This document shows positions 1 to 64,000 of a stretch of 64,000 nucleotides of DNA, one piece after another (the first letter of the stretch is position 1; each line of letters starts with the position of its first letter). The notes under the pieces are model-generated. The model had not been told where the DNA came from and searched no databases. It worked only from the letters and a program-made list of their open reading frames with translations. This stretch comes from Planctomycetales bacterium (GTDB taxonomy: Bacteria; Planctomycetota; JAKEIC01): assembly GCA_022614695.1 (NCBI GenBank), contig JAKEIC010000342.1, positions 4,012 through 68,011 on the forward strand. The letters are read 5' to 3'. The position numbers and the translations under genes are program-made.

Positions 1-1836
1 GCCCGCGGCCGGGGCCTGGACCTCGGCCACCCGCGGGAGCTCACCGCGGGCAAGGACTTCGTCCCGCTCTCGTTCTCGCCCAAGCGCGAGGTGACGGGCC
101 GGCTGGTCTTCGCGGGGTACGGCGCGCGTGACGAGGAGTCGGGGTGGGACGACTACGCGGGGCTCGACGTGAAGGGGGCGATCGTGGTGCTGCTCCGCGC
201 GGGGCCGAAGGCGCGGCCTCCCGGGGTGAAGCGGCCGCCCGGCGTCATGGCGATGGTCGGCCGGAACCCCGAGGTGCGCGGCCAGGTCCGGAACGCCTTC
301 CGCGAGGGCGCCGCGGGGGTCCTCCTCGTCGAGAGCCCGCGCGTCGAGGGGGACCGGCTCCCGCCGCTGGCCGGGCGGGCCGAGCCGGGCGAAATCCCGT
401 GCGCCGTGGTCCGGCGCGCGGTGCTCGCCCCGGTCCTCGAGGCGGCCGGGCTCGACCTCGCCGCGTGGCAGGACGCCTCCGACGGGAAGAAGTCGCCCGC
501 GTCCCACCCCGACCTCCACGCCGAGGCGACCCTCGCGACCGAGGTGCGGCGCGTCGAGGTGATCGGCCGGAACGTGGTCGGGATCCTCGAGGGGTCGGAC
601 CCCGCGAAGCGCCGGGAGTTCGTCGTGATCGGCGCCCACGCCGACCACGTGGGCCGGAACGAGGCGGGAGGCGCCGCCGACGGGAACGACGAGATCCACA
701 ACGGGGCCGACGACAACGGCTCGGGGACGGCGGGGCTCCTCGAGATCGCGGAGGCCTTCGCGACCTGCGCGGTCCGCCCCGCGCGCTCCGTCGCGTTCCT
801 CTCGTTCACGGGCGAGGAGCTGGGGCTCCTCGGGAGCTACCACTGGGTCCGGAACCCACTGATCCCGCTCGCCGACACGGTCGCGATGGTCAACCTCGAC
901 ATGATCGGCCGCTCGCGGGAGGGGAAGTGCTCGGTGGAAGGGAACGTGACCGCCGAGGCGTTCCCGGACCTCGTCCGGGGCCGGAACGCCGGGATCGGGC
1001 TCACGCTCTCGTTCCCGAAGTCGGTCCGCCCCGACTCGGACCACTGGCCCTTCATCGAGAAGGGGATCCCGACCATCATGTTCTTCACGGGCCTCCACCC
1101 CGACTACCACAAGGCGACGGACGACTGGGACAAGATCAACGGCGAGGACGCGGCGCGGGTCGCCCGGCTCGCGTTCCTCTGCGCGGCGGACCTCGCCTCG
1201 CGGCCCGAGCGCCTCGCCTACGTGAAGCCGAAGGGGGGGATGTTCGCCCCGCAGGCTCCGCGCGGGGGGGTGCGGCTCGGGATCTTCAGCGACCAGGACT
1301 TCGAGGGGCCGGGGATCCGGGTGACCCAGCTCGTGCCCGGCGGCCCGGCCGAGAAGGCGGGCCTCAAGCCGGGCGACGTCGTCGTGAAGCTGGCGGGCCG
1401 GGAACTCAAGGAGATCGCCGACCTCCACGAGGCGCTCGGAAAGCTCAAGTCCGGCGACACGAGCGAGGTCGAGGTCCGGCGGGGGGCCGAGACACTCGCT
1501 CTCAAGATCGAGTTCGCGGCCGCCGCGGGGGCCGCGCCGGCGCCCGCCGACGAGCAGCCGAGGCCGCGCCTCGGGTTCATGCCCGACTACGGGTTCGACG
1601 GGCCGGGCGTGAAGGCGACCGAGGTGACGCCCGACATGCCCGGGTCGCGGGCCGGCCTCCAGGCAGGCGACATAGTCCTCAAGCTCGGGAACCTGGAGGT
1701 GAAGGGCCTCGAGGACTTGATGATGGCGCTCGGGGCCCAGAAGCCGGGCTCCACCGTCGAGGTCGTCGTCCGGCGCGGGGAGAAGACGGAGACCCTGAAG
1801 GTCACCTTCGACGGGACGCCCCCGAAGGACAAGTAG
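1..1836 (+). CDS. M28-family metallopeptidase with PA-like domain and two C-terminal PDZ domains (5' end outside window)
   Basis: The frame is open from nt 1, so the ORF-track GTG at 91 is internal. M28 blocks are present: GAHADHVG, DDNGSGTAGLLE, FTGEELGLLGS, NLDMIG. Two PDZ-like segments follow: GIRVTQLVPGGPAEKAGLKPGDVV and GVKATEVTPDMPGSRAGLQAGDIV. Confidence 0.85.
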   Translation, partial: ARGRGLDLGHPRELTAGKDFVPLSFSPKREVTGRLVFAGYGARDEESGWDDYAGLDVKGAIVVLLRAGPKARPPGVKRPPGVMAMVGRNPEVRGQVRNAFREGAAGVLLVESPRVEGDRLPPLAGRAEPGEIPCAVVRRAVLAPVLEAAGLDLAAWQDASDGKKSPASHPDLHAEATLATEVRRVEVIGRNVVGILEGSDPAKRREFVVIGAHADHVGRNEAGGAADGNDEIHNGADDNGSGTAGLLEIAEAFATCAVRPARSVAFLSFTGEELGLLGSYHWVRNPLIPLADTVAMVNLDMIGRSREGKCSVEGNVTAEAFPDLVRGRNAGIGLTLSFPKSVRPDSDHWPFIEKGIPTIMFFTGLHPDYHKATDDWDKINGEDAARVARLAFLCAADLASRPERLAYVKPKGGMFAPQAPRGGVRLGIFSDQDFEGPGIRVTQLVPGGPAEKAGLKPGDVVVKLAGRELKEIADLHEALGKLKSGDTSEVEVRRGAETLALKIEFAAAAGAAPAPADEQPRPRLGFMPDYGFDGPGVKATEVTPDMPGSRAGLQAGDIVLKLGNLEVKGLEDLMMALGAQKPGSTVEVVVRRGEKTETLKVTFDGTPPKDK

Positions 1837-1841
1837 TCCGG

Positions 1842-2933
1842 GTGGAGAAGGTCCGGATAGACCCGGACATCCGGCGGGCGGCGACGCTCCCGGCGCGGGT
1901 CTACCGGGACCCCGAGGCGTTCGCCCTCCAGCGCGAGAGGCTCTTCCCGCGGGCGTGGCACCTGGTGGGGGACGCGGCGCTCCTGCGCGAGCCGGGGGAC
2001 CGGATGCCGGTGACGCTCCTCCCCGGGGCGCTCGACGAGCCGCTCCTCCTCGCACGCGGGAAGGACGGACGGGTGCGGCTCCTCTCGAACGTCTGCACGC
2101 ACCGCGGGAACGTACTCGTGACGGAGCCCGGCCGGGGCCAGGACATCCGGTGCCGCTACCACGGGCGGCGATTCGGCCTGGACGGGAAGTTCCTCTCGAT
2201 GCCCGAGTTCGCGGAGGCGGTCGGGTTCCCGAGCCGCTCCGACGACCTCCCCGAGGTCCCGCTCGGCGAGTGGGGCCGGTTCCTCCTCGGATCGCTCGCG
2301 CCGGAGGTGGCGGCCGAGAAGCTCCTCGAGCCGATCCGGGCGCGGGCGGGCTTCGTTCCGCTCGAGAAGCTCGCCTTCGACCCGAAGGGCGCGCGCGATT
2401 ACGAGGTGGCGGCGAACTGGGCGCTCTACCTCGACAACTACCTCGAGGGGTTCCACATCCCCTACGTCCACGCCTCGCTGAACGAGGCCCTCGACTACGC
2501 GGCCTACGCGACCGAGCTCTCCGAGTGGGGCGTCGTCCAGGTGGGCGTCGCGGCCGCGGGCGAGCCGGCCTTCGACCTTCCGGCGGGGCACCCCGACGTG
2601 GGGAAGCGGATCGGCGCCTACTATTTCTGGCTGTTCCCGACGACGATGTTCAACGTCTACCCGTGGGGCATCTCGGTGAACGTGGTCCAGCCGCTCGCCC
2701 ACGACAGGACCCGGGTCTCGTTCCTCCCCTACGTGCTCGACCCCCTGAAGCGCGGCGTCGGCGCGGGCTCGGGCCTCGACCGCGTCGAGCGCGAGGACGA
2801 GCAGGTGGTCGAGTCCGTCCAGCGCGGGGTGCGCTCGAGGCTCTACGACCGCGGCCGCTACTCGCCGACCCGGGAGACGGGCGTGCACCACTTCCACCGG
2901 CTGCTCGTGCGGGGGATGGGGATGGAAGGGTAG
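1842..2933 (+). CDS. Rieske [2Fe-2S] non-haem-iron oxygenase, alpha-subunit-like
   Basis: Rieske motif CTHRG...CRYHG plus a catalytic-domain-like C-terminal part (NYLEGFHIPYVH). The GTG at 1842 lies just after the upstream stop. The Arg/Pro-rich 5' part of ORF 144..2933 is an overlap artefact. Confidence 0.8.
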   Translation: MEKVRIDPDIRRAATLPARVYRDPEAFALQRERLFPRAWHLVGDAALLREPGDRMPVTLLPGALDEPLLLARGKDGRVRLLSNVCTHRGNVLVTEPGRGQDIRCRYHGRRFGLDGKFLSMPEFAEAVGFPSRSDDLPEVPLGEWGRFLLGSLAPEVAAEKLLEPIRARAGFVPLEKLAFDPKGARDYEVAANWALYLDNYLEGFHIPYVHASLNEALDYAAYATELSEWGVVQVGVAAAGEPAFDLPAGHPDVGKRIGAYYFWLFPTTMFNVYPWGISVNVVQPLAHDRTRVSFLPYVLDPLKRGVGAGSGLDRVEREDEQVVESVQRGVRSRLYDRGRYSPTRETGVHHFHRLLVRGMGMEG

Positions 2934-2935
2934 CC

Positions 2936-3904
2936 TCAGCGGACGCGGTTTTTCGGCTCCTCCCCCCTCAGAACCCGCACGAGGTCCTCGGCGGCCATCA
3001 CCGCCATCATCGAGCGCGTCTCCTCCGTGGCGCTTGCCACGTGGGGGAGGAGGACCACGTTCTCGAGCTTCGCGAGGCCCGGGGCGAGCTTCGGTTCCCG
3101 CTCGTAGACGTCGAGGGCGGCCGCGCGGAGCTGCCCGGCGCGAAGGGCCGCGACGAGCGCCTTCTCGTCCACCACCGGGCCGCGCGAGGTGTTCACGAGG
3201 ATCGCCGTGCGCTTCATGAGCGCGAGGCGGCGGGCGTCGAGGAGGTGGCGGGTCTCGTCCGAGAGGGGGACGTGCACGGTGACGAAGTCGGAAGCGCGGA
3301 GGAGGTCGTCCAAGTCGGCGCGCTGCGCGCCGACCTCCCGCTCGAACTCGGGCTTCGCGTTCCGCGACCAGTAGAGGACCTCCATCCCGAGCCCGTCCGC
3401 GCGCCGTCCCACGGCCTGGCCGATGCGGCCGGCGCCCACGATCCCCAGGGTCTTCCCCGCGACGGCGACTCCGAGCAGGAGCGTCGGCCCCCAGGCGCGG
3501 AACTTCCCCGCCCGCACCATCCGGTCCCCCTCGGGGATCCGGCGGGCGGCAGCCAGCAGGAGCGCGATCGCGCACTCGGCCGTCGCCTCGGTCAGCACCC
3601 CGGGCGTGTTCGTGACGGCGATCCCACGCCGCGCGCAGGCCTCGAGCGCGACGTGGTCGGTCCCGACCGACATCGTGGCAACGACGCGCAGCCGGTCCGC
3701 AGCGGCGATCACGCGCGCGTCCATCGGGTCGGTGAGCTGGCAGAGGACCCCCTCCCGCCCGGGGACGAGCCGGAGGAGTTCCGGGCGTCCGGGAGGGTCC
3801 TGCGACTTCCGGACCTCGAACGGGATCCCGGAGTCCCGCAGAACCCGCAGCCCCGCCTCCGGGATCGCCCGGGTGGAGAGGATCGGCGAGGCCGGCCGGC
3901 TCAT
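2936..3904 (-). CDS. D-isomer-specific 2-hydroxyacid dehydrogenase (glyoxylate/hydroxypyruvate reductase-like)
   Basis: NAD-binding GxGxxG (GIVGAGRIGQAV) and family-typical blocks (VTNTPGVLTEATAE, LVNTSRGPVVDE, LDVYEREP). The start overlaps the upstream stop (ATGA at 3901-3904). Confidence 0.9.
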   Translation of the reverse strand: MSRPASPILSTRAIPEAGLRVLRDSGIPFEVRKSQDPPGRPELLRLVPGREGVLCQLTDPMDARVIAAADRLRVVATMSVGTDHVALEACARRGIAVTNTPGVLTEATAECAIALLLAAARRIPEGDRMVRAGKFRAWGPTLLLGVAVAGKTLGIVGAGRIGQAVGRRADGLGMEVLYWSRNAKPEFEREVGAQRADLDDLLRASDFVTVHVPLSDETRHLLDARRLALMKRTAILVNTSRGPVVDEKALVAALRAGQLRAAALDVYEREPKLAPGLAKLENVVLLPHVASATEETRSMMAVMAAEDLVRVLRGEEPKNRVR

Positions 3905-5082
3905 GGCCGGAGCTTTTTCATCGCCCGCCCGATCGCCGCCATCCCGCCCGCGATCGTCTCGTCGGAGACGGCGAACGAGAGGCGGAAGTGGCCCGGGCAG
4001 CCGAAGCCCCTCCCCGGGACGACGAGGACCATCTCGTCAACCAGCCGCTCGATGAACTTCGTCTCGTCGGGGAGGGGAGACTTCGGGAAGACGTAGAAGC
4101 CGGCCTCCGGCGTGACGAACTCGATCCCCGCCTCGCGGAGCCCGCGCCCGACCGCCTCGGCCTTCGCCCGGTACTCGGCCCGGCCGACCGACTTCCCGAG
4201 GAGAGGGAGGAGCGCCCGCTGCATCGTGGCGGGGGCGTTCACGAACCCGAGCGTCCGCGTCGTGAACGTGATCGCGTCGGCGAGCCTCGGCTCGTCCACG
4301 CCCGGGTGGATCGCCACGACGCCGATCCGGTCCCCGGGGATCGAGAGGGCCTTGGACCAGGAGTAGACGAAGAAGGAGTTCTCGTAGTACGAGGCCGGCG
4401 ACGGCACGGGACGGTCCCCGAACGCGAGGTCGCGGTACGGCTCGTCGGAGAGGAGGTAGACGGCGCGTCCGAGCCCCTGCGAGGCCGCTCGCAGCAGCTC
4501 CCCGAGCGCCCGGCACTCCCTCTCGGTGTAGACCCGCCCGCAGGGGTTGTTCGGCGTGTTCACGAGGACGGCCGCGGTCCGGGGGCCGACCGCCTTCTCG
4601 ATCCCCTCGAGAGGGATCCCGAACCCCGGGACCGCCGGGACCGTCACCGAGACGCCGCCGTGGTTCGCGATGTAGAACGGGTACTCGACGAAGAACGGGG
4701 CGAGCATGAGGACCTCGTCCCCGGGGGCCAGGATCGCCTTGAGCGTCGCGTTGAGAGCCCCGCCCGCGCCGACGCTCATGACCACGTCGCGGGCCCGCGC
4801 CGCGAAGACCCCCGCCTTCTTCACCCAGGCCGCGACCGCCTCGCGGACGTCGGGGAACCCCGCGTTCGGCATGTAGCGGTGGTGGCCGGTGCCCCGCTCG
4901 CGCGCGAGGTCGCCGAGGGCCTGGAAGAACTCCTCGGGCGGGTCGAGGACCGGGTTCCCGAGCGAGAAGTCGTAGACCTTGTCGGCCCCGTGTTTTTGGC
5001 GCAGCTCCTGCCCCCGCTCGAACATCCGGCGGATCCAGGAGGCCCCCTCCATGGCCGCGGAGATCTGCGGGGAGAGGGGCAC
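3901..5082 (-). CDS. PLP-dependent class I/II aminotransferase
   Basis: Aminotransferase blocks are present: NPCGRVY, and YSWSKALSIPGDRIG with the Schiff-base Lys. The full-length ORF has normal composition. Confidence 0.9.
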   Translation of the reverse strand: MPLSPQISAAMEGASWIRRMFERGQELRQKHGADKVYDFSLGNPVLDPPEEFFQALGDLARERGTGHHRYMPNAGFPDVREAVAAWVKKAGVFAARARDVVMSVGAGGALNATLKAILAPGDEVLMLAPFFVEYPFYIANHGGVSVTVPAVPGFGIPLEGIEKAVGPRTAAVLVNTPNNPCGRVYTERECRALGELLRAASQGLGRAVYLLSDEPYRDLAFGDRPVPSPASYYENSFFVYSWSKALSIPGDRIGVVAIHPGVDEPRLADAITFTTRTLGFVNAPATMQRALLPLLGKSVGRAEYRAKAEAVGRGLREAGIEFVTPEAGFYVFPKSPLPDETKFIERLVDEMVLVVPGRGFGCPGHFRLSFAVSDETIAGGMAAIGRAMKKLRP

Positions 5083-5148
5083 GGGGCGGAGAAGTCTACC
5101 CGGCGGAGGCTCGACGCGGCGACGCGGCGGAAGGGCCGCCGTTGGTTG

Positions 5149-5499
5149 CTACTTCTTGTCTCCCTTACCCTTGGCCGGCGCCGCCGCGGCGCCCTTCCCG
5201 GCCGGAGCCGCGCCCTTCCCCGGAGCGGCGCCCTTGCCCGCCGGCGCCGCCGCGGCCGGGGCGGCCGCGCCCGGGGCCGCCACCGCGCCCTCGGCGCCCG
5301 GAACGGCCTCGACCTCCTTCGCCGCCTTCTTCTTCGCCTTCACCTTGAGCCGGGCCTTGACCTTGGGGAGCCCGAAGATGGATCGCCCGTCCTTCCAGAG
5401 CCCGTCCGTCATCAACTTGGCGATGCGCTCGGACCGGCTGAGGACGTTCCGCGACCGCTTGAGGGCGGTGGTGACCTGGAGGCTCTTGTGGATGGACAT
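5149..5499 (-). CDS. small basic protein with Ala/Lys/Gly-rich tail
   Basis: The N-terminus MSIHKSLQVTTALKRSRNVLSRSERIAKL resembles the 'small basic protein' family I recall from Planctomycetota/Verrucomicrobiota. The C-terminus is an AKG-rich, histone-H1-like low-complexity tail. TATAGT lies 12 nt upstream of the ATG. Confidence 0.55.
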   Translation of the reverse strand: MSIHKSLQVTTALKRSRNVLSRSERIAKLMTDGLWKDGRSIFGLPKVKARLKVKAKKKAAKEVEAVPGAEGAVAAPGAAAPAAAAPAGKGAAPGKGAAPAGKGAAAAPAKGKGDKK

Positions 5500-5566
5500 G
5501 GAGGGGGCGGAACTATAGGAGCCCCGTCCGCCGCCGTCAACGCCCCGCCAGGCGAGGGCGCGTCAT

Positions 5567-5593
5567 TCGCGCGCGCCTCTCTGTTGCGCGCGA
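5567..5593 (-). terminator. GC hairpin downstream of the 5611..6441 gene (8-bp stem tcgcgcgc/gcgcgcga, 11-nt loop)
   Basis: The inverted repeat was read directly from the sequence. There is no U-tract, so this is weak. Confidence 0.2.
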
Positions 5594-5610
5594 GCGATGC
5601 GGCCTTGCGA

Positions 5611-6441
5611 CTACTGCGTCCGCTTGAGGACGAACGAGTCGGAGAAGGTGTCGTAGTCGCAGCGGGCCTTCTTGATGTCCCCGAGGACGCCCTTGATGTC
5701 CTGGCCGTTGGCGGAGTCGTAGGCTCCGACCTCCACCACGTAGCTCTTGCCGGACGCGCGGGCGACCGCCGGCTTAAACCCGAGCCCCTCCACATGGGCG
5801 CGGATCTGCTGGGCGCGGGCCTTCCCGGCGGCGTCGCCGGGGAGCGAGATGATCCGGATGACGAACTTGCCGATCGGCGACCTCTCGGCCGCCTCCTCGA
5901 CCTTGGGCGCGGGGGGAGGGGTGGGCGGGAGCGGGCCCGGGCCCACGAGCGAGAGCGGGATCGGCTCGGTCGTGACCGGCGCGGCCGGTCCGGCGGGGGC
6001 GGCGGCCGCGGGCGGAACGGCCGCCTTCGCGATCTCCGCGGGCTTCCCCATCTGCTCGAGGTACACGGTGTCCGGCGCCGCGGCGCCGGGGGACGCGGCC
6101 ACGGCGGGCGTGGCCGGGGCGCCGGCGTTGCGGCCGGCCCGGGCTCCGAGCGTGAACGACACGAGATTGGTCACGAGCAGGCCCAGGAGTCCGGCCACGG
6201 CGAGGTCCATCCGGAACCGCCCCCTCGCCGCGTCGGCCTCTTCCCCCGCGAACAGCCGCGCGCGCTCGGGCTTGGCGACGGTCGTGGGGATCGGCTTCGT
6301 CGAGCCGAGCCCGACGAGCCCGGGGAAGTCGGGGACCGCCCCGGAGAGCCGGATCGGGGCCTGCGGGCTCCCGAGGAGGCCCTTGCCCCTCTTCGGATCG
6401 AGCAGGATGTCGAGGAACTCGCCGGCCTTCTTTCGGGACAT
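5611..6441 (-). CDS. membrane-anchored protein with C-terminal SPOR-like domain
   Basis: ATG at 6441 follows gaagggggg. It has one TM helix (MDLAVAGLLGLLVTNLVSFTLGA), a Pro/Ala linker and a C-terminal alpha/beta segment (KFVIRIISLPG...GKSYVVEVGAYDS) that resembles SPOR. The 5' 900 nt of ORF 5611..7347 is an artefact. Confidence 0.55.
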   Translation of the reverse strand: MSRKKAGEFLDILLDPKRGKGLLGSPQAPIRLSGAVPDFPGLVGLGSTKPIPTTVAKPERARLFAGEEADAARGRFRMDLAVAGLLGLLVTNLVSFTLGARAGRNAGAPATPAVAASPGAAAPDTVYLEQMGKPAEIAKAAVPPAAAAPAGPAAPVTTEPIPLSLVGPGPLPPTPPPAPKVEEAAERSPIGKFVIRIISLPGDAAGKARAQQIRAHVEGLGFKPAVARASGKSYVVEVGAYDSANGQDIKGVLGDIKKARCDYDTFSDSFVLKRTQ

Positions 6442-6523
6442 CGGCACCCCCCCTTCGGGTACGGACACAACGGGGCCATTCCGGTACGGACCCCGGGGGG
6501 TATCGGCTGCGGGGGACGTCTCC

Positions 6524-6877
6524 TTGAGTACACTCCTGCCCGTGCCCCTCCCCCGGTCCGACATCGTGGTCCAGTTCCTCCGCGGCTCCGGCCCCGGGGG
6601 GTCGAACCGGAACAAGGTCGTGACCGGGGTCCGGGTCCGCCACGTCCCGACGGGGCTCGTCGCGATGGCGACCGAGCGGCGCTCACAGGCGCGGAACCTC
6701 GCGATCGCGCTCGACCGGCTCGAGGAGCGGGTGGGGGAGCACGCGCGGCCCAAGGTCCCCCGGGTCGCGACGGCCCCCACGGCCGGCGCGCGCCGGCGAC
6801 GGATCGAGGCGAAGCGTCGGCGGGGGGCCCGGAAGGCGGCCCGGAGGCCGGCGGGCCCCTTGGATGCCGGGGAGTAG
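6524..6877 (+). CDS. RF-1-domain / ArfB-like peptidyl-tRNA hydrolase homologue carrying GGS instead of GGQ
   Basis: The sequence SGPGGSNRNKV(V)TGVRVRH aligns by eye to the GGQ loop (GAGGQHVNK) of ArfB/RF-1 domains. It has a basic C-terminal tail. TTG at 6524 lies 8 nt after ggggga (alternative GTG at 6542). Confidence 0.65.
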   Translation: MSTLLPVPLPRSDIVVQFLRGSGPGGSNRNKVVTGVRVRHVPTGLVAMATERRSQARNLAIALDRLEERVGEHARPKVPRVATAPTAGARRRRIEAKRRRGARKAARRPAGPLDAGE

Positions 6878-6880
6878 AAT
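6875..6880 (+). promoter_or_regulatory. TAGAAT -10-like hexamer built on the upstream TAG stop, 15 nt before the GDPD ATG
   Basis: Read directly: gagTAGAATcctcccgggtccttcATG. Confidence 0.35.
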
Positions 6881-6895
6881 CCTCCCGGGTCCTTC

Positions 6896-7651
6896 ATGTC
6901 CCCTCCCCTCATCCTCGGCCATCGCGGCGCGAGCCGGGACGCTCCCGAGAACACCCTCTCGGCGTTCCGGCTGGCGCTTTCGCAGGGGGCCCACGGGGTC
7001 GAGCTGGACGTCCGGCGCTCGGGGGACGGGGAGCTCCTCTGCCTCCACGACGCCGACCTCGGACGGACGGTGCCGGGGGAAGGCGAGGTCGAGTACACCC
7101 CGGCCGCGACGATCCGGGCCGCCGACGCGGGCGGGTGGTTCTCGCCGACCTTCCGGGGCGAGAGGGTGCCGACCCTCGTGGAGGCGTGCGATGCGCTCCG
7201 GACCGCCCGCCTCGTCATGGTCGAGGTGAAGGCCCCGAAGGACGACCGGGACCTCCTCCTGCCCGGCATCTCCGAGGCGATGGCGGCGTTCCTCCGGGCG
7301 CCGCGCCCCGGGCCCGCGCTCCTCGTCGCGTCGTTCACGGTCCCCATCCTCCGCGAGATCCACGAGGCGGTGCCCGAGGCTCCCCTCGCGGCGATCGTGG
7401 GGCGCGCGATGGGCCCGTCCGAGTGGCGCTGGCTCCTCGGGCTCCCCCTGCGCGCCGTCTCCCTCGGCGACGAGTGGGCGACTCCTGACCGGATCCGGCA
7501 GATCCGGGAGACGGGCCGGGACGTCTACGTCTGGACCGTGGACGACGTCGGGAAGGCCGGGGACCTTCTGGAACTCGGCGTCTCCGGGATCGTCACGAAC
7601 ACGCCGACCCGACTCGTCCGGGGGCTCGCGGGGCGAGATGGGACCGACTAG
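6896..7651 (+). CDS. glycerophosphodiester phosphodiesterase
   Basis: GDPD signature: LILGHRGASRDAPENTLSAF...GVELDVRRSGDGELLCLHD. Confidence 0.9.
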   Translation: MSPPLILGHRGASRDAPENTLSAFRLALSQGAHGVELDVRRSGDGELLCLHDADLGRTVPGEGEVEYTPAATIRAADAGGWFSPTFRGERVPTLVEACDALRTARLVMVEVKAPKDDRDLLLPGISEAMAAFLRAPRPGPALLVASFTVPILREIHEAVPEAPLAAIVGRAMGPSEWRWLLGLPLRAVSLGDEWATPDRIRQIRETGRDVYVWTVDDVGKAGDLLELGVSGIVTNTPTRLVRGLAGRDGTD

Positions 7652-9206
7652 CAGGCTCGGACTCGTCCTCCTCGCGGCTGGCTGCGGGCGGGCAGCCCCC
7701 CCTCCCCTTCCCCCGCCGTCGCCGCCGGCAACCGCGGCCGTCCCCGCCGACGACGGGCTCGTGCAGCCTCCGCCTCCCGGCCCCGTCCTCCCGATGGGGA
7801 TGGCCGGGGACTGGTACCCGGGCTCGGCCGCCGCGTGCGCCGCCGAGGTGGACCGGCTGCTCTCCGAGGCCCCCGACCCGCCGCCGCTCCCCGGACCGCT
7901 CATCGCGCTCGTCCTCCCGCACGCGGGCTGGCGCTTCAGCGGCCGGATCTGCGCGACGGGCGTCAAGGCCGCGCGCGGGCAGGGGATCGAGACCGTGGTG
8001 CTCCTCGGGGTCTGCCATGCCGGGGCGAAGATCGGCCTCCGGGGCGCCGCGATCCACGCCGAGGGCTCGATCGAGACCCCCCTCGGCTACGCCGAGGTGG
8101 ACCGGGAGCTCGCGGGCGAGATCGTCCGCTGGCTCCCGGGAGCCGGCCCCCGGCCCGAGGCCTTCGCGGGGGAGCACTCGGTGGAGGTGATCGTCCCGTT
8201 CCTGCAACGGGCGCTCGGCCCGTCGGTCCGGGTCGTCCCGATGCTCGTCCGGACGGAGTCCCAGGAGGAGACCCACGCCGTCGCCGCGGCGCTCGAGATG
8301 GCCGTGAACGGGTTCCCGCGCCGGGTCCTCCTCGTGGCGAGCACCGACCTCGCGCACGGGGCCCCGAAGGGGCCGAGCGAGGTCTCCGACGCCGAGACGG
8401 TGGCCTCGTGGGGGACGCTCGACCCGCGGGTGATCCACTGGAAGCAGTCCGAGATCCGCGCCCGGACCCCGGACCTCCTCTGCACGATGTGCGGGAACGA
8501 CCCGGTGCTCGCCACCCTCTGGGCCGCGCGGCTCCTCGGCGGGACCCGGGTGACCGTCCTCGAGCGCGGGACCTCGGCCGACGCCCCCGCGGGGAGCCCG
8601 GACCGTGTCGTGGGCTACGCTGCCGCGGCCGTCACCGGGGGCGGCCTCGACCCCGAGGCGCAGAGGGAGCTCCTGCACCTGGCCCGGGAGACGGTCCTGG
8701 CGTCCGTCCTCGGCGAGCCCCGTCCGGAGGCGGACCTCGCCTCGCTCCCGGCCGTCCTCTCCGGGAAGGGTCCCGGCGTCTTCGTGACGCTCCGGCAGGG
8801 GGACCGGGTCCGCGCCTGCGTCGGGGTGCTCGCCTCGGAGCGGCCCCTCGCGAGGCTGGTGGCCGCCCAGGCGGCCTCGGCCGCCACGAAGGACCACCGC
8901 ATCGTCGAGGAGCCCCTCGCGAAGGCCGACCTCAGGCCGGTCGGGGGCGTGAAGATCGAGATCTCGGTGCTCGGCCCGATCGAGCCCGTCCGCTCCCCCG
9001 ACGAGATCATCGCCGGGGTCCACGGGGTCTCGCTCGACCGGGGCGACTCCCACGCCGTGCTCCTCCCGCAGGTCGCGATGGAGTCGCGCTACTCGCGGGA
9101 GAAGTTCCTCGCCTCGCTCTGCCGGAAGGCGAAGATCCCGGACGAGGCGTGGAAGGACCCCGGCACGAGGCTCCGGAAGTTCACCGCGTTCGTGTTCTCG
9201 GAGTGA
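7638..9206 (+). CDS. Memo-like (AmmeMemoRadiSam protein B-like) fused to AMMECR1 domain, with lipoprotein-type signal peptide
   Basis: The N-terminus MGPTSRLGLVLLAAGC carries a lipobox. The Memo-like half contains LVLPHAGWRFSG and VVLLGVCH. The AMMECR1 half contains GVFVTLRQG..RACVGV and GVHGVSLD...AVLLPQVA. Confidence 0.85.
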   Translation: MGPTSRLGLVLLAAGCGRAAPPPLPPPSPPATAAVPADDGLVQPPPPGPVLPMGMAGDWYPGSAAACAAEVDRLLSEAPDPPPLPGPLIALVLPHAGWRFSGRICATGVKAARGQGIETVVLLGVCHAGAKIGLRGAAIHAEGSIETPLGYAEVDRELAGEIVRWLPGAGPRPEAFAGEHSVEVIVPFLQRALGPSVRVVPMLVRTESQEETHAVAAALEMAVNGFPRRVLLVASTDLAHGAPKGPSEVSDAETVASWGTLDPRVIHWKQSEIRARTPDLLCTMCGNDPVLATLWAARLLGGTRVTVLERGTSADAPAGSPDRVVGYAAAAVTGGGLDPEAQRELLHLARETVLASVLGEPRPEADLASLPAVLSGKGPGVFVTLRQGDRVRACVGVLASERPLARLVAAQAASAATKDHRIVEEPLAKADLRPVGGVKIEISVLGPIEPVRSPDEIIAGVHGVSLDRGDSHAVLLPQVAMESRYSREKFLASLCRKAKIPDEAWKDPGTRLRKFTAFVFSE

Positions 9207-9260
9207 CCGTCCGGCAAGGTGCCGTCGGAGCCGGACGATCACTCCGAGATAGTGGGGGCG

Positions 9261-10112
9261 TCAGCGGCCGCCGGGAAGCGAGACTCGGTCCTTCATCCGG
9301 GCCCACCAATCCTGCCAGACCCGGCGATGAGGCGGGAGGTTCATGCGGCCCAGCGGAGTCTCCTGCAACCAGGCTTCGATCAGTCCGGTAATCGCTACGG
9401 ACAGGTAGTCGTCGTCGGCCTCCGGGGGGTCAAGGAGCATCTCGATCAACTCAGGGAGGGCAGCCTTGCGCGGATGCCCGCGCAGGCCTTGGCAGATCGC
9501 GTCGACGAGCCGAACCCGAGCTTCCGCGGAACGGCGGGATGCGCTATTCACACCGGCAAGGGGTCGTCGCCCTTCCTTCCGGAGGCGTTCGAGCAGGGCG
9601 GGATAGATCGTCTCTTCGTTCCACACGGGGGGGGCACAGAGGACCCTCACGATCGTCCACCTCTCGTCGAGACCCTCCTGAGCGAGCAGGACCAGGCACG
9701 CATCGAGGTACTTGAGGTCCACACGCTCGCGAGACGGCAAGGCCGCGTTGGCTGGCGGTGGGACCCCGAGCTCTCGGAGTTTCTCGACGATCTCGCTCGG
9801 AAGCGTCGGGGGCGGCGACGCGGTGAGCGGGGTGTCCGTCCCGGCGACGACCTCGGACGAGCTCGCTCGTTGCATCGACGGCGCGCGCTCGATCCTCTCG
9901 ATCCTCCGCTCCAGCTCCGTGAGCTTCTCGGAGATCGTCTGAAGCGCGAGGAGCGCGCCCGAGTCGCGCGGGACGGCGGCTTCGAGGGCGGAGGAGCGCC
10001 GCGCCGGCGCCCAGGGAGCGAAGGCGAGCATCGCCGCGAGGACAACGCCCGCGCCGAGGAAGGCCGCGAGGGCGGGGAGCCAGAGGCGCCACGCCGGTCC
10101 CGGGGAGTCCAT
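9261..10112 (-). CDS. hypothetical N-terminally membrane-anchored protein
   Basis: The ATG at 10112 overlaps the upstream stop (TGATG). It has a TM helix (WLPALAAFLGAGVVLAAMLAF), a coiled-coil-like segment and normal composition. I recognised no family. The 3' part looks less GC-rich by eye. Confidence 0.5.
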   Translation of the reverse strand: MDSPGPAWRLWLPALAAFLGAGVVLAAMLAFAPWAPARRSSALEAAVPRDSGALLALQTISEKLTELERRIERIERAPSMQRASSSEVVAGTDTPLTASPPPTLPSEIVEKLRELGVPPPANAALPSRERVDLKYLDACLVLLAQEGLDERWTIVRVLCAPPVWNEETIYPALLERLRKEGRRPLAGVNSASRRSAEARVRLVDAICQGLRGHPRKAALPELIEMLLDPPEADDDYLSVAITGLIEAWLQETPLGRMNLPPHRRVWQDWWARMKDRVSLPGGR

Positions 10113-10639
10113 CAGCCGGGGATCGTAGCAGACCTCGCGAGCAGGAGGTCCGAGTACGACACCGGCACCAGGTCCGCTTCGGCCACTCCGAGCAATCCCC
10201 GCCAGCGCTCGGCCTCGGCCGCGAGCGGGGCAAGGTCGGCGCCCTCCGGCCCCTCGACTTCCACCTCGACGAAGCTCCCGAGCCCTTCCACCTCGTCCAC
10301 GTGGACCTTCACCGCGCCCGCCCGGAAGAGCTCGCGCCGCTTCCCGACGACGACGCGCACCCCGCAGGCGGCCCCGAGGAGGGGTCCCAGCTCCGCCGGC
10401 GGGTCGTGGACGAGGAGCACCCGGCTCTCCCGGGTCCGCGCCCCGTCCGCGCGCTCGTAGAAGACGATCTCCCGGCCGAGGTCCCCCTCGCGGAGCTTGA
10501 GCCGCCCCCGCGGGACGTCGTAGTAGGTGTCCACCTGCCGGCCGGCGTTCGCGAGGCGGGCCCCGGCGGCGACTGCCGCCCGCCGCGCCGCCTCCGGGTG
10601 CCGGCAGCGCGCCTTCCACTCGGCGTTCACGAGGCGCAC
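10112..10639 (-). CDS. CYTH-domain protein (class IV adenylate cyclase / triphosphate tunnel enzyme-like)
   Basis: CyaB/CYTH-like pattern: EWKAR...QVDTYYDVPRGRLKLRE...FYER...KRRELF..GAVKVHVDEVEGLGSFVEVEV. GTG at 10639 (alternative 10630). Confidence 0.7.
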   Translation of the reverse strand: MRLVNAEWKARCRHPEAARRAAVAAGARLANAGRQVDTYYDVPRGRLKLREGDLGREIVFYERADGARTRESRVLLVHDPPAELGPLLGAACGVRVVVGKRRELFRAGAVKVHVDEVEGLGSFVEVEVEGPEGADLAPLAAEAERWRGLLGVAEADLVPVSYSDLLLARSATIPG

Positions 10640-10656
10640 GGAAGCTGCGATGGGTC

Positions 10657-10664
10657 CATAATAG
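10657..10664. promoter_or_regulatory. shared divergent AT-rich -10 region (CATAATAG; TATTAT on the other strand)
   Basis: On the plus strand, TAATAG lies 8 nt before the kinase GTG at 10673. On the minus strand, TATTAT lies 18 nt before the CYTH GTG at 10639. Confidence 0.3.
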
Positions 10665-10672
10665 CCGCCGCC

Positions 10673-13045
10673 GTGAACATCGGGCCCTACGAGGTGATCG
10701 GAGAGCTCGGCCGCGGCGGGATGGGCACCGTCTACCGCGCCCGGGACCCGGAGCTCCGGCGCGAGATCGCGCTCAAGGTGCTCGAGCGCGGCGCCGCCTC
10801 GGACGAGCGCGCCCGGTTCCTCCGCGAGGGACGGACCGGCGCGCGTCTGCGCCACCCGAACATCGTGACGGTCCACGCGGCGGGGGAGGCCGACGGCGCC
10901 GCCTTCATCGCGCAGGAGCTGATCGAGGGCGAGAGCCTCGCCCACGCCCTCGCCCGCGAGCCCTTCCCGCCGGAGCGGGCGGCGCGGCTCGTCGCGACGG
11001 TGGCGCGCGCCCTCGGCCACGCCCACCGCGAGGGCGTGGTCCACCGCGACGTGAAGCCGGGGAACATCCTCCTCGACCGGGCGGGCGAGCCCCACCTCGC
11101 CGACTTCGGTCTCGCGCGGACCGTCGAGGCCTCGGCCGCGCTCTCGCGCTCGGGCCAGGCGATCGGGACCCCGCACTACATGTCGCCCGAGCAGGCGAGC
11201 GGCCGGGTGGGCGTCGTGGACGCCCGCACGGACGTCTGGGGCTGCGGGATGGTCCTCTACGAGTGCCTCGCGGCCGCCCGGCCCTTCGAGGCCGAGGGGC
11301 CCATGGCCGTGATGACGGCGATCGTGCACGAGGAGCCCGTGCCGCTCCGGCGCCGGGTCCCCTCCGTGCCCGCAGCGCTCGACGTGGTCGTCGCACGCTG
11401 CCTCGAGAAGGAGCCGGACCGGCGCTACAGCTCGGCCGACGCCCTGGCCGAGGACCTGGAGAGGTACCTCGGGGGGCGTCCGGTCCTGGCTCGGGCCCCG
11501 GGGCTCGCGGAGAGGTGTCGCCGGCGCGTCCGCCGGAACCCGGCTGCCTACGGTGTCGGCGCGGCGCTCGGCGCCGTGGCGCTCCTCCTCGCCGGGGCGC
11601 TGGCCGTGCGCACGCTCCGCGAACGGGCCGGCCGCGCCGAGGAGGCGCGGCGCGCGGAGGAGCGCGTGCGGGCCCAGGCGGAGGGGTTCCTCGCCGAGGC
11701 GCGGGCGGCGCGGGAGGAGATCCGGCGCCTCGACGAGGCGCTCGCGAAGGTCCCCCGCGTGGAGGATCCCGCCGCCGAGGGGGGGGAGGGCGAGTCCGAA
11801 CGCGCCCGGCTCTGGCAGGAGCGCGAGGAGCAGACCGTGCTCGTCCGGAGCCACTACCTCGCCGTGCGTAGGATCCTCCGGGAGGAGCCCGGGCGGCCCG
11901 AGGCCCGGGAGGCGTCCGAGTCGCTCGGGGCCATCGCCTGGGCGCGACTCGTCGAGGCCGAGGCGGAAGGGAACCGCGAGGCGGCCGCGCGGTTCGAGGC
12001 GCTGCTGCGAGAGGCTGCCCCCGAGCGCTACGCGCAGGAGCTTCGCGGGGACGGCACGCTCACGCTCCGGACCGATCCTCCGGGGGCGGAGGTCGAGGCG
12101 CTCCAGTACGGGGAGGAGGACGGGAAGCTCGTCGCGAGGCCCTGGCGCCCCCTCGGGACGACTCCCATCGAGAAGGCGCCCTTGCCCATGGGCTCGTACC
12201 TCCTCGTCCTCCGGAAGGAGGGCTGCCGCGACGTCCGCTACCCGGTCCTCGTCGAGCGCGGGGAGGACGACGTCTCCCGCGACCCGGTCCCCCTCCTCAC
12301 GGACCGTCAGATCGGCAAGGGCTACGTCTGGGTCCCGCCGGGCGAGGCGATCCTCGGCGGCGACCCGAAGGCGCCCTACGCCTGGTCGCGGCGTAAGCGC
12401 TGGGTCGCGGGGTTCTGCCTCGCGGAGCGTGAGGTCACGTTCCGGGAGTACCGGGAGTTCCTCGGGGCGCTCCTCGCGAGGGGCGCCCCGGCGGCCGAGG
12501 TCGAGGCGCGCTGCCCGCGCCGGAGCGGGGTGGGTGGGGGCTACTGGGGCGTGCGCGATGGCCAGGTCGTCGAGCGCGGGCGCATCCCGGAGGAGTTCCC
12601 CGTCTTCGGCATCTCCTGGGGCGACGCCGACGCCTACGCCCGATGGCGGGGCGAGGTCGAGGGGCGCGGGGCGCGGCTCCCGACCGAGGAGGAGTGGGAG
12701 CGGGCCGCCCGCGGGGCCGACGGCCGGCTCTTCCCGTGGGGGAACGTCTTCCGCTGGGAGCGCGTCGTGGGCGGCCGGAGCCCGGTCCACGGCGAGCGGC
12801 CGCGCCCGAGACCCCCGGGGACCGCGGCCGACGACGTCTCGCCGTTCGGGGTGCGCGACCTCGCCGGGAGCGTCTACGAGTGGTGCGACGACCTGATCTC
12901 CGGCCGCAACCGCGCCGCGCGCGGCGGCGCCTGGGGCCACCTGAACACGAGCTACTTCCGCGCCGCATACCGGAACGGATACGACGAGACGCTCCTCGGG
13001 GACATGCACGGATTCCGGGTGCGGGCGGAGCCGAAGGCCCGATGA
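10673..13045 (+). CDS. full-length Ser/Thr protein kinase - TM - PEGA-like - FGE-sulfatase (SUMF1-like) domain protein (K1)
   Basis: All Hanks motifs are present: GRGGMGTVY, IALKVL, HRDVKPGNILL, DFGLAR, SPEQ. A TM helix follows (AAYGVGAALGAVALLLAGALAV). A PEGA-like segment is LTLRTDPPGAEVE. The FGE-sulfatase-like C-terminus contains GISWGDADAYARW, PTEEEWERAARG and RGGAWG. Confidence 0.9.
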   Translation: MNIGPYEVIGELGRGGMGTVYRARDPELRREIALKVLERGAASDERARFLREGRTGARLRHPNIVTVHAAGEADGAAFIAQELIEGESLAHALAREPFPPERAARLVATVARALGHAHREGVVHRDVKPGNILLDRAGEPHLADFGLARTVEASAALSRSGQAIGTPHYMSPEQASGRVGVVDARTDVWGCGMVLYECLAAARPFEAEGPMAVMTAIVHEEPVPLRRRVPSVPAALDVVVARCLEKEPDRRYSSADALAEDLERYLGGRPVLARAPGLAERCRRRVRRNPAAYGVGAALGAVALLLAGALAVRTLRERAGRAEEARRAEERVRAQAEGFLAEARAAREEIRRLDEALAKVPRVEDPAAEGGEGESERARLWQEREEQTVLVRSHYLAVRRILREEPGRPEAREASESLGAIAWARLVEAEAEGNREAAARFEALLREAAPERYAQELRGDGTLTLRTDPPGAEVEALQYGEEDGKLVARPWRPLGTTPIEKAPLPMGSYLLVLRKEGCRDVRYPVLVERGEDDVSRDPVPLLTDRQIGKGYVWVPPGEAILGGDPKAPYAWSRRKRWVAGFCLAEREVTFREYREFLGALLARGAPAAEVEARCPRRSGVGGGYWGVRDGQVVERGRIPEEFPVFGISWGDADAYARWRGEVEGRGARLPTEEEWERAARGADGRLFPWGNVFRWERVVGGRSPVHGERPRPRPPGTAADDVSPFGVRDLAGSVYEWCDDLISGRNRAARGGAWGHLNTSYFRAAYRNGYDETLLGDMHGFRVRAEPKAR

Positions 13046-15000
13046 ATTCCGCTCCCGCTCCCGGCCCCCCCCGCGCGTACCTCACCGACTTCGGCCTCGC
13101 GAAGTCCGTCGCGACCGGCTCGAAGCTCACGCGCACCGGCCAGGCGCTCGGGACGCCGGCCTACATGAGCCCGGAGCAGGCCCGGGGCGAGGTCTCCTCC
13201 CTCACGCCGGCGACGGACGTCTGGGGCCTGGGCTGCGTGCTCTACGAGATGCTGGCGGGAAGGCAGCCCTTCGAGGCCGAGACAAGCGAGGGGGTGGTGG
13301 TGGGGCGGATCCTCCTGACCGAGCCGCCGCGGCTCCGGACCCGGCGTGGGGACGTCCCGGCAGGGCTCGAACGAGTGGTCCGGGTGACCCTCGCGAAACG
13401 GGGTCAGGACCGCTACCGGGGCTCGGACGCCCTGAGAGACGACCTGGGCCGCGTGCTCGTCGGGAGCCGGCCGCGCGCGCGGCTGCCCGGGTGGCGGCTC
13501 CGCACCGGGGCCGGGCTTGCCGTGGCTGTCGCGGCGGGGCTCGGTATCGCGGCCGCGTGGCCTCGGGAGTTGCCGCCCGCTCCCGCAGTCCGCGCGGGCC
13601 CTGCCTCATCGGAGGCCGATCTCCTCGCGGCTCGGGCCCGAGGGCTCCGGCAGGCGGATCCCCGGGAGGCGGCCAGGCTCCTGGGGCAGGCGCTGTCTGC
13701 AGCGCCCGAGCGGCACGACTGGAGGCTCGAGAGAGGGCTCCTCCTCTGGGCCGTGGGCCAGTGGAAAGCCGCGCGCGAGGAGTGGGGCTCGATCCCCGAG
13801 AGCGCGACCGTCGGGAGCCGCGCGAGGCTCTATCGGGGGCTCGAGGCGCTCTTCCGGCTGGAGGGCGGCGTCTTCCACGCGGAAGAGGGGCGACCCGACC
13901 TCGAAGCGGCGGCGGCGGGGAGGGGTGAGGTGGCCCAGATCGCTAGGGGAGCGCTGGCAACCCTGTCGCACGACTGGTCCGAGGCCCGCAGGAGGCTCCG
14001 GGACGCTCCGGGCTGGGAGGCGGCGCTCCTTCGTGGATACGTGGAAGCGGGAGCCGAGAAGGGGGACGAGGCCGCCGCCGTCCGCGAGTACGGTCGCGCC
14101 CTCGAGGAGGGGATCCCGTTCGCGTGGGTCCTGGCCAGTCGTGGGGCCGTGCGTCACGGCCTCGGAGACCTCCGCGGCGCGCTGGAGGATTACGACGCGT
14201 CGCTCAGGCTCCAGCCCGGCACCCAGGCGGCGCTCTGCAATCGGGGGCTCGCGAAGCGAGACCTCCGAGACCCCCGCGGGGCGCTCGCCGACTACGACGC
14301 CGCGCTCCGGATCTGGCCGGACGACCCGGTCGCCCTCAACGGCCGGGGCGCCGCCCGGGCGCTCCTCGGAGACCTCGTCGGGGCGATCGAGGACCACGGC
14401 GCCGCACTGAGGCTCCGGCCGGACTTCCACGACGCCCGTTCCTACCGCGGCGCCGCGCGGCAGACCCTCGGGGACTACCGCGGGGCCATCGAGGACTACG
14501 ACGCCGCCCTCGCCCTGCTCCCGGACTTCCCCGAGGTGCACCTGAATCGGGGGGGCGTCCGGTGGGTCCTCGGGGACGTCCCTGGGGCGCTCGCTGACTA
14601 CGACGCCGCGCTCAGGCTCCGGCCCGGCTACGACCAGGCCCTCGTGGCTCGGGCGAACGCCCGCCTCGATCTCGGGGAGGATGGCCCGGCACTCGAGGAC
14701 TTCACGGCCGCCGTCGCCGCCGCCCCCACGCCGCGTCTCCACGGGTCGAGGGCCCTGGCGCTCGCGCGGCTCGGCCGGCTCGACGAGGCGCTCGCCGCCG
14801 CGGCGACGGCGCTCTCGATGGACCCGAAGGGACCCCACTACGCGTACGCGGCGCGAGGGCTCGTGAGGCTGCGGCAGGGCCGGCGAGCCGAGGCGCTCGC
14901 CGAGTTCGAGACATTCGACTCGCTCGCGCCTCGGACGGACCCGCTCCGGACGCAGGTCGCCGGTTGGAGGGCGGAGGCGGCAGGCGACGTCCCGAAGTAG
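13042..15000 (+). CDS. N-lobe-less kinase C-lobe - TM - TPR protein, array copy P1
   Basis: The ATG overlaps the K1 stop (ATGA, 13042-13045). The protein starts MNSAPAPGPPRAYLTDFGLAK, that is at kinase subdomain VII. It then has GTPAYMSPEQ, DVWGLGCVLYEML and DRY, followed by a TM helix and 34-aa TPR units (..GALEDYDAALRL.P). Confidence 0.8.
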   Translation: MNSAPAPGPPRAYLTDFGLAKSVATGSKLTRTGQALGTPAYMSPEQARGEVSSLTPATDVWGLGCVLYEMLAGRQPFEAETSEGVVVGRILLTEPPRLRTRRGDVPAGLERVVRVTLAKRGQDRYRGSDALRDDLGRVLVGSRPRARLPGWRLRTGAGLAVAVAAGLGIAAAWPRELPPAPAVRAGPASSEADLLAARARGLRQADPREAARLLGQALSAAPERHDWRLERGLLLWAVGQWKAAREEWGSIPESATVGSRARLYRGLEALFRLEGGVFHAEEGRPDLEAAAAGRGEVAQIARGALATLSHDWSEARRRLRDAPGWEAALLRGYVEAGAEKGDEAAAVREYGRALEEGIPFAWVLASRGAVRHGLGDLRGALEDYDASLRLQPGTQAALCNRGLAKRDLRDPRGALADYDAALRIWPDDPVALNGRGAARALLGDLVGAIEDHGAALRLRPDFHDARSYRGAARQTLGDYRGAIEDYDAALALLPDFPEVHLNRGGVRWVLGDVPGALADYDAALRLRPGYDQALVARANARLDLGEDGPALEDFTAAVAAAPTPRLHGSRALALARLGRLDEALAAAATALSMDPKGPHYAYAARGLVRLRQGRRAEALAEFETFDSLAPRTDPLRTQVAGWRAEAAGDVPK

Positions 15001-15003
15001 GAT
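14998..15003 (+). promoter_or_regulatory. TAGGAT junction hexamer (P1 stop embedded)
   Basis: TAGGATCGCGCC is conserved with the four other junctions. Here it is followed by a copy-specific insert containing a cccgggag direct repeat, TTGACG and GAGAAT. Confidence 0.3.
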
Positions 15004-15016
15004 CGCGCCCCGGGAG

Positions 15017-17215
15017 TTGACGCCCGGGAGAATCCTCGTGGGAACCAAGCCCGACACGGCGATGTCGGCACCCCGCCTCGAGCCCCGCGCCTTCCTCACC
15101 GACTTCGGCCTCGCGAAGTCCGTCGCGACTGGCTCGAAGCTCACGCGCACCGGCCAGGCCCTCGGGACGCCGGCCTACATGAGCCCGGAACAGGCCCGGG
15201 GCGAGGTCTCGTCGCTCACCACGGCGACGGACGTCTGGAGCCTCGGCAGCGTCCTCTTCGAGCTGCTCGCGGGGCGGCCGGCCTTCGAGGGGGAGACCTC
15301 CGCCGCGATCGTCGGGAGGATCCTCCTGGCGGAGCCGACGCGCCTCCGGAGGGTCCGGCCCGACGCCCCGCGTGGGCTCGATCGGGTGGTGCGGGTCGCC
15401 CTCGCCAAGCGGGCGCGGGATCGCTACCGCGACGCCGGCGCCCTGCGGGACGACCTCGCCCGGGTGCTCCGCGGCGAGTCGCCGCGGGCGCGCCCCGCGG
15501 GGACCTGGCGCCGGGTCGCGGTCCCCGTCGCGATCGCCTCGGGGGTGGTCCTCGCCCTCGCGGCCTTCCGCGGGCCGCGCGTCGCCGCACCGGCCGAGCT
15601 GCCCTCCTCCGGGGACTCCGAGGCCGAGAAGCTCGTGGTGGCGAGCCGCGCCCTCCGGCACTCCGACCCGCGGGGGGCCGCCGGGCTCCTCGGGCAGGCC
15701 CTCGCGCTCGATCCGTCGCGACCGGGGCTGCGTCTCGAGCGGGGACTCCTCCTCTGGGCGGTGGGAGAGGGCCCGGCGGCGCGGGAGGAGTGGGGACGCA
15801 TCGCGGCCGGGGTCCCCGAGGCCGCGGCCGCGAGGCTCTACCTCGGCCTCGAGGCCCTCTTCCACGCCGGGGGCGCCGACCCGCGGTTGGCGGAGGCCGA
15901 GGACCACCTGCGGAGGACCGCGGCCGGGGACGGCCCGGAGGCGCTCCTCGCCCGCGCCGCGCTCGCGGCCCTCGATTCCGAGTGGGGCTCGGCCCGCGCG
16001 CTGCTCCGCGACGCGAGGGGATGGGTCGCGGACGCCCTCCGCGGGTACGTGGAGGGGGTGGACCCGGCCGGGGATCCGCAGGCCGCGGCGCGCGCCGACA
16101 CGGCGGCGCTCGAGCAAGGCATCCCGTTCGCGTGGATCTACTGCAACCGGTCCGCCGCGCGGACACTGCTGGGCGACCCGCGCGGGGGACTCGAGGACGC
16201 CGAGCGGAGCCTCGCGCTCAGCGCCGGCATCGTCGAGGCGTACGCGAATCGCGGGGAGGCCCGGTCGCGCCTGGGGGACCGCGCCGGGGCGGTCGAGGAC
16301 TTCGGGAAGGTCCTCGACCATCGGCCGCGATCCTGGGAGGCCTGGACGAGGCGAGGCACCCTCCGGTACGAACTGCGGGACCTCCGCGGCGCCCTCGAGG
16401 ACTTCTCGGCGGCCCTCCGCCTGCGGCCGGACGACCCGGAGCGCCTCAACGACCGCGCCGGCGTCCTGCACGATCTCGGGGAGTACGACCGGGCCCTGGC
16501 CGACTGCGAGGCCGCGCTTCGGCTCCGACCCGAGTACCCCGACGCCCTGGCCAACCGGGGCGCGGTCCGCCTGGGGCTCAGCGACCCCCGGGGCGCGGTC
16601 GCGGACTTCGCGGCCGCCCTGCGGCTGCGTCCGGACATCCCCGAGATCCTGGTCAACCGGGGCATTGCCCGGCATGCGATGAGCGACCTCCGCGGGGCGG
16701 CCGAGGACTTCGACTCGGCCCTCCGGCTCCGGCCGGAGTATGACCAGGCCCACGCGGCGCGTGGGATCGTCCGGCGAGACCTCGGCGACCCGTCGGGGTC
16801 CGTCGAGGACCTCACCGCCGCCCTCGCCGTCCGCGCCGACGACCCGGAGTTCCTCGGCGCCCGGGGCCTCGCGCGGCGGGACCTCGGGGATCTCCCCGGG
16901 GCCCTCTCGGACCTGGATCGCGCGGTCGCCCGGGACGAGCGGAACCCGACGTACCGGAGCAACCGCGCCCTCACGCTCGCGCAGCTCGGCCGGCACGACG
17001 AGGCGCTCGCCGAGGCCGCGCGGGCCCTCGCGGCGGATCCGCAGGGCCCCTACTATGCCCATGCCGCCCGGGGGCTGGTGTTCCTTCGCCAAGCCGAACT
17101 CGCGAAAGCCCTCGCCGAATTCGAGCGCTTCGAGGCGCTCGCGGCGCCAGGGGACATGCTGCGGAAGGAGGTCGCCGCCTGGAGAAGAGAAGCGGCCGGA
17201 GGCCCCCAGAAGTAG
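15017..17215 (+). CDS. N-lobe-less kinase C-lobe - TM - TPR protein, array copy P2
   Basis: Same architecture as P1. Possible starts are TTG 15017, GTG 15038 and ATG 15062. The ATG at 15062 aligns with the internal ATG of P3-P5. Confidence 0.8.
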   Translation: MTPGRILVGTKPDTAMSAPRLEPRAFLTDFGLAKSVATGSKLTRTGQALGTPAYMSPEQARGEVSSLTTATDVWSLGSVLFELLAGRPAFEGETSAAIVGRILLAEPTRLRRVRPDAPRGLDRVVRVALAKRARDRYRDAGALRDDLARVLRGESPRARPAGTWRRVAVPVAIASGVVLALAAFRGPRVAAPAELPSSGDSEAEKLVVASRALRHSDPRGAAGLLGQALALDPSRPGLRLERGLLLWAVGEGPAAREEWGRIAAGVPEAAAARLYLGLEALFHAGGADPRLAEAEDHLRRTAAGDGPEALLARAALAALDSEWGSARALLRDARGWVADALRGYVEGVDPAGDPQAAARADTAALEQGIPFAWIYCNRSAARTLLGDPRGGLEDAERSLALSAGIVEAYANRGEARSRLGDRAGAVEDFGKVLDHRPRSWEAWTRRGTLRYELRDLRGALEDFSAALRLRPDDPERLNDRAGVLHDLGEYDRALADCEAALRLRPEYPDALANRGAVRLGLSDPRGAVADFAAALRLRPDIPEILVNRGIARHAMSDLRGAAEDFDSALRLRPEYDQAHAARGIVRRDLGDPSGSVEDLTAALAVRADDPEFLGARGLARRDLGDLPGALSDLDRAVARDERNPTYRSNRALTLAQLGRHDEALAEAARALAADPQGPYYAHAARGLVFLRQAELAKALAEFERFEALAAPGDMLRKEVAAWRREAAGGPQK

Positions 17216-17218
17216 GAT
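17213..17218 (+). promoter_or_regulatory. TAGGAT -10-like hexamer on the P2 stop, 6 nt before GTG 17225 (leaderless geometry)
   Basis: Read directly: aagTAGGATcgcgccGTGcgg. Confidence 0.4.
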
Positions 17219-17224
17219 CGCGCC

Positions 17225-19204
17225 GTGCGGGGCGCCGCGGCACCGATGACGTCCGGCCGCCCCGTCGAGCCCCGCGCCTTCCTCACCGACTTCGGCCTCG
17301 CGAAGGCCGTCGCGACGGGCTCGAGATTCACGAGGTCCGGCGACGCCCTGGGGACCCCGGCCTACATGTCCCCCGAGCAGGCGCGCGGAGAGGCGTCGTC
17401 GCTCACGCCCGCGACGGACGTCTGGTCGCTCGGAGGGACGCTCTACGAGATGCTGGCCGCTCGGCCGCCGTTCCCGGGGGAATCGGCGGCCGCGATCGTG
17501 GGCGCGCTCCTCACGCGGGAACCCCGGCGGATCCAACGGGACCGGCCGGACGTCCCGCGCGCCCTGGATCGGGTCCTCCGGTGCTCGCTCGCGAAGGCGG
17601 CGCGCGCGCGGTACGCCGACGCCGGGGCTGTCCGCGACGACCTCGACCGGGTCCTCCGGGGCGAGCCGCCCCGGGCGAGGCTCCCGGGCTCGGGGCGCCT
17701 CCAGGCCGCCGCGGCCGTCCTCGCCGCCGGGCTCGCCGCCTGGGTCGCGCTCCTCGTCCTCCCACGCGGGGAGGGCGACTCCCCTTCGCCCGTCTCTCGG
17801 CCCGCCTCCTCGGCGGCCGAGGCTCTCGCGGCGCGGGCCTCCGGCCTCCGGGAGGGCGACCCGGCCGCCGCGGCGCGGCGCCTCGCGGAGGCCCTTGCCC
17901 TGGAGCCGGCGCGTCCGGCGTGGCGCCTCGAACTCGGGCTGCTCCTCTGGGCGCTCGGCGATGGCGAGGCGGCCCGGGCGGAGTGGGGCGGGGTCCCGCG
18001 AGAGGCGCCCGAGGGCCGGCGCGCGAGGCTCTACCGGGCTCTGGAGCCGCTCTTCCAGCTGCGGGAGCCCGGTTCCGCCTCGGGCGCGGACGCGGCCGCG
18101 CTCGGGGAGCTCGCCACCGGGGGCGACGCGGAGGCGCGCCTGGCCCGCGCGGCGCTCGCGTGCTCCTCGAGCCGCTGGCCCGAGACCCGGGCGGCTCTCG
18201 GGGCGCTGGAGGGCTGGGAGCCCGCCCTCCTGCGAGGCTACGTCGAGGCGATGGACCCTCGCGGCGACCCGACGGCGGCCGTCCGTGAGCTGTCCGCCGC
18301 GCTCACCGCCGGGATCCCGTTCGCTTGGGTCTACAGCCTCCGCGGGATGGCCCGCGAGGCCGCGGGCGATCTCCGTGGCGCGGAGGAGGACCAGACGGCG
18401 GCGCTCCGGCTGCTGCCGGCGTTCCCGGATGCGCTCACGAATCGGGGAACCGCCCGCTTGGGGCAGGGCCGGATCGCCGACGCGATCGCGGATCACACCG
18501 AGGCGCTGCGATACCGTCCCCGGGACGCCGCCGCGCTCAACAACCGCGCGAACGCCCGGCGGGCCGCGGGGGACTTGCGAGGGGCGGTCGCGGACTACTC
18601 CGCCGCGCTGGCGATCGAGCCCCACAACCCCGAGATGCTGAACAACCGGGGCCTCGCCCGGGCGATGCTGGGCGAATCGCGGGAGGCCTTCGCCGACGCC
18701 GACGCGGCCGTCCGTCTCCGGCCGGGGATGGCGGGAGCGTGGAACACGCGGGGCCTCGCGCGCTGGGGGCTCGGCGACTCCGCCGGGGCGATCGAGGACT
18801 ATTCGGCGGCCCTGCGCCTGGAGCCGCGGCGGCCGACGACCCTCCTGAGCCGCGCGCTGGCGAGGCGCGACCGCGGCGACCGCGAGAGCGCCCTCCGCGA
18901 CGTGGAGGAGGCGCTCGCCCTCGACCCCTCGCGGGCGACCGCCCACAGCAATCGGGCGCTCCTCCTGGCGGAGGTCGGCCGCGTGGGGGAAGCCCTCGCC
19001 AGCGCCGATCGGGCCCTCGCGATGGACCCGACGGGTGCGTACTACGCCCACGCCGCGCGCGGGCTGGTGCTGCTCCGCGAGGGAAGGAACGCCCAAGCCC
19101 TCGACGAGTTCGGGAAGTTCGATTCGCTCGCGGCGCCGGGGGACCCGCTCCGGAGGGACGTCGCCGTCTGGAAGGCGGAGGCGGCCGGGGGCGTCCCGAA
19201 GTAG
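17225..19204 (+). CDS. N-lobe-less kinase C-lobe - TM - TPR protein, array copy P3
   Basis: MRGAAAPMTSGRPVEPRAFLTDFGLAK..GTPAYMSPEQARGE..DVWSLG.., then a TM helix and TPRs. An alternative ATG lies at 17246. Confidence 0.8.
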   Translation: MRGAAAPMTSGRPVEPRAFLTDFGLAKAVATGSRFTRSGDALGTPAYMSPEQARGEASSLTPATDVWSLGGTLYEMLAARPPFPGESAAAIVGALLTREPRRIQRDRPDVPRALDRVLRCSLAKAARARYADAGAVRDDLDRVLRGEPPRARLPGSGRLQAAAAVLAAGLAAWVALLVLPRGEGDSPSPVSRPASSAAEALAARASGLREGDPAAAARRLAEALALEPARPAWRLELGLLLWALGDGEAARAEWGGVPREAPEGRRARLYRALEPLFQLREPGSASGADAAALGELATGGDAEARLARAALACSSSRWPETRAALGALEGWEPALLRGYVEAMDPRGDPTAAVRELSAALTAGIPFAWVYSLRGMAREAAGDLRGAEEDQTAALRLLPAFPDALTNRGTARLGQGRIADAIADHTEALRYRPRDAAALNNRANARRAAGDLRGAVADYSAALAIEPHNPEMLNNRGLARAMLGESREAFADADAAVRLRPGMAGAWNTRGLARWGLGDSAGAIEDYSAALRLEPRRPTTLLSRALARRDRGDRESALRDVEEALALDPSRATAHSNRALLLAEVGRVGEALASADRALAMDPTGAYYAHAARGLVLLREGRNAQALDEFGKFDSLAAPGDPLRRDVAVWKAEAAGGVPK

Positions 19205-19207
19205 GAT
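19202..19207 (+). promoter_or_regulatory. TAGGAT -10-like hexamer on the P3 stop, 6 nt before GTG 19214
   Basis: Read directly: aagTAGGATcgcgccGTGcgg. Confidence 0.4.
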
Positions 19208-19213
19208 CGCGCC

Positions 19214-21412
19214 GTGCGGGGCGACGCGGCGCCAATGACGTCTGGTCCCCCCCTCGAGCCTCGCGCCTTCCTCACCGACTTCGGCCTGGCGAAAGCCGTC
19301 GCGACCGGCTCGAAGCTGACTCGGACTGGCGAGGCGCTCGGCACGCCGGCCTACATGTCCCCCGAGCAGGCGCGTGGGGAGATCTCCTCGCTCAGCCCTG
19401 CGACGGACGTCTGGAGCCTCGGCTGCGTCCTGTACGAGCTGCTCGCCTCCCGGCCCCCGTGGCAGGGGGGAACGACGGCAGCCGTCATCGCGGGGGTGCT
19501 CGCTCGCGAGCCCGTCCCGATCCGCAGGGTCCGATCTGACGTTCCGCCGGGCGCGGAGTCGGTCCTGATTCAGACCTTGGCGAAGGCGCAGAGAGACCGC
19601 TATCGCGATGCGGGCCCGCTGCGCGACGACCTCGAGCGGTTGCTCCGCGACGAGCGGCCCCTGGCGCGTCGGCCCGGTCGTCGCCGGCGCCTCGTGCTGG
19701 GACTCGGCGCCGCGACCGGCGCGGCGGCGTGCGTCGTGGCCGCCGCCCTGCCCGGGCCGCCGGCGCTCCCGGCATCGTTGGCCCCTCCGCCGACGGCGGG
19801 GCGCGCGGAGAGCATCGTCCAGGCGGCCCTGCGGGTCCGTCCCGCGGACCCGGCGAAGGCCGCCGGACTCCTCGCGGAGGCGCTGGCACTCGAGCCCGCC
19901 TCAGCGGTCTGGCGGCGGGATCGAGCCGACTGTCTCCGCGAGTGCGGGGAGTGGAGGGAGGCGGTGGCCGAATACGACCGGGTCCTGGCGACCCTCCCCG
20001 GCGACCTCGCGGCCCGGTTCGGCCGAGGGCTCGCGAGGTGGCTCGGAGTCTCGACGGGGGACCGCACGCTCGGGAACCCCAAGCCCGACCTCGGGGACGT
20101 CGGCGCCCGCGACCCGGGCTGGCAAGGAGCCCTCTCCCGGGCCATCCTGGCGCACGACGCGGGACGCTGGGAGGACGCTGAGCGCGAGATCGCCTCCGCG
20201 CGCGATCGCACGGCGGCGCTGGGGATCAGCGCGCTGCTCCGCCACCACGGGGGGACCGGAGACCTGGAGGCACAGCGGCGCGCCATCCAGGAGTTCACCC
20301 AGGCGATCGAGCAGGGACCGCCCCAGCGGTGGCTCTACTACGAGCGAGGACACGCCAAGGAGATCGCGGCCGACCTGCGCGGGGCCCTCGAGGACTATAC
20401 GGCCTCGATCGAGCTGTCCGCGGAGTACAGCTCTGCCCGCATCCGACGCGCCCTCCTGCGGGCAAAGCTCGGGGACGCGCCCGGATCGGAGGAGGACTTC
20501 CAGGTCGCCTTCCGGAACACGACTCCCGATGCCGGACTCCACATCGAGAGGGCCTTCGCTCGCGTGACCTTGGGGCGCCTCGCCGAGGCGCTGGGGGACT
20601 ATGACGCCGCCCTCCGCCTGGATCCGGACAACGCCGAGGCCTATCACGGCCGCTCGAGCGTCCGCAAGGACCTGGGGGATCTCCGGGGCGCCGTCGAAGA
20701 TTGCTCCGCGGCGATCCGTCTCCGTCCCGCCTTTCCTGCAGCCTTGAGCAACCGCGGGGCGTGGAGGATGGCTCTCGACGAACCCCGCTCCGCGCTCGAG
20801 GACTTCGAGGCCTCGCTCCGCCTCCGGCCGAACGATCCGATCGCTCGGTTCAACCGGGGAAACGCGCGGTACGCCCTCGGGGAGCTGGCGGGTGCGGTCG
20901 ACGACTACACGGCCGTGATCCCCATGCGTCCGGACTCCCCGGAGCCGCTGAACAATCGTGGCAATGCCCGCCGCTGGCTCGGTGACCTGGCGGGCGCGAT
21001 CGAGGACTACGGCGCCGCGCTCCGCGTCCAGCCCGGGTTCATGCCGGCGCTCCGCAATCGGGCGGAGGCGCGGGAGAGGCTCGGAGACCTCTCCGGGGCA
21101 CTCGCCGACGCGGAGGCCGTGCTGGCGTCGCGTCCGGGATTCCCTCCGTGCCTCGCGACGCGGGCGCTCGTCCTCGCCCGCTCGGGGCGGCTGGACGAGG
21201 CGCTCACGGAGGCGGCCCGGGCCGTGGCGGCGGGCCCGGCGGCTGCGCCCCATGCCCACGCCGCCCGCGGCTTGGCCCTGCTCCGTCAGGGGAGGCTCGC
21301 GGACGCCGTGGCCGAGTTCGAGGAGTTCGAGTCGCACGCAGGCCGCTACGACCCTGTCCGCCCGGACGCCGCGACTTGGAAGGCGGAGGCCCTCCAGGGC
21401 GCCTCGAAGTAG
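19214..21412 (+). CDS. N-lobe-less kinase C-lobe - TM - TPR protein, array copy P4
   Basis: Same N-terminal block as the other copies. The ectodomain has diverged most from the others. An alternative ATG lies at 19235. Confidence 0.8.
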   Translation: MRGDAAPMTSGPPLEPRAFLTDFGLAKAVATGSKLTRTGEALGTPAYMSPEQARGEISSLSPATDVWSLGCVLYELLASRPPWQGGTTAAVIAGVLAREPVPIRRVRSDVPPGAESVLIQTLAKAQRDRYRDAGPLRDDLERLLRDERPLARRPGRRRRLVLGLGAATGAAACVVAAALPGPPALPASLAPPPTAGRAESIVQAALRVRPADPAKAAGLLAEALALEPASAVWRRDRADCLRECGEWREAVAEYDRVLATLPGDLAARFGRGLARWLGVSTGDRTLGNPKPDLGDVGARDPGWQGALSRAILAHDAGRWEDAEREIASARDRTAALGISALLRHHGGTGDLEAQRRAIQEFTQAIEQGPPQRWLYYERGHAKEIAADLRGALEDYTASIELSAEYSSARIRRALLRAKLGDAPGSEEDFQVAFRNTTPDAGLHIERAFARVTLGRLAEALGDYDAALRLDPDNAEAYHGRSSVRKDLGDLRGAVEDCSAAIRLRPAFPAALSNRGAWRMALDEPRSALEDFEASLRLRPNDPIARFNRGNARYALGELAGAVDDYTAVIPMRPDSPEPLNNRGNARRWLGDLAGAIEDYGAALRVQPGFMPALRNRAEARERLGDLSGALADAEAVLASRPGFPPCLATRALVLARSGRLDEALTEAARAVAAGPAAAPHAHAARGLALLRQGRLADAVAEFEEFESHAGRYDPVRPDAATWKAEALQGASK

Positions 21413-21415
21413 GAT
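21410..21415 (+). promoter_or_regulatory. TAGGAT -10-like hexamer on the P4 stop, 6 nt before GTG 21422
   Basis: Read directly: aagTAGGATcgcgtcGTGcgc. Confidence 0.4.
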
Positions 21416-21421
21416 CGCGTC

Positions 21422-23896
21422 GTGCGCGGCGACGCGGCACCGATGACATCCGGCCCCACAGTCGAGCCTCGCGCCTTCCTCGCCGACTTCGGCCTCGCGA
21501 AAGCCGTCGCGACCGGCTCGAAGCTGACCCGCACTGGCCAGGCCCTCGGCACCCCGGCGTACATGTCACCCGAGCAGGCGCGGGGGGAGGTCTCCGCGCT
21601 CACCCCCGCGACGGACCTGTGGAGTCTCGGGTGCGTCCTCTACGAGATGCTCGCCAGCCGCCCACCGTTCGAGGGCGACACGGACGCCGCTGTGGTGGGC
21701 AACGTCATATTCGCGGAATCGCCGAGGCTGCGGACCCTCCGGGCAGACGTCTCGCAGGGCCTCGAGTGCGTCGTGCGGGTATGCCTTGGGAAACGCGTCC
21801 AGGACCGGCACACGGAGGCGGGGGCGCTGAGGGACGACCTCGACCGCGTGCTCCGAGGCGAGAGGCCGACGGCGCGTCCCGACGGGTCATGGGTGCGGAA
21901 GGCCGCGGTGGCCGCCCTCTGCGTGGCCTCGGTCTCGTGGGCCGCTGCCTACACCTTGCGGGGGCGGGGGCCGGAGGGACTCCCCGCGACAGCCTCCTCC
22001 TCGCCTTCGGCCGCGGAGGCGCTCGCGACCAGGGCCCGGGCCCTGCGGCAGTCGGACCCCCGCCGGGCGGCCGAGGTCCTCCGGGCGGCGCTCGAACGGG
22101 AGCCCTCGCGGGACGACCTGCGGCTAGAGAGGGGCCTCCTCCTCTGGGCGGTCGGAGAGAACGCGGAGGCCCGCGAGGAGTGGGGCCGGATCGGGTACGG
22201 GTCCTCCGAAGGGACGCAGGCGAAGCTCTTCCTCGCCCTCGAAGTGTTCTTCCGGATGGCGGGAGCCGAATCGCGGCCGCACCTCGTGGCCCTGAGGGAG
22301 GCCCCGGGCCGGGTGGGAAGTCTCGCTCGCGGGGCCGTCCGGGTGCTCGACAGTGAGTGGTCGCGGGCCCGGGAGGACCTCAGGGGAGTCGAGGGCTGGG
22401 AGGCGCACCTGCTCCGGGGCTACATCGAGAGTTGGGACCCCGCGGGCGACCGCGCGGCGGCGGTGCGGGCGTACGGGTCCGCACTCGACTCCTGGATACC
22501 CTTCGCCTGGGCCTGGAACAACCGCGGCGTCGCGAGGCGGGCGATCGGGGAGGACGCGGGGGCGGTGGCGGACTACAGCCGTGCCCTCCAGCTGGACCCC
22601 CGCTACGCGGAGGCCTGGAACAACCGCGGCAACGCGAAGGGGCGCCTCGGGGACCACGCCGCGGCTGTGGCGGACCTGGACCGCGCCCTCGAGCTCAACC
22701 CGCGGTACGCGGATGCCTGGAACAACCGCGGCGCTGCGAAGCGGGCCCTCGGGGACTACGCGGGGGCTGTGGCCGATCTCGACCGCGCCCTCGAGCTCGA
22801 CCCGCGGTACGCGACGACTTGGCACAACCGCGCTGTCGCGAAGCAGGCCCTCGGCGACCTCGCGGGAGCGATCGCGGACTACGGACGAGGCATCGAGCTG
22901 GACCCGCGGCTCCCGGCGGCCTGGAGCAACCGCGCTGCCGCCAAGGCCGCCCTCGGCGACCTGGCGGGGGCGATGGCAGACTGGGACCAAACCCTCGGGA
23001 TCGACCCGCAGTTCGCGGAGGCGTGGAACAACCGCGGCGGAGCGAAGCGGCTCCTCGGCGACCCCGCCGGGGCCCTGGCGGACCTGGACCATGCCCTCGG
23101 GCTCGACCCGCGGTCCGCGTGGACTTGGCACCACCGTGGACTCGCGAAGCGCGACCTCGGGGACCTCGCGGGGGCGGTGGCGGACCTGGACCGCGCCCTC
23201 GAGCTCGACCCGCGGAACGCGGGGGTCTGGAACAACCGCGGCCTCGCGAAGCGGGACCTCGGGGACCTCGCAGGGGCGGTCGCGGACCTGGACCGCGCCC
23301 TCGAGCTCGACCCGCGGCTCGCGGTATCCTGGTCGAACCGCGGCGCGGCGAAGCGGCGACTCGCGGACCACGCGGGAGCCGTCGCGGATCTCGATCGCGC
23401 CCTCGAGCTCGATCCGCGGAACGCGGCAGGCTGGGCGGACCGCAGCCTCGCGAAGCGGGACCTCGGGGACCCCGCAGGGGCGGTCACGGATGGCAACCGC
23501 TCCCTCGAGCTCGACCCGCGGAACGCGGCGGCCTGGAACATTCGCGGAGTCGCGAAGAGGGACCTCGGAGACCTCGCGGGCGCCCTCGAGGACCTCTCGA
23601 CCGCGATCCGCCTGGCGCCGGAGGGCCCATTCGGCTACAGCAACCGCGGTCTCGTGTTCGCGGGTCTCGGCCGCCTCGACGAGGCCCTCGCCGACGCCGA
23701 GAAGGCCCTCTCGATGGACCCGAAGGGGCCCTACTACGCCTACGCGGCCCGGGGGCTCGTGTTCATCCGGCAGGGGAAGCACGCGGCGGCCCTTGCCGAT
23801 CTCGAGCGCTTCGAGTCGCTCGCGATACCGGCCGACCCGCTCCGGAAGGACGTCGCCGCCTGGAAGGCGGAGGCGGCGCGGGGAGCGCCGAAGTAG
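21422..23896 (+). CDS. N-lobe-less kinase C-lobe - TM - long TPR array protein, array copy P5
   Basis: Same N-terminal block, here with AFLADFG. The ectodomain contains about 12 consecutive 34-aa TPRs. An alternative ATG lies at 21443. Confidence 0.8.
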   Translation: MRGDAAPMTSGPTVEPRAFLADFGLAKAVATGSKLTRTGQALGTPAYMSPEQARGEVSALTPATDLWSLGCVLYEMLASRPPFEGDTDAAVVGNVIFAESPRLRTLRADVSQGLECVVRVCLGKRVQDRHTEAGALRDDLDRVLRGERPTARPDGSWVRKAAVAALCVASVSWAAAYTLRGRGPEGLPATASSSPSAAEALATRARALRQSDPRRAAEVLRAALEREPSRDDLRLERGLLLWAVGENAEAREEWGRIGYGSSEGTQAKLFLALEVFFRMAGAESRPHLVALREAPGRVGSLARGAVRVLDSEWSRAREDLRGVEGWEAHLLRGYIESWDPAGDRAAAVRAYGSALDSWIPFAWAWNNRGVARRAIGEDAGAVADYSRALQLDPRYAEAWNNRGNAKGRLGDHAAAVADLDRALELNPRYADAWNNRGAAKRALGDYAGAVADLDRALELDPRYATTWHNRAVAKQALGDLAGAIADYGRGIELDPRLPAAWSNRAAAKAALGDLAGAMADWDQTLGIDPQFAEAWNNRGGAKRLLGDPAGALADLDHALGLDPRSAWTWHHRGLAKRDLGDLAGAVADLDRALELDPRNAGVWNNRGLAKRDLGDLAGAVADLDRALELDPRLAVSWSNRGAAKRRLADHAGAVADLDRALELDPRNAAGWADRSLAKRDLGDPAGAVTDGNRSLELDPRNAAAWNIRGVAKRDLGDLAGALEDLSTAIRLAPEGPFGYSNRGLVFAGLGRLDEALADAEKALSMDPKGPYYAYAARGLVFIRQGKHAAALADLERFESLAIPADPLRKDVAAWKAEAARGAPK
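22511..23734 (+). repeat. in-frame 102-bp tandem repeat (about 12 units) encoding TPRs inside P5
   Basis: The unit start (g/a)c(c/t)tgg(a/c)acaaccgcgg recurs at 22511, 22613, 22715, 22817, 22919, 23021, 23123, 23225, 23327, 23429, 23531 and 23633. Several neighbouring units are near-identical (..GDLAGAVADLDRALELDPRNA..WNNRGLAKRDL). Confidence 0.8.
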
Positions 23897-23899
23897 GAT
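23894..23899 (+). promoter_or_regulatory. TAGGAT -10-like hexamer on the P5 stop, 6 nt before the ggt GTG 23906
   Basis: Read directly: aagTAGGATcgcgccGTGcgcggc. It matches the intra-array junctions for about 27 nt. Confidence 0.4.
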
Positions 23900-23905
23900 C
23901 GCGCC

Positions 23906-25648
23906 GTGCGCGGCCACGCCACGCTCGCGCTCCTCGCGGCCCTCGCCTGCTCGCGACCCGAGCCGGCAGCCGTCCCCGCGGCCGCGGCTGTCTCCGCGCC
24001 CGCCCCCCTCCGCACCGACGCCGCCGTCGCGACGGCCGAGCCGTTCGCCACGCACGCCGCCGCCGACGTGCTCGCCGACGGCGGGAACGCCGTGGATGCG
24101 GCCGTCTGCGCGGCGCTCACGCTCGCCGTCACCTACCCCTCTGCCGGGAACCTCGGGGGCGGGGGGTTCCTCGTCACGTGGGACCCCGGCACCCGCGAGG
24201 CGCACGCGCTCGACTTCCGCGAGACGGCGCCGGCGGCCGCGACTCGGGACATGTACCTCGGGCCGGACGGCAATCCCGACCCGGAGAAGAGCCTCGAAGG
24301 TCACCTCGCGGTCGGGGTCCCGGGCTCGGTCCGCGGGCTCTCCGCGGCGCACCGGAAGTTCGGTCGGCTCCCGTGGAAGAGCCTCGTCCTCCCCGCGATC
24401 CACCTCGCGGAGGAGGGGATCCCCGTCTCGGCCGGGCTCGCGGGCGAGTTCAAGCGCCACGCCGAGAAGCTCGCGAGGTATCCGGCGAGTGCGGCGGCGT
24501 TCCTCAAGGCCGACGGCTCGCCCCACGGGAAGGGCGACTCGTGGAAGCAGCCCGACCTCGCGAGGACCCTCCGCCGGATCGCCGAGGGCCCCTCGGACTT
24601 CTACACGGGCGAGACCGCCCGCCTCATCGTCGAGGAGATGAAGCGCGGGGGGGGGATCCTCGACGTCCACGACCTCTCGTGCTACTCGGCTGCCTGGCGC
24701 GACCCGATCCGGGTGCCGTACCGCGGGCGCGAGGTGGTCTCGATGCCGCCGCCGAGCAGCGGAGGCGTCTGCGTCGGGATGATCCTGCGGGTCCTCGAGG
24801 GCTGGACGCCCGCCGAGATCCGGCTCGACGACCCGGCCGGCGCGCACCGGTACGTCGAGGCGGCGCGGCGCGTCTACGCGGACCGGTCGCAGCACCTCGG
24901 GGACCCGGACCAGTGGCGGGTGCCGCTGGCGTGGCTCCTCTCGCCCGCGTACGCCGCCGAGCGGCGGGCGACGATCCGGATGGACGGGGCGACGGGGTCG
25001 CGTAACGTCGCGCCGGGCGCCGAGCCGAGGCGCGAGGGGGTCCACACCACCCACCTCTCTGTCCTCGACTTCGACGGCCGGGCCGCCTCGCTCACGACCA
25101 CGATCAACTCGGGCTACGGATCGCACGTGACCGTCGGCGGGGCCGGGTTCCTCCTCAACAACGAAATGGACGACTTCTCGGCGAAGCCCGGCGCCCCGAA
25201 CCTCTACGGGCTCGTGGGCGGCGAGGCGAACGCGGTCGCCCCGGGGAAGCGCATGCTCTCGTCCATGGCGCCGACCGTGGTCCTCGAGGACGGCCGCGCG
25301 CGGCTCGTCGTCGGGACCCCCGGCGGCTCGACGATCATCACGAGCGTCTTCCAGGTAGTGACTCGCGTCGTGGATCAGGGCGAGTCCCTGGAGGCGGCCG
25401 TCGCAGCCCCCCGGCTCCACCACCAGTGGCTCCCGGACAAGCTCTTCCACGAGAAGGGCCGGGCGCCCCCCCCGGCCCTCCTCGAGGCGCTCGCGAAGCT
25501 CGGCCACACGCTCGAGCCCCGCCCCGAGATCGGGGACGTCTGCGCGATCGCGGTGGACGGGGCCGGCCGCGCCACCGCCGTCGCCGACCCGCGGGGACGG
25601 GGGCTCGCGAGGACGCTCCCGGCCTGGTCTCGCCCCGAGACCAAGTGA
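23906..25648 (+). CDS. ggt: gamma-glutamyltransferase
   Basis: It has a signal peptide. GGT blocks are present: GNLGGGGF, the autoprocessing-site region TTHLSVLD, NNEMDDFS and SSMAPT. Confidence 0.9.
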   Translation: MRGHATLALLAALACSRPEPAAVPAAAAVSAPAPLRTDAAVATAEPFATHAAADVLADGGNAVDAAVCAALTLAVTYPSAGNLGGGGFLVTWDPGTREAHALDFRETAPAAATRDMYLGPDGNPDPEKSLEGHLAVGVPGSVRGLSAAHRKFGRLPWKSLVLPAIHLAEEGIPVSAGLAGEFKRHAEKLARYPASAAAFLKADGSPHGKGDSWKQPDLARTLRRIAEGPSDFYTGETARLIVEEMKRGGGILDVHDLSCYSAAWRDPIRVPYRGREVVSMPPPSSGGVCVGMILRVLEGWTPAEIRLDDPAGAHRYVEAARRVYADRSQHLGDPDQWRVPLAWLLSPAYAAERRATIRMDGATGSRNVAPGAEPRREGVHTTHLSVLDFDGRAASLTTTINSGYGSHVTVGGAGFLLNNEMDDFSAKPGAPNLYGLVGGEANAVAPGKRMLSSMAPTVVLEDGRARLVVGTPGGSTIITSVFQVVTRVVDQGESLEAAVAAPRLHHQWLPDKLFHEKGRAPPPALLEALAKLGHTLEPRPEIGDVCAIAVDGAGRATAVADPRGRGLARTLPAWSRPETK

Positions 25649-26883
25649 GCCCGTCCGAGCCCCCGCGCTCGCCGCTCGCGCGCCTCGCCGCCTCCCTCGC
25701 CCTCACGCGCGAGACGGTCGCCGTGCTCGTGGCCGTCTTCTGCCTCGAGCTCGGGGAGGAGCTCTGGAAGGAGTTCTTCCCCGACTACCTCCGGAATTCG
25801 CTCGGCGCGTCGGTCCTCGGAGTCGCGGTCTACTCCGCCGCGCGGAACCTGATGGAGGGGCTGCTCTTCCTGGGCGGCGCCTCGTTCACGCAGAGGCTCG
25901 GCGTCCGTGGGAGCATGGCCGTCGCGACTCTCGTCCCGCTCGCGGGCTACTTCCTGCTGCTCGGGTACGGGGTCCCGGGCCTCGCCGTCGCCGGGGCGCT
26001 CGCCGTCTCCTCGTTCGAGGCGCTCTCGGTCCCCTCGACGTTCGTGGTCGTGGGAGCGAGCGTCCCGAAGGGGAAGCGGACCCTCGCGTTCGCGATCCAG
26101 AGCATCCAGAAGCGGCTGCCGAAGATCGTCGGCCCCGCGCTCGCCGGCCTCGTCGTCGCCGCCTCGGTCCGCCTCGGGGGCGAGAGGGCGGGGCTCCGGC
26201 GCGGGATGCTCGGGCTGGTCGGGGCCGGGATGGCGCTCGCGTGCGTCTCGCTCGCTGTCCAGTGGTGGCTCCTCGCCCGGGCGACCCCGCCCCGCCCGCC
26301 CGCCCCGTGGCGGGCGGCCTGGCGCGCGATGGACCCCTTCCTCCGGAGGCTCCTCCTCTCCGAGTGCCTCGTCCGCTGGTGCGACTGGATGGTGCGGGAC
26401 TTCGCCGTCCTCTACGTCGTCTCGGAGCTCGCCCGGGACCGGGCGGAGTACGGGGGCCTCGTCGCGCTCCAGATGACGGTCGCGCTCGCGACCTACATCC
26501 CGGTCGCGTTCCTCGCGGACCGCGGGCGGGAGCGGCCGCTCATCGGCACGACGTTCGTCTTCTTCGCGCTCTTCCCGCTCGTCCTCTGGGGAGGCTGGAT
26601 CGTCGCCGGTCCGGCCGGTCTCGTCCTCGCCTACGTCGTGAACGGCCTCCGCGAGATCGGGGAGCCGGCCCGGAAGGCGATCATCACGACGCGCTTCCCC
26701 GAGGAGGTGCGGGCGGCGGGCGTGGGACTCTACTGGGGGATCCGCGCGTTCGTCCTCTGCCCCGCCCCGCTCGTCGCCGCCGCGATCTGGACGGCGGCCT
26801 CGCCCGGGGCGGTCCTCGTCGCGGCGTTCGGGTTCGGGGTGGCGGGGACGGCGATCTACGCGGTGACGGCGAGGAGATCCTAA
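25645..26883 (+). CDS. MFS-type transporter
   Basis: The GTG overlaps the ggt stop (GTGA). It has roughly 12 hydrophobic helices with an MFS-like loop arrangement. Confidence 0.75.
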   Translation: MSPSEPPRSPLARLAASLALTRETVAVLVAVFCLELGEELWKEFFPDYLRNSLGASVLGVAVYSAARNLMEGLLFLGGASFTQRLGVRGSMAVATLVPLAGYFLLLGYGVPGLAVAGALAVSSFEALSVPSTFVVVGASVPKGKRTLAFAIQSIQKRLPKIVGPALAGLVVAASVRLGGERAGLRRGMLGLVGAGMALACVSLAVQWWLLARATPPRPPAPWRAAWRAMDPFLRRLLLSECLVRWCDWMVRDFAVLYVVSELARDRAEYGGLVALQMTVALATYIPVAFLADRGRERPLIGTTFVFFALFPLVLWGGWIVAGPAGLVLAYVVNGLREIGEPARKAIITTRFPEEVRAAGVGLYWGIRAFVLCPAPLVAAAIWTAASPGAVLVAAFGFGVAGTAIYAVTARRS

Positions 26884-27206
26884 CCGGCGACCGGCTGCTC
26901 CGACACGAGCACGTCCTCCCCCTCGACACGCACCTCGTGGCGCGAGACCTTGCCGCCGGGCCGCGTGAGGCAGTCGCCGGTCGTCGCGTCGTAGGTCCAG
27001 CCGTGCCAGGGGCAGGTGACGACCTTGCCCTCGAGCATCCCCTCCCCGAGGGGCCCCCCGCGGTGGAGGCAGGTGTTGTCGAGCGCGTGGAACGTCCCGT
27101 CCACGTTGAAGAGGGCGAGCGGGCGCCCGGCGACCGTGACGGTCCGGGCGTCTCCCGGTAGGAGGTCCTTCGTCGTGGCGACCTTCACGAAGCCGGGGAT
27201 CTCCAC
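26880..27206 (-). CDS. small Rieske [2Fe-2S] ferredoxin-like protein
   Basis: Motif CLHRGGPL...CPWHGW. AGGAGG lies 5 nt before the GTG at 27206. The rest of ORF 26880..29204 is an artefact. Confidence 0.85.
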   Translation of the reverse strand: MEIPGFVKVATTKDLLPGDARTVTVAGRPLALFNVDGTFHALDNTCLHRGGPLGEGMLEGKVVTCPWHGWTYDATTGDCLTRPGGKVSRHEVRVEGEDVLVSEQPVAG

Positions 27207-27208
27207 AG

Positions 27209-29059
27209 TCACCTCCTTGCGCGGACCGACTCCAGGAGCTGCGCCACGAGCGCGTAGTTCCCGAACGGCGTGGGGACGTAGATCCCGGGGAACCTCCGCA
27301 GAACCTCCGCCGCGACGTCGGAGGCGATCGCGAGGCCTTCGTCGGCCGCGTGGTCGGGGTCCGCGGCCGCCATCCGCTTCCGGACCGCCTCCGGGACGTG
27401 GATGCCGGGGACCTCGTTGTGGAGGAACTCGGCGTGGCGGGCGGAGACGAGCGGGAGGACCCCCGGGAGGACCGGGACCCCGAGCGAGGCCGTCGCCGCC
27501 GCGAAGGGCGCGACCCGCTCGGGCTCGAAGATCGGCTGGGTGAGGACGAACTTCGCGCCCGCGGCGATCTTCCGCCCGAGACGCCGGAGCGTCCCGTCGA
27601 GGGGCTCGGCGAGCGGGTCGAGCCCCACCCCGACGACGAACCGGCCCCTCGCCCCGAGCGGCACGCTCGCCGGGGAGAGGCCGCGGTTCATCGCGCCGGC
27701 CATCTCGACGATCCCGGCCGCCGTCAGGTCGTAGACGAGCGTCGCCGGCGCCATCGCCCCCGCGCCGGGAGGGTCGCCGGTCGTCACGAAGAGGTATCGG
27801 ACCGCGAGCGCATGGAGGCCGAGCAGCTCCGACTCGATCGCGAGGTGGTTCCGGTCGCGGCCCGTCACGTGGACGAGGGGCTCGGGACCGCTCTCGCGCC
27901 GGAGGATCGCGGCGATCGCCAGCGGGGAGACGCGCGGCGCGCCGAGCGGGTTGTCGGGGATCCTCGCGAGCTGGACGCCGGCCGACGAGAGGAGCCTCGC
28001 CCCCTCGAGGACCCGCGCGGTGTCGAGCCCCCGAGGCGGCACGAGGTCGGCGACCACCACGGGGCCGCGCCCGTCGAACACCGTCGGCTCGGGCCTCTCG
28101 CGGACGGGAGCGACGTTCGTCACGTCCTCCGTCCGGGCGACCGCCGCCGCGCGGCGCGTCCCGGGCGCGAGCCCCCGCACGGCCTCCGCGATGGCCCGGA
28201 CGTCGCGGGGCGTCGTCCCGCAGCAGCCGCCGACGAGGCTCGCCCCCGCCCGGACGAGTTCCACGGCCGACGCGGCGAGGTACTCCGGCGTCGTGTCGTA
28301 GACGTAGCGCCCTCCGACGAGCCGCGGGAGGCCCGCGTTCGGATAGGCGCTGAGCGGACCGGGGAGCGCGGCCCCCAGCTCGCGGAGGACGAGCAGAGTC
28401 TCGCGGGGTCCCTTCCCGCAGTTGGCCCCGACCACCGAGGCGCCCGCGCGGGAGAGGGTCTCGAGCGCATGGACAGCCTCCGCGCCCCGGAGGGTGCGCC
28501 CGCCCTCGAAGAACGCCATCTGCGCGACGACCGGGAGCCCCGTCCCGCGGGCCGTCCGGAGCGCCAGCAGGGCCTCGTCCAGGTCGGAGAATGTCTCGAG
28601 GATGAGGAGGTCCGCGCCCCCTTCGGCGAGGGCCTGCGCCTGCTCGCGGAAGATCTCCTCGCGCTGCGCATCGGGGAGGGGCGACTCTCCGGGCCGCGGG
28701 GGGGTGAGGGGTCCCATCGCGCCGGCCACGAAGACGCCCGTGCCGGCCGCCTCCCGGGCGAGCCGGGCCGCCGCGAGGTTCACGTCCCGCGGGGCCGCCG
28801 AGGAGCCCCGCCGGGCGAGGCGGTCCCGGTTCGCGCCGAAGGAGTTCGTCTCGATCACGTGGGCGCCGGCCGCCACGTAGTCCAGGTGCACGGCCCGCAC
28901 CGCCTCCGGGTGGGCGAGGCTGAGCTCCTCGAAGCAGACCGTGAACGGGAATCCCCGCTCGTGAAGGAGGGTCCCCATGGCGCCGTCCCCGACGAGGATC
29001 CCCCGCCTCAACCGCTCGAGGAATTCCGCGCCGCGCGCCATCGGGCCGGAGTGTATCAC
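27209..29059 (-). CDS. bifunctional homocysteine S-methyltransferase / methylenetetrahydrofolate reductase
   Basis: The N-terminal half is an Hcy-binding domain (GDGAMGT, ETNSFGAN, GGCCGTTP). The C-terminal half is MetF-like (GRDRN...LFVTTGDPP, LTQPIF). Confidence 0.85.
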   Translation of the reverse strand: MIHSGPMARGAEFLERLRRGILVGDGAMGTLLHERGFPFTVCFEELSLAHPEAVRAVHLDYVAAGAHVIETNSFGANRDRLARRGSSAAPRDVNLAAARLAREAAGTGVFVAGAMGPLTPPRPGESPLPDAQREEIFREQAQALAEGGADLLILETFSDLDEALLALRTARGTGLPVVAQMAFFEGGRTLRGAEAVHALETLSRAGASVVGANCGKGPRETLLVLRELGAALPGPLSAYPNAGLPRLVGGRYVYDTTPEYLAASAVELVRAGASLVGGCCGTTPRDVRAIAEAVRGLAPGTRRAAAVARTEDVTNVAPVRERPEPTVFDGRGPVVVADLVPPRGLDTARVLEGARLLSSAGVQLARIPDNPLGAPRVSPLAIAAILRRESGPEPLVHVTGRDRNHLAIESELLGLHALAVRYLFVTTGDPPGAGAMAPATLVYDLTAAGIVEMAGAMNRGLSPASVPLGARGRFVVGVGLDPLAEPLDGTLRRLGRKIAAGAKFVLTQPIFEPERVAPFAAATASLGVPVLPGVLPLVSARHAEFLHNEVPGIHVPEAVRKRMAAADPDHAADEGLAIASDVAAEVLRRFPGIYVPTPFGNYALVAQLLESVRARR

Positions 29060-29117
29060 GCCTCCCCTCCCACCCCGGGGCGGGTTCCCGGCCCTGGCGC
29101 GACGGCGCGAGCGCGGT

Positions 29118-29123
29118 TAGGAT
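29118..29123 (+). promoter_or_regulatory. TAGGAT -10-like hexamer upstream of the rhodanese gene
   Basis: Read directly: gcggtTAGGATtccgaaa. It is followed by a hairpin and a GGAGGAGG Shine-Dalgarno sequence before the ATG at 29167. Confidence 0.35.
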
Positions 29124-29130
29124 TCCGAAA

Positions 29131-29149
29131 CCGGACCGGGTCGGTCCGG
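29131..29149 (+). promoter_or_regulatory. perfect 8-bp hairpin (CCGGACCG ggt CGGTCCGG) in the presumed 5' UTR
   Basis: Read directly. It lies between the -10-like hexamer and the SD sequence of the 29167 gene. Confidence 0.3.
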
Positions 29150-29166
29150 GATCCGGAGGAGGCCCC

Positions 29167-29709
29167 ATGACCACGCGAACACGGGAGATCACGCCGAAGT
29201 CCACGATGGGCGAGGTGCTGGAGACCTATCCGAGCGCCAAGCGCGCGCTCTTCCAGGCCTACCACATCGGAGGCTGCCATAGCTGCGGCTACGAGCTCGG
29301 CGAGGCGCTCGAGAACGTCTGCGCGAGCCACGGGCTCGAGGACGTCTCCGAGGTGATCGAGTTCATCAAGAAGAGCCAGGAGCAGGACGACAAGGTCCAG
29401 GTCTCGGCGCGCGAGGTGGCCGAGATGGTGCGGAGCCGGGTGCCGTTCAAGTTCCTGGACGTGCGGAGCGAGGAGGAATGGCAGGTCGCCAAGATCTCGG
29501 GCGCGCAACTCGTCACCGAGCAGCTCGTGCAGGAGATCATGACGAGCTGGCCCAAGGACACGACGATCGTCGTCCACTGCCACCACGGGATGAGGAGCCT
29601 CGACGCAGCGAGCTACCTGATCGGGCACGGCTTCCAGAACGTCCGGAGCCTCGCGGGGGGGATTGATGCCTGGTCCCGCGAGGTGGATCCCACCGTCCCC
29701 ACTTATTAG
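29167..29709 (+). CDS. DUF1858-like redox-disulfide domain fused to rhodanese sulfurtransferase domain
   Basis: The N-terminus has GGCHSCG. The rhodanese half has FLDVRSEEEW and an active-site loop CHHGMRS. Confidence 0.85.
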   Translation: MTTRTREITPKSTMGEVLETYPSAKRALFQAYHIGGCHSCGYELGEALENVCASHGLEDVSEVIEFIKKSQEQDDKVQVSAREVAEMVRSRVPFKFLDVRSEEEWQVAKISGAQLVTEQLVQEIMTSWPKDTTIVVHCHHGMRSLDAASYLIGHGFQNVRSLAGGIDAWSREVDPTVPTY

Positions 29710-29821
29710 GTCCTGTAACGTTTCGTGACGCCGGTAGGCCGGGCCCGAGCCGCGGGTGCATATTCCCGTTGCGCGCCCCTTGCCACTTGCCTGGGGAGCT
29801 CTCCGGCCCGGGGCGTGCTAC

Positions 29822-29850
29822 TTGGCAGGAAGAACACGTGGTCCTAGAAT
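29822..29850 (+). promoter_or_regulatory. sigma70-like promoter TTGGCA-N17-TAGAAT
   Basis: Read directly: cTTGGCAggaagaacacgtggtccTAGAAT. It lies about 41 nt upstream of the ATG at 29892, which has a GGAGGA SD sequence. Confidence 0.5.
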
Positions 29851-29891
29851 GGCCACTCCCCCGGATGCGCCGGGGGCCCAGGAGGAATGCC

Positions 29892-31403
29892 ATGAGGAAT
29901 TCTCGAAGCGAGCGCGGGGCGATCCTGATCATCGTCATGATCATGATCATGGTCGTCGCGGGCATGTCCGCCGCTCTCCTGCACGTGGCGATGGCGCAGG
30001 CGAAGACCGCCGAGAGCGCCTGGTACCAGGCCAAGTCGCTCGAGCTGGCGGAGACGGGGATTGACCGCGCCCGCTCCCTCCTCCAGGGCACCCCGCCCTC
30101 CGGGGTCACCTCGGCGAACGGGACGGCGTGGTCGTCGCTCCTCTCGACGACGGGCGGGACCGGCGCCTGGAACCCGACGAACGACGACGTGGGGCTCGAC
30201 GGGCAGTCCGCCACCAACGACTACGGCGAGAATGACGGCTACCCGACCCCGCCCTACCCGGCGCGCGGGACCGCGGCCCCGGGCGAGCCGAACATCACGC
30301 CGGTCCCGCTCGGCACCGTGAACTCGGTCGGCGCCGCGGACGACCACAACTGGACCCTCCACGCCCGGTGGTGGGGCGGCGACGGCGTGGACAACAACAA
30401 CGATGGCCAGGTGGACACCGACATCAACGAGACTCGTACCTACACGATCCGGGCGGCGGGGCTCTTCCAGGGCCAGTACGCCGAGCTCGAGTCGGTCGTG
30501 ACGCGCGACCCGCCCCAGCCCCCGATCAACCCCAGCAGCCCGCCGGCCGGGATGCTCTCGGCGATCTCGATCCAGGTCGCGGCGGGCGGCTACACGGGGG
30601 GGGCCAACAACGTGAACATCTTCAACCCCTCGGCCGCCAACAGCGTCTCGGGGTTCGACAACCCGACGAGCATCACGGGCGCGCAGGCTCCGAGCGCCAC
30701 GAACAACACGACCGGGGTCCAGCTCGCCGCGAACGGCGCCTCCCTCTCCCTCACGTCCAACAACACCTCGGGCGTGACCGGGACCGGCGGGACCCCCTCG
30801 TTCAACAACAGCGGCACGTACATCGGGAACATCGTGGACACGATCGCCGACGGCGTGAAGCTCGCGGCCCGCGACACGAGCGGGAACCCGAGCAGCGACG
30901 CCAACAACCAGAGCCTCGGCTCCCCGAGCAACCTGCGCCTCGTCTACCACGACGCGGACGCGAACGGCTCGCTGACGATCGGCGGCGCCTCCGGCCCGGG
31001 CTACGGGATCCTGGTCGTGGACGTGACCAACGCGAGCAGCCCTCCTCTCCAGTTCTCCGGCAGCAACAGCACCTGGGAGGGGGTCGTGATCGTGCGGATC
31101 AAGGGGACCGCCACCACGAACACGAACGGCTTCGTGAAGGCGGTCGGGGCGGGCTCGACTCCGGGGCAGATCGGGTCGGTCATCGTCTACGCGAAGGGGG
31201 CCGTGAACTACGGTGGCGGGTCGGACGACTTCTACAAGAACAACGGCAACCGGACGACGCAGTTCTCGATGGGCGCCGTGAGGGCGGCCCTGACGGCCTT
31301 CAACAACCAGGTGCCGCCCCCGCCCGCCCAGGCTCTCGTCACCCCGCTCACGTGGCGGCCGATCCGGGTGCCCGGCGCGCGGTGGGTGCAGGCGGGAGAG
31401 TAG
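29892..31403 (+). CDS. PilX-N-like (pseudopilin-type N-terminus) Asn/Thr/Ser/Gly-rich secreted protein
   Basis: GGAGGA lies 5 nt before the ATG. The N-terminus RSERGAILIIVMIMIMVVAGMSAALL resembles PilX_N or minor-pseudopilin anchors. The remainder is N/T/S/G-rich. Confidence 0.55.
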   Translation: MRNSRSERGAILIIVMIMIMVVAGMSAALLHVAMAQAKTAESAWYQAKSLELAETGIDRARSLLQGTPPSGVTSANGTAWSSLLSTTGGTGAWNPTNDDVGLDGQSATNDYGENDGYPTPPYPARGTAAPGEPNITPVPLGTVNSVGAADDHNWTLHARWWGGDGVDNNNDGQVDTDINETRTYTIRAAGLFQGQYAELESVVTRDPPQPPINPSSPPAGMLSAISIQVAAGGYTGGANNVNIFNPSAANSVSGFDNPTSITGAQAPSATNNTTGVQLAANGASLSLTSNNTSGVTGTGGTPSFNNSGTYIGNIVDTIADGVKLAARDTSGNPSSDANNQSLGSPSNLRLVYHDADANGSLTIGGASGPGYGILVVDVTNASSPPLQFSGSNSTWEGVVIVRIKGTATTNTNGFVKAVGAGSTPGQIGSVIVYAKGAVNYGGGSDDFYKNNGNRTTQFSMGAVRAALTAFNNQVPPPPAQALVTPLTWRPIRVPGARWVQAGE

Positions 31404-31744
31404 GGACGACGCTCGCGGACCAGGACTGCGTCCCCTGCAAGGGCGGGGTGCCGCCGCTCACGCCCGAGCAGATCGCGCCGCTCCTCGCGGAGCTCCCGGG
31501 CTGGAAGGTGGTCGAGAGCCGACACCTCCTCCGCGCCTTCCCCCTCAAGAACTTCGCGCAAGCCCTCGACCTCACGGTGAAGATCGGCGCCGTGGCCGAG
31601 CAGCAGAAGCACCACCCGGAACTCCGTCTCGGCTGGGGGATGGTCGAGGTGAAGATCTGGACTCACAAGATAAACGGCCTCACCGAGAGCGACTTCGTCC
31701 TCGCCGCCAAGTGCGACCGGGCCAGGGCGGCCCTCCCCTTCTAG
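31382..31744 (+). CDS. phhB: pterin-4-alpha-carbinolamine dehydratase
   Basis: PCD/DCoH pattern: CVPC..G..PLT..E...LL..LPGW........L.R.F.FKNF..AL....KIG..AE...HHPEL...WG.V.V...TH. The only in-frame start is the GTG at 31382, which overlaps the upstream gene by 22 nt. Confidence 0.75.
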   Translation: MGAGGRVGTTLADQDCVPCKGGVPPLTPEQIAPLLAELPGWKVVESRHLLRAFPLKNFAQALDLTVKIGAVAEQQKHHPELRLGWGMVEVKIWTHKINGLTESDFVLAAKCDRARAALPF

Positions 31745-32014
31745 GGGGACAGCGCCGGGCGCTCTCCCGGGGGACACAGCCGGGCACTGTCCCCAAAGCG
31801 GACGGACGCCCACGCGGTATCCGGTGCTGGCTACTTGATATGCCCCAAGGCCCCTCCCCCGGCGCACGGCTCACCTCGATACGTCCCAAGACGCTATCCG
31901 CCTTGAGGTTGGAGGGGTCACGGCCCGGGCTCTGAACGCCGGTCCTGGTACGGGGGTTGCGGAGCCACTCCATCAGAGATAGTGTCCCCTGACCCGGGGC
32001 AACGGGAGGTATCC

Positions 32015-33166
32015 GTGAATCGCGCCAAGTCCCGATGTGCCACTCTCCTGGCGAGCGCCCTCGTGCTCGGTCCGCTCGCCACGGGCGCGGCTGCCGACGA
32101 GACCCTCGTCCTGCGCAGCGGGAAGACCTTCACCGGCGAGGTCGCCGAAGTCGGCGGGGCGGTGGTGAAGTTCCGGACCGAGGGGGCGCTCCTCACGGTC
32201 GAGTTCGCCCAGGTCGAGCCGGGGAGCCTCTACAAGCTCCTCGCGCCGCGGACCGACGCGAAGAACGCCGAGGCTCGGTTCCAGCTCGGCGAGACCTGCG
32301 CCCGCTACGGCGCCTACGAGGAGGCCCGCGGCGAGTTCGAGGCCGCGCGCTCCCTCGACGCCTCGTTCCGGGACCGGGTCGAGGCGCGGCTCCGCGAGGT
32401 CTACCACCTGCAGGCCCAGGGGGTCTACAACCAGGGCCTCGAGGCGATGCTCGCGGCGGACTGGACCAAGGCGGTGGACGCCTTCCGCTTCGTCGCCGAC
32501 AAGTTCGCCGAGAGCGAGTGGGCCGAGAAGGCGAAGGAGCTGCAGGCCCGGGCGCTCGCCGAGCTGGAGAAGGCCGAGGCCCAGAAGAAGGCGGCGCCGG
32601 CGGCCCCCGCGCCCGCGGCGGGGAGCGGGCCGACGGCCCCCGCGACGGCGTCCGGGGCGCCGGAAGTGAAGAGGCGCCTCACGCGGGAGGAGGCCCAGAA
32701 GCTCCGGATCGAGACCCTCGTCAAGACGCTGCGCAAGAAGGCCGAGGACTGGTCGGCCGACGCCGACAAGAAGAACCGCGAGGGGCTCGAGTGGGACGCC
32801 AAGGGGAACGTCACCCGCGCCTCCCGCGGCTACGAGGAGGCCGTGGACCTCTCGCTCCGCGCCAAGAACGCGCTCGGCAAGACCGCCGGCGTCCAGTACT
32901 ACGCGACCGACCTCGCCGTCCTCGAGGAGGCCCAGAAGAAGACCGAGGCCATCAACGCCTACCTCGTCCTCGTCTACCTGAACCTCGCGAACCTGCACAC
33001 GGTCCAGCGCAACTTCGAGCGCGGCTGGGAGTACGTGAACCTCGCTCTCCAGCTCGACCCCACCAACAAGCGGGCGCTCGACCTGAAGCAGAAGATCACC
33101 GAGCAGAGGATCGTGCGGAAGGCTTCGGACATGACGAACGCCAGGCCGAAGGTGTCCGGCGGGTAG
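32015..33166 (+). CDS. secreted hypothetical protein with TPR-like/coiled-coil regions
   Basis: GGGAGG lies 6 nt before the GTG at 32015. It has a signal peptide (CATLLASALVLGPLATGAAAD). TAGTGT lies at 31980-31985 upstream. Confidence 0.55.
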   Translation: MNRAKSRCATLLASALVLGPLATGAAADETLVLRSGKTFTGEVAEVGGAVVKFRTEGALLTVEFAQVEPGSLYKLLAPRTDAKNAEARFQLGETCARYGAYEEARGEFEAARSLDASFRDRVEARLREVYHLQAQGVYNQGLEAMLAADWTKAVDAFRFVADKFAESEWAEKAKELQARALAELEKAEAQKKAAPAAPAPAAGSGPTAPATASGAPEVKRRLTREEAQKLRIETLVKTLRKKAEDWSADADKKNREGLEWDAKGNVTRASRGYEEAVDLSLRAKNALGKTAGVQYYATDLAVLEEAQKKTEAINAYLVLVYLNLANLHTVQRNFERGWEYVNLALQLDPTNKRALDLKQKITEQRIVRKASDMTNARPKVSGG

Positions 33167-33299
33167 CCCTTCCGTCGCGGCGGGCGTCTGCCTCGTTGCG
33201 GCCGGTTGCGCCGCGGCCGCTCCGGCCGGCGAGGACCGCCCCCGCGCCCTCCTCGAGCGGGGACTCGCGGCGCAAGGGGGACGCGAGGCGCTCGGCGCC

Positions 33300-33866
33300 G
33301 TGAGGACCCTCGTCGAGGAAGCCCGCGTCACGTGGCGGGGCCGGGACCTCTCCGTGACCACCTACCTCCGGTTCCCGGACTCCCTCCGCCAGGAGGTCCG
33401 CGGCGAGGGCTACGAGGGGACCTCGGTCCTGGTGGGCGACCGGGCGGTCTTCCGCCAAGGCCCTCTCGCGGGACCGCTCGCGCCCGAGGACGCCGCGCTC
33501 CTGCGCGAGCTGCGAAAGAACTGGGTCCCGCTCCTCGGGGCGGAGGGGGACGCCCTGGAAGCCCTCCCGCGCGAGACCCGGGGGGGACGCTCTTGCGACG
33601 CGATCCTTGCGCGCGATGCCCGCGGCCGCGCGCGGCGCTTCCTCCTCGACGCGGAGACCGGCCTCCTCGCCGCGGTCGTCGCACGGCCCGAGGCGCCCGG
33701 GACGCCCGAGGTCGAGTACTCCTACGGCGACTGGAGGCGGGTCGGGAGCCTCCTCTGGCCCCACGAGGTCCGGATCTCGACCGGAGGCGTCGTCACGAAG
33801 GAGATCCGGACCGTGAAGGTCGTTGCGAACGAGGACCTCCCCGGGGCGCTCTTCGAGATGCCGTAG
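33300..33866 (+). CDS. hypothetical protein (LolA-like / lipoprotein-sorting-fold guess); true start probably upstream
   Basis: The first canonical start is the GTG at 33300. However, the same frame is open from 33135 and encodes a lipoprotein-like signal (see findings). Confidence 0.45.
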   Translation: MRTLVEEARVTWRGRDLSVTTYLRFPDSLRQEVRGEGYEGTSVLVGDRAVFRQGPLAGPLAPEDAALLRELRKNWVPLLGAEGDALEALPRETRGGRSCDAILARDARGRARRFLLDAETGLLAAVVARPEAPGTPEVEYSYGDWRRVGSLLWPHEVRISTGGVVTKEIRTVKVVANEDLPGALFEMP

Positions 33867-33878
33867 CGGCCGGTCAAC

Positions 33879-33907
33879 TTGTCGAGCCCTCCCCAGTCCG
33901 CTACCCT
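33879..33907 (+). promoter_or_regulatory. TTGTCG-N17-TACCCT promoter-like element, 8 nt before GTG 33916
   Basis: Read directly. The geometry would give a leaderless or near-leaderless K2 transcript. Confidence 0.3.
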
Positions 33908-33915
33908 CGACTCCG

Positions 33916-36612
33916 GTGCCCTCCGCCGAAGACCTCGTCCTCGGACGGCTCGCGGTCGAGAAGGGGCTCGTCCCTGCGGAGACCGTCGAGAGGTGCCTCG
34001 CGGCGCGCGAGGAGGGGGCCGCTGAACCGCCCTTCTCCGAGGCGCTCGCCGCCGAGGCGAGACTCGACGGGGAGCAGCGAGCCGAGCTCGACGCCCTCGC
34101 CGTCCAGGCGAAGAAGGTCGCCACCCGGCGGATCCTGCGCGAGGACCAGAAGTTCGGGGAGCTGGCCGTGGCGCGCGGCCTGCTCAAGCGCGAGGCGCTC
34201 GAGGAGGCGCTCGCCTCCCAGCGGTCGCTCCTCGAGCGGGGCCTGAAGAAGCGCCTCGGGGCGCTCCTCGTCGGCCGCGGCGACTTGACGCCGGCGCAGG
34301 TGCGCGACGTGCTCGCGGCCAAGGAGGAGGCGATCCTCGCCTGTCCCGAGTGCCACGCCCGGTGGAACGTCTTCGGATTCGCCCCGGGCCGCAAGGTGGA
34401 CTGCCCCCGCTGCCACCGTACGCTCGCGACGACCGACGCCGGGGCCCCGGTGGACGTCGAGGACACCCTCATGCTCCCCTCGATCGAGGCGCTGGAGGAG
34501 GCCCGGCCGAAGGGTCGGCCGCCGCCCGGGCGGACGAGGCTCGAGGAGAAACGGGCGTTCGGCGACTACGAGATCGTGCGGGAGCTGGCCCGGGGGGGGA
34601 TGGGGATCATCTACGTGGCGCGCCAGAGGCGGCTCGGGCGGACGGTGGCGCTGAAGGTGCTCCTCGCGGGCGAGGGGGCGACCGAGGAGATGGTCGCGCG
34701 CCTGCACCACGAGGCGCAGGCGGCCGCCAAGCTCCGCCACCCCCGCATCGTCGCCGTCCACGACGTCGGGGTCCACGAGGGGTCGCACTACATCTCGATG
34801 GACCTGATCGAGGGGGAGACCCTCGAGAAGGTCCTGAAGGAGCAGGGCCACGTGTCGCCGAGGCGCGCCGCCGAGCTCGCCCGCGACCTCGCCGAGGCCC
34901 TCTCCTACGCGCACGGCGAGGGGATCGTGCACCGGGACTTGAAGCCGGCGAACGTCCTCCTCGACAAGGACGGCAACCCGTTCCTCACCGACTTCGGTCT
35001 CGCGAAGGACCTCACCTCCGAGAAGGGCCTCACGGGAGCCGGCGCGATCCTCGGGACGCCGGACTACATGTCCCCGGAGCAGGCCCGCGGGCAGGCCCGC
35101 AAGGTGGACGCGCGCAGCGACGTCTTCTCGCTCGGCGCGGTCCTCTACCACGCGCTCGCCGGGCGGCCGCCGTTCTTGGCGAAGACCTCCATGAAGACCA
35201 TGGCGAACGTCGTCTCGCGGGACCCGGAGCCCCCGAGCCGCGTGAACCCGGCGGTCCCCCGGGATCTGGACGCGATCGCGCGCCGGGCGCTCGAGAAGCG
35301 TCCGGGGGACCGCTACGCGACCGCGGGCGAGATGGCGGAGGACCTGGAGCGGTACCTCGCCGGCGAGCCGGTGGAGGCCGCGGCGCCGAGCCCGCTCCGG
35401 GACCTCCTGCGGAGGCTCCGGCGGGACCGGACGCTCCAGGTGACGCTCGGCGTCGGCGTGGCGGCGTGCGCGGCGGGCTCGATCGCCACCGGGCTCCTCC
35501 TCGGCGGCGGCGGGGGCGGGGCCGGCCCCGGCGGGAAGGCGGGGAGGCCGGCCTCGGCGGGGGGCTCCTCCGCGGCGGAGAGGGTCCCCGAGGCCCCGGC
35601 CCTGGACCTGGCCGGCGTCTTCCGGACCCGCCACGCCGCGGCGGAGGCCGCCACGGCCCGGGCCCTCGCGGCGCCCGCGGCCGACTTCGAGGCGCGCGAG
35701 AGCGCGCTCAAGGCCGCGTACCTCCAGTACGCCGACCTGCTCGAGCTCGCGAGGCGCGACCCCGACACGCGCAAGAGGATCGCGTCCGACGAGGGGCTCC
35801 GGAAGCTCGCCGACGTCGAGGGGAAGCTCTCCGACGTGCGCCGGCGCCTCTCCGACGTGCACGTGGACCGAGCCGCGTCGCGCGGGGCCGAGGCCGAATG
35901 GGCGGAGGCCGAGTACAGCGCCGCGCTCGCCGACCTCGCCCGCGCCGTCGAGGTGGACTCTCGGAACGGGAGGGCCTTCGCGCTTCGCGGCAAGCTCCGC
36001 GCGCTCCGGGGCTGGTCGGTGAAGTCGCGCCCGTGGCCGGGGGCCGACGAGACCCTCTGGGACCTCCGCAAGGCGATCGAGCACGAGCCGCGCGACGGGG
36101 CCTCCCACGCCTGGTACGCCGTCGCCCTCGCCGACGTCGGGAAGATCGCCGAGGCCCTCGCCGCCTGCGACGAGGCGGCACGCCTCGCCCCCCCGGGGGA
36201 GCCGGCGGTGCCGTACGCGCGGGGATGGGCGCAATTCCTCGTGGGCTCCGAAGGAGGCGAGGGCGCCGGGAAGTGCCTCGAGAGGGCGGAGGCCGAATTC
36301 CGGGCCGCCTGGGAACTCGCGCGGAAGTCGGTGGACCGCCTGCAGGCTGCCCGCGCGGCGGTGAACCTCGCGATGGTGCTCGACCAGAGGAAGCGCGCCG
36401 TCGAGGGGATCGCGGTCCTCGACGAGTTCCTCCGGGGGGTCGCCGACGACGACCGGGGGCGGTGGGCCGTCGAGGGGAGGGTCGTCCGGGGCTGGCTCCA
36501 CGAGAGCTCCGGGGCGCCGGCGAAGGCGCTCGCCGACTACGAGCGCGTGGTCGCCCTCGTCCCGAACCACCGGTTCGCGACGGAGAGGCTCCAGGCGCTC
36601 CGGGGGAAGTAG
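33916..36612 (+). CDS. Ser/Thr protein kinase with MshEN-like N-terminal repeats, Zn-ribbon, TM and TPR ectodomain (K2)
   Basis: MshEN-like 24-aa motifs at 34150-34323: KFGELAVARGLLKREALEEALASQ, a 10-aa spacer, then RLGALLVGRGDLTPAQVRDVLAAK. Zn-ribbon CPEC..CPRC. The kinase motifs are complete: GRGGMGIIY, VALKVL, HRDLKPANVLL, DFGLAK, SPEQ. A TM helix and TPR-like C-terminus follow. Confidence 0.9.
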   Translation: MPSAEDLVLGRLAVEKGLVPAETVERCLAAREEGAAEPPFSEALAAEARLDGEQRAELDALAVQAKKVATRRILREDQKFGELAVARGLLKREALEEALASQRSLLERGLKKRLGALLVGRGDLTPAQVRDVLAAKEEAILACPECHARWNVFGFAPGRKVDCPRCHRTLATTDAGAPVDVEDTLMLPSIEALEEARPKGRPPPGRTRLEEKRAFGDYEIVRELARGGMGIIYVARQRRLGRTVALKVLLAGEGATEEMVARLHHEAQAAAKLRHPRIVAVHDVGVHEGSHYISMDLIEGETLEKVLKEQGHVSPRRAAELARDLAEALSYAHGEGIVHRDLKPANVLLDKDGNPFLTDFGLAKDLTSEKGLTGAGAILGTPDYMSPEQARGQARKVDARSDVFSLGAVLYHALAGRPPFLAKTSMKTMANVVSRDPEPPSRVNPAVPRDLDAIARRALEKRPGDRYATAGEMAEDLERYLAGEPVEAAAPSPLRDLLRRLRRDRTLQVTLGVGVAACAAGSIATGLLLGGGGGGAGPGGKAGRPASAGGSSAAERVPEAPALDLAGVFRTRHAAAEAATARALAAPAADFEARESALKAAYLQYADLLELARRDPDTRKRIASDEGLRKLADVEGKLSDVRRRLSDVHVDRAASRGAEAEWAEAEYSAALADLARAVEVDSRNGRAFALRGKLRALRGWSVKSRPWPGADETLWDLRKAIEHEPRDGASHAWYAVALADVGKIAEALAACDEAARLAPPGEPAVPYARGWAQFLVGSEGGEGAGKCLERAEAEFRAAWELARKSVDRLQAARAAVNLAMVLDQRKRAVEGIAVLDEFLRGVADDDRGRWAVEGRVVRGWLHESSGAPAKALADYERVVALVPNHRFATERLQALRGK

Positions 36613-36617
36613 GCCCC

Positions 36618-38141
36618 TTGGGCCGACGCGGCGACCGCGTGGCCGGGCCGGCGCTCGCCCTCCTGCTCGTGGGCTCGGCCTCGCGCGCGGAGGATCCGGG
36701 CGGCGTCCCCGCCCGCATCGTCCTCGCGGGCGGCGAGACCCTCGCCGTCCGGTTCCACGGGGCCACGGGGGACGGGGGGCTCCGGTACTCAAGGCCGGAC
36801 GATCGGGGCGGCGGGGGGGAGACCTTCTGGGAGGAGGTGGCCTGGCTGCGGCTGGGGGACTCGCCGCCGGTCGCCGACCCTCTCGTCGCCGTGGCCGCCC
36901 TCCGCGTCCTCCTGCGGGACGGGACGGTCCTCGCGGCGCTCCGGGTCGAGGGCGAGGGGGAGGGCGGGGCGCTGCGCCTCGATGAGCCGGACCTCGGGCC
37001 GATCCGGCTCCCCGCCGAGTCCGTCGTGTGGATCCGGCTCGGGGAGGGGCCTCTGCCCCCTCGGCCGAAGGGCTTGGGACGGGTCGCCGCGCCGATCCTG
37101 CCCGCGAGCGGAGTGAAGCTCGCCGTGGGCGCCGCGATCTTCTACCCCCCCTCCCCCCCCGTCCCTCGGGCCCGCGCGACCGCCTTCTGGGCGAAGCTTC
37201 GGGGAGGCTCGGCGCTCCGGACCGCCGCGCCGCGGGACGCGAGGCCGGGCGTCGCGGAGATGCGTACGCCGCTCCTCGGTCTGCGTCAGGTCCCCTGGTC
37301 CCGGGTGAGCGAGGTCCGGGCCGTCCCGCCGCGGGCGACCGACCGGGTGCTCGCGGTGGAGTTCGGCCGCGGGCTCGCGAGGGAATTCGGCCCGACGCGT
37401 GAGCCCGAGTGGAGCGCGGGCGTGCAGGGCCTCCTCCTCGACGCCGAGGTCCTGCCCGAGGGAGGGCTTCTTCTCACCGACCGCGCGGGGGGCCGGGTGA
37501 TCGAGGTCTCGGCGTTGGGCGACGAGGTCTGGGCGATCGAGGCGGAGGACCCCGTCTCCGCGACGAGGTTCCCCGGGGGAAACACTGCGGTCACCCGGTT
37601 CCGCCTCGGGGGGGAGCAGAACCCGGTCCCGCTCAGCGGGGCCGTGACCGAGGTCACGCCGGCCGGGGAGTCGGTCTGGTCGCTCGAACGGCTGGATTGC
37701 CCCACCGAGGCCGACCTCCTTCCCGGCGGGGAGATGCTGGTCTGCGAGACGGCCTGGGACTCGGGAGATCCGGCGCGGAAGCGGGTCACGATCCGGGCCC
37801 GGGACGGCTCGATCCTCTCCCGGTGGGGAGGGTTCCGGTATCCCGCCGACGCCGAGGCGCTGCCCGATGGCGGGGTGGTCGTCGCGGACAGGGACGACCC
37901 GCGGGTCGTGTTCCTCGACCGCGACGGGACCGTCCGCCGCACGATCGGGGGGCCCGGTGCGAGGGTCCCGCTCTCGCTTCCCTTCGACGTGGACCTCCTC
38001 GCCGACGGCTCCGTCCTGATCGCGGACTCGGCCCGCGGGCCCGGAGGCGGGACCGGGCGGGTGCTGCGGGTGAGTCCGGACGACCGGGTGCTCTGGTCCC
38101 TATCCGGCCTTGCCGACCCTATCGAGGTGGAGGCGCGATAG
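36618..38141 (+). CDS. secreted beta-propeller-like (NHL/PQQ-like repeat) protein
   Basis: TTG at 36618 (alternative GTG at 36639). The signal peptide is GRRGDRVAGPALALLLVGSASRAED. The C-terminal half has repeated ..DG.VLV.D......V..... strand patterns. Confidence 0.55.
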   Translation: MGRRGDRVAGPALALLLVGSASRAEDPGGVPARIVLAGGETLAVRFHGATGDGGLRYSRPDDRGGGGETFWEEVAWLRLGDSPPVADPLVAVAALRVLLRDGTVLAALRVEGEGEGGALRLDEPDLGPIRLPAESVVWIRLGEGPLPPRPKGLGRVAAPILPASGVKLAVGAAIFYPPSPPVPRARATAFWAKLRGGSALRTAAPRDARPGVAEMRTPLLGLRQVPWSRVSEVRAVPPRATDRVLAVEFGRGLAREFGPTREPEWSAGVQGLLLDAEVLPEGGLLLTDRAGGRVIEVSALGDEVWAIEAEDPVSATRFPGGNTAVTRFRLGGEQNPVPLSGAVTEVTPAGESVWSLERLDCPTEADLLPGGEMLVCETAWDSGDPARKRVTIRARDGSILSRWGGFRYPADAEALPDGGVVVADRDDPRVVFLDRDGTVRRTIGGPGARVPLSLPFDVDLLADGSVLIADSARGPGGGTGRVLRVSPDDRVLWSLSGLADPIEVEAR

Positions 38142-38159
38142 GAAATCACATGTGCGCAA

Positions 38160-38187
38160 TTGACCCTCCCGGCGCCGCTACGATAAT
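38160..38187 (+). promoter_or_regulatory. sigma70-like promoter TTGACC-N16-GATAAT
   Basis: Read directly: aTTGACCctcccggcgccgctacGATAAT. GGGAGG lies in the short leader before the ATG at 38214. Confidence 0.5.
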
Positions 38188-38213
38188 AGCCTCGGGAGGT
38201 TAGCGCCCGAACC

Positions 38214-41200
38214 ATGCCGCTCCGCGGCGATCTCGCCAGCTTCAGCCTCGCCGAGATATTCCAGTCCCTATCCATGAACCAGTCCTCCGGCACCCTCATG
38301 GTGAGCGACGGGGAGAACCGGCGGCTGCTGGTCTTCCGCAACGGCGTCCTCTCCCTCGTCGGCCACGGGCGCGCCTACGTCCCGAAGCTCGGGGAGTTCC
38401 TCCTGCGCAAGAACGTGATCGGGGAGGAGGCCCTCGCGAAGGCCCTCGCCCTCCAGAAGGAGAGCGGGGGGCTCCTCGGCGAGGTGCTGGTCCGCGAGAA
38501 GATCGTCACCGAGAAGCAGATCCGCGAGGCGGTCCGCGAGAAGCTCGAGGAGGAGATCTACGACCTCTTCCTCTGGAAGAACGCCTTCTTCGAGTTCAAG
38601 AAGGACCAGTTCCCGGAGGGCACGGAGGCGGCGGGGGCGGCCCCGGCGGCCGGGGCGGCCGCGCCCGAACGGTCGGAGACCGGCACCGCGCTCACGTTCA
38701 ACACGAGCACGATCCTCATGGAGGCGGTCCGCCGCGTGGACGAGTGGGGGCGGATCACCGAGAGCGTGCCGACCCTCCGGATGATCTTCGTCCCGCGGGC
38801 CGAGGCCGCGCCGGAGCGCCCCGTCGGGGAGTGCCCGATCCCGCCCGCCCGCCTCTGGCCTCTGCTCAAGCGCGAGAACGCCGTCCGGGACCTGATCGAG
38901 GCCTGCGCGGTCTCGAAGTTCGACGTCTGCAAGAGCCTCGACGCCCTGGTCCGCGTGGAGGAGGTCTCGCCGCTCCCCGCGGGGGACCTGGACCTCGCGT
39001 TCCAGGACGCGCTCCGCGGCTCCCGCTACGACCTCGGGGCGCGCTACATCGAGTACGCGATGGACCTGGGGGGCCAGGCGAGGGACGTCCGCGAACGGAT
39101 GGTGAAGGCATACCTCGGCGAGCGGGGCGTCGGGGCCGCGCCCGACCCGTGCCGGCTGACCGGGACGGTCGAGCGCTTCGACCTCCCGGGCTTCCTCCAC
39201 GCCGTGCTCCTGAGACGCCTCACGGGGACGCTCCGGGTGCGCGACATCGAGAGCGAGAGGATCCTCTACGTCTCCCCGGAGGAGGTCATGCTCCTCTCCC
39301 GAGGCCCGCGCGAGACCCCCAAGCTCGGGCAGGTGCTCCTGCGCGCGGAGAAGCTCACGCCCACCGACCTGGACCGGGCGCTGACGGTGCAGCGCGAGGA
39401 CCCCCGTCGGCTCGGCGAGATCCTCGTGGACCGCGGGGTCCTCCGGACCGAGGAGGTCGAGGAGGCCGTCCTCACGAAGGCGGTCCAGGAGCTCTTCGAC
39501 CTGTTCCTCTGGCGGAACGCCTACTTCGAGTTCACCACCCGGACCCGGGCCGAGGAGCTCACGGCGCCCGGGGCGAGGCCCGTCCGGCTCGCCCTCTCGG
39601 GGGGGACGCTCAAGGAGCTGGTCGCCCGGATCGTGAGGGCGGGGGACATCCTCGCCAAGGTCTCCTCCTCGCGGGCGATCCTGACGCCCGTCCGCAAGGA
39701 GGGCCGCCACTCCCGGGGCCGCACGACCGAGGAGGACGTGCTCGCGCTCGTGAACGGCGTCCGGACCGTCGGCGACATCTTCCGGCTCACGCCCCGCTCC
39801 TCGGCCGAGGTCTGCGAGGTGCTCTACGCCCTCATGAACCAAGGGGCGGTCCGGCCGCTCACGCTCGCGGAGGCCCGTGAGGCGGCCGAGGCGGCGCTCG
39901 CCGAGGGCCAGGTGGAGATCGGCCTCAAGATGTGCGCCCACGGGCAGGAGCTCGCGCCCGACGACCCGGGGCTCAAGACGATCTTCGAGGAGGCGCAGGC
40001 CCGCCGCCCCGACGCGGGGGAGGCCACGCGCGAGTACCGGCTCGAGGGGGACCTTGAGAGCTTCAGCCTGGCCGAGCTCGTGCAGTCCCTCTACCTGAAC
40101 AAGCACTCGGGCACGTTGCGCGTGAAGGACGGCCGGCGCGAGAAGATCGTCTACTTCGCGCAGGGCACGATCTCGCTCCTCACGCGCGGCCACCAGGAAG
40201 TCTCGCGCCTCGGCGAGATCCTGGTGGACGCCGGGAAGGTCTCCGAGTACGACGTCGAGCGCGCCCTCGAGGAGCAGCAGGGGACGGGCAAGCGCCTCGG
40301 CGAGCTGCTGGTGGAGCGCGGGCTCGCGACCGAGGAGGACATCCAGGAGGCGGTCGAGGAGAAGGTCCGGGACGAGCTGTTCGACGTGTTCCTCTGGCGA
40401 AACGCCACGTTCGAGTTCCTGAAGAACTACTTCCCGGACGAGTTCACGAACCCAGACGCCCCGGTGACGCGCCTCGCGCTCGACACGACGCGCACCCTCA
40501 TGGCGGCCATCTCGCGCATTGAGAAGTGGGAGGAGCTCACGCGGGAGCTCTCGAGCGTGAAGGCGGTCTACCGCCGCACGGGCGTCGCGCCGGGACCCGA
40601 GCTCTCCCGCCGGGCGCGGGTCCTCCTCGAGCCTGTGGACGGGCGGCGGACCGTCGAGGAGCTGCTCGAGGAGTCGCCGGCGGGCCGCTTCGCCGCCGCC
40701 CAGGCTCTCGCGGAGCTCAAGCGCGCGAACCTCGTCCGGCCGCTCGTCCTCGACGAGGTGAACGCCGAGGCCGAGCGGGCGTTCGAGGAGCGCGACTTCG
40801 AACGGTGCGTGAAGTACTACGAGTACGCGCTGCAGCTCGACGAGGGGAACGAGTTCCTCAAGCGCTACATCGCCGAGGCCAAGGGCAACCTCTCGCAGTT
40901 CGACGCGATGCGGGTGCGGATGAAGCCCTTCGACCTCGTGAACCTCTTCCGGACGATCGTCCGGGGGAGCGCCACGGGGACACTCTCGGTGCGGGACGGG
41001 GCGAGCAGCCGGCTCGTCTACCTCGGGCAGGGCGAGGTGGCGTGGCTCGACGAGGGACCGCGGGAGGGGCCGTCGCTCGCCGACGTGCTCCGGCAGGGCG
41101 GGCGCGTGCCGGAGAAGGCGCTGACCCGGGCGGTCGAGTTCCAGAAGCGGACCGGCCGCGACCTCCTCGAGGTGCTCGAGAAGCAGGGGGCGCTCACCCC

Positions 41201-42704
41201 GGAGGCGGGCCAGGAGGCGCGGTCCGAGGCCGCCCGCGCCATGCTCTGGGACCTCTTCTCCTGGCGCGAGGCCTCGATCGAGTTCGAGCGCTCGAGCTAC
41301 CCGCTCCGGCTCGACGAGGCCTCGCTCCCGGTCTCGCGGGCGGCCCTCCCCGTGGCCGACCTCCTCTCCGGGCTCGCCGAGCGGCGCGAGGAGTGGGACC
41401 GCTACCGGAATGCCCTCCCCTCCGAGAGGCTCATCCTCGTCGCCGCCGAGCGCGAGAGGGGGGCGCCGCTGCTCCGCCGCCACAAGGAGAACCCGACGCT
41501 GCCCCTCGTGGACGGCCGGCGGACGGTCGCGCAAGTGGTCCGCGAGTCGGGCCTCTCCGAGTTCGACGCCTTCCGCTCCCTCCACGACCTGGTGACGGGC
41601 CGGGTCGTCCGGGCCCTCACGGCGGAAGAGTCGGTGAAGGCCGCCGAGAACGCCTGGGTCTTCAAGGACCTCCCCGCCTGCGAGGCCTTCTACGAGCACG
41701 CCCTCGAGGTGGACCGCGGCAACGCCGAGGTGCTGCGGAGGCTCGAGCTGCTGCGGCGCGGCCAGGAGACGCAGGTGCGGCGGCGCCTCACCGAGGAGTT
41801 CGGCCGCAACAAGGACCTCTCGGCGATCCTCGAGGCGGTCCGGCGCGACGCGCGATGGGGGACGCTCGAGGCGACCGTGCAGGACTCGGTGCGCTGGGTC
41901 CACTTCGCGGAGGACCGGGTGACTCTACTCTCGCGCGGGAGCCGGCCCGGTCGCCGCCTCGGCGAGATTCTCGTCGAGGCCCTGCGGGCCACCCCCGCCC
42001 AGATCGAGAAGGCGCTGGCCGCGCAGCCCCGGCTCAAGAAGCGCCTCGGGGAGATCCTCGTGCTCCAGGGGGTCCTCGGCGAGCGCGACCTGGTGGCGAT
42101 GGTCCGCGAGAAGATCCTGGAGGACCTCCACGAGCTCTATTCCTGGGAGGACGCCGTCGTGCGCTTCGCCGCGGGGGACCCGCCCGCGGAGATGACGGCG
42201 GCCGGGGCGCCGGTCGCGGCCTGGGAGGGGGACGCGGCGGCCCTGATCGCCGAGGCCCTCGAGCGGGAGAGGACCTGGCCCGACATCGCGACGACCATCC
42301 CCTCGGGGAACGCGATCTTCGGGCGCAAGGACCGGCCGGCGGGCGGCGGGGAGGCGCGCCGAGGGGAGGCCGGAGGGACGGGCGGGGCGAAGAACCCCGT
42401 CCTCGCGCACATCACCGGGCGCCGGTCGGTCGCCGAGGTCTGCGCCCGGGCGGGGGTCCCCCGCTACGAGGCCCTCGCGGCGTTCCTCCGGCTGATCCGG
42501 AACGACGTGATCCGCCCGCTCGAGCCGGAGGAGTGCCGCCGGCGGGGCGAGGAGGCCTACCTCGCGAACGACCTCCCGGCCGCGGCGACGTTCCTCAGGT
42601 TCGCGGTGGAGCTGGACGGTGCCGACGAGCGGGCCCGCAAGCGCCTCGAGCGGATCGAGGCCACCCTCGGCCGGGCGAGGGTCGGTGGGGGAGGGCGGGA
42701 ATGA
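38214..42704 (+). CDS. 1496-aa protein of five tandem PATAN/DUF4388 modules, each with an inserted MshEN-type (T2SSE_N-like) motif pair
   Basis: Modules start at about 38214, 39150, 40036, 40911 and 41811. The DUF4388-like openings are GDL.SFSLAE..QSL.....SGTL.V. The 24+5+24 motif pairs lie at 38385-38543, 39321-39479, 40206-40364, 41073-41231 (degenerate) and 41955-42113. Each is followed by DLFLWRNA.FEF. Confidence 0.85.
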   Translation: MPLRGDLASFSLAEIFQSLSMNQSSGTLMVSDGENRRLLVFRNGVLSLVGHGRAYVPKLGEFLLRKNVIGEEALAKALALQKESGGLLGEVLVREKIVTEKQIREAVREKLEEEIYDLFLWKNAFFEFKKDQFPEGTEAAGAAPAAGAAAPERSETGTALTFNTSTILMEAVRRVDEWGRITESVPTLRMIFVPRAEAAPERPVGECPIPPARLWPLLKRENAVRDLIEACAVSKFDVCKSLDALVRVEEVSPLPAGDLDLAFQDALRGSRYDLGARYIEYAMDLGGQARDVRERMVKAYLGERGVGAAPDPCRLTGTVERFDLPGFLHAVLLRRLTGTLRVRDIESERILYVSPEEVMLLSRGPRETPKLGQVLLRAEKLTPTDLDRALTVQREDPRRLGEILVDRGVLRTEEVEEAVLTKAVQELFDLFLWRNAYFEFTTRTRAEELTAPGARPVRLALSGGTLKELVARIVRAGDILAKVSSSRAILTPVRKEGRHSRGRTTEEDVLALVNGVRTVGDIFRLTPRSSAEVCEVLYALMNQGAVRPLTLAEAREAAEAALAEGQVEIGLKMCAHGQELAPDDPGLKTIFEEAQARRPDAGEATREYRLEGDLESFSLAELVQSLYLNKHSGTLRVKDGRREKIVYFAQGTISLLTRGHQEVSRLGEILVDAGKVSEYDVERALEEQQGTGKRLGELLVERGLATEEDIQEAVEEKVRDELFDVFLWRNATFEFLKNYFPDEFTNPDAPVTRLALDTTRTLMAAISRIEKWEELTRELSSVKAVYRRTGVAPGPELSRRARVLLEPVDGRRTVEELLEESPAGRFAAAQALAELKRANLVRPLVLDEVNAEAERAFEERDFERCVKYYEYALQLDEGNEFLKRYIAEAKGNLSQFDAMRVRMKPFDLVNLFRTIVRGSATGTLSVRDGASSRLVYLGQGEVAWLDEGPREGPSLADVLRQGGRVPEKALTRAVEFQKRTGRDLLEVLEKQGALTPEAGQEARSEAARAMLWDLFSWREASIEFERSSYPLRLDEASLPVSRAALPVADLLSGLAERREEWDRYRNALPSERLILVAAERERGAPLLRRHKENPTLPLVDGRRTVAQVVRESGLSEFDAFRSLHDLVTGRVVRALTAEESVKAAENAWVFKDLPACEAFYEHALEVDRGNAEVLRRLELLRRGQETQVRRRLTEEFGRNKDLSAILEAVRRDARWGTLEATVQDSVRWVHFAEDRVTLLSRGSRPGRRLGEILVEALRATPAQIEKALAAQPRLKKRLGEILVLQGVLGERDLVAMVREKILEDLHELYSWEDAVVRFAAGDPPAEMTAAGAPVAAWEGDAAALIAEALERERTWPDIATTIPSGNAIFGRKDRPAGGGEARRGEAGGTGGAKNPVLAHITGRRSVAEVCARAGVPRYEALAAFLRLIRNDVIRPLEPEECRRRGEEAYLANDLPAAATFLRFAVELDGADERARKRLERIEATLGRARVGGGGRE

Positions 42705-42913
42705 GGGTGCGCGTGCCGAGCGTGTGGAGAGCCCCCGGGTCCGGTGGTAGACTCCCGCCCCCCCGCGGGGCGAGTGCGGGGAGGTGACGCATCGCCGATC
42801 GCGAGACATTCTCCCGGCGCGCGACGGACCGGCTGCGGGCGCTCGCCCGCTCCATCCAGCAGAAGGAGGAGGTCGAGCACTCCTTCGCGGCCACCCGGCG
42901 CAAGCAGTTCAAG

Positions 42914-43609
42914 ATGCTCCCGGACCCGCCGCAGGTCCCGGGCTACGACTTCGCCTGCTACTATAACCCGGCCGCGACGCTCTCCGGCGACTTCTTCGAT
43001 TTCATCCCGGTCTCCGAGCACGAGCTCGGGATCGTCGTGGGGGACGTGACGGGTCACGGGCTCGAAGCGGCGTTCATCATGGCGGCCGCGAAGAAGGCCA
43101 TCAGCATCCTCGGCCAGGGGAAGTCCTCCCCGCGCGAGGTGCTGGCCGCGGCGAACGAGAACCTCCACGCGGACTTGGATGAGATGACGTTCGTCTCGGT
43201 CTTCTACGGGATCCTCGACCGGAGGACGAAGGTCCTCTCGCACGTCCGCGCGGGCCACAACCCGACGATCCTCCTCAACCCGGACCGGCCGAAGCCGGTG
43301 GAGGAGCTGCGGCCCCGCGGGATCGTGGTCGGGATGCAAAGGGGGGAGTCGTTCCTGAAGTGCACCGAGGAGGTGAAGACGCCTCTACAGGTGGGCGACA
43401 CCGTCGTCCTGTACACCGACGGGATCATCGAGGCCAAGAACGCCGCCGGCGTCGAGTACGGCAAGGAGCGGATGATCCGCCTCCTGCAGGAGCACGGCCG
43501 CAAGAGGATGGCCGAGACCTTCGGCGCCTCGATCGAGGACTTCGCCTCCTTCCTCGACGGGGCCGAGCAGGAGGACGACATCACGCTGGTCGGGTTCCGG
43601 GTCCTGTGA
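42914..43609 (+). CDS. PP2C/SpoIIE-family protein serine/threonine phosphatase (conservative start; probably begins at 42791)
   Basis: SpoIIE-type blocks are present: SGDFFDF, VVGDVTGHGLEAA, FVSVFYGILD, RAGHNP, LYTDGIIEA and DDITLVGFRV. Confidence 0.85.
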   Translation: MLPDPPQVPGYDFACYYNPAATLSGDFFDFIPVSEHELGIVVGDVTGHGLEAAFIMAAAKKAISILGQGKSSPREVLAAANENLHADLDEMTFVSVFYGILDRRTKVLSHVRAGHNPTILLNPDRPKPVEELRPRGIVVGMQRGESFLKCTEEVKTPLQVGDTVVLYTDGIIEAKNAAGVEYGKERMIRLLQEHGRKRMAETFGASIEDFASFLDGAEQEDDITLVGFRVL

Positions 43610-44313
43610 TCCCGCCTGCCGCGGCCTCTCCTCCGATGGACCGGGGCCCCGAGCCTGCGCCGCGCCCCCGCTCGCCGACCGGCGCCGCCCGCGAGGGAGT
43701 GATCGGGGAGCTGGGACACCACCTCCCCTACTCGGTCTTCGGCGTCCTCCTCGCGCTCGTACTCGTCGGGGCGCTCGACGGGCTGGGGCTGCTCACGGCG
43801 GCCCGCAACGAGGCGCTCTTCCACCTCCTGCACCCCGCCCACCTCCTGCTCTCGGCCACGGCCACCACGGCCATGGTCGGACTCTACGGGGGCCGGCCCG
43901 CGTGGGCGGTGCTCTGGGGACTCCTCGGGAGCGCCCCGGTCTGCACCATGAGCGACATCCTGATCCCCTACGTCGGGGGGCTCGCCATCGGCCAGGACAT
44001 GCACATCCACGTCTGCCTCCTCGAGGAGCCGGTGCTCATCACTCCCTTCGTCGCCCTCGGCGTCGCGACGGGCCTCGTGGCCCCGAGGTTCGTGGACCGG
44101 ACGACCCGCTACTCGCACGGGGCCCACGTCTTCGTCTCGGCGCTCGCGAGCCTCCTCTACCTCGTCTCGTTCGGCTTCACGCTCTCGGCCCTGACCGTGG
44201 GACCGGTGCTCCTGCTCCTCGTGGTCGCGGTGATGGGCCCGTGTTGCGTCTCCGACATCGTGATCCCCGTGGCCGTGGTCCACGCCCCGGCCGAAGAACG
44301 CCACCGGCACTGA
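43606..44313 (+). CDS. integral membrane protein, His/Cys-rich (family not recognised)
   Basis: The GTG overlaps the PP2C stop (GTGA); an alternative ATG lies at 43636. It has about 6 TM helices. It has conserved-looking His/Cys positions (HHLPY, HLLHPAH, SHGAHVF, CCVSD, HAPAEERHRH). Confidence 0.55.
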   Translation: MIPPAAASPPMDRGPEPAPRPRSPTGAAREGVIGELGHHLPYSVFGVLLALVLVGALDGLGLLTAARNEALFHLLHPAHLLLSATATTAMVGLYGGRPAWAVLWGLLGSAPVCTMSDILIPYVGGLAIGQDMHIHVCLLEEPVLITPFVALGVATGLVAPRFVDRTTRYSHGAHVFVSALASLLYLVSFGFTLSALTVGPVLLLLVVAVMGPCCVSDIVIPVAVVHAPAEERHRH

Positions 44314-44323
44314 GTCGGCGAGG

Positions 44324-44329
44324 TAGAAT
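44324..44329 (+). promoter_or_regulatory. TAGAAT -10-like hexamer, 10 nt before ATG 44340
   Basis: Read directly: aggTAGAATcgcgccgtccATG. It shares the CGCGCCGT discriminator with the array junctions. Confidence 0.4.
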
Positions 44330-44339
44330 CGCGCCGTCC

Positions 44340-45551
44340 ATGACCCGATCCCGTTGGGCGGCGGCGCTCTCTCTCGTCCTCGCGGCGACGTGGGCTCCCG
44401 CGCAGGACCCGAACCCCTCCGCGGACTCCGGGGGCGGCGAGACGCCGGAGGCCTACGTCGCCCGGCGGGAGAAGGAGCTCAAGGCCGACGATCTCTGGGG
44501 CCACCTCGAGCTCGCCGACCTGGCGCGCTCGACGGGGCAGGCCGAGGCGGGCGCCCGGCACGCGAAGGTCGTCCTCGAGCTCTCCGGGGGCAAGAACGCG
44601 CTCGCGCACGAGATCCTCGGCGAGGTGTTCCACCAGGGGAAGTGGATCACCCCGGAGGGGGCCAAGGCCGCCGGGCTCGTCGAGTACCACGGCGAGTGGC
44701 TCACGAAGGAGGACTACGCCGAGCACGTCCGTCGCAGCGACTGGGGCAAGGCCTGGAGGATCGAGCGGGCGGGGGTGGACCTCGACACCAACACCTCGCG
44801 CTCGAAGTCCGAGAAGTACTTCAAGGTCTTCATGGACTTCAAGCGCGAGATGGAGGCGACGTTTCACGTGGAGCTCACCTCCAAGTACCACGTGAACGTC
44901 TACGCGACGAAGTCCGAGTACCACACGATCTCGGGCGGCCCCCCGGGGACGGGCGGCTTCTACAGCCCCGGGGGACGAGACTTCCACTTCTTCGACGACC
45001 CCGACTTCTTCCAGGCCCGCCGGATCTTCTTCCACGAGGGGACGCATATGTTCGTGAACCTCACGAACAACAACAAGGCGTTCCACTACCCGAACTGGCT
45101 GAACGAGGGGATGGCCGAGTACTTCGGAGGGAGCAAGCTCGACTACAAGACCGGCCGCTACAGCTTCGGCCACGTGCTGAACGACCGGCTCGAGAAGATC
45201 CAGAAGATGGTGACCGCGGGCTCGCACTCGCCGCTCCCGAAGTTCCTGGCGCAGGAGGGGCTCGCGGGCGCCTACGACCAGGGCTGGTCCATCGTCCTCT
45301 TCCTCCAGAAGCGCGACGGGGGGAAGTGGGGCCTCCAGTTCGGGGCGTTCCTCAAGGCGCTCCGCGACTCGCGCCAGGCCATGAACCCGCTCAAGCGGGG
45401 CCCGGAGACGGTCGCCACGTTCAAGAAATTCTTCCTGCGCCCCGGGCAAGACCTCGCCGACTTCGAGAAGGAGTGGATCGAGTTCGTGAAGGGGCTCAAG
45501 CCGGAGCCGGGGGCGCCGGACTTCCGCAAGATGAAGTCCATGCACGGGTGA
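44340..45551 (+). CDS. secreted DUF1570-like putative zinc metallopeptidase (HExxH)
   Basis: The signal peptide is MTRSRWAAALSLVLAATWAPAQD. An FHEGTHM (HExxH) motif is followed by NEGMAEYF, which I recall as the DUF1570 pattern. Confidence 0.7.
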   Translation: MTRSRWAAALSLVLAATWAPAQDPNPSADSGGGETPEAYVARREKELKADDLWGHLELADLARSTGQAEAGARHAKVVLELSGGKNALAHEILGEVFHQGKWITPEGAKAAGLVEYHGEWLTKEDYAEHVRRSDWGKAWRIERAGVDLDTNTSRSKSEKYFKVFMDFKREMEATFHVELTSKYHVNVYATKSEYHTISGGPPGTGGFYSPGGRDFHFFDDPDFFQARRIFFHEGTHMFVNLTNNNKAFHYPNWLNEGMAEYFGGSKLDYKTGRYSFGHVLNDRLEKIQKMVTAGSHSPLPKFLAQEGLAGAYDQGWSIVLFLQKRDGGKWGLQFGAFLKALRDSRQAMNPLKRGPETVATFKKFFLRPGQDLADFEKEWIEFVKGLKPEPGAPDFRKMKSMHG

Positions 45552-45808
45552 GGATCCACCTCTCCTCGCACCTCCGGGACTACACCGGCGGCAAGGCGAC
45601 GGTCGAGGCCGGCGGGAAGACCCTCTCGGACGTCGTGGACGCGCTCGAGGCGCGGTTCCCCGGGCTCCGGTTCCGGATCGTGGACGAGCAGGGCGGGATC
45701 CGGCCGCACATCCGCTTCTTCGTCGGGGAGGAGGCCGCGCCCGACCTCTCGGTCCCCGTCCCGCCTGGGGCGGAGGTCCACATCCTGGGGGCGTTGTCGG
45801 GGGGGTGA
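45548..45808 (+). CDS. MoaD/ThiS-family ubiquitin-like small protein ending in Gly-Gly
   Basis: The GTG overlaps the upstream stop (GTGA). It is 86 aa, has a beta-grasp-like pattern and ends ...HILGALSGG. Confidence 0.75.
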   Translation: MRIHLSSHLRDYTGGKATVEAGGKTLSDVVDALEARFPGLRFRIVDEQGGIRPHIRFFVGEEAAPDLSVPVPPGAEVHILGALSGG

Positions 45809-45840
45809 CCCCGGAAGGCCCTCGGCGGGGAGGGGGTCCG

Positions 45841-45859
45841 GGGGAGGCGAAGCCTCCCC
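45841..45859. terminator. GC hairpin (GGGGAGGC gaa GCCTCCCC) between convergent genes
   Basis: A perfect 8-bp stem with a triloop, read directly. Confidence 0.4.
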
Positions 45860-45860
45860 T

Positions 45861-45876
45861 GGCGTTCGGGAACGCC
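45861..45876. terminator. second hairpin (GGCGTT cggg AACGCC) followed by ttgt
   Basis: Read directly. It is adjacent to the first hairpin in the 72-nt convergent gap. Confidence 0.35.
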
Positions 45877-45880
45877 TTGT

Positions 45881-46180
45881 CTACCCCTGCGGCGGCGGGC
45901 CCCCCACGACGTCGTAGTGCTCCCGGAACCAGGACTCGGCGGTCCGGAACGCCTCGTCCTCGGAGGGGCCGATCCAGAACATCTCGGTCCGGGCGGGGGA
46001 GCCGAGCCCCGGCCAGCGCGCCGCGTCCTTCACGTCCGGGGGGAACCGGACCGAGACGACCCAGCGGGTCGTCCGCTCGTGCGCGGAGAGGATGACCGTC
46101 GTCTCGAGCGCGGGCTTCACCCCGCGGACCCGGATCGTGACGCGCCTTTCGCCCACGACGGCAGTGTACCTCGAGGTCAC
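45881..46180 (-). CDS. hypothetical 99-aa protein translationally coupled to P6
   Basis: The GTG at 46180 overlaps the P6 stop (GTGA). It has non-repetitive composition (..TVILSAHERTTRWVVSVRFPPDVKD..MFWIGPSEDEAFRTAESWFREHYD). I recognised no family. Confidence 0.4.
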   Translation of the reverse strand: MTSRYTAVVGERRVTIRVRGVKPALETTVILSAHERTTRWVVSVRFPPDVKDAARWPGLGSPARTEMFWIGPSEDEAFRTAESWFREHYDVVGGPPPQG

Positions 46181-47916
46181 CGCCGCGGGGCGGCCGATTC
46201 TCCCTCGCACTCCGCGAGGAGGGCGCGGATCTCGTCGGACCGTGGGTGCTCCGGGGCGAGGCGCAGGAAGGACCGGAGGAGCCCGCTCGCGCGTTCCCGG
46301 TCGCCCGGGCCGCCCCGCTCGGCCAGGGCGCGCCCCAGGTTCGCGAGCACCGGCGGCGCCTCGGGAAGCGCGCGCAGCGCCCCCTCCCAGTCGGCGATCG
46401 CGCCCTCGGGATCCCCGGCGTTCGCTCGGGCGATGCCCCGGTGAGTCAGGGCGACCCCGTGGCCCGGGGCCATCCGGAGGGAAGCCTCGATGTCGGCGAG
46501 GCCCGCCTCCGGGTCGCCCAGTTCCCCTCGCGTGATCCCCCGGTTCACCAGGGCCTCGACGAGCCGGGGGTCGCGCCGCACCGCCGCGTCGAAGTCCTCG
46601 AGCGCGCCCGGAAGGTCGCCCCGGGCCTTCCGCACGTTCCCCCGGACGTAGCGGGCGAACGGGAAGCCTGAGATCCGCGCGAGGGCGGCCTCCGCGTCCG
46701 CCAGGGCGCCCTCCATGTCGCCCGCCCGGAACCGGAGCGCGCCGCGGTTCGCGAGGGCGTCGGCCCAGTCGGGCGACCGCCGGATGGCGGCGTCCATGTC
46801 GGCGAGAGCTCCGGCCCGGTCGCCGAGGGCCTCGAGAGCGATCGCGCGCGCGAGCAGCGCCTCGGGAGCCCCGGGGGCGAGCCGAAGGGCGGCGTCCGCC
46901 TCGCGCAGGCCCCCCGCCGGGTCCCCGAGGCTGTTCCGCGCCTCCGCACAAGCGACGTAGGCCCAGGAGAAGGGAATCCCGATCGCCAGGGCCCGCTCGA
47001 ACTCCCGCAACTCGCCCGTGCGGTCCTCCCGGTCCTGCAGCCGCAGGAGCCACCCCCGGAGCGCCGCCGCTTCCCAGCCCTCCTCCGCCGCGAGGAGGCG
47101 AAGGCCCTCGTCCGATCGTCCGGAGTCGCCCAGGACGAGGGCGCGAGCGAGCCGTCCCCAACGTCCCTCGCCCTTCGCCGCCGCCGCGAGGTCGGGGTCC
47201 TCGATCCCGCCCGCCCACCGCGTGAAGCGCTCGAACGCGCGCCAGAAGCGCGCCTCGGTAGCCTCCGGGGCGTCGTCCGAGACCCGGCCCCACGCGTCCT
47301 GGGCCTCCGCCGACCGTCCCGCGGCCCAGAGGAGGCGGCCCCGCTCGACGAGCCAAGCGTTCCGCCCGGCGTGGGCGGGCTCGAGGGTGAGGGCGCGGCC
47401 CAGGCACTCGGCGCCGGCCGACGGGTCGCTCGCCCGGAGGGCCCCGGCGCGCTCGACAAGGGCCTCGGCCTCGGTAGGACGCCGATCGGGGCCCCGGTCC
47501 GCCGGAGGAGCGACCGGCGTCGGTCGAAGGGCGGCCGCGGCCGACACCGCGACCGTGAGAAGCACCGCCGCCCCGAGGATCCGGCGGCCCGCCCCCGGCG
47601 GCCGCGCGCGCGGGCGCTCTCCGCGGAGCAAGCGTTCGAGGTCGTCGCGGAGGGCTCCCGCGTCTGGGAACCGCGAACGAACGCCCCTCGCAAGGGCCAC
47701 GCGCAGCAGCCGGTCGAGGGCGGCGGGGACGTCCGGGCGGGTCCTCCGGATCGGGGCCGGCTCCCTCGTCAGGATCCCGCCGATCACGGCCGCCGTCGTC
47801 TCCCCGCCCCACGGCGGCCGACCGGCGAGCGACTCGTAGAGGACGACCCCGAGACTCCAGACGTCCGTCCCGGGGCCGAGGCTCGAGACATCGCCGCGAG
47901 CCTGCTCGGGAGACAT
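46177..47916 (-). CDS. N-lobe-less kinase C-lobe - TM - TPR protein, dispersed copy P6 (canonical-start version)
   Basis: The first canonical start gives MSPEQARGDVSSL. The conserved AFLTDFGLAKSVATGSRFTRSGQALGTPSY block continues in frame upstream (47917-48006) with no ATG, GTG or TTG back to the stop at 48157-48159. Confidence 0.65.
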   Translation of the reverse strand: MSPEQARGDVSSLGPGTDVWSLGVVLYESLAGRPPWGGETTAAVIGGILTREPAPIRRTRPDVPAALDRLLRVALARGVRSRFPDAGALRDDLERLLRGERPRARPPGAGRRILGAAVLLTVAVSAAAALRPTPVAPPADRGPDRRPTEAEALVERAGALRASDPSAGAECLGRALTLEPAHAGRNAWLVERGRLLWAAGRSAEAQDAWGRVSDDAPEATEARFWRAFERFTRWAGGIEDPDLAAAAKGEGRWGRLARALVLGDSGRSDEGLRLLAAEEGWEAAALRGWLLRLQDREDRTGELREFERALAIGIPFSWAYVACAEARNSLGDPAGGLREADAALRLAPGAPEALLARAIALEALGDRAGALADMDAAIRRSPDWADALANRGALRFRAGDMEGALADAEAALARISGFPFARYVRGNVRKARGDLPGALEDFDAAVRRDPRLVEALVNRGITRGELGDPEAGLADIEASLRMAPGHGVALTHRGIARANAGDPEGAIADWEGALRALPEAPPVLANLGRALAERGGPGDRERASGLLRSFLRLAPEHPRSDEIRALLAECEGESAAPRR

Positions 47917-48100
47917 GTAGCTCGGGGTCCCGAGCGCCTGGCCGCTCCGGGTGAATCTCGAGCCGGTCGCGACGGACTTCGCGAGGCCGAAGTCGGTGAG
48001 GAAGGCGCAAGGCTCGATGCGAGGAGCCCCTTCGAGGGGCTCAGGGCAAGCCGGCGACGCGGCCAGGGCGTTGGCGACGTCGCGCGCGCGCTCGATGGCG

Positions 48101-48391
48101 CTACTCCGCGAGCTGCTCTCCGGCCTTCTCGACGTCCCCGCGGCGGCCGATGAGTGTCACGCGATCGCCCTCCGCCAGGACGGTCGCCCCGTCCGGGATG
48201 AGCAGGTCCCGCCCGCGTCGGATCGAGATGATCAGGGCGTCCTTCGGAAGCCGCATCTCCCGGAGGTGCTTCCCGACGAGGCCCGACTCGGCCGACACGT
48301 CCACGTGGCGCAGCTCCGAGTCGTGTTCCACGAGGTCGCGGAGAAGCTCCTCGAGATCCGTGCGGATGGTGGCGAGATCACGCTTGGGCAC
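48101..48391 (-). CDS. TrkA-C (RCK C-terminal) domain protein
   Basis: TrkA_C pattern: ..V...S.L.GK.L.E..LP....II.I.R......P.G.T.L..GD...LIG. Confidence 0.75.
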   Translation of the reverse strand: MPKRDLATIRTDLEELLRDLVEHDSELRHVDVSAESGLVGKHLREMRLPKDALIISIRRGRDLLIPDGATVLAEGDRVTLIGRRGDVEKAGEQLAE

Positions 48392-48408
48392 GGGCGCCTC
48401 CTTCGGGT

Positions 48409-48501
48409 TGGCGGAGAGGCGGGGATTCGAACCCCGGAGGCAGGTATAACCCGCCTAACGGCTTAGCAAGCCGCCGCATTCGACCACTCTGCCACCTCTC
48501 C
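48409..48501 (-). tRNA. tRNA-Ser (anticodon GCU)
   Basis: Cloverleaf read by hand. The acceptor is GGAGAGG/CCTCTCC plus an encoded GCCA end. The anticodon stem-loop is GCGGC-TTGCTAA-GCCGT. It has a long variable arm (class II) and a T-arm GGGG-TTCGAAT-CCCC. Confidence 0.9.
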
Positions 48502-48533
48502 GGGCAGTGAGGACGGGGGAGTATACCAGGGGA

Positions 48534-49103
48534 TCAGAGGGCCGGTTGGCCCAGGACGTAGCCCACCTTCCGCGCCCACTGGGACTCGGGCCAGCGGTCC
48601 ATGATCCGACGCCACGGCTCTTTCGCCGCGTCCAGCTCCTTCTTCTGCCGCACGCGGCTGATCCCCCACCAGTAGCAGGCCTCGGGGGCCCGCTCGGCGC
48701 CGGGGGCGTCGGCCACCTGCCGGAACAGCTCGTGCGCCTCGTCGTAGCGCTTCTCGCCCATCGCGAGGATCGCGCGGCCGAACGTGAGCTCCGGCAGGAG
48801 GTCGCGCGGGGGGAGGTACCCGACCACGAGGTGCGCCGGCCTCTCGTCGGCATCCGTCACGACGAGCCCGGGGAGCCAGCGCACGTTCAGCTTCTTGGAC
48901 AGCTCGATGTGCTTCCCGCTCTCGAGCCTCGCGGGGACGAACCTCTCCGAGATCTCCTTCTCGACGGCCGGGTCTGGATACGTCACGGCATCCATCGTCT
49001 TGCAGCCGAGTCACGTCGGGCTGTGCAGGAAGAGGAAGATCGGCTTCCCGGTCTCCTTCGCCCTCTTGCGGGCCTGGTCCCAGCTCTCGGTCCAGGGGAT
49101 CAT
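48534..49103 (-). CDS. thioredoxin-fold protein with in-frame TGA at the first redox Cys (predicted selenoprotein, UxxC)
   Basis: GAAGGAGG lies 5 nt before the ATG at 49103. There are 30 sense codons, then TGA (49011-49013), then LGCKTMDAV... in the same frame to the stop at 48534. The joined protein reads ..GKPIFLFLHSPT-U-LGC-KTMDAVTYPDPAVEKEISERFVP.., matching the W-C-x-x-C position of thioredoxin-like proteins. Confidence 0.7.
48976..48993 (-). promoter_or_regulatory. SECIS-like hairpin (GGAUGC CGUGAC GUAUCC) starting 17 nt after the UGA
   Basis: A 6-bp stem (one G.U pair) with a GU-containing apical loop 24-29 nt downstream of the UGA, read directly. Confidence 0.4.
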
Positions 49104-49120
49104 CTCGGCCTCCTTCGCTG

Positions 49121-49152
49121 CCGGCGCACCGGGGTCCAGTATAGTGCGCCGG
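49121..49152. promoter_or_regulatory. 9-bp perfect inverted repeat (CCGGCGCAC N14 GTGCGCCGG) spanning overlapping divergent -10 hexamers
   Basis: It encloses TATAGT (49140-49145, plus strand) and TATACT (49138-49143, minus strand). It lies in the 54-bp gap between the selenoprotein gene and the M16-like gene. Confidence 0.35.
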
Positions 49153-49157
49153 TTTCC

Positions 49158-51851
49158 ATGCGCACGGCCCGCCCGCTCGCGTTCCTCGCGGCCGCCTTCG
49201 GGGCCGCCCCGGGCTCCGCCGCGCCCCCGCAAGCGGCCGGAAGGCTCCTCCGCGAGGTCCTCCCGAACGGGGCGACCGTCCTCGTCCAGGAGGTCCGCGG
49301 GGGCGGCGCCGTCGCCGTGATCGCGCTCCTCCGGGGCGGGGTCGCCGCCGAGGACCCGACGAGGCCGGGGGCGGCGCGCCTGATGGTCCACTCGATGATC
49401 CGGGGGTCCGAGAGGTATCCCGGGGGCGGGGCGGCCGCGGCCCTCGTCCGCGTCGGTGGCGAGCTCCAGGCCGGGGCCGAGGCGGACGCCTGCTGGATCT
49501 CCGCGACCGCGCGGGCCGCGCACGCACGGATCGCCCTCGACGTCGTGGGGGACGCCCTCCGCCGGCCCGCCTTCGCCGAGGCCGAGGTGGCCGCCGCGCG
49601 CGGGCTCCTCTCGGCGGAGGCGGCGCGCCGGGCCGCCGATCCCTCGGAGCGGGCCGCCGGCGACCTCCGTGCCCTCGCGTTCGCGGACCACCCCTACGCC
49701 CGCCCGCTCGCCGGGTCTCCCGAGGGGCTCCGTGCGACCGACCGCGCGTCGCTCGTCTCGGCGGCCGCCCGCGCGACGGCGGGCGGGGCCGTCGTGCTGG
49801 TGGTCTCGGGGGACATCCCCGCCGCCGAGGCGCTCGCGGCGGCGAAGGCGGCCGTCGGCCCGCTCGCGGCCGCGCCGGCGCCCGCGCCCCCCCCGCTCCC
49901 CCGCGGGTTCCCCGGCGCCCGCGCGAAGGCTCTCGTGGGGCCCGCGCCCGCGCTCCGGTTCGGCCTCCTCGTCCCGGGCCGTCGTCACCCCGACGCGCCG
50001 GCGTGCGAGATCCTGGCGCGCCTCTGGAACGCCCGGGTCTACAGCTACGGCGTCGCTCGCGACCGGCTCGCGTCGAGCGCCTGGGCCGGGTACGAGCCCC
50101 ACGCGGACCTCGGGCTCCTCTCCGCGGCGGCCGTGCCGCCCTTGCCGCCCGTGCCCGGGGGCCTCACCCGACTCGAGATCCTCCTGACCGAGGCTCTCGG
50201 CGAGGTCCGACGGTGCGAGATCAAGCCGGAGGAGTTCGAGCGCGTGCGGCTCCGCCTCGAGCGGGAGGATCTTCACGGATCGGAGTCCGCGCTCGGTCGC
50301 GCCTACCGCCTCGCCCGCGCCGAACTCTGCGGGGGGCTCCGCCATGCCGTCACCTGGCGGCAGAGGGTCCGCCAGACGACTCTCGCCGAGGTCCGCAAGG
50401 CGGCGGAGCGCTACCTCCAGCTCCCGAACCTCGCCGTCGTGCGCGTGGTCCCTCCGGGCGAAGGCGAGCCGGATCCGGACCTGCGCATCCGGCTCGTGAA
50501 CGCCCGGGGGCGCCTCGGGGAGGAGGCGACCCCGGCCGGGCTCGATCTCGGGCGGGCGACGTTCTCCCCCACCGCCGCCGGCGAGGCGCCGCCGGTCCCT
50601 GCGGGCGAAGGACCGACCGAGTCGGCGACGCCTGCCCCAGCGACCCTCGCGAACGGCCTCCGGGTGGTCGTCCGGACGGACCGCTCCCTCCCGGTCGTGG
50701 CGTGCGGGCTCTTCTTCCCGGGAGGGACCGAGGCGGAGCCCCCGCAGGCTTCCGGGACGGCCGCCCTCGTCCTCCGGACCCTCTTCCGGGGCTCACGGGA
50801 GCTCTCCCGGGCGGCGATCGAGGCGGCGGTGGAGAGGTTCGGGGCGCCGCTCGAGGTCCGCGTCCTCCCCGACTACGCCTCGGCGATCGCCGCCGCGCCC
50901 GCGGAGGAGCTGGAGGGCCTCCTCGGGCTCCTCGCCTCGTGCGTCACCGATCCGGTCCTCTACGACGCCGAGTGGGAGACGGCGCGGGCGGGTCTCCTCG
51001 CGGAGGCGCGGGAGGCGCCGCCGCGGGAGGCGGCGTGCCACCTCGCCCGGGCCCGCGTGTACGGCGGCCACGCCTGCGGCCTCCCGGCGAACGGGACTCC
51101 CGGGGGACTGGCCACCTCGACGCGCTTCGGGGACGGCGTCCCCTTCCTCTGGCGCGCGCTGCGGCCCGACCGGTCGGTGCTGGCGGTCGTCGGGGACGTG
51201 TCGCCTGCCGAGGCGCTCGCGGCGGCCGCGCGGGCCTTCGGCTCGTGGCGGGCTCCCCCCGGGCTCCCCGAGGCGCGCCCGCCCGCGCCGGGAGCCGCCC
51301 TCCCCGGCGAGGTCGCGGGGGTGAGCGACCGGCCGGAGGGCGCCGTGGCGCTCGCCCTCCCGTGGCCGCGCTTCGGGTCCCCGGAGTACGCGGCGGGCTC
51401 GCTCCTCGCCTCCGCGCTCGCGTGGAGGCTCCGCCGCGACCTCGTCGAGGGAGCGGGGACGGCGGCGGAGGCCTCGGTCGAGCGCGAGGGGCTCCCCGAC
51501 GGCGGCGCGATGTTCGTGCTGCTCCGCGCCGGGCCGGGGCGGCTGGCGGAGGTCCGGGCCGCGGCCGAGCGCCACCTCGCGCGGCTCCGGGAGGCCGGGC
51601 TGCCCCTCCCGGAGATCGAGGAGACCCGGTCTTGGATGGCCGGCGCGAGCGTGCTGGGGCTCGAACTGCGCGCCGCGCGCGTCGCCGCCCTCGGCCGCTC
51701 GGTGATGCGGGCGGGGCGGCCCGACGCGGACGAGGCCTACTTCTATCGCCTCGAGAGGGTGACGCCCGAGTCGGCCGCCGCACTCGCGAAGACGCTCCTC
51801 GACCCGTCGCGCCTGGTCGTGGCGACGGTGGCCCCTCGGGGCACGAAGTGA
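49158..51851 (+). CDS. two-module M16 (pitrilysin)-family-like protein lacking the HxxEH zinc motif
   Basis: It has a signal peptide. Two M16-like halves are present (LPNGATVLVQE.. and LANGLRVVVRTD..). At the expected HxxEH position the halves read HSMIR and LRTLF. Confidence 0.7.
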   Translation: MRTARPLAFLAAAFGAAPGSAAPPQAAGRLLREVLPNGATVLVQEVRGGGAVAVIALLRGGVAAEDPTRPGAARLMVHSMIRGSERYPGGGAAAALVRVGGELQAGAEADACWISATARAAHARIALDVVGDALRRPAFAEAEVAAARGLLSAEAARRAADPSERAAGDLRALAFADHPYARPLAGSPEGLRATDRASLVSAAARATAGGAVVLVVSGDIPAAEALAAAKAAVGPLAAAPAPAPPPLPRGFPGARAKALVGPAPALRFGLLVPGRRHPDAPACEILARLWNARVYSYGVARDRLASSAWAGYEPHADLGLLSAAAVPPLPPVPGGLTRLEILLTEALGEVRRCEIKPEEFERVRLRLEREDLHGSESALGRAYRLARAELCGGLRHAVTWRQRVRQTTLAEVRKAAERYLQLPNLAVVRVVPPGEGEPDPDLRIRLVNARGRLGEEATPAGLDLGRATFSPTAAGEAPPVPAGEGPTESATPAPATLANGLRVVVRTDRSLPVVACGLFFPGGTEAEPPQASGTAALVLRTLFRGSRELSRAAIEAAVERFGAPLEVRVLPDYASAIAAAPAEELEGLLGLLASCVTDPVLYDAEWETARAGLLAEAREAPPREAACHLARARVYGGHACGLPANGTPGGLATSTRFGDGVPFLWRALRPDRSVLAVVGDVSPAEALAAAARAFGSWRAPPGLPEARPPAPGAALPGEVAGVSDRPEGAVALALPWPRFGSPEYAAGSLLASALAWRLRRDLVEGAGTAAEASVEREGLPDGGAMFVLLRAGPGRLAEVRAAAERHLARLREAGLPLPEIEETRSWMAGASVLGLELRAARVAALGRSVMRAGRPDADEAYFYRLERVTPESAAALAKTLLDPSRLVVATVAPRGTK

Positions 51852-54232
51852 GCCACGGGCGTCGGGCCCTCCTCGGGGTGGCGGCCGCGGGGGTCCTTCC
51901 CGTCGTGGTCCTCTTCTGGGGGACCCTCGGGGAGGACACGATGGTGCACGGCCACGACGTGGCCCTGCAGCTCCACCCGCTCGGCCGGCTCGGGCGCGAG
52001 TGCTGGTCGCGCGGCGAGCCGCCCTTCTGGAATCCCTCGGTCTGGTGCGGGACCCCCTACCTCGCCCCGGCGAACCTCGGGGCGCTGGCTCCGCTCTCGC
52101 TCCTCACGGTGCCGCTCCCGCTCGAGACCGCCATCACGCTCCAGGTCGTCCTGGCCCTCTGGCTCGCCTTCTCGGGCGCGGCGCTCCTCGCCTGGTGGCG
52201 GACACGGGACCCCGTGGCCGCGGCGGTGGCCGGCTCGGTCTTCGCCTTCGGGGGCTCCGTCGTCACGCGGGTCCTTGCCGGCCACGTGACGGTCCTCGGG
52301 ACCCTCGCGGCCCTCCCGTTCCTGCTCCTCGGGGCGGAGATGCTCCTTTCAGGGGGCGGGGCCGGCGCGGCGGCGCTCGTCGCCCTCTCGACCGCCCTCC
52401 TGGTCGTAGGTGGCACTCCCCAGCTCGCGTACCTCGGGGCGCTCGTCCTCGGGGCGCGGCTCCTCGCCGGCGCCCTCGCCGCCCGCCGGCAGGGCGCCCC
52501 GTGGCCCGCGAGCGCGCGGCCGGTCGCCTGGGCCGTGCTCGGCGGCGTGCTCGGGGTCCTCCTCTCCTCCCCGCAGCTCCTCCCCGGGTTCGAGTACGCC
52601 CGCGAGTCGGTGCGCCATGAGGGTCTCGACGTCGCGAACGCCCTCTACGGCTCGGTGGGTCCGGCGCACCTCGCCTACTACCTGTTCCCGTTCGCGTCCG
52701 GGGATCCGAGCGGACTCCACGGGAATCCCATGGTCCGCGGGGCGCCGGGAGACGCGGTGAACGAGGGCCTCGTGCCCTACTGGGAGCTCTCCGGATTCGT
52801 CGGGGTGACCGCGCTCGCCCTCGCGGGGGTCGCGGTCGCGTCGCGTCGCGGGAGGTTCTGGGCGGCCCTCGCCGCGGCCGCGGTCGTGGGGAGCCTCGCC
52901 TACACGCTCCCGTTCTACCGCTGGGCCTACGAGCTCCTCCCGGGGTTCCGGCTCTTCCGGGTCCCGGGCCGGCTCCTGATCCTCGCGGGGTTCGCGCTCG
53001 CGATGGCCGCGGCGGAGGGGCTGGCGGCGCTCCGGGCCGAAGGGACGGCCGGGGACCTGGCGCGGCGACGGGCGTGGCCCGTCGCGATCGGTCTCGGAAT
53101 CGTGCTCCTCGTCGTCACCGCCCTGCTCCCCGGCGTGACCCGGGCGACGATTGGCTCGCCGCCCATCGAGGGCGAGGGGCAAGAAGACTCGCTCGCCATG
53201 GCGTGGGTCCCCGCGCTCCTCTTCGCCGCGCTGGCGCTCGGGCTCCGCAAGGCCCCCGCCGGTGCGCGCGCGGCGGTGCCGGCCCTCGCGGGGCTCCTCG
53301 TCCTCGAGCTCTTCTTCTTCGCACGACCGTTCGTCGGCCCCATCGCCCCCTCCGACACTCTCTGGGCGCCCGGCGCGCGGCAGTTCCTCGAGCGCGAGAC
53401 GGGCGGCTGGCGCGTGGACGTGGCGATGGGCCCGGCCGACTACCGCGTGCGCCCGAACGAGCCGGTCCGGAACGGCTTCCGCTCCTGCGGGGGCTACGAC
53501 CCGGCCGTGCTCCGCCGAACGATGGAGGTCTACAACCTGGCGAACGGCGAGCCGGCCGAGCGGCCGCGGTTCGTCTCCGTGATCGAGAGGATCACGCACC
53601 TGACGCCGCTCCTCTCGTGCCGGTACGTCTTCGCCCGGGCGCCGCTCTCGTCGGCGTGGCGGGAAGTCTGCTCGGCCGAGGGGCTCCGGGTGTACGAGAT
53701 GCCGGTGGCGCCGCTCCCGCGGGCGTATCTCGTCCGGCGGGCCCGGGTCGCCGAGGGGCGCGACGCGGTGCTCGCGCGGCTCTCCGACTCGTCGTTCCGG
53801 CCGGGTCTCGAGGCGGTCGTCGAGGAGGCCGGGGCCGCGCTCGACGGGCTGCCGGCCGCCGCCCCGGGGCCCGCCCGGATCGTGGAGGACCTGCCGCACC
53901 GGGTCGTGGTGGAGGCGGAGGCGGCCGTCCCGTCGCTCCTCGTCCTGCTCGATTCCTGGTACCCGGGCTGGGAGGCGACCGTGGACGGCGAGCCGGCGCC
54001 GATCCACCGCGCCGACCACGCCTTCCGGGGAGTCCGGCTCTCACCGGGGACTCACCGCGTCGAGTTCGTCTACCGATGCGCTCCGTTCCGGAGGGGGCTC
54101 GGGCTGGCGGGGCTTGGCGGCGCGGGAGTCCTCGCCCTTCTGGCGATCGCCTGGCGCGGCCGGCGGCGCTCCGGGCCACCGGGGGTCGCGGGCGCGCCCG
54201 CCCTCACGCCCGCCGCGCCACCACCTCGATGA
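51848..54232 (+). CDS. YfhO-like polytopic membrane protein
   Basis: The GTG overlaps the upstream stop (GTGA). It has many TM helices, a large C-terminal extracytoplasmic domain and a terminal TM, as in YfhO-type proteins. Confidence 0.6.
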   Translation: MSHGRRALLGVAAAGVLPVVVLFWGTLGEDTMVHGHDVALQLHPLGRLGRECWSRGEPPFWNPSVWCGTPYLAPANLGALAPLSLLTVPLPLETAITLQVVLALWLAFSGAALLAWWRTRDPVAAAVAGSVFAFGGSVVTRVLAGHVTVLGTLAALPFLLLGAEMLLSGGGAGAAALVALSTALLVVGGTPQLAYLGALVLGARLLAGALAARRQGAPWPASARPVAWAVLGGVLGVLLSSPQLLPGFEYARESVRHEGLDVANALYGSVGPAHLAYYLFPFASGDPSGLHGNPMVRGAPGDAVNEGLVPYWELSGFVGVTALALAGVAVASRRGRFWAALAAAAVVGSLAYTLPFYRWAYELLPGFRLFRVPGRLLILAGFALAMAAAEGLAALRAEGTAGDLARRRAWPVAIGLGIVLLVVTALLPGVTRATIGSPPIEGEGQEDSLAMAWVPALLFAALALGLRKAPAGARAAVPALAGLLVLELFFFARPFVGPIAPSDTLWAPGARQFLERETGGWRVDVAMGPADYRVRPNEPVRNGFRSCGGYDPAVLRRTMEVYNLANGEPAERPRFVSVIERITHLTPLLSCRYVFARAPLSSAWREVCSAEGLRVYEMPVAPLPRAYLVRRARVAEGRDAVLARLSDSSFRPGLEAVVEEAGAALDGLPAAAPGPARIVEDLPHRVVVEAEAAVPSLLVLLDSWYPGWEATVDGEPAPIHRADHAFRGVRLSPGTHRVEFVYRCAPFRRGLGLAGLGGAGVLALLAIAWRGRRRSGPPGVAGAPALTPAAPPPR

Positions 54233-55085
54233 TGTCGTAGGGGTTCACGTAGACCCGCCCGGGGAGCCCGAGGAGCCGGCCCGCCGACGCGAACGCCCGG
54301 GCGAGGCCGGGCAGGTAGAGCCGGATCCGGCGCACGAAGAGGTCGCCCGTCACGAACTTCCCGACGTAGCGCTCGCGGATCGGCCGGAGCCCGGAGCGGC
54401 GCAGCAGCCCGCGGAGGGTCCGGCGCGAGAAGTAGCTCAAGTGTTCGCCGGGGCTCTTCCACCCCATCCAGGAGGCGCCGGTCGCCCGGGCCGTGGGGGC
54501 CTCGACGTCCGGGGTCGTGAGGACGCACAGCCCCCCAGGCCGGAGCGCCGAGGCGACGCGCACGAGGGCGGCCGCCGGGTCGGCGAAGTGCTCCACCACG
54601 TCGTAGAGGACCGCCCAGTCGAACGAGGCCGGCGGGAGGGAGGCGTCCTCCAGCGGCCCCGTCCGGACGTCGAGCCCGAGCCCCTCCCGCGCGTGGCGGG
54701 CGGCGGTGTCGGAGAGCTCGATCCCCGTCCCGACGAACCCGAGTCGCCGCGCCTCGTCGAGGAAGAAGCCGTGGGCCTCGCCGACGGAGAGCACCCGGCC
54801 GGGCGGGGCGAGCCGCACGAGGTCCCGGAGACGCCTCCGGAACGTCGCGCGGATGTTCCCCTCGTCGGCGAGGTAGTCGGTGTAGCCCACCTCGCGGGAG
54901 TCGGCGCTTCGGAAGTACGCCTCGCCGTAGAAGGCGAGGAGCCCGTCGCGCGTCGGCGCCTCGGGGACGTAGAGCAGCCCGCACGCGGCGCAGCGGACGA
55001 GGGCGAGGGTCGGAAGCCGGGGGCCGGGGAGGCTCGCGGCTCCCCCGCAGGCGGGGCAGGGGCGGGCGGGGGGGGCGGCGGCCAC
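54204..55085 (-). CDS. class I SAM-dependent methyltransferase with N-terminal Cys4 ribbon
   Basis: Cys4 ribbon CPACG..CAACG. SAM motif I-like VLSVGEAHGFF. Post-I and II-like blocks are also present (DWAVLYDVVEHFADP, LRPGG). Confidence 0.8.
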   Translation of the reverse strand: MAAAPPARPCPACGGAASLPGPRLPTLALVRCAACGLLYVPEAPTRDGLLAFYGEAYFRSADSREVGYTDYLADEGNIRATFRRRLRDLVRLAPPGRVLSVGEAHGFFLDEARRLGFVGTGIELSDTAARHAREGLGLDVRTGPLEDASLPPASFDWAVLYDVVEHFADPAAALVRVASALRPGGLCVLTTPDVEAPTARATGASWMGWKSPGEHLSYFSRRTLRGLLRRSGLRPIRERYVGKFVTGDLFVRRIRLYLPGLARAFASAGRLLGLPGRVYVNPYDIIEVVARRA

Positions 55086-55095
55086 GCGGAGATTC

Positions 55096-55101
55096 TAGGA
55101 T
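55096..55101 (+). promoter_or_regulatory. TAGGAT -10-like hexamer, 6 nt before GTG 55108 (14-codon mini-ORF preceding NUDIX)
   Basis: Read directly: ttcTAGGATcgtccgGTGttg. Confidence 0.35.
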
Positions 55102-55148
55102 CGTCCGGTGTTGAACCGACCGCGAGGACGTGCGACAAGGCCCGGCCG

Positions 55149-55622
55149 GTGAGCGGGTTCCGCCTCACGACGCTCGGCTACGTCCTGCGCGGGGACTCCG
55201 TCCTGCTCATGCGCCGGACGAAGCAACCGAACCTCGGCCTCTGGACCGCGCCCGGGGGGAAGATCGCCCCGGGCGAGTCGCCCGAGGAGTGCGTGGCGCG
55301 AGAGATCGCCGAGGAGGCGGGGCTGACCGTGCGGGCGCCCCGGCTCCGGGCGGTGATCACGCAGACCGCCGACGACCCCGAGGAGCGCTGGATGCTCTTC
55401 GGCTTCCTCGCCCGCGAGTTCTCGGGGGAGCCGCCCGCGCGCTGCCGGGAGGGCGAGTTCCGCTGGGTGCCGGTCGCGGAGCTGCTCTCGGGAGCCCTCC
55501 CGATCCCGGACGCCGATCGGGTCTTCACCCCCTGGCTCTTCGAGCCGGGCGACGGCGTCGTCTCGGCGAAGTTCTGGCACCGGGCCGACCTCTCGGTCGA
55601 GAGGTGGGAGAGGTACGCGTAG
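55149..55622 (+). CDS. NUDIX hydrolase
   Basis: Nudix box: GGKIAPGESPEECVAREIAEEAGL. Confidence 0.85.
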   Translation: MSGFRLTTLGYVLRGDSVLLMRRTKQPNLGLWTAPGGKIAPGESPEECVAREIAEEAGLTVRAPRLRAVITQTADDPEERWMLFGFLAREFSGEPPARCREGEFRWVPVAELLSGALPIPDADRVFTPWLFEPGDGVVSAKFWHRADLSVERWERYA

Positions 55623-55693
55623 CCCTGGCGGCGGCCGGAGATCGCCGTGAACCATCGGGTCCCTCCACCCGTTGATCCGAATAGGGAGGAGGG

Positions 55694-57454
55694 ATGCACC
55701 GGCGGGGATTGATCGTGGTTGTGGTCGCCACCCTCGGCGCGCCGCCGATCGCCGCGGCGCCGCAAGAGACGAGTCCGAATGCGCGCGCGACACTGCGGCT
55801 CGGCGAACGGCGTTTCCTGATCGGGCAGAGCATCCCGGTCCAATACGTCCTCGAGAACACGGGCCGCCAACCATTCCAGGTCACCTTCAGCAGCGATCGG
55901 GCGTTCCGCGGGCTCCAGTTCAGCGTGAGGGCGCGCGACAGAGACGAGGTCGCGGTCCCGGACCCCGTCCGGAGTCCCGAGAGGGGCTGCACTGGTGGAC
56001 TGGAGATCACAGAGACGCTCGAACCCGGTGACCTCAGGAGCCAGTGGTTCGAGTTGAACGAATACTGCCGATTCGTGCGGGCCGGGAGGTACTCGATCAC
56101 CGTGTCGCACAACCTCGGATGGCCGCCGGGTGGCTCCTCGATCCCTCCGGCCGCCACGACGAGCGTGGAGATCGCGGTGCCGACGCCGGAGGAGGCACAG
56201 GGCATCGTCGCCGCCTGCGCGGAGTGGGACCGGGCCAATCCGGGCAGGGCAGCCGATGACTGGGAATTGTCCAGCCCGTTCTGGCGCTTGCGACACCCGG
56301 TCTACGTACCGGCTCTCGTAGGACTGTTGCGAGACCAGTTCAAGTCCGCCACCCTGGGCCTCTCAGAGATCGCGACGCCGCAAGTGACGGAGAGGCTCAC
56401 CGCCCTGCTCGAGGGCCGCGCGGGCATACCCGAGGGCACTCTCGCGGGCCGAGCGCTCGTCTTGCGACTGCCGCCCCCCCCCGAAGATCGGCGGCGGTGG
56501 CGCGCCATCCTGTCGACCTACGGACGAAACGAAGACTACCTCCGGGAGCAGGCGTGGGAGCCGCGCCTGGCGCCTGCGGTGCGCCGGCAAGCTCGCGCCT
56601 ACGTGGCGTCTGATCATCCGCTCTCTGTGGAGCTTGGCGCGTACATGTTGAGCTGTGTCGGCACGGCCGACGACCTTTGCGTAGTCCTCCGCGCGCTCGA
56701 CGCGGCCATGGCCAGACCCATGAAGCGGCGCTGCGTACCCGGATTCCTGCCCGAAACGCCGGAGGAGATTCTCGAGTTGGAGGCCGCGGCTCACGCCTTG
56801 CTTTACCGCGGAGCCCCCGTGCCCGCGGGGACGGAGACTGGCGCCGGGCTCGTCGTCCTGCTGGATCGCTGGGGACGCGACTCGGCCCGCTCAGCGGACT
56901 CGGTCACCCGGTGGTGCGCCGCCCTCCGCCACCCCCAGGCACATGTCCGGGAGCGGGCGCTGGACGCGATCCACTTCCCCGCGCCTGAGCCGCTGCTCTC
57001 GCGGGTCGCGGAGAGCGTCGGTGATCCCGACTTGCGCGTGCAGGTCGCCGCCTGCGGGGCCGTCGCCCGCCTTCGTTGGCCGGGGGCCCGCAAGGAGCTT
57101 CTCACGGCCATGCGTGCAACTTCGAACGATGCCGTCGTCAACGCGGCCGCTGGGGCGCTGGCGAACATCGACGCAGACTACGAGCCGGTGGTCGTGTGGG
57201 CGGAGCGCATCGGGGCGGCCGAGTCCAGTCACCAGGGACTCTCGCAGGTCATCAGCTTCGTCCACGGGGGTTGGCCGCGGGGCCAAGCGGTCTGGTTCGT
57301 TGTTCCCCCCGAGTTGCGCTCCACGCTCAGCCAGGGCTGGCTGCAATTCCTCACCGCCAAGGAACTCGTGCTCCGTGGTGGACGGAAGCTCCCGCTCTCA
57401 CAGATCCCCGCCGATCTGCTCCCGGGCCCCTTCGCCGCACCGTCGGCGAAGTAA
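55694..57454 (+). CDS. secreted protein with HEAT/ARM-like repeats
   Basis: GGGAGGAGGG precedes the ATG. It has a signal peptide (LIVVVVATLGAPPIAAA). The C-terminal half has HEAT-like repeats (HPQAHVRERALDAI.., DPDLRVQVAACGAVARL.., NDAVVNAAAGALANI). Confidence 0.6.
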   Translation: MHRRGLIVVVVATLGAPPIAAAPQETSPNARATLRLGERRFLIGQSIPVQYVLENTGRQPFQVTFSSDRAFRGLQFSVRARDRDEVAVPDPVRSPERGCTGGLEITETLEPGDLRSQWFELNEYCRFVRAGRYSITVSHNLGWPPGGSSIPPAATTSVEIAVPTPEEAQGIVAACAEWDRANPGRAADDWELSSPFWRLRHPVYVPALVGLLRDQFKSATLGLSEIATPQVTERLTALLEGRAGIPEGTLAGRALVLRLPPPPEDRRRWRAILSTYGRNEDYLREQAWEPRLAPAVRRQARAYVASDHPLSVELGAYMLSCVGTADDLCVVLRALDAAMARPMKRRCVPGFLPETPEEILELEAAAHALLYRGAPVPAGTETGAGLVVLLDRWGRDSARSADSVTRWCAALRHPQAHVRERALDAIHFPAPEPLLSRVAESVGDPDLRVQVAACGAVARLRWPGARKELLTAMRATSNDAVVNAAAGALANIDADYEPVVVWAERIGAAESSHQGLSQVISFVHGGWPRGQAVWFVVPPELRSTLSQGWLQFLTAKELVLRGGRKLPLSQIPADLLPGPFAAPSAK

Positions 57455-57471
57455 CCCCTCCTCGCGGCGGC

Positions 57472-57477
57472 TATCAT
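57472..57477 (+). promoter_or_regulatory. TATCAT -10-like hexamer, 7 nt before GTG 57485
   Basis: Read directly: ggcTATCATcgagcccGTG. Confidence 0.3.
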
Positions 57478-57484
57478 CGAGCCC

Positions 57485-58084
57485 GTGAGAGTCCTTGCGG
57501 CCGCGCTCGCAACGATCGTCTCCTCCCCCGGCTGCATCGCGTGGCGGTCGCACGTGGACCCTGGGGTCGCCGAGTGGCCCGAGTCGGCGCGGGCGGCCGG
57601 GAGGTCCCCCGCCCGGGCGCGGGTCTCGCTCGTGCTCCGGCGCCAGGCCCGCGGCGAGGAGGTCCCCGCGCTCGACCCCGAGCGCACGACGGCCGCAACG
57701 GAGACTCTCTCGCGGCTCCTCCTCGAGGCGAACCTCGTCTCCGAGGCGGGTCCAGGGGTCGGGTTCGCTGACCTGGTGCTGCGCGTGGTCGTGACGGAGC
57801 GCGAGAAGGGGTCCCGGACGATGGCCACCATCACCTTCGCGAGCCTCGGGCTCGTGCCCTTCTTCGGCGGCGTCGAGGTCGAGGCGGAGTGCGAGGCGAT
57901 CGGCCCGGACGGGAAGACGCTCGCCACCTACCAGGGCCGGGCCGAGGTGACGCAGGTCGCTCACCTCCTCCTGCTCGCGGCCTGGAACGCGGGCGCGCTC
58001 GCCTCCTGCTCGACGGACGCTCTCAAGAGCGTCGTCGTGCAGGTCTCCCGGGACCGGGAGAGGCTCCTCGGTCCCCCCCGCTAG
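57485..58084 (+). CDS. putative lipoprotein, hypothetical
   Basis: The N-terminus MRVLAAALATIVSSPGC is a signal peptide with a Cys. I recognised no family. Confidence 0.5.
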   Translation: MRVLAAALATIVSSPGCIAWRSHVDPGVAEWPESARAAGRSPARARVSLVLRRQARGEEVPALDPERTTAATETLSRLLLEANLVSEAGPGVGFADLVLRVVVTEREKGSRTMATITFASLGLVPFFGGVEVEAECEAIGPDGKTLATYQGRAEVTQVAHLLLLAAWNAGALASCSTDALKSVVVQVSRDRERLLGPPR

Positions 58085-61041
58085 TTCCCGCCCGCCGCCG
58101 GCTCCTCGACGAGCTTCCGGAACTTCTCCTCGCCCCGCAGCGCTTGGAGGTCTTCGTCATTCCGCATGTGGTCGCGGTCCTTGTAGCCGAGCCCCACCGC
58201 CTTCTCGAGGTTCTCCAGAGCCTCGGATCGCAGCGCCGCCGCCCGGTCGGCCGCGCAGTCCTTCTCGCAGCACTGCTTCGAGAGCGCGCAGGCGAGGTTG
58301 TAGCGCGCCCTCTGGAGCGCCTCGGTGCGGAACTCCTTCGCCCAGGGGGCGGAGGCCTTCTTCAGGTTGTCGAGGAGCCGGCCCTTTTCCCCCAGCTTGC
58401 GGAGGACTTCGCGGGCCTGGGCGGGGCCCTTCCCGCGGTCCGGCGCGGCGGCTCCCGGCTCCGCCACGACCTGCTCGATCACGATCCCGCCAGCCGGCTC
58501 GCCGGACTCGAGGTCCGCGAGGGCCTGCCGGTAGAGGGCCTCGCAATGGCCCAGGTCCCCGTCCTGGTCCAGCATCCGGTCGGCTTCTGTCAGTTGGCTC
58601 CACCCGCGCCAGAAGCGCAGCGTCCCCGGGGCCAGCGCCTCGGCCTTCGCGGCCGCGGCGCCGACCTCCATCCCCGAGAGCCACGCCTGCGCCTTCCGGC
58701 GGAAGCCCGAGTCCTCGGGGATCTCCTTCAGGAACGCGCGCAGGTCGTCGGCCACCCCCGTGAAGTTCGCCTCGTGCTGGTTCACGAGGGCCCGGTAGAA
58801 GTGCGCGACCGGCTGGTCCTTGGCGTTCTGCACCAGCCAGTCGAGCTGCTCGCGCGCGGCGGCGAGGTCCTCCGGCGTCGGCGCGCTCGGTCCCCGCGCG
58901 CCCGGGATCACGTCCGTCATGTGGACCGCGGCCGCGCCGAGCCGGATCTCGGGGGAGTCGCCCCCGAGCCGGCGCGCCTCCTCGAGGTCGCGGCGGGCCG
59001 ACTCGCGGTTCCCCCGGGCCTGGTGGACCCGCGCGCGGTGCAGAAGCCGCGCCGGGTCGCCCGGATCGAGCGCGACGAGCCGCTCCGCGTCCGCGAGCGC
59101 CTCGCGGCCGTGCCCGAGCAGCAGGTTCGCCTCGGACCGCCCCGCGAGGATCGAGTCGGGATCGGCGCCGTACTCCACCGCCCGGCCGTAGTCGGCGAGC
59201 GCCTCTTTGAAGCGCGAGCGTCCTCCGCGGACGTTCCCCTCGCCGGACTCCATGTGCCCGCGGCCGATGCGCGCGGCGGCGCGGAGCGCGTAGGCGTCGG
59301 CGAAGTAGCGGTCGGCGGCGAGGGCGCGGTCCAGCGCCTCGAGCGCGCCGTCGAAGTCCCACGCGAGGAGGAGCAGCATCGCCCGCGCGGCGAGCGCGCG
59401 CTCCTCGCGGGTGCCGAGCGCGGAGAGCCGCTCGAGGTCGGCGTGGATCGCGGCGACCTCCGGCCCCCCCTGGATCCCGCTCCCGGTCTGGCGCGTGAAC
59501 GCCCGGTCGAACCGGAGCCGCGCCCGCTCGTAGTAGGCGTCGGCGAGGTCCCGATCCTCGCGGACCGCCGCGTCGTAGTCCGAGAGCGCCCCGGTCGGGT
59601 CCCCTACCAGCGCGCGGGCCCGGGCGCGCGTCAGGAGGCACTCCGGGTACCCCGGGGCCTTCCCGAGAGCCTCGTCGGCGGCGGCGATCGCCTCGGCGAG
59701 CGCCGCGCGGGCCGCGGCGGCGTCCCCCGAGCGGCGCGCCTTCTCGGCGAAGGAGAGCCGGGCGCAGGCCCGCTCGTAGGCCGGTCGCGCCTCGCGGCGC
59801 GCTTCGGCCGAGCGCCCGGCCGCCGCGGCGTGCGCGACCTCCTCGGCGCTGGCGCTCCGGACGCGCGCCATCTCCTTCTTCGCCTTCCCCGCGGTCGTGA
59901 GCCCGGCGGCGAGCGCCAGGGAGCCGAGGAGGAGCGCGACGCCTCCTGCCACGGCGACCGGGTGACGGCGCGCGCCGCGCCACGCCCGGCCGAGGGTCCC
60001 GAGGGGCCGCGCCGAGATCGGGGCTCCCTCCAGGACCCGGTCGAGGTCGCCCGCGAGATCCTCGGCCGAGGGGTAGCGCTCGCGGAAGTCCTTCCGGAGC
60101 GCCTTCTCCACCACGGTCCCGAGGTCCGCCGGCACGTCGTTCCGGTAGTGGCGGACGGACGGCGGCTCGTCCACCTGCACCGACTTGAGGATCTCGAGCA
60201 CGGTCTCCCCCACGGCGGGGGGGCGCCCCGTGAGGCACTCGTAGAGCACGGCGCCGAGCGCGTAGACGTCGGTTGCCGGGCCGACCGCGCGGTGGTCCCC
60301 GGCCGCCTGCTCGGGGGCCATGTACTGGGGCGTCCCGATCGCGGTCCCCTCGCGGGTGAGCCCGGAGGCGCCCTCGAGGCGCGCGAGCCCGAAGTCCGTG
60401 ACCCGCGGCCGGAGCCCGGCCCCCTCGGGCTGCAGCAGGATGTTCGCCGGCTTCAGGTCCCGGTGGATGATCCCCTGGCCGTGCGCGTAGTGGATCGCCC
60501 GCGCGACGTCGCGGACGATCGCCGTCGCCCGGCGCCAGTCGAGAGTCTCCTCCCGGATCGCCTGGTCGAGCCCCCGTCCGGGGACGAACTCCATGGCGAA
60601 GTACCTGAGCCCCCCCGACTCGCCCACCTCGTGCACGGGCACGATGTTCGGGTGCGAGAGCTTCGCAGCCGCCCGCGCCTCGCGGAGGAACCTCTCCACC
60701 CGGTCGCGCGCCGGCGCGCCCCCCTCGGGTCCCTCGTGGAGCACCTTGAGCGCCACGTCGCGTTCCAGCCCGGCCTGGCGGGCCCGGTAGACGACCGCCA
60801 TCCCGCCCCGGCCGATCTCCCCCACGACCGTGTAGGCGCCTACGCGGGTCCCCACGATCAGCCCGCCGCGCGCGTGGGTCGGCCGCGGCTCGGCGGCGGC
60901 GGGGACGGGCGTCGCGGGCGTCTCCACCGTCGGCGCCTCGGCGAACGAGCAGCGGGGGCAGAGGCCCGTCCCGGAGGCGGGCGCCCCGGCTCCCCCGTCG
61001 GGGAGCGCGGCTCCGCACCGGCTGCACGTGGACGCGGCCAC
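58081..61041 (-). CDS. Ser/Thr protein kinase with N-terminal Zn-ribbon, TM and long TPR ectodomain (K3)
   Basis: GGAGGAG lies 6 nt before the GTG at 61041. Zn-ribbon CSRCG..CPRC. The kinase motifs are complete: GRGGMAVVY, VALKVL, HRDLKPANILL, DFGLAR, APEQ. A TM helix and TPRs follow. TAGACT lies at 61071-61076 on the minus strand. Confidence 0.9.
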   Translation of the reverse strand: MAASTCSRCGAALPDGGAGAPASGTGLCPRCSFAEAPTVETPATPVPAAAEPRPTHARGGLIVGTRVGAYTVVGEIGRGGMAVVYRARQAGLERDVALKVLHEGPEGGAPARDRVERFLREARAAAKLSHPNIVPVHEVGESGGLRYFAMEFVPGRGLDQAIREETLDWRRATAIVRDVARAIHYAHGQGIIHRDLKPANILLQPEGAGLRPRVTDFGLARLEGASGLTREGTAIGTPQYMAPEQAAGDHRAVGPATDVYALGAVLYECLTGRPPAVGETVLEILKSVQVDEPPSVRHYRNDVPADLGTVVEKALRKDFRERYPSAEDLAGDLDRVLEGAPISARPLGTLGRAWRGARRHPVAVAGGVALLLGSLALAAGLTTAGKAKKEMARVRSASAEEVAHAAAAGRSAEARREARPAYERACARLSFAEKARRSGDAAAARAALAEAIAAADEALGKAPGYPECLLTRARARALVGDPTGALSDYDAAVREDRDLADAYYERARLRFDRAFTRQTGSGIQGGPEVAAIHADLERLSALGTREERALAARAMLLLLAWDFDGALEALDRALAADRYFADAYALRAAARIGRGHMESGEGNVRGGRSRFKEALADYGRAVEYGADPDSILAGRSEANLLLGHGREALADAERLVALDPGDPARLLHRARVHQARGNRESARRDLEEARRLGGDSPEIRLGAAAVHMTDVIPGARGPSAPTPEDLAAAREQLDWLVQNAKDQPVAHFYRALVNQHEANFTGVADDLRAFLKEIPEDSGFRRKAQAWLSGMEVGAAAAKAEALAPGTLRFWRGWSQLTEADRMLDQDGDLGHCEALYRQALADLESGEPAGGIVIEQVVAEPGAAAPDRGKGPAQAREVLRKLGEKGRLLDNLKKASAPWAKEFRTEALQRARYNLACALSKQCCEKDCAADRAAALRSEALENLEKAVGLGYKDRDHMRNDEDLQALRGEEKFRKLVEEPAAGGN

Positions 61042-61201
61042 CCCTCACTCCTCCTCTGAATTCGCGGGGAAGTCTACCCGGGCCCAGGGTTACTGACGAC
61101 CGGACCGGGCCCTCACTCCCTGGGACGGGGCTCCTTCCGCTCCGGTTCCCCTGCCTCTTCTCGTTCCGCGGGAATGGTTTGCGTGGGGATCCGGGATTCG
61201 G

Positions 61202-61207
61202 TAGCGT
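61202..61207 (+). promoter_or_regulatory. TAGCGT -10-like hexamer, 7 nt before GTG 61215
   Basis: Read directly: cggTAGCGTccggcccGTGgcc. Confidence 0.3.
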
Positions 61208-61214
61208 CCGGCCC

Positions 61215-62240
61215 GTGGCCCGACTCCTTCGCGTCGCCGCGATCCAGGCCGAGCCGGAGGTCCTCCGCCTTGCGGCCTCGGTCGAGAAGGCCGTGGGCCT
61301 CCTCGACGAGGCGGCGGCCCGCGGGGCGCGACTCGCGGTCTTCCCGGAGACGTTCCTCTGCGCCTATCCGGCGTGGGCCCACGCGAGCCCCTTCGACGAC
61401 CCGGCCGCGAAGCGGGCGCATCGGAGGCTCCTCGAGGAGTCGCCCCGCGTCCCGGGACCCGAGACGGAGCGGCTCGGCGCGGCCGCGCGGGAGCGGGGTC
61501 TGGCGGTCGCGATCGGCGTGAACGAGCGGGCGGGTCACGGGACGGTCCTCTACAACAGCCTCGTCTACATCGGGAACGACGGGAGACTCGCCGGGTTGCA
61601 CCGGAAGCTTGTCCCGACCCACCACGAGAGGACCGTCTGGAGCCCCGGCGACGGGAGCACTCTCGCGCCGGTGACGCTCGCGGGCGCCCGCGTCGGCGGG
61701 CTTCTCTGCTTCGAGAACTACATGCCTCTCGCCCGGTTCTCCCTCTACGCCCAGGGAGTGGAGGTCTACCTCGCCCCGACCGCCGACGACCGCGAGGCGT
61801 GGCAGCACTCCCTCAGCCACCTCGCGCAGGAGGCGCGGGCCTACGTGATCTCGCCCTGCATCCTGCAAAGGAAGTCCTCGTTCCCCGCGGACTTCCCCCT
61901 CCGGAACGACCCCGCCTGGGCGCGCGAGCCCGAGGCGCAGGTGCGCGGCGGGACCGCGATCGTGGCGCCGGACGGGACGGTCCTGGCAGGTCCGGTCTAC
62001 GACCGGGAGGAGGTCCTCGTCGCGGACCTGGACCTCGACCGGATCCCCGAGGAGCGCCAGATCCTCGACGTGGCCGGCCACTACGCGCGCCCGGACGTCT
62101 TCTCGCTCCGAGTGGACCGGACGGCCCGCGACGCCGTCCGCTTCGTCGGCGGCGACGGCCGCGAGCCGGGCCCGCGAGCGCGGAGGCGCGCCGGGAGCCC
62201 CGAGCGCCGGACGCCTCGGCGCCGGCGGGGCGAGTCCTAG
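61215..62240 (+). CDS. nitrilase / carbon-nitrogen hydrolase family protein
   Basis: The Glu-Lys-Cys triad contexts are present: VFPETF, HRKLVPT, LLCFENYMP. Starting at 61215 gives the family-typical M..LRVAAIQ N-terminus. The ORF-track start at 61179 is also possible. Confidence 0.8.
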   Translation: MARLLRVAAIQAEPEVLRLAASVEKAVGLLDEAAARGARLAVFPETFLCAYPAWAHASPFDDPAAKRAHRRLLEESPRVPGPETERLGAAARERGLAVAIGVNERAGHGTVLYNSLVYIGNDGRLAGLHRKLVPTHHERTVWSPGDGSTLAPVTLAGARVGGLLCFENYMPLARFSLYAQGVEVYLAPTADDREAWQHSLSHLAQEARAYVISPCILQRKSSFPADFPLRNDPAWAREPEAQVRGGTAIVAPDGTVLAGPVYDREEVLVADLDLDRIPEERQILDVAGHYARPDVFSLRVDRTARDAVRFVGGDGREPGPRARRRAGSPERRTPRRRRGES

Positions 62241-62247
62241 GACCCGA

Positions 62248-63528
62248 TCACTCCACCACCGGCAGCCGGATCTTCTCCCTCTTCCCGCCGCGCAGCACCT
62301 CGATCTCGCAGGTCTTGCCCGCCTGCTGCGTCAGCCGGAACCAGGCCTGGAAATGCAGTTCGCTCTCGAAGTCGGCCTTCGCGGCGGCCGAGAGGACCAG
62401 GTCGCCCTTCTTGATGCCGGCTTTCGCGGCGTTCCGGCCCGTGTGGGCCTCGTCCCCCCAGTCCACGATGTACTGGACCCGGAACGCGAACGCGCCGGCG
62501 GGGAGGCCGGCCTTGGCGACGTCCTCGGGGGAGAGTCTCGGTCCCCCGAACCCGGGCTTCGGGGAGAGCCCCCACATCGAGGCCCGCCAGGAGAGGTCGA
62601 GGGGGGACCCGACTCGCCAGCCGGGGCGCAGCGCGACCTTCCCCTCCTTCGCCTCGCCGCCGCGCTCCCAGGCGAGGGGGAGCGTCCCCCCCGCGAACGG
62701 GGTCTCCTCCAGGACCCACTGCACGTCGGCGATCGTCCGCACGCGTCGCCCCCCAACGCGCGCGAGACGGTCCCCGGCGCGGAGCCCGGCGGCCGCAGCC
62801 GGCGACCGGGCGGCAATCTCCTTCACGAGAGTCTGGTCGGCGGGGTCCAGCGCGAGCCCCACGCGGGCGGGATCGGGCCAGAGCCAGATCGAGTCGCGGG
62901 ACCAGCGCTTCGCGTCCTGCGCCGTCCGCCGCTCCGACTCGTTCACCATGTGGCAGTGGAAGCACTTGGGAGCCTTCCCGGCCTTGATCTGCCTCGCCAT
63001 CGCGGGGATCTGTTCGATGGCGCGGACGGGGGCGGGCTTCGGAGGCCGCGGGCTCTTCCCGTACTCCTCGTGGTCGGCGAGCGTCTCCTTCATCGCGCGC
63101 ACGAGCGACGCGATCGAGAGCCGCGCCTCGGCGGGACCCCCGTCGCGGCCGCCGTACTGGCGGTAGATGGTCCCGTCGCCGTTCATGAGGAGCGCGGCGA
63201 ACGTGAGGTCGTAGTCGAAGCGGAAGACGCCGAGGTCCACCCCGGCCATGTCGAGGACGCGGACGCAGACGTAGTCCTTTGCCGCCTCGACGAACTCCGC
63301 GGGGGGACGGACCAACCGCCCGTCCCAGGACTGGCAGTCCTTTCAGGGCTCTCAGCGGAAGACGGCAAGGAGAGGCTTCCCGGACTGGGCGGCCTCGGCG
63401 CGCGCGAGAGTCAGGTCGGCGCGCCAGGAGAATGCCCCTGGCGCGCCCCCGTCCTGGGCGAGGGCTGGGAGAAGAGCCCCGGCCGCGAGGGCGGCGGGGA
63501 GGAACGCGAGGCGAGAGACGAGCGACAT
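62248..63528 (-). CDS. exported thioredoxin-like / CxxCH / double-PDZ protein with two in-frame TGA codons forming a U-E-P-U-K-D-C motif (predicted double-selenocysteine protein)
   Basis: GGAGGAGG lies 5 nt before the ATG at 63528. The signal peptide is MSLVSRLAFLPAALAAGALLPALA-QD. The protein then reads ..SGKPLLAVFR-TGA-GAG-CCC-TGA-AAG-GAC-TGC.. I checked codon by codon that this is contiguous in frame with ORF 62248..63315. PDZ-like segments include AAGLRAGDRLARVGG and AAKAGIKKGDLVL. Confidence 0.7.
63304..63326 (-). promoter_or_regulatory. SECIS-like hairpin 2 (GGGACGG gcgguuggu CCGUCCC)
   Basis: A 7-bp perfect stem. Its GU-rich 9-nt loop lies 25-33 nt after the second UGA (63343-63345). 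Confidence 0.4.
63327..63341 (-). promoter_or_regulatory. SECIS-like hairpin 1 (AGGACU gcc AGUCCU)
   Basis: A 6-bp perfect stem. Its apical loop lies 17-19 nt after the first UGA (63352-63354). Confidence 0.35.
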
Positions 63529-63544
63529 GGAGACCTCCTCCAGG

Positions 63545-63550
63545 ATCCTA
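63545..63550 (-). promoter_or_regulatory. TAGGAT -10-like hexamer built on the LpxL-like gene's TAG stop, 16 nt before ATG 63528
   Basis: Minus strand reads gtTAGGATcctggaggaggtctccATG. Confidence 0.35.
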
Positions 63551-64000
63551 ACCCGGCGCCTGCGCCCTCGGTTGGACGTCTCCCGGTCTCGTCCGCCACC
63601 GCCGGTGCATCCACATCCACTGCTCGGGCCGCTCCCGGACGTCGGCCTCGAGGACGCGCGTCCAGGCGAGCGTCGCGGCGCGGAGCCCCTCCTCGCCCGC
63701 CTCGCGCGGGGGGACCGGGATCCTCTCGTGGATCAGGGCCCGGTACCGGCTCCCCTCGCGGACGAGGAAGATCGGCCGGAGCGCCGCCCCCGCCGCCCGC
63801 GCGACGGAAAGCGGGGCGACCGGAGTCCAGGCCTCCGTCCCGAAGTAGGGGACGAAGACCCCCGGCAGGTCCCGCACGTCCTGGTCGGGGAGGATCCCGA
63901 CGAACTGGCGTTCCCTGAGGACGCGGAGGAGTTCCCGCGGGGAGTCGTCCTGGTACACGACGCGGAACCCGAGCCGCGCGCGCAGGCTCTCGGCGATGGC
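63548..64000 (-). CDS. lipid A biosynthesis (LpxL/HtrB-like) lysophospholipid acyltransferase, 3' part (5' end outside window)
   Basis: The C-terminal pattern is ..GILPDQD......VF.PFFG....T......LA...GA.......R......Y...........PEQWMW.HRRW. The frame is open to the window edge. Confidence 0.7.
   Translation of the reverse strand, partial: AIAESLRARLGFRVVYQDDSPRELLRVLRERQFVGILPDQDVRDLPGVFVPYFGTEAWTPVAPLSVARAAGAALRPIFLVREGSRYRALIHERIPVPPREAGEEGLRAATLAWTRVLEADVRERPEQWMWMHRRWRTRPGDVQPRAQAPG

What the first reader, a model, noticed from the sequence alone, without database searches (positions are those of the whole stretch)
23894..23920. Array junction is the ggt promoter/start region: truncated kinases expressed from a captured 5' end
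Seen in sequence: the junctions P2/P3, P3/P4, P4/P5 and P5/ggt all read TAGGATCGCG(C/T)CGTGCG(G/C)GGC(G/C)(A/C)CGC. The similarity between the intra-array junctions and the ggt start (GTG CGC GGC CAC GCC...) extends about 27 nt from the TAG stop. After that the array copies continue ..CCGATGAC(G/A)TC.GG...GAGCC.CGCGCCTTCCTC into the DFG block, while ggt continues into its signal peptide. Inference: the repeat unit was generated by tandem duplication. One breakpoint lay a few codons inside ggt and the other just upstream of the DFG codons of an ancestral kinase-TM-TPR gene. Each duplication therefore fused the ggt -10, start codon and MRG... to a C-lobe. The P1/P2 junction carries an extra roughly 50-nt insert and P1 itself is fused to K1 instead.
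Basis: partly seen in the sequence, partly recalled or inferred. Interest (0 to 1): 0.55.

Follow-up and report, generated by a model that had tools for sequence, protein, structure and literature searches.

The report
ggt start region copied between kinase-remnant genes
A 26-base stop, ribosome-site and start segment belonging to the ggt gene is repeated between three neighbouring receptor genes, but those genes were not truncated by that event: they belong to a large, apparently undescribed bacterial family of membrane receptors that keep only the back half of a protein kinase.

Summary
TAGGATCGCG(C/T)CGTGCG(G/C)GGC(G/C)(A/C)CGC occurs four times only, at P2/P3, P3/P4, P4/P5 and P5/ggt. Its similarity to ggt runs 26 nt, to base 14 of the ggt reading frame, then falls to random.

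A sister MAG has the full kinase K1 directly abutting ggt through the same TAG-N9-GTG, with no array. The repeated junction joins the ggt head to GGCRCCRATGA, the stop/start overlap that also forms K1/P1.

The other joint lies about 10 nt upstream of the start of an already N-lobe-less gene, not at the DFG of a full kinase.

- 111 of the 120 best relatives begin just before DFG, both as standalone genes and in other arrays.
- The five copies are old (synonymous sites saturated) and not monophyletic (0/100 bootstraps). Only the C-terminal module, junction and leader are array-specific.
- No promoter evidence was found. AGGA-N7-GTG reads best as a ribosome-binding site plus start codon.

The proteins keep a PknB-type αF–αI core and an invariant activation loop predicted to be disordered. 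They are probably non-catalytic partners or substrates of full kinases.

The parts
10673..13045 (+). K1: full-length Hanks-type kinase, TM, PEGA and FGE-sulfatase domain. It heads the same-strand gene run.
   Evidence: Pfam Pkinase 1-260/263, PEGA and FGE-sulfatase. The start is placed by alignment to the sister ortholog, which is 90.6% aa identical.
13042..13045 (+). ATGA stop/start overlap of K1 and P1. The same kind of joint is used in other arrays of the family.
   Evidence: Sequence. The same CGATGA overlaps occur in L002 and L084.
13042..15000 (+). P1: N-lobe-less kinase, TM, TPR.
   Evidence: Pkinase profile 139-204 only, plus TPRs. Identical to database protein P0005.
14998..15058 (+). 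P1/P2 junction. TAG plus GATCGCGCC is shared with the other junctions. A different 52-nt segment follows, with its own GGGAG-N7-GTG (GTG at 15038) and a CCCGGGAG direct repeat.
   Evidence: The other assembly's gene call for P2 (725 aa) starts at this GTG.
15038..17215 (+). P2: N-lobe-less kinase, TM, TPR.
17213..17248 (+). Junction copy 1: TAG, spacer with AGGA, GTG, 4 2/3 ggt-like codons, then GGCACCGATG.
17225..19204 (+). P3: N-lobe-less kinase, TM, TPR.
   Evidence: Identical to P0001. AF2 model of residues 1-172.
19202..19237 (+). Junction copy 2.
19214..21412 (+). P4: N-lobe-less kinase, TM, TPR. It is the most divergent body.
21410..21445 (+). Junction copy 3.
21422..23896 (+). P5: N-lobe-less kinase, TM, TPR, with a 102-nt x 10.5 TPR tandem repeat. 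Its body is sister to the dispersed paralogues P0034 and P0064.
23894..23919 (+). The finding: P5 stop TAG, 9-nt spacer containing AGGA, ggt GTG and ggt codons 2 to 5. This is the segment shared with the array junctions.
   Evidence: It is positionally orthologous to the K1/ggt junction of the sister MAG.
23906..25648 (+). ggt: gamma-glutamyltranspeptidase with an N-terminal signal or lipoprotein-like peptide.
   Evidence: Pfam G_glu_transpept 2-512/512, E = 5.9e-168. Ortholog P0122 is 84% identical.
25645..26883 (+). MFS transporter. It overlaps the ggt stop and is the last gene of the same-strand run.
46177..48021 (-). P6: a sixth family member elsewhere in the window. It has no canonical start codon before the FLTDFG block.

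Best explanation
**What the segment is.** Window 23894-23919 is the translation-initiation region of ggt. It holds an upstream stop TAG, an AGGA Shine-Dalgarno sequence 7 nt before the GTG, and the first 4 2/3 codons (MRGH). In the sister genome the same TAG-N9-GTG links K1 directly to ggt.

**What happened here.** Five genes of a pre-existing family lie between K1 and ggt. Three of the four internal junctions are a recombination joint. Each joint fuses the ggt head (up to ORF base 14) to GGCRCCRATGA. That sequence is the family's usual stop/start overlap, and it also forms the K1/P1 junction.

This is what an unequal or illegitimate duplication produces when its right end is inside ggt and its left end is about 10 nt upstream of a P start codon. 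The result is in frame. P3, P4 and P5 have the same ribosome-binding site and GTG as ggt, plus a 7-codon N-terminal extension (MRG(A/D)AAP) ahead of their old ATG.

The whole run K1-P1..P5-ggt-MFS has gaps of -4 to 37 nt. It is most simply one operon, with initiation at each junction.

**What the event did not do.** It did not truncate the kinases. The family had already lost the kinase region from beta3 to beta7: Lys, alpha-C, hinge, alpha-D/E and the HRD loop.

**Mosaic copies.** The copies are old, and their bodies have different nearest relatives elsewhere in the genome. Only the last ~90 residues, the junction and the leader are array-specific. Recombination or gene conversion has therefore reshuffled bodies against a constant junction block.

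**Likely function (inferred).**
- The proteins are catalytically dead single-pass receptors with a periplasmic TPR domain.
- The cytoplasmic part is a PknB-like alpha-F to alpha-I core.
- It is preceded by an invariant, flexible DFG..T-x-T..APE activation segment.
- This part probably docks onto full-length kinases such as K1 and is phosphorylated by them in trans.
For: **Shown**
- The motif occurs only at the four junctions, and its similarity extends to ggt +14.
- The sister MAG has K1-TAG GATCCGCCC GTG-ggt. The blastn breakpoints are L086:9984 = window 13038 on the left and window 23889 on the right.
- The left boundary CCGATGA is shared with K1/P1 and with the array joints of L002 and L084.
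- AGGA-N7-GTG is chosen as the start by the public gene calls for P3, P4 and ggt.
- No promoter or terminator hits.
- Family-wide truncation: 111 of 120 homologues. About 96 of the best 150 cluster representatives match from within their first 45 residues.
- Sampled DNA of the two MAGs holds 17 C-half-only loci, 6 full kinases and 0 N-half-only loci.
- Several members keep vestiges of the kinase N-terminus (MRxGPYE..GRGG) joined to PH(V/L)xDFG.
- Age: four-fold identity is 0.44-0.48 in the bodies, against 0.64-0.66 for the K1 and ggt orthologues.
- Mosaicism: the C-terminal 90 aa are 54-66% identical within the array and at most 44% identical outside it. The middle segments score better outside the array.
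- Array monophyly is 0 of 100 bootstraps, and P5+P0034+P0064 group in 100 of 100.
- The genes are under constraint: dN/dS is 0.23-0.38 in the C-lobe.
- Structure: pLDDT exceeds 90 for residues 45-172 and is below 65 for residues 1-42. The best structural matches are the C-lobe of the M. tuberculosis PknB kinase domain, at rmsd 1.1-1.5 Å over about 110 residues and 40% identity.
- D22, F23, G24, T36, G39, G43, T44, P50, Q52, G55 and R129 are invariant in 107 sequences. T38 is at least 90% conserved.

**Inferred**
- Operon expression, the direction of copying, and the docking/substrate role.
Against: - The direction of copying cannot be proven.
  - Only one relative of the locus exists.
  - If that relative lost the array by deletion, its K1/ggt joint would be a scar rather than the ancestral state.
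  - The sister's ggt codons 2-5 do not resemble the junction (5 of 11 nt), so the MRGH head is not shown to be older than the array.
- The junction copies differ at only 3-4 of 36 nt, while neighbouring four-fold sites are only about 63% identical. A plain old duplication scar should have decayed. Extra constraint or short-tract conversion must be assumed.
- P1/P2 has a different joint that the single-event model does not explain.
- There are no expression data. A -10-only (TANNNT) leaderless promoter cannot be excluded.
- The proposed function rests on conservation and a predicted structure only.
Confidence: 0.6

Rival explanations
1. Reverse capture. The junction, including GTG CGC GGC, is the array's own gene start. 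ggt acquired it when a deletion or conversion fused the 5' end of a former sixth copy to the ggt signal peptide.
For: - About 18 family members start with MR, and several with MRxG(P), a vestige of the kinase N-terminus.
- The sister's ggt has different codons 2-5, although the rest of the protein is 83% identical.
- The array bodies predate the species split, so the sister may be a deletion derivative.
Against: - The 21 nt between the GTG and the old ATG end in the vestigial CCGATGA overlap that marks the original family start. The MRG extension is therefore secondary in the P genes.
- No other P locus examined has this junction.
- More distant ggt orthologues also begin MR...
- TAG-N9-GTG precedes ggt in both genomes.
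Confidence: 0.15
2. The junction is a promoter. TAGGAT is a -10 element lying 6 nt before the GTG, so each of P3-P5 and ggt is transcribed as a leaderless mRNA.
For: - TAGGAT fits TANNNT and is placed 6 nt from the GTG.
- The identical 19-mer precedes the start codon of real, unrelated high-GC3 ORFs in at least 8 of 16 metagenome hits.
- The junction is much better conserved than neighbouring synonymous sites.
Against: - No -35/-10 pair was found in 9000-26500.
- The same bases form a textbook AGGA-N7-GTG ribosome-binding site.
- Gaps of 9 nt and ATGA overlaps between same-strand genes argue for co-transcription.
- In the sister genome the element sits 0 nt after the K1 stop.
- Leaderless -10 rules are known to me from Actinobacteria, not from this lineage (own knowledge).
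Confidence: 0.15
3. Silent-cassette system. The 5'-truncated copies are donor cassettes, like pilS or orphan Rhs/CdiA C-termini. They would recombine through the conserved DFG-APE block with a full-length kinase gene to swap its sensor domain.
For: - Conservation starts sharply at FLTDFG.
- Arrays are head to tail, here downstream of the full kinase K1.
- Some members have no canonical start codon (P6, P0032, P0105, P0107).
- The bodies are mosaic.
Against: - Most members have an ATG just before the block, or their own upstream region next to a divergent gene.
- K1 shares at most 16 nt of exact identity with P1-P5 in the block, and about 72% overall.
- K1 is 90.6% identical to its ortholog, with the same FGE C-terminus, so there is no sign of swapping.
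- Synonymous conservation of the block is family-wide, and just as high against unrelated full kinases.
- dN/dS is 0.23-0.38.
Confidence: 0.05
4. The match between the array junction and the ggt start is chance similarity in GC-rich DNA.
For: The genome is 74% G+C, and short GC-rich words recur often. The 19-mer also occurs in unrelated metagenomes.
Against: - Four matches where 0.01 are expected.
- 10 of 11 matches beyond the GTG has p of about 0.001-0.003.
- Spacing, frame and position after a stop codon are identical in all four copies.
Confidence: 0.01

Closest known systems
[quoted passage not shown]
   Same: A protein-kinase C-lobe kept without the N-lobe and without catalysis, and used as a protein-interaction module (PMC11231147, PMC2064798).
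   Different: - KIND is holozoan/metazoan, cytosolic, and derived from PAK-like kinases.
- Here the remnant is PknB-like and starts at DFG, so it also lacks alpha-D, alpha-E and the catalytic loop.
- It keeps an invariant activation loop and sits on a single-pass TPR receptor.
- No Pfam KIND hit at E <= 0.001.
Bacterial Hanks-type receptor kinases with periplasmic TPR, WD40 or FGE domains, as expanded in Planctomycetota
   Same: - The same overall layout: cytoplasmic kinase part, one TM helix, periplasmic TPR array.
- Lineage-specific expansions and adjacent duplicates.
- K1's FGE architecture is the third commonest partner domain (PMC11032199).
- Full-length relatives at 57-62% identity exist in the same MAGs.
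   Different: The P proteins lack the G-loop, the VAIK Lys, alpha-C and HRD, so they cannot be kinases.
Bacterial pseudokinase families: the seven families of the bacterial STK atlas, and YukC/EssB
   Same: Non-catalytic descendants of Hanks kinases, conserved as families (bioRxiv 10.1101/2025.01.12.632604).
   Different: - The described families keep a bilobal domain with substituted catalytic residues or small deletions (G-helix, activation loop).
- None is described as lacking the whole N-lobe and catalytic loop.
- Here DFG is invariant instead of lost.
PknB front-to-front (alpha-G mediated) trans-autophosphorylation dimer
   Same: - The best structural matches are PknB kinase-domain structures, including 3F61 and 3F69.
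- The T-R-T of the P loop aligns with PknB's activation-loop threonines. The alignment and the dimer mechanism are from my own knowledge.
   Different: It is only a mechanistic analogy. No complex was modelled or tested.
Tandem-duplication joints that give a gene copy the initiation signals of its downstream neighbour
   Same: The internal joint equals the head of the 3' flank plus the tail of the 5' flank. The last copy retains the original flank.
   Different: The copies are ancient and mosaic, yet the joint is almost unchanged. One of the four joints (P1/P2) is different.

Membership tests
Hanks-type (eukaryote-like) Ser/Thr protein kinase, catalytically competent | Glycine-rich loop and VAIK lysine (N-lobe) | tested here: not met
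   The Pfam Pkinase match of P1-P6 starts at profile position 139 of 263. Only 4-52 residues precede DFG in 111 relatives.
Hanks-type (eukaryote-like) Ser/Thr protein kinase, catalytically competent | HRD catalytic loop | tested here: not met
   No HRD[LIVM]KP upstream of DFG in P1-P6 or in 111 of 120 homologues. K1, K2 and K3 have it.
Hanks-type (eukaryote-like) Ser/Thr protein kinase, catalytically competent | DFG, APE and the alpha-F to alpha-I core | tested here: met
   DFG and the conserved Arg are invariant, and the APE Glu and alpha-F Asp are at least 90% conserved. The AF2 core superposes on PknB at 1.1-1.5 Å.
KIND domain (Pfam KIND) | Sequence membership in the KIND family | tested here: not met
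   No KIND hit among Pfam matches at E <= 0.001. The best family is Pkinase.
KIND domain (Pfam KIND) | A C-lobe-only, non-catalytic kinase remnant acting as an interaction module | tested here: inconclusive
   C-lobe-only and non-catalytic status is shown. An interaction role was not testable here.
Tandem-duplication joint | The internal joint equals the sequence 3' of the last copy followed by the sequence 5' of the first copy | tested here: met
   The first 26 nt equal the P5/ggt junction. The next ~10 nt, GGCRCCRATGA, equal the K1/P1 GGCCCGATGA with one indel.
Tandem-duplication joint | The copies are each other's closest relatives | tested here: not met
   Array monophyly is 0 of 100 bootstraps. 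P5 groups with P0034 and P0064, and P4 with P0103, P0116 and P0119. Only the C-terminal 90 aa are array-specific.
Sigma-70-type promoter | -35 and -10 hexamers at 16-18 nt spacing | tested here: not met
   0 sites in 9000-26500. Only a lone TAGGAT is present.
Gamma-glutamyltranspeptidase (ggt) | Full-length G_glu_transpept domain preceded by an export signal | tested here: met
   PF01019 positions 2-512 of 512. The hydrophobic N-terminus with LAC is visible in the sequence. No signal-peptide predictor was run.
Structured cis-regulatory RNA at the junction | Stable, conserved secondary structure with covariation | tested here: not met
   z-scores range from +0.5 to -1.4, and 0 compensatory pairs were found.

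The most novel reading that the evidence does not exclude
The array is a sample of an undescribed, very large family of 'kinase-less receptor kinases'.

- **Size:** about 96 of the best 150 clusters at 50% identity, and 17 loci in about 155 kb sampled.
- **Architecture:** a periplasmic TPR sensor and one TM helix. The cytoplasmic PknB remnant has lost everything before DFG. It keeps an invariant, disordered DFG-TxT-APE loop.
- **Proposed role:** dedicated trans-phosphorylation substrates or co-receptors for a few full-length kinases. This would be a bacterial, independently evolved counterpart of KIND or pseudokinase co-receptors.
- **The junction:** the near-invariant 26-36 nt junction, far better conserved than neighbouring synonymous sites, would be a selected control element. 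It would couple translation of P3-P5 and ggt, rather than being a passive scar.
Probability: 0.2. Interest if true: 0.7.

Novelty: new variant of a known kind. Interest (0 to 1): 0.45.

Why it matters
The junction itself is a neat but ordinary piece of molecular evolution: a duplication joint that hands a neighbour's ribosome-binding site and start codon to new gene copies.

The gene family behind it is more interesting.
- Hundreds of membrane receptors keep only kinase subdomains VII-XI.
- The activation loop is the best-conserved part, yet it is predicted to be disordered.
- The two surveys I consulted do not mention such a family. These are the Planctomycetota kinase expansion study (PMC11032199) and the bacterial kinase and pseudokinase atlas (bioRxiv 10.1101/2025.01.12.632604).

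If these proteins are trans-phosphorylated co-receptors, a few catalytic kinases could read many sensors. That would change how bacterial Ser/Thr signalling networks in kinase-rich lineages are counted and interpreted.

There is also a practical lesson for annotation. These genes are currently labelled 'TPR repeat protein' or 'serine/threonine protein kinase' interchangeably.

Tried and rejected
- **GTDB genome scan with ggt.** Only distant GGTs at 55% identity or less, so no synteny information.
- **Metagenome scan for the 19-mer AGTAGGATCGCGCCGTGCG.** 16 hits, none with K1, P or ggt homologues. They are unrelated genes, so they are not relatives and do not test the hypothesis.
- **Promoter and terminator scan.** Nothing found.
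- **RNA structure at the junction.** No stability above shuffles and no covariation.
- **Array-specific gene conversion in the 5' DFG-APE block.** Four-fold identity is 0.63-0.65 within the array. The same block gives 0.53-0.60 between dispersed paralogues, sister-MAG genes and even unrelated full kinases. The excess is therefore mostly codon bias in a conserved block and is not good evidence.
- **Split-kinase idea, with separate N-half proteins complementing the P proteins.** No N-half-only locus in about 155 kb of the two MAGs.
- **K1 tail as the source of the GTGCGGG... part of the junction.** The junction is closer to ggt (11-13 of 14, aligned by eye from the sequences) than to the K1 tail (9 of 14, same by-eye alignment).
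- **A CCGAAG 6-bp repeat** at the K1 tail and at each P tail, as a possible target-site duplication. It is too short to evaluate, and the sister's K1 tail does not fit cleanly.
- **Multi-stretch hits.** These turned out to be unrelated proteins with several complete kinase domains.

Full report
**1. What is at the coordinates**

The window is 74% G+C. It carries a run of same-strand genes:

| Gene | Coordinates |
|---|---|
| K1 | 10673-13045 |
| P1 | 13042-15000 |
| P2 | 15038-17215 |
| P3 | 17225-19204 |
| P4 | 19214-21412 |
| P5 | 21422-23896 |
| ggt | 23906-25648 |
| MFS transporter | 25645-26883 |

Pfam gives the following:
- K1 is a complete Pkinase domain (profile 1-260 of 263) with PEGA and FGE-sulfatase domains.
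- Each P matches Pkinase only from profile position 139, that is from DFG onward, followed by TPR repeats.
- ggt is a full gamma-glutamyltranspeptidase.

**2.

The four junction copies are:
- 17213 (P2/P3): TAGGATCGCGCCGTGCGGGGCGCCGC
- 19202 (P3/P4): TAGGATCGCGCCGTGCGGGGCGACGC
- 21410 (P4/P5): TAGGATCGCGTCGTGCGCGGCGACGC
- 23894 (P5/ggt): TAGGATCGCGCCGTGCGCGGCCACGC

The evidence against chance is:
- The 21-mer with up to 3 mismatches is found only at these four places. Shuffles expect 0.01.
- Against ggt, the array copies match 14-15 of 15 nt through the GTG.
- They match 8-10 of the next 11 nt, and 10-11 of the following 34 nt.
- A 10-of-11 match has a background frequency of 0.0008 in the window, or 0.0026 after a GTG.

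The shared segment is therefore 26 nt, ending at 23919. After it the array copies read GGCRCCRATGAC... into the DFG block, and ggt runs into its signal peptide.

P1/P2 shares only TAG plus 9 nt. It then has a different 52-nt stretch with its own GGGAG-N7-GTG (GTG at 15038).

K1 and P1 are not fused. They overlap by ATGA in different frames.

**3. The relative that matters**

ggt has one close relative in 5.8 billion proteins: P0122, at 84% identity. It lies in a sister MAG (GCA_040961615.1, locus L086). There the K1 ortholog (90.6% aa identity) is followed by TAG GATCCGCCC GTG and ggt, with no P gene between them.

blastn aligns L086 up to position 9984 with the window up to 13038. It aligns L086 from 9984 onward with the window from 23889 onward. 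Window 13039-23888, the whole array, is therefore an indel.

P5's TAG, the 9-nt spacer and the GTG are positionally orthologous to the sister's K1-stop/ggt-start joint. The pattern TAGGATCNNNCCGTG occurs only at these junctions among all 89 fetched loci.

A second assembly of the same species (L001, 99.4% nt identity) has the same array.

**4. Where the joints are**

The left end of the repeated unit is visible by comparing K1/P1 (..AAGGCCCGATGAATTCC) with the array joints (..GCGGCACCGATGACGTCC). Similarity begins about 10 nt before the ATG.

CGATGA is the usual joint of this family's arrays elsewhere. There the upstream gene ends ..G R * and the next gene starts at the overlapping ATG (L002:4877 and four joints in L084).

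So the array joint is the ggt head (TAG to +14) followed by the old stop/start overlap. But the left end lies just upstream of an already truncated gene, not at the DFG of a full kinase.

The fusion is in frame. It adds MRG(A/D)AAP before the old Met. Public gene calls start P3, P4 and ggt at that GTG. Of the four differences among the three copies between the GTG and the ATG, three are at third codon positions. This is weak support that the extension is translated.

**5. The truncation is a family trait**

The first 400 residues of P3 have 671 homologues at E <= 1e-5. Nearly all named ones are called 'Planctomycetales bacterium' MAG proteins. Of the best 120:
- 111 begin a median of 15 residues (range 4-52) before the D of DFG and have no HRD.
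- 6 are full-length kinases.
- 3 start further downstream.

An exhaustive HMMER search of 1.84 billion cluster representatives gives 387 hits at E <= 1e-30. About 96 of the best 150 match from within their first 45 residues.

Members occur as standalone genes next to divergent neighbours (L083:6726, L085:2396 and 10001, L002:2865). They also occur in other arrays (L084, L002).

In about 155 kb of the two MAGs there are 17 C-half-only loci, 6 full kinases and no N-half-only locus. The window itself has a sixth copy (P6, 48021-46177, minus strand) and two more full kinases, K2 and K3.

Several members keep a decayed kinase N-terminus joined to the strand before DFG. Examples are MRTGPYETHAELDREG|RPHLADFG and MQAGPSHPESEPGRGGSTTVYGGG|RPHVVDFG. 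Others keep a pre-DFG insert that is also present in full-length relatives, SQPQTTN(D/A)KPQT. The form therefore arose by internal deletion or 5' truncation before, and independently of, this array.

**6. The array is old and mosaic**

- Four-fold degenerate sites are 0.44-0.48 identical in the gene bodies. Chance is 0.42.
- The K1 and ggt orthologues of the two species are 0.64-0.66 identical at such sites.
- Pairwise protein identity among P1-P5 is 41-57%.
- Their bodies are not each other's closest relatives. P5 is 63-64% identical to P0034 and P0064, which lie elsewhere in the genome. It is about 52-55% identical to its array neighbours P1-P3, and less to P4.
- In an NJ bootstrap of the DFG-to-linker region, the array is monophyletic in 0 of 100 replicates, and P5+P0034+P0064 group in 100 of 100.
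- In contrast, the last 90 residues are array-specific. Each copy's best match within the array is 54-66% identical, against at most 44% to any other family member.
- The junction copies differ at only 3-4 of 36 nt.

So a constant block (C-terminal module, junction, leader) is combined with bodies of different ancestry. This requires gene conversion or recombination on top of any duplication. It also requires either selection on the junction or short-tract homogenisation of it.

The apparent synonymous conservation of the 5' DFG-APE block is not array-specific. I do not count it as evidence.

**7. Promoter or ribosome-binding site**

No sigma-70-like promoter or intrinsic terminator is found in 9000-26500. 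AGGA lies 7 nt before each GTG. The gaps between genes are -4, 37, 9, 9, 9, 9 and -4 nt. I therefore read the element as a ribosome-binding site plus start codon within an operon.

A lone TAGGAT 6 nt before the GTG would also fit a -10-only, leaderless design. The identical 19-mer precedes real ORF starts in unrelated metagenome contigs. That observation is compatible with either reading.

The junction RNA shows no special stability or covariation.

**8. What the proteins are**

- dN/dS is 0.23-0.38 in the kinase remnant, so these are constrained genes rather than debris.
- In the AF2 model of P3 residues 1-172, residues 45-172 (P+1 loop, alpha-F to alpha-I, TM helix) have pLDDT above 90.
- Residues 1-42 (leader, DFG, activation loop) have pLDDT of 41-63.
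- The folded part superposes on the C-lobe of the M. tuberculosis PknB kinase domain, at rmsd 1.1-1.5 Å over about 110 residues and 40% identity.
- The flexible segment is nevertheless the most conserved. D22, F23, G24, T36, G39, G43 and T44 are invariant, and T38 is at least 90% conserved, in 107 sequences.
- By alignment with PknB (my own knowledge), T36 and T38 correspond to its two activation-loop phospho-threonines.

Lacking the G-loop, the Lys, alpha-C and HRD, the proteins cannot phosphorylate anything.

The best-supported inference is that they are receptor-like partners or substrates of full-length kinases. They would dock by the C-lobe, be phosphorylated in trans on the loop, and carry diversified periplasmic TPR sensors. 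Periplasmic TPR with a cytoplasmic kinase part is the standard layout in Planctomycetota (PMC11032199).

**9. Comparison with what is known**

- The closest concept is the animal KIND domain, a non-catalytic kinase C-lobe used for binding (PMC11231147, PMC2064798). There is no sequence membership, and the remnant here is shorter and PknB-derived.
- The bacterial kinase atlas describes seven pseudokinase families with substitutions or small deletions. None lacks the N-lobe (bioRxiv 10.1101/2025.01.12.632604).
- The Planctomycetota kinase study does not mention truncated forms.

**10. Verdict**

- The promoter claim is unsupported.
- The claim that the event created the truncated kinases is wrong.
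- The junction is a modest curiosity.
- The family it belongs to is a new variant of the pseudokinase/KIND theme and is worth a dedicated look.

Noticed in passing
window 46177-48021 (-): A sixth N-lobe-less kinase-TM-TPR gene (P6). It has no ATG, GTG or TTG between the upstream in-frame stop and the FLTDFG block. Only an ATC, or the internal Met of MSPEQ, could serve as a start. Three database relatives (P0032, P0105, P0107) are likewise called from that internal Met.
   Followed up: partly
window 22510-23580; L001 8986-9954: The TPR region of P5 is a 102-nt tandem repeat with 10.5 copies at 76% match. The other assembly of the same species (99.4% identical) has exactly one unit (34 aa) fewer. 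Either TPR number varies within the species, or one assembly collapsed a repeat.
   Followed up: partly
L090-L105 (JGI metagenome contigs): The 19-mer AGTAGGATCGCGCCGTGCG occurs in 16 unrelated contigs. In at least 8 the GTG opens a genuine high-GC3 ORF. In four contigs (L090, L092, L094, L105) that ORF starts VRELRPGLW(H/Y)W(E/D)APHP, and L097 carries an evident orthologue starting VREVATGVWHWQAPHP. In the contigs of this gene whose flank is shown (L090, L091, L092, L094, L105) the further upstream DNA differs. The same start-region word is therefore reused in other high-GC bacteria.
   Followed up: partly
window 15001-15058: The P1/P2 junction carries a direct repeat, CCCGGGAG...CCCGGGAG, a TTGACG, and its own GGGAG-N7-GTG in place of the ggt-derived segment. 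Its origin is unexplained.
   Followed up: no
window 15017-25648 (+): P2, P3, P4, P5 and ggt all lie in one reading frame, interrupted only by four TAG codons. Each is followed by GAT CGC GNC GTG. Read-through of TAG would give fusion proteins. All five P genes use TAG, as does K1 in the sister MAG.
   Followed up: no
window 13031-13036 and the last two sense codons of P1, P3 and P5: CCGAAG occurs in the K1 tail (GAG CCG AAG GCC CGA TGA) and directly before the TAG of P1, P3 and P5. P2 has CAGAAG and P4 has TCGAAG. It might be a short duplication left by the original insertion, but it is too short to test.
   Followed up: no
L086 4758-7299 vs window 9207-9897; window 10152-10615: Upstream of K1 the sister MAG has an extra AAA_15/AAA_21 ATPase gene that the window lacks. 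The window has about 460 nt that the sister lacks.
   Followed up: no
L002 7524-16649; L089 5275-9870: Other family members sit next to mobile DNA. L002 has a serine recombinase, DUF2924, and a LexA-like and HNH gene set. L089 has three tyrosine integrases beside a full-length kinase that ends within the linker.
   Followed up: no
window 38190-42704 (+); 33817-36612 (+); 58081-61044 (-); 48409-48501 (-): A 1,504-residue protein with five DUF4388 repeats. Two further full-length kinases with TPRs: K2, which has a ~190-aa N-terminal extension, and K3. Also a tRNA-Ser(GCT).
   Followed up: partly
L086 10001-10024 vs window junction copies: Codons 5-7 of the sister's ggt (GCG GCG CCC, AAP) resemble codons 5-7 of the array leader (GCG GCR CCR, AAP). 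That is beyond the point where this genome's own ggt stops matching the junction. The match is 7 of 9 nt and may be chance in GC-rich DNA.
   Followed up: no
P0241-P0245, P0248: Some of the best-scoring representatives are unrelated giant proteins with 3-6 complete kinase domains in tandem, up to 2,592 aa.
   Followed up: partly

What the first reader, a model, noticed from the sequence alone, without database searches (positions are those of the whole stretch)
38214..42704. Giant five-module PATAN/DUF4388 protein with four intact and one degenerate MshEN-type c-di-GMP motif pairs
Seen in sequence: five roughly 300-aa modules share the same order. Each has a DUF4388/PATAN-like opening (GDLESFSLAELVQSLYLNKHSGTLRV..), an inserted helical pair, a closing DLFLWRNA.FEF strand, a winged-helix-like part (VDGRRTV.E..) and a TPR-like tail. 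The inserted pairs fit the published MshEN consensus as I recall it, RLGxx(L/V/I)(L/V/I)xxG(L/V/I)(L/V/I)xxxxLxxxLxxQ, occurring twice with a 5-residue spacer. For example RLGEILVDAGKVSEYDVERALEEQ-QGTGK-RLGELLVERGLATEEDIQEAVEEK at 40206-40364. Similar pairs lie at 38385-38543, 39321-39479 and 41955-42113. Module 4 (41073-41231) has lost the RLG residues. Established knowledge: the MshEN fold binds c-di-GMP, and PATAN is a REC-like interaction domain with an alpha-helical insertion. Inference: this is a multivalent c-di-GMP-sensing scaffold. I am not aware of a five-fold concatenation being described.
Basis: partly seen in the sequence, partly recalled or inferred. Interest (0 to 1): 0.75.

Follow-up and report, generated by a model that had tools for sequence, protein, structure and literature searches.

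The report
Five-module PATAN c-di-GMP receptor protein
A 166-kDa planctomycete protein strings together five copies of a protein-interaction module, each carrying an inserted pocket of the type that binds the bacterial signal c-di-GMP; it is an unusually large build of known parts, and its gene sits next to a protein phosphatase gene in most related loci where the flank was assembled.

Summary
Window 38214-42704 (+) is a real 1496-aa gene (GC3 0.97) made of five ~290-aa modules that are 24-34% identical to each other. All five match Pfam DUF4388/PATAN. Each has a 53-residue insert of two 24-residue MshE-type motifs separated by 5 residues.

Four inserts pass the curated NCBIfam c-di-GMP-motif cut-off of 38 bits (46-63 bits). 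Module 4 does not (21.5 bits) and has lost both critical glycines. The module 3 model is confident (pLDDT 88). Its insert superposes on c-di-GMP-bound MshE at 0.9 A.

Ten orthologues from independent Planctomycetota assemblies keep the same five modules in the same order, so this is not an assembly artefact. Only module 3 is fully canonical. Modules 3 and 5 are the best conserved.

A PP2C phosphatase gene lies directly downstream in 5 of 6 informative loci. A kinase carrying its own c-di-GMP motif lies upstream in the near clade.

PATAN with this insert, and tandem MshEN domains (up to four), are already known. The five-fold composite module and the phosphatase linkage are new. My verdict is a new variant of a known kind, of moderate interest. 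Ligand binding is untested.

The parts
38214..42704 (+). Gene for the 1496-aa, 166.6-kDa, pI 5.65 soluble five-module PATAN/MshEN_N protein
   Evidence: ORF; GC3 0.97; Pfam DUF4388 with 5 stretches; no hydrophobic segment, max KD19 1.08; N-terminus MPL(R/K)GDLASFSL conserved in orthologues
38160..38199 (+). Promoter-like site TTGACC-16-GATAAT (38160-38187) and GGGAGG Shine-Dalgarno-like site (38194-38199) ahead of the ATG
   Evidence: 1 site found against 0.1 expected; sequence. This is a consensus match only.
38214..39149 (+). Module 1 (aa 1-312): PATAN + insert + winged helix + TPR-like tail
   Evidence: DUF4388 90.0 bits; NF053729 57.4 bits
38385..38543 (+). Module 1 MshEN_N insert: KLG.../LLG... 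First residues are K and L, as in the 6-nM binder PilF GSPII-B. The turn glycines are replaced by N and K.
   Evidence: PMC11731258
39150..40034 (+). Module 2 (aa 313-607)
   Evidence: DUF4388 49.5 bits; NF053729 48.7 bits
39321..39479 (+). Module 2 MshEN_N insert: KLG.../RLG... The turn glycine of half I is E.
40035..40901 (+). Module 3 (aa 608-896), the best conserved module (50-97% identity to the module 3 of orthologues)
   Evidence: DUF4388 86.7 bits; NF053729 63.3 bits; AF2 pLDDT 88.3, pTM 0.81; identities
40206..40364 (+). Module 3 MshEN_N insert: RLG.../RLG..., all key residues present apart from a terminal K in place of Q. The RLG/turn-glycine core is kept in 8 of 11 family members; in P0006-P0008 the first residue of half II is L.
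40902..41783 (+). Module 4 (aa 897-1190)
   Evidence: DUF4388 50.8 bits; folds confidently with the same element order, pLDDT about 85-93
41073..41231 (+). Module 4 degenerate insert: SLA.../DLL... Both critical glycines are lost, and half II also has L17->G, L21->R and Q24->A. It is still predicted to form four helices.
   Evidence: NF053729 21.5 bits, below the cut-off of 38; G11L and G40I abolish binding in MshE (PMC5013675). Degenerate in 10 of 11 family members, intact in P0009.
41784..42701 (+). Module 5 (aa 1191-1496)
   Evidence: DUF4388 41.8 bits; NF053729 46.2 bits
41955..42113 (+). Module 5 MshEN_N insert: RLG.../RLG... The turn glycine of half I is L here (G in most orthologues). 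The glycine and hydrophobic core of half II are kept in all family members; its first residue varies (R, K or L).
42791..43609 (+). PP2C/SpoIIE-type phosphatase gene. The first ATG is at 42914 (231 aa), but conserved protein sequence extends upstream. GGAGG at 42780-42784 followed by ATC at 42791 suggests a 272-aa product.
   Evidence: Pfam SpoIIE 152 bits; 52% identity over 264 aa to the PP2C next to P0007, including residues upstream of the ATG; an equivalent gene lies directly downstream in the P0001, P0005, P0007 and P0008 loci
33823..36612 (+). Ser/Thr kinase with an N-terminal MshE-type c-di-GMP motif, a Zn-ribbon-like CxxC pair, a kinase domain and TPRs. The likely true start is near 33916.
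   Evidence: Pkinase 162 bits; NF053729 39.1 bits at aa 110-166; 48% identical over its full length to the kinase directly upstream of P0004; also upstream of P0001
36600..38141 (+). Gene for an NHL-repeat-like hypothetical protein, lying between the kinase and the target gene (start approximate). Found only in the window and the P0001 locus.
   Evidence: weak NHL hit; 550-aa counterpart in L001; absent between kinase and target in L004

Best explanation
The gene encodes a soluble cytoplasmic adaptor with no catalytic domain. It is built from five flexibly linked copies of a ~290-aa composite module.

Each module is a PATAN beta-sheet domain with an MshEN_N four-helix bundle inserted between strands 4 and 5. 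A long helix, a winged-helix unit and about 1.5 TPR-like repeats follow.

Shown here: the architecture, the fold, the motif state of each module, the conservation of the five-module order, and the gene neighbourhood.

Inferred: the inserts of modules 1, 2, 3 and 5 bind monomeric c-di-GMP as MshE and PilF GSPII-B/C do. Module 3 should bind most reliably. Modules 1, 2 and 5 probably bind with altered affinities because of substitutions at the first residue and the turn glycine. Module 4 is a non-binding structural copy.

Because each bundle is spliced into a PATAN sheet, ligand occupancy would change the PATAN, winged-helix and TPR surfaces and so change partner binding. That would give a multi-site, possibly multi-threshold, read-out of c-di-GMP.

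The most likely partner is the PP2C phosphatase encoded directly downstream. FHA and cNMP-binding-PATAN proteins (in the distant clade) and the upstream MshEN_N-bearing Ser/Thr kinase (in the near clade) are further candidates. On this view the protein couples c-di-GMP level to Ser/Thr phospho-signalling.
For: - Five DUF4388 matches.
- NF053729 is above its cut-off for modules 1, 2, 3 and 5 and below it for module 4.
- Direct sequence match of the module 3 insert to c-di-GMP-bound MshE (5HTL) and to PilF.
- AF2 module 3: pLDDT 88.3, pTM 0.81.
- Foldseek: 0.9-1.0 A on the c-di-GMP-bound forms at 38-46% identity.
- The K/L first residues of module 1 equal those of PilF GSPII-B, KD 6 nM (PMC11731258).
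- G11 and G40 substitutions abolish binding in MshE (PMC5013675), which explains module 4.
- The two-module model has pLDDT 82 but pTM 0.47 and a linker below 50, consistent with beads on a string.
- No other Pfam or NCBIfam domain and no TM segment.
- Ten orthologues at 36-94% identity keep the five modules, with positional orthology.
- PP2C lies directly downstream in 5 of 6 loci with downstream sequence, with a 4-nt overlap at the P0007 locus, and is 52% identical between distant loci.
- FHA and cNMP-PATAN genes follow in two loci.
- An orthologous kinase with its own c-di-GMP motif is upstream in three loci.
- PATAN domains are documented protein-protein interaction domains (10.1101/2021.06.11.447907).
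Against: - No binding measurement exists for this protein, and none was found for any insert verified to be PATAN-embedded.
- The second half-motif ends in K, not Q, in modules 1, 2, 3 and 5. In PilF GSPII-B the Q-to-E changes at this motif position (Q190E alone, plus Q218E) lower or abolish affinity.
- Modules 1, 2 and 5 lack one or two turn glycines, whose replacement reduces binding in MshE.
- Modules 1 and 2 are degenerate in the distant orthologues, so four-site valency is not a family trait.
- The P0006 locus has no adjacent PP2C.
- The window holds at least 8 kinase genes, so kinase adjacency is weak evidence on its own.
- The PP2C link rests on synteny only.
- pTM 0.47 comes from a shallow 10-sequence alignment and may understate inter-module packing.
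Confidence: 0.55

Rival explanations
1. The protein is a type IV pilus or motility polarity regulator, like the PATAN-REC regulators of Synechocystis. Its PATAN modules would bind the PilB extension ATPase and PilC, with c-di-GMP tuning that contact. The neighbouring phosphatase would be incidental.
For: The only functionally characterised PATAN proteins bind PilB1 and PilC (10.1101/2021.06.11.447907). PATAN proteins co-occur with the T4P regulator SgmX in Myxococcus (10.1101/2024.03.11.584430). The insert is homologous to the N-terminus of PilB/MshE/PilF.
Against: There is no REC domain. No pilus gene was seen in the window genes scanned or in any orthologous locus. The conserved neighbour is a PP2C, not a pil gene.
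Confidence: 0.15
2. The inserts are purely structural 'alpha-clips' that no longer bind nucleotide, as in XpsE and PilF GSPII-A. The protein would be a c-di-GMP-independent scaffold.
For: XpsE and PilF GSPII-A carry recognisable motifs but do not bind. All second half-motifs here end in K rather than Q. Turn glycines are lost in modules 1, 2 and 5. Modules 1, 2 and 4 are free to degenerate in orthologues.
Against: Module 3 keeps R-L-G, the turn G and the hydrophobic triad in both halves in the window and in most orthologues (in P0006-P0008 half II starts with L, an accepted variant). Half II of module 5 keeps its glycine and hydrophobic core in all members although its first residue varies. 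Such conservation of ligand-contact positions down to 36% overall identity suggests selection for binding. K is allowed at the last position in the published relaxed motif. Four inserts exceed the curated HMM cut-off.
Confidence: 0.2
3. The protein is a multi-winged-helix DNA-binding protein whose DNA binding is controlled by c-di-GMP.
For: Each module contains a winged-helix-like unit. There are weak TrmB, HTH_9 and HTH_47 hits.
Against: The protein is acidic (pI 5.65). The winged-helix segments of modules 1-4 have pI 4.6-6.8 and only module 5 is basic. All HTH hits are below the Pfam cut-offs.
Confidence: 0.05
4. The gene is an assembly artefact that joins separate paralogous single-module genes.
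For: Repetitive genes can be mis-assembled. Single-module relatives are very common.
Against: It is one uninterrupted ORF with uniform GC3. Modules share only 60-75% identity over DNA stretches of 84 nt or less, so there is nothing to collapse. Ten orthologues from NCBI, ENA, JGI and Logan assemblies have the same five modules, each closest to its positional counterpart.
Confidence: 0.01

Closest known systems
PatA-type PATAN-REC response regulators (Anabaena PatA; Synechocystis PixG, PixE, LsiR, Slr1594)
   Same: Same PATAN/DUF4388 domain, with an inserted pair of helical hairpins. PATAN acts as a protein-protein interaction domain.
   Different: Those proteins have one PATAN plus a phospho-receiver domain and act on PilB/PilC. 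This protein has five PATANs and no REC. Each PATAN is extended by winged-helix and TPR-like parts, and the gene is linked to a PP2C gene.
Vibrio cholerae MshE N-terminal domain (MshEN, PDB 5HTL)
   Same: Two 24-residue motifs with a 5-residue spacer forming a four-helix bundle. The module 3 insert is 36-38% identical and superposes at 0.9-1.2 A.
   Different: MshEN also has the C-terminal T2SSE_N1 subdomain and precedes a secretion ATPase. Here only the MshEN_N bundle is present, spliced inside another domain. Pfam T2SSE_N does not match.
Thermus thermophilus PilF with three consecutive GSPII (MshEN-like) domains
   Same: Several MshEN-type units in one polypeptide, with one degenerate non-binder (GSPII-A), unequal affinities (6 nM and about 460 nM) and no cooperativity. 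Module 1 shares the K/L first residues of GSPII-B.
   Different: PilF is a pilus ATPase with three full GSPII domains. This protein has five MshEN_N-only inserts in PATAN modules and no ATPase.
(MshEN)2-4-T2SSE ATPases, and Bdellovibrio Bd2402 (REC-MshEN_N-UNK), listed in Wang et al. 2016 Supplementary Table 4
   Same: Tandem multiplicity of the motif (up to four copies). Bd2402 shows that an MshEN_N-only unit outside an ATPase binds c-di-GMP.
   Different: None is a repeated PATAN composite module. Five copies exceeds the published maximum. I could not verify whether the UNK region of Bd2402 is PATAN (one search gave no hit on the fragment available).
Single-module PATAN-winged-helix-TPR proteins with C-terminal beta-propellers or TPR arrays in Planctomycetota (for example P0012-P0019)
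   Same: The same ~290-aa composite module at the N-terminus, covering profile positions 1-290 in one stretch. 40,156 cluster representatives match it.
   Different: Those have one module (a few have two or three) followed by other domains. This protein has five modules and nothing else.

Membership tests
PATAN / DUF4388 (Pfam PF14332) | Match to the family HMM above the gathering score (25 bits) | tested here: met
   All five modules scanned separately: 90.0, 49.5, 86.7, 50.8 and 41.8 bits. Whole protein 277 bits with 5 stretches.
PATAN / DUF4388 (Pfam PF14332) | Alpha-helical insertion ('alpha-clip', two helical hairpins) inside the beta-rich core | tested here: met
   AF2 module 3: strands 2-6, 26-31, 36-42 and 45-51, then helices 59-65, 71-84, 88-94 and 100-118, then strand 125-130. 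Module 4 has the same order.
MshEN_N c-di-GMP-binding motif (NCBIfam NF053729; Wang et al. 2016) | Match to the curated 53-position HMM above its cut-off (38 bits) | tested here: met
   M1 57.4, M2 48.7, M3 63.3 and M5 46.2 bits. Not met for M4 (21.5 bits).
MshEN_N c-di-GMP-binding motif (NCBIfam NF053729; Wang et al. 2016) | Two 24-residue motifs separated by 5 residues, with (R/K/L)-L-G at the start of each and both Gly3 residues present | tested here: met
   Spacing is exact in all five modules. (R/K/L)LG is present in both halves of M1, M2, M3 and M5. M4 has SLA and DLL, so the feature is not met there. Extended consensus from PMC11731258.
MshEN_N c-di-GMP-binding motif (NCBIfam NF053729; Wang et al. 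2016) | All remaining key residues: turn Gly10, hydrophobic 17 and 21, Gln24 | tested here: inconclusive
   Only M3 has both turn glycines. M1 has N and K, M2 has E in half I, and M5 has L in half I. Every second half ends in K, not Q; K is allowed in the published relaxed motif.
MshEN_N c-di-GMP-binding motif (NCBIfam NF053729; Wang et al. 2016) | Four-helix bundle fold superposable on the ligand-bound structure | tested here: met
MshEN_N c-di-GMP-binding motif (NCBIfam NF053729; Wang et al. 2016) | Measured c-di-GMP binding | not testable with these tools
   Requires ITC or DRaCALA on purified modules.
Full MshEN / T2SSE_N domain (Pfam PF05157) | HMM match that includes the C-terminal T2SSE_N1 subdomain | tested here: not met
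   No PF05157 hit for the whole protein, the single modules or the isolated inserts, even at E<=10. The insert is followed directly by PATAN strand 5.
PatA-type response regulator | C-terminal REC (Response_reg) domain | tested here: not met
T2SS/T4P assembly ATPases with tandem MshEN (PilF type) | T2SSE ATPase domain | tested here: not met
   TIGR02538 PilB matches only residues 2-55 of its profile at 21 bits. No ATPase domain in Pfam.

The most novel reading that the evidence does not exclude
The five modules form a graded 'c-di-GMP ruler'. Sites of different affinity would fill successively as c-di-GMP rises: K/L-type module 1, canonical module 3, glycine-substituted modules 2 and 5, and dead module 4 as a spacer. 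Each occupancy state would recruit or release a different partner. The co-transcribed PP2C phosphatase, FHA proteins and an MshEN_N-bearing Ser/Thr kinase would then be switched at distinct thresholds. This would be a direct, previously undescribed link between c-di-GMP and Hanks-type Ser/Thr phospho-signalling in Planctomycetota.
Probability: 0.2. Interest if true: 0.7.

Novelty: new variant of a known kind. Interest (0 to 1): 0.45.

Why it matters
Planctomycetota have very many Ser/Thr kinases, and how their c-di-GMP signalling reaches its targets is poorly documented (my own knowledge). This protein family is currently annotated only as 'DUF4388 domain-containing' or 'hypothetical'.

It offers four things:
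- the highest copy number of an MshE-type c-di-GMP site seen in one polypeptide in these searches;
- a natural series of site variants: canonical, K/L-type, turn-glycine substituted, and dead. This series could test the published sequence rules for affinity;
- evidence that the working unit of PATAN proteins is a ~290-aa PATAN-winged-helix-TPR module, larger than the Pfam domain;
- a conserved gene pairing with a sensor-less PP2C phosphatase, which gives a concrete, testable route from c-di-GMP to protein phosphorylation.

It does not introduce a new domain or a new binding principle.

Tried and rejected
- Pfam T2SSE_N/MshEN HMM: no hit on the whole protein, the modules or the isolated inserts. 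The NCBIfam motif model was the informative one.
- Literal application of the published relaxed regex: only 3 of the 10 half-motifs match at all 11 constrained positions, so it is too strict to be a useful counter. I replaced it with per-position scoring.
- Testing whether the experimentally proven binder Bd2402 is PATAN-embedded: the 77-aa fragment printed in the Wang et al. supplement gave no Pfam hit.
- Scan of GTDB representative genomes: only two five-module loci were found (one already known), plus three acidobacterial single-module hits. This added no context.
- Upstream context of the distant clade: every contig carrying P0005, P0007 or P0008 starts 50-210 nt before the gene, so kinase linkage there is unknown.
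- Recent duplication or assembly collapse: rejected, because there are no long DNA repeats.
- DNA-binding role of the winged helices: judged unlikely from charge.
- Intrinsic terminator between the gene and the PP2C: none found, but this is uninformative in 72% GC DNA.
Full report
**1. The observation**

The window is 70-78% GC throughout. An uninterrupted ORF runs from 38214 to 42704 on the + strand and encodes 1496 aa. Its third-position GC is 0.97 and its second-position GC is 0.46, which is the signature of a real gene in this genome.

The product is 166.6 kDa with pI 5.65. It has no hydrophobic segment (maximum 19-residue Kyte-Doolittle mean 1.08), so it is a soluble cytoplasmic protein. 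A sigma-70-like site (TTGACC-16-GATAAT, 38160-38187; 1 found against 0.1 expected) and a GGGAGG precede the ATG. The N-terminus MPL(R/K)GDLASFSL is conserved in orthologues.

The protein divides into five modules: aa 1-312, 313-607, 608-896, 897-1190 and 1191-1496. They align over their whole length at 24-34% pairwise identity. Each pair consists of two 24-residue halves separated by exactly five residues.

**2. Family tests**

Pfam DUF4388 (PATAN; shown as PatA_N in the pre-computed annotations) matches the whole protein at E=1.8e-83 in five stretches. It matches each module alone at 42-90 bits against a cut-off of 25.

The NCBIfam model NF053729 ('cyclic di-GMP-binding domain-containing protein, MshE-related', 53 positions) matches at E=1.4e-59 in five stretches. 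Scanned module by module it gives the following scores:

| Module | NF053729 bits (cut-off 38) |
|---|---|
| 1 | 57.4 |
| 2 | 48.7 |
| 3 | 63.3 |
| 4 | 21.5 |
| 5 | 46.2 |

Pfam T2SSE_N, the model for the full MshEN domain, does not match anything here, even at E<=10 on the isolated inserts. The inserts are therefore MshEN_N-only units in the nomenclature of Wang et al..

The module 3 insert also matches the c-di-GMP-bound MshE crystal sequence (5HTL residues 8-58, E=3.6e-6). It matches all three GSPII domains of Thermus PilF (E=1e-20).

**3. Structure**

AlphaFold2 on module 3, using an alignment of 34 orthologous and paralogous modules, gave mean pLDDT 88.3 and pTM 0.81. The order of elements is:
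- strand, helix, three strands;
- four helices (residues 59-118);
- a strand, a short helix (135-138), a strand and a long helix;
- a strand, then three helices and a strand (winged-helix-like, 192-236);
- three helices (TPR-like).

A two-module model (modules 3-4, 10 sequences) has pLDDT 82.2 but pTM only 0.47, and its linker scores below pLDDT 50. Each module folds confidently. That includes degenerate module 4, which keeps its four-helix insert. No fixed packing between modules is predicted, so the picture is beads on a string. The caveat is the shallow alignment.

**4. State of the ten half-motifs**

| Module | First triads (half I / half II) | Other key residues | Reading |
|---|---|---|---|
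| 1 | KLG / LLG | Turn glycines replaced by N and K | Same K/L first residues as PilF GSPII-B, the 6-nM binder. That paper proposes hydrophobic first residues as a predictor of very high affinity. |
| 2 | KLG / RLG | Turn residue of half I is E | Glycine-substituted |
| 3 | RLG / RLG | Both turn glycines and the hydrophobic positions present | The only fully canonical insert |
| 4 | SLA / DLL | In half II: L17->G, L21->R, Q24->A | Both glycines whose replacement abolishes binding in MshE (G11L, G40I) are lost. Predicted dead. |
| 5 | RLG / RLG | Turn residue of half I is L (G in most orthologues) | Glycine-substituted |

In modules 1, 2, 3 and 5 the second half ends in K rather than Q. K is allowed in the published relaxed motif.

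So 'four intact plus one degenerate' is right by HMM score. At residue level the protein carries one canonical site, three variant sites and one dead site.

**5. Orthologues, and the assembly question**

A word-indexed search of 5.8 billion proteins found ten full-length relatives (1444-1530 aa, 36-94% identity, 97-100% coverage). All are from Planctomycetota metagenome assemblies in NCBI, ENA, JGI or Logan. All are annotated only as DUF4388 or hypothetical.

Each module of the window protein is most similar to the module in the same position in P0004 and P0007. Identities are 36-66% on the diagonal and 21-39% off it. The pattern holds for modules 1-3 in P0009, the most divergent of the three compared. 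The five-fold structure therefore predates the divergence of these lineages.

At DNA level the modules share only 60-75% identity over stretches of 84 nt or less. The 'assembly concatenation' refutation is rejected.

Motif conservation differs by position:
- Module 3 keeps R(L/I)G in half I in every family member. Half II is R(L/I)G in most; in P0006-P0008 its first residue is L, and in P0009 a two-residue insertion shifts the register.
- Half II of module 5 keeps its glycine and hydrophobic core in every member, although its first residue varies (R, K or L). Half I is kept in most.
- Modules 1 and 2 are good only in the near clade (window, P0001-P0004).
- Module 4 is degenerate in all members except P0009, where it reads RLGQVVVD...RLGETLVEQG. 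The ancestral module 4 was therefore probably functional.

**6. How unusual is it?**

A profile of the whole ~290-aa module was run against 1.84 billion cluster representatives. It found 40,156 proteins at E<=0.001 and 2,230 at E<=1e-30. Most of the best hits cover profile positions 1 to about 290 in a single N-terminal stretch. The evolutionary unit is therefore PATAN plus winged helix plus TPR-like tail, which is larger than the ~165 residues that the Pfam model spans in these modules.

I counted full modules locally in the listed proteins:

| Full modules per protein | Number of proteins |
|---|---|
| 5 | 11 (this orthologue family only, window included) |
| 4, or more than 5 | 0 |
| 3 | 12 |
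| 2 | 11 |
| 1 | 129 |
| 0 | 2 |

Multi-module proteins accumulate score and would rank high, so a larger concatenation is unlikely to have been missed. Only the best 150 proteins were listed, however.

In the literature, tandem MshEN domains are tabulated up to (MshEN)4-T2SSE. An MshEN_N-only unit outside an ATPase (Bd2402, REC-MshEN_N-UNK) is reported to bind c-di-GMP. The resemblance between the PATAN insert and the N-termini of secretion and pilus ATPases has been noted. PilF is a precedent for several sites of unequal affinity plus a dead one in a single chain.

Full-text searches for DUF4388, PATAN with MshEN, and 'PATAN domain' returned no description of a multi-PATAN protein.

**7. Genomic context**

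| Locus (identity to window protein) | Upstream | Downstream |
|---|---|---|
| Window | MshEN_N-bearing Ser/Thr kinase, then an NHL-like gene | SpoIIE/PP2C (152 bits) |
| P0001 (94%) | Kinase, then a 550-aa hypothetical gene | PP2C |
| P0004 (51%) | Kinase, directly adjacent | Contig ends |
| P0005 (42%) | Contig starts at the gene | PP2C, FHA, cNMP-binding PATAN |
| P0007 (41%) | Contig starts at the gene | PP2C (4-nt overlap), FHA, cNMP-binding PATAN |
| P0008 (38%) | Contig starts at the gene | PP2C |
| P0006 (41%) | Histidine kinase, response regulator, hypothetical gene | No PP2C |

The PP2C proteins of the window and of the P0007 locus are 52% identical over 264 residues. That is higher than the identity between the five-module proteins themselves.

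The upstream kinase has its own NF053729 motif (39.1 bits). It is orthologous between the window and the P0004 locus: 48% identity over the full length, N-terminal motif region included.

The window contains at least eight kinase genes, so I give the kinase adjacency less weight than the PP2C pairing. No pilus, secretion, GGDEF or EAL gene was seen among the window genes scanned or in the orthologous loci.

**8. Interpretation**

The protein has no catalytic domain. It consists only of interaction modules (PATAN, winged helix, TPR-like), each carrying an MshEN_N bundle. The best-supported reading is a multi-site c-di-GMP-responsive adaptor.

The mechanism I commit to is as follows. Monomeric c-di-GMP binds in the four-helix bundle as it does in MshE and PilF. 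Because the bundle is spliced between two PATAN strands, occupancy alters the neighbouring interaction surfaces. The five flexibly linked modules then assemble or release partners. The first candidate partner is the sensor-less PP2C encoded next door, so that c-di-GMP level is converted into Ser/Thr phosphorylation state.

- Shown: architecture, fold, motif states, orthology and synteny.
- Inferred: ligand binding, the number of active sites (between one and four in this organism; probably two conserved across the family), the conformational coupling, and the partner.

Rivals, with my confidence in each:
- a pilus or motility regulator acting on PilB/PilC, like the PATAN-REC proteins (0.15);
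- a nucleotide-independent scaffold whose inserts are structural relics (0.2);
- a DNA-binding protein (0.05), unlikely given the acidic charge;
- an assembly artefact (0.01).

**9. Verdict**

It is correct on the domains, on module 4 and on the plausibility of a multivalent sensor.

What is new is the five-fold repetition of a composite PATAN[MshEN_N]-winged-helix-TPR module as a standalone protein family in Planctomycetota, together with its conserved pairing with a PP2C phosphatase. I rate it a new variant of a known kind, with interest 0.45.

Noticed in passing
window 13047-23896 (+): Five tandem units of about 2.0-2.2 kb start at 13047, 15061, 17248, 19237 and 21445. They are about 75% identical at DNA level over their first 300 nt, and the four called ORFs (15017-23896) are separated by only about 9 nt. 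Each ORF starts at the kinase DFG motif ('EPRAFLTDFGLAK...') and contains only the C-lobe of the protein kinase domain (Pfam profile 139-206 of 263), followed by TPRs. No N-lobe is encoded between them in any frame. A complete Pkinase + FGE-sulfatase gene (10301-13045) lies directly upstream. This array of 'half-kinase' genes is unexplained and may deserve its own look.
   Followed up: partly
window 42780-42914 (+): The PP2C/SpoIIE gene downstream of the target has its first ATG/GTG/TTG at 42914. Even so, the 40 codons before that ATG are conserved at protein level with the orthologue next to P0007 (TDRLRALARSIQQKEEVE...). GGAGG at 42780-42784 followed 6 nt later by ATC at 42791 suggests a non-canonical ATC start and a 272-aa product, rather than the 231 aa called in the related assembly.
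   Followed up: partly
window 33823-36612 (+): The Ser/Thr kinase upstream carries its own MshE-type c-di-GMP motif (NF053729 39.1 bits, aa 110-166 of the ORF) and a CxxC...CxxC zinc-ribbon-like segment ahead of the kinase domain, with TPRs after it. It is a candidate c-di-GMP-regulated Hanks kinase and is conserved at 48% identity next to P0004.
   Followed up: partly
window 10301-13045, 13047-23896, 33823-36612, 46177-47916 (-), 58081-61041 (-): Protein kinase genes are unusually dense here: at least eight kinase or kinase-fragment genes in 64 kb, most of them fused to TPR arrays.
   Followed up: no
window 22400-23719 (+): There are eleven head-to-tail copies of a 102-nt (34-aa, TPR-length) repeat at 62-80% identity, inside the last half-kinase/TPR gene.
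   Followed up: no
L002/L007 6782-7864 and L005 6730-7503: In the distant orthologous loci the operon-like run is: five-module protein, PP2C, FHA protein, then a cNMP-binding + PATAN protein. A second cyclic-nucleotide-sensing PATAN protein is therefore encoded alongside.
   Followed up: no
L002, L005, L006, L008, L009 (contig starts): Every contig carrying P0005, P0007 or P0008, from different assemblies, begins 50-210 nt upstream of the five-module gene. This suggests a recurrent assembly break, perhaps a repeat or a hard-to-assemble region, just upstream.
   Followed up: no
L011 (DYIT01000020.1): The contig carrying orthologue P0006 is titled 'Candidatus Kuenenia stuttgartiensis isolate FI88_62_9' in its record. 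I did not check whether that taxonomic label is right for this bin.
   Followed up: no
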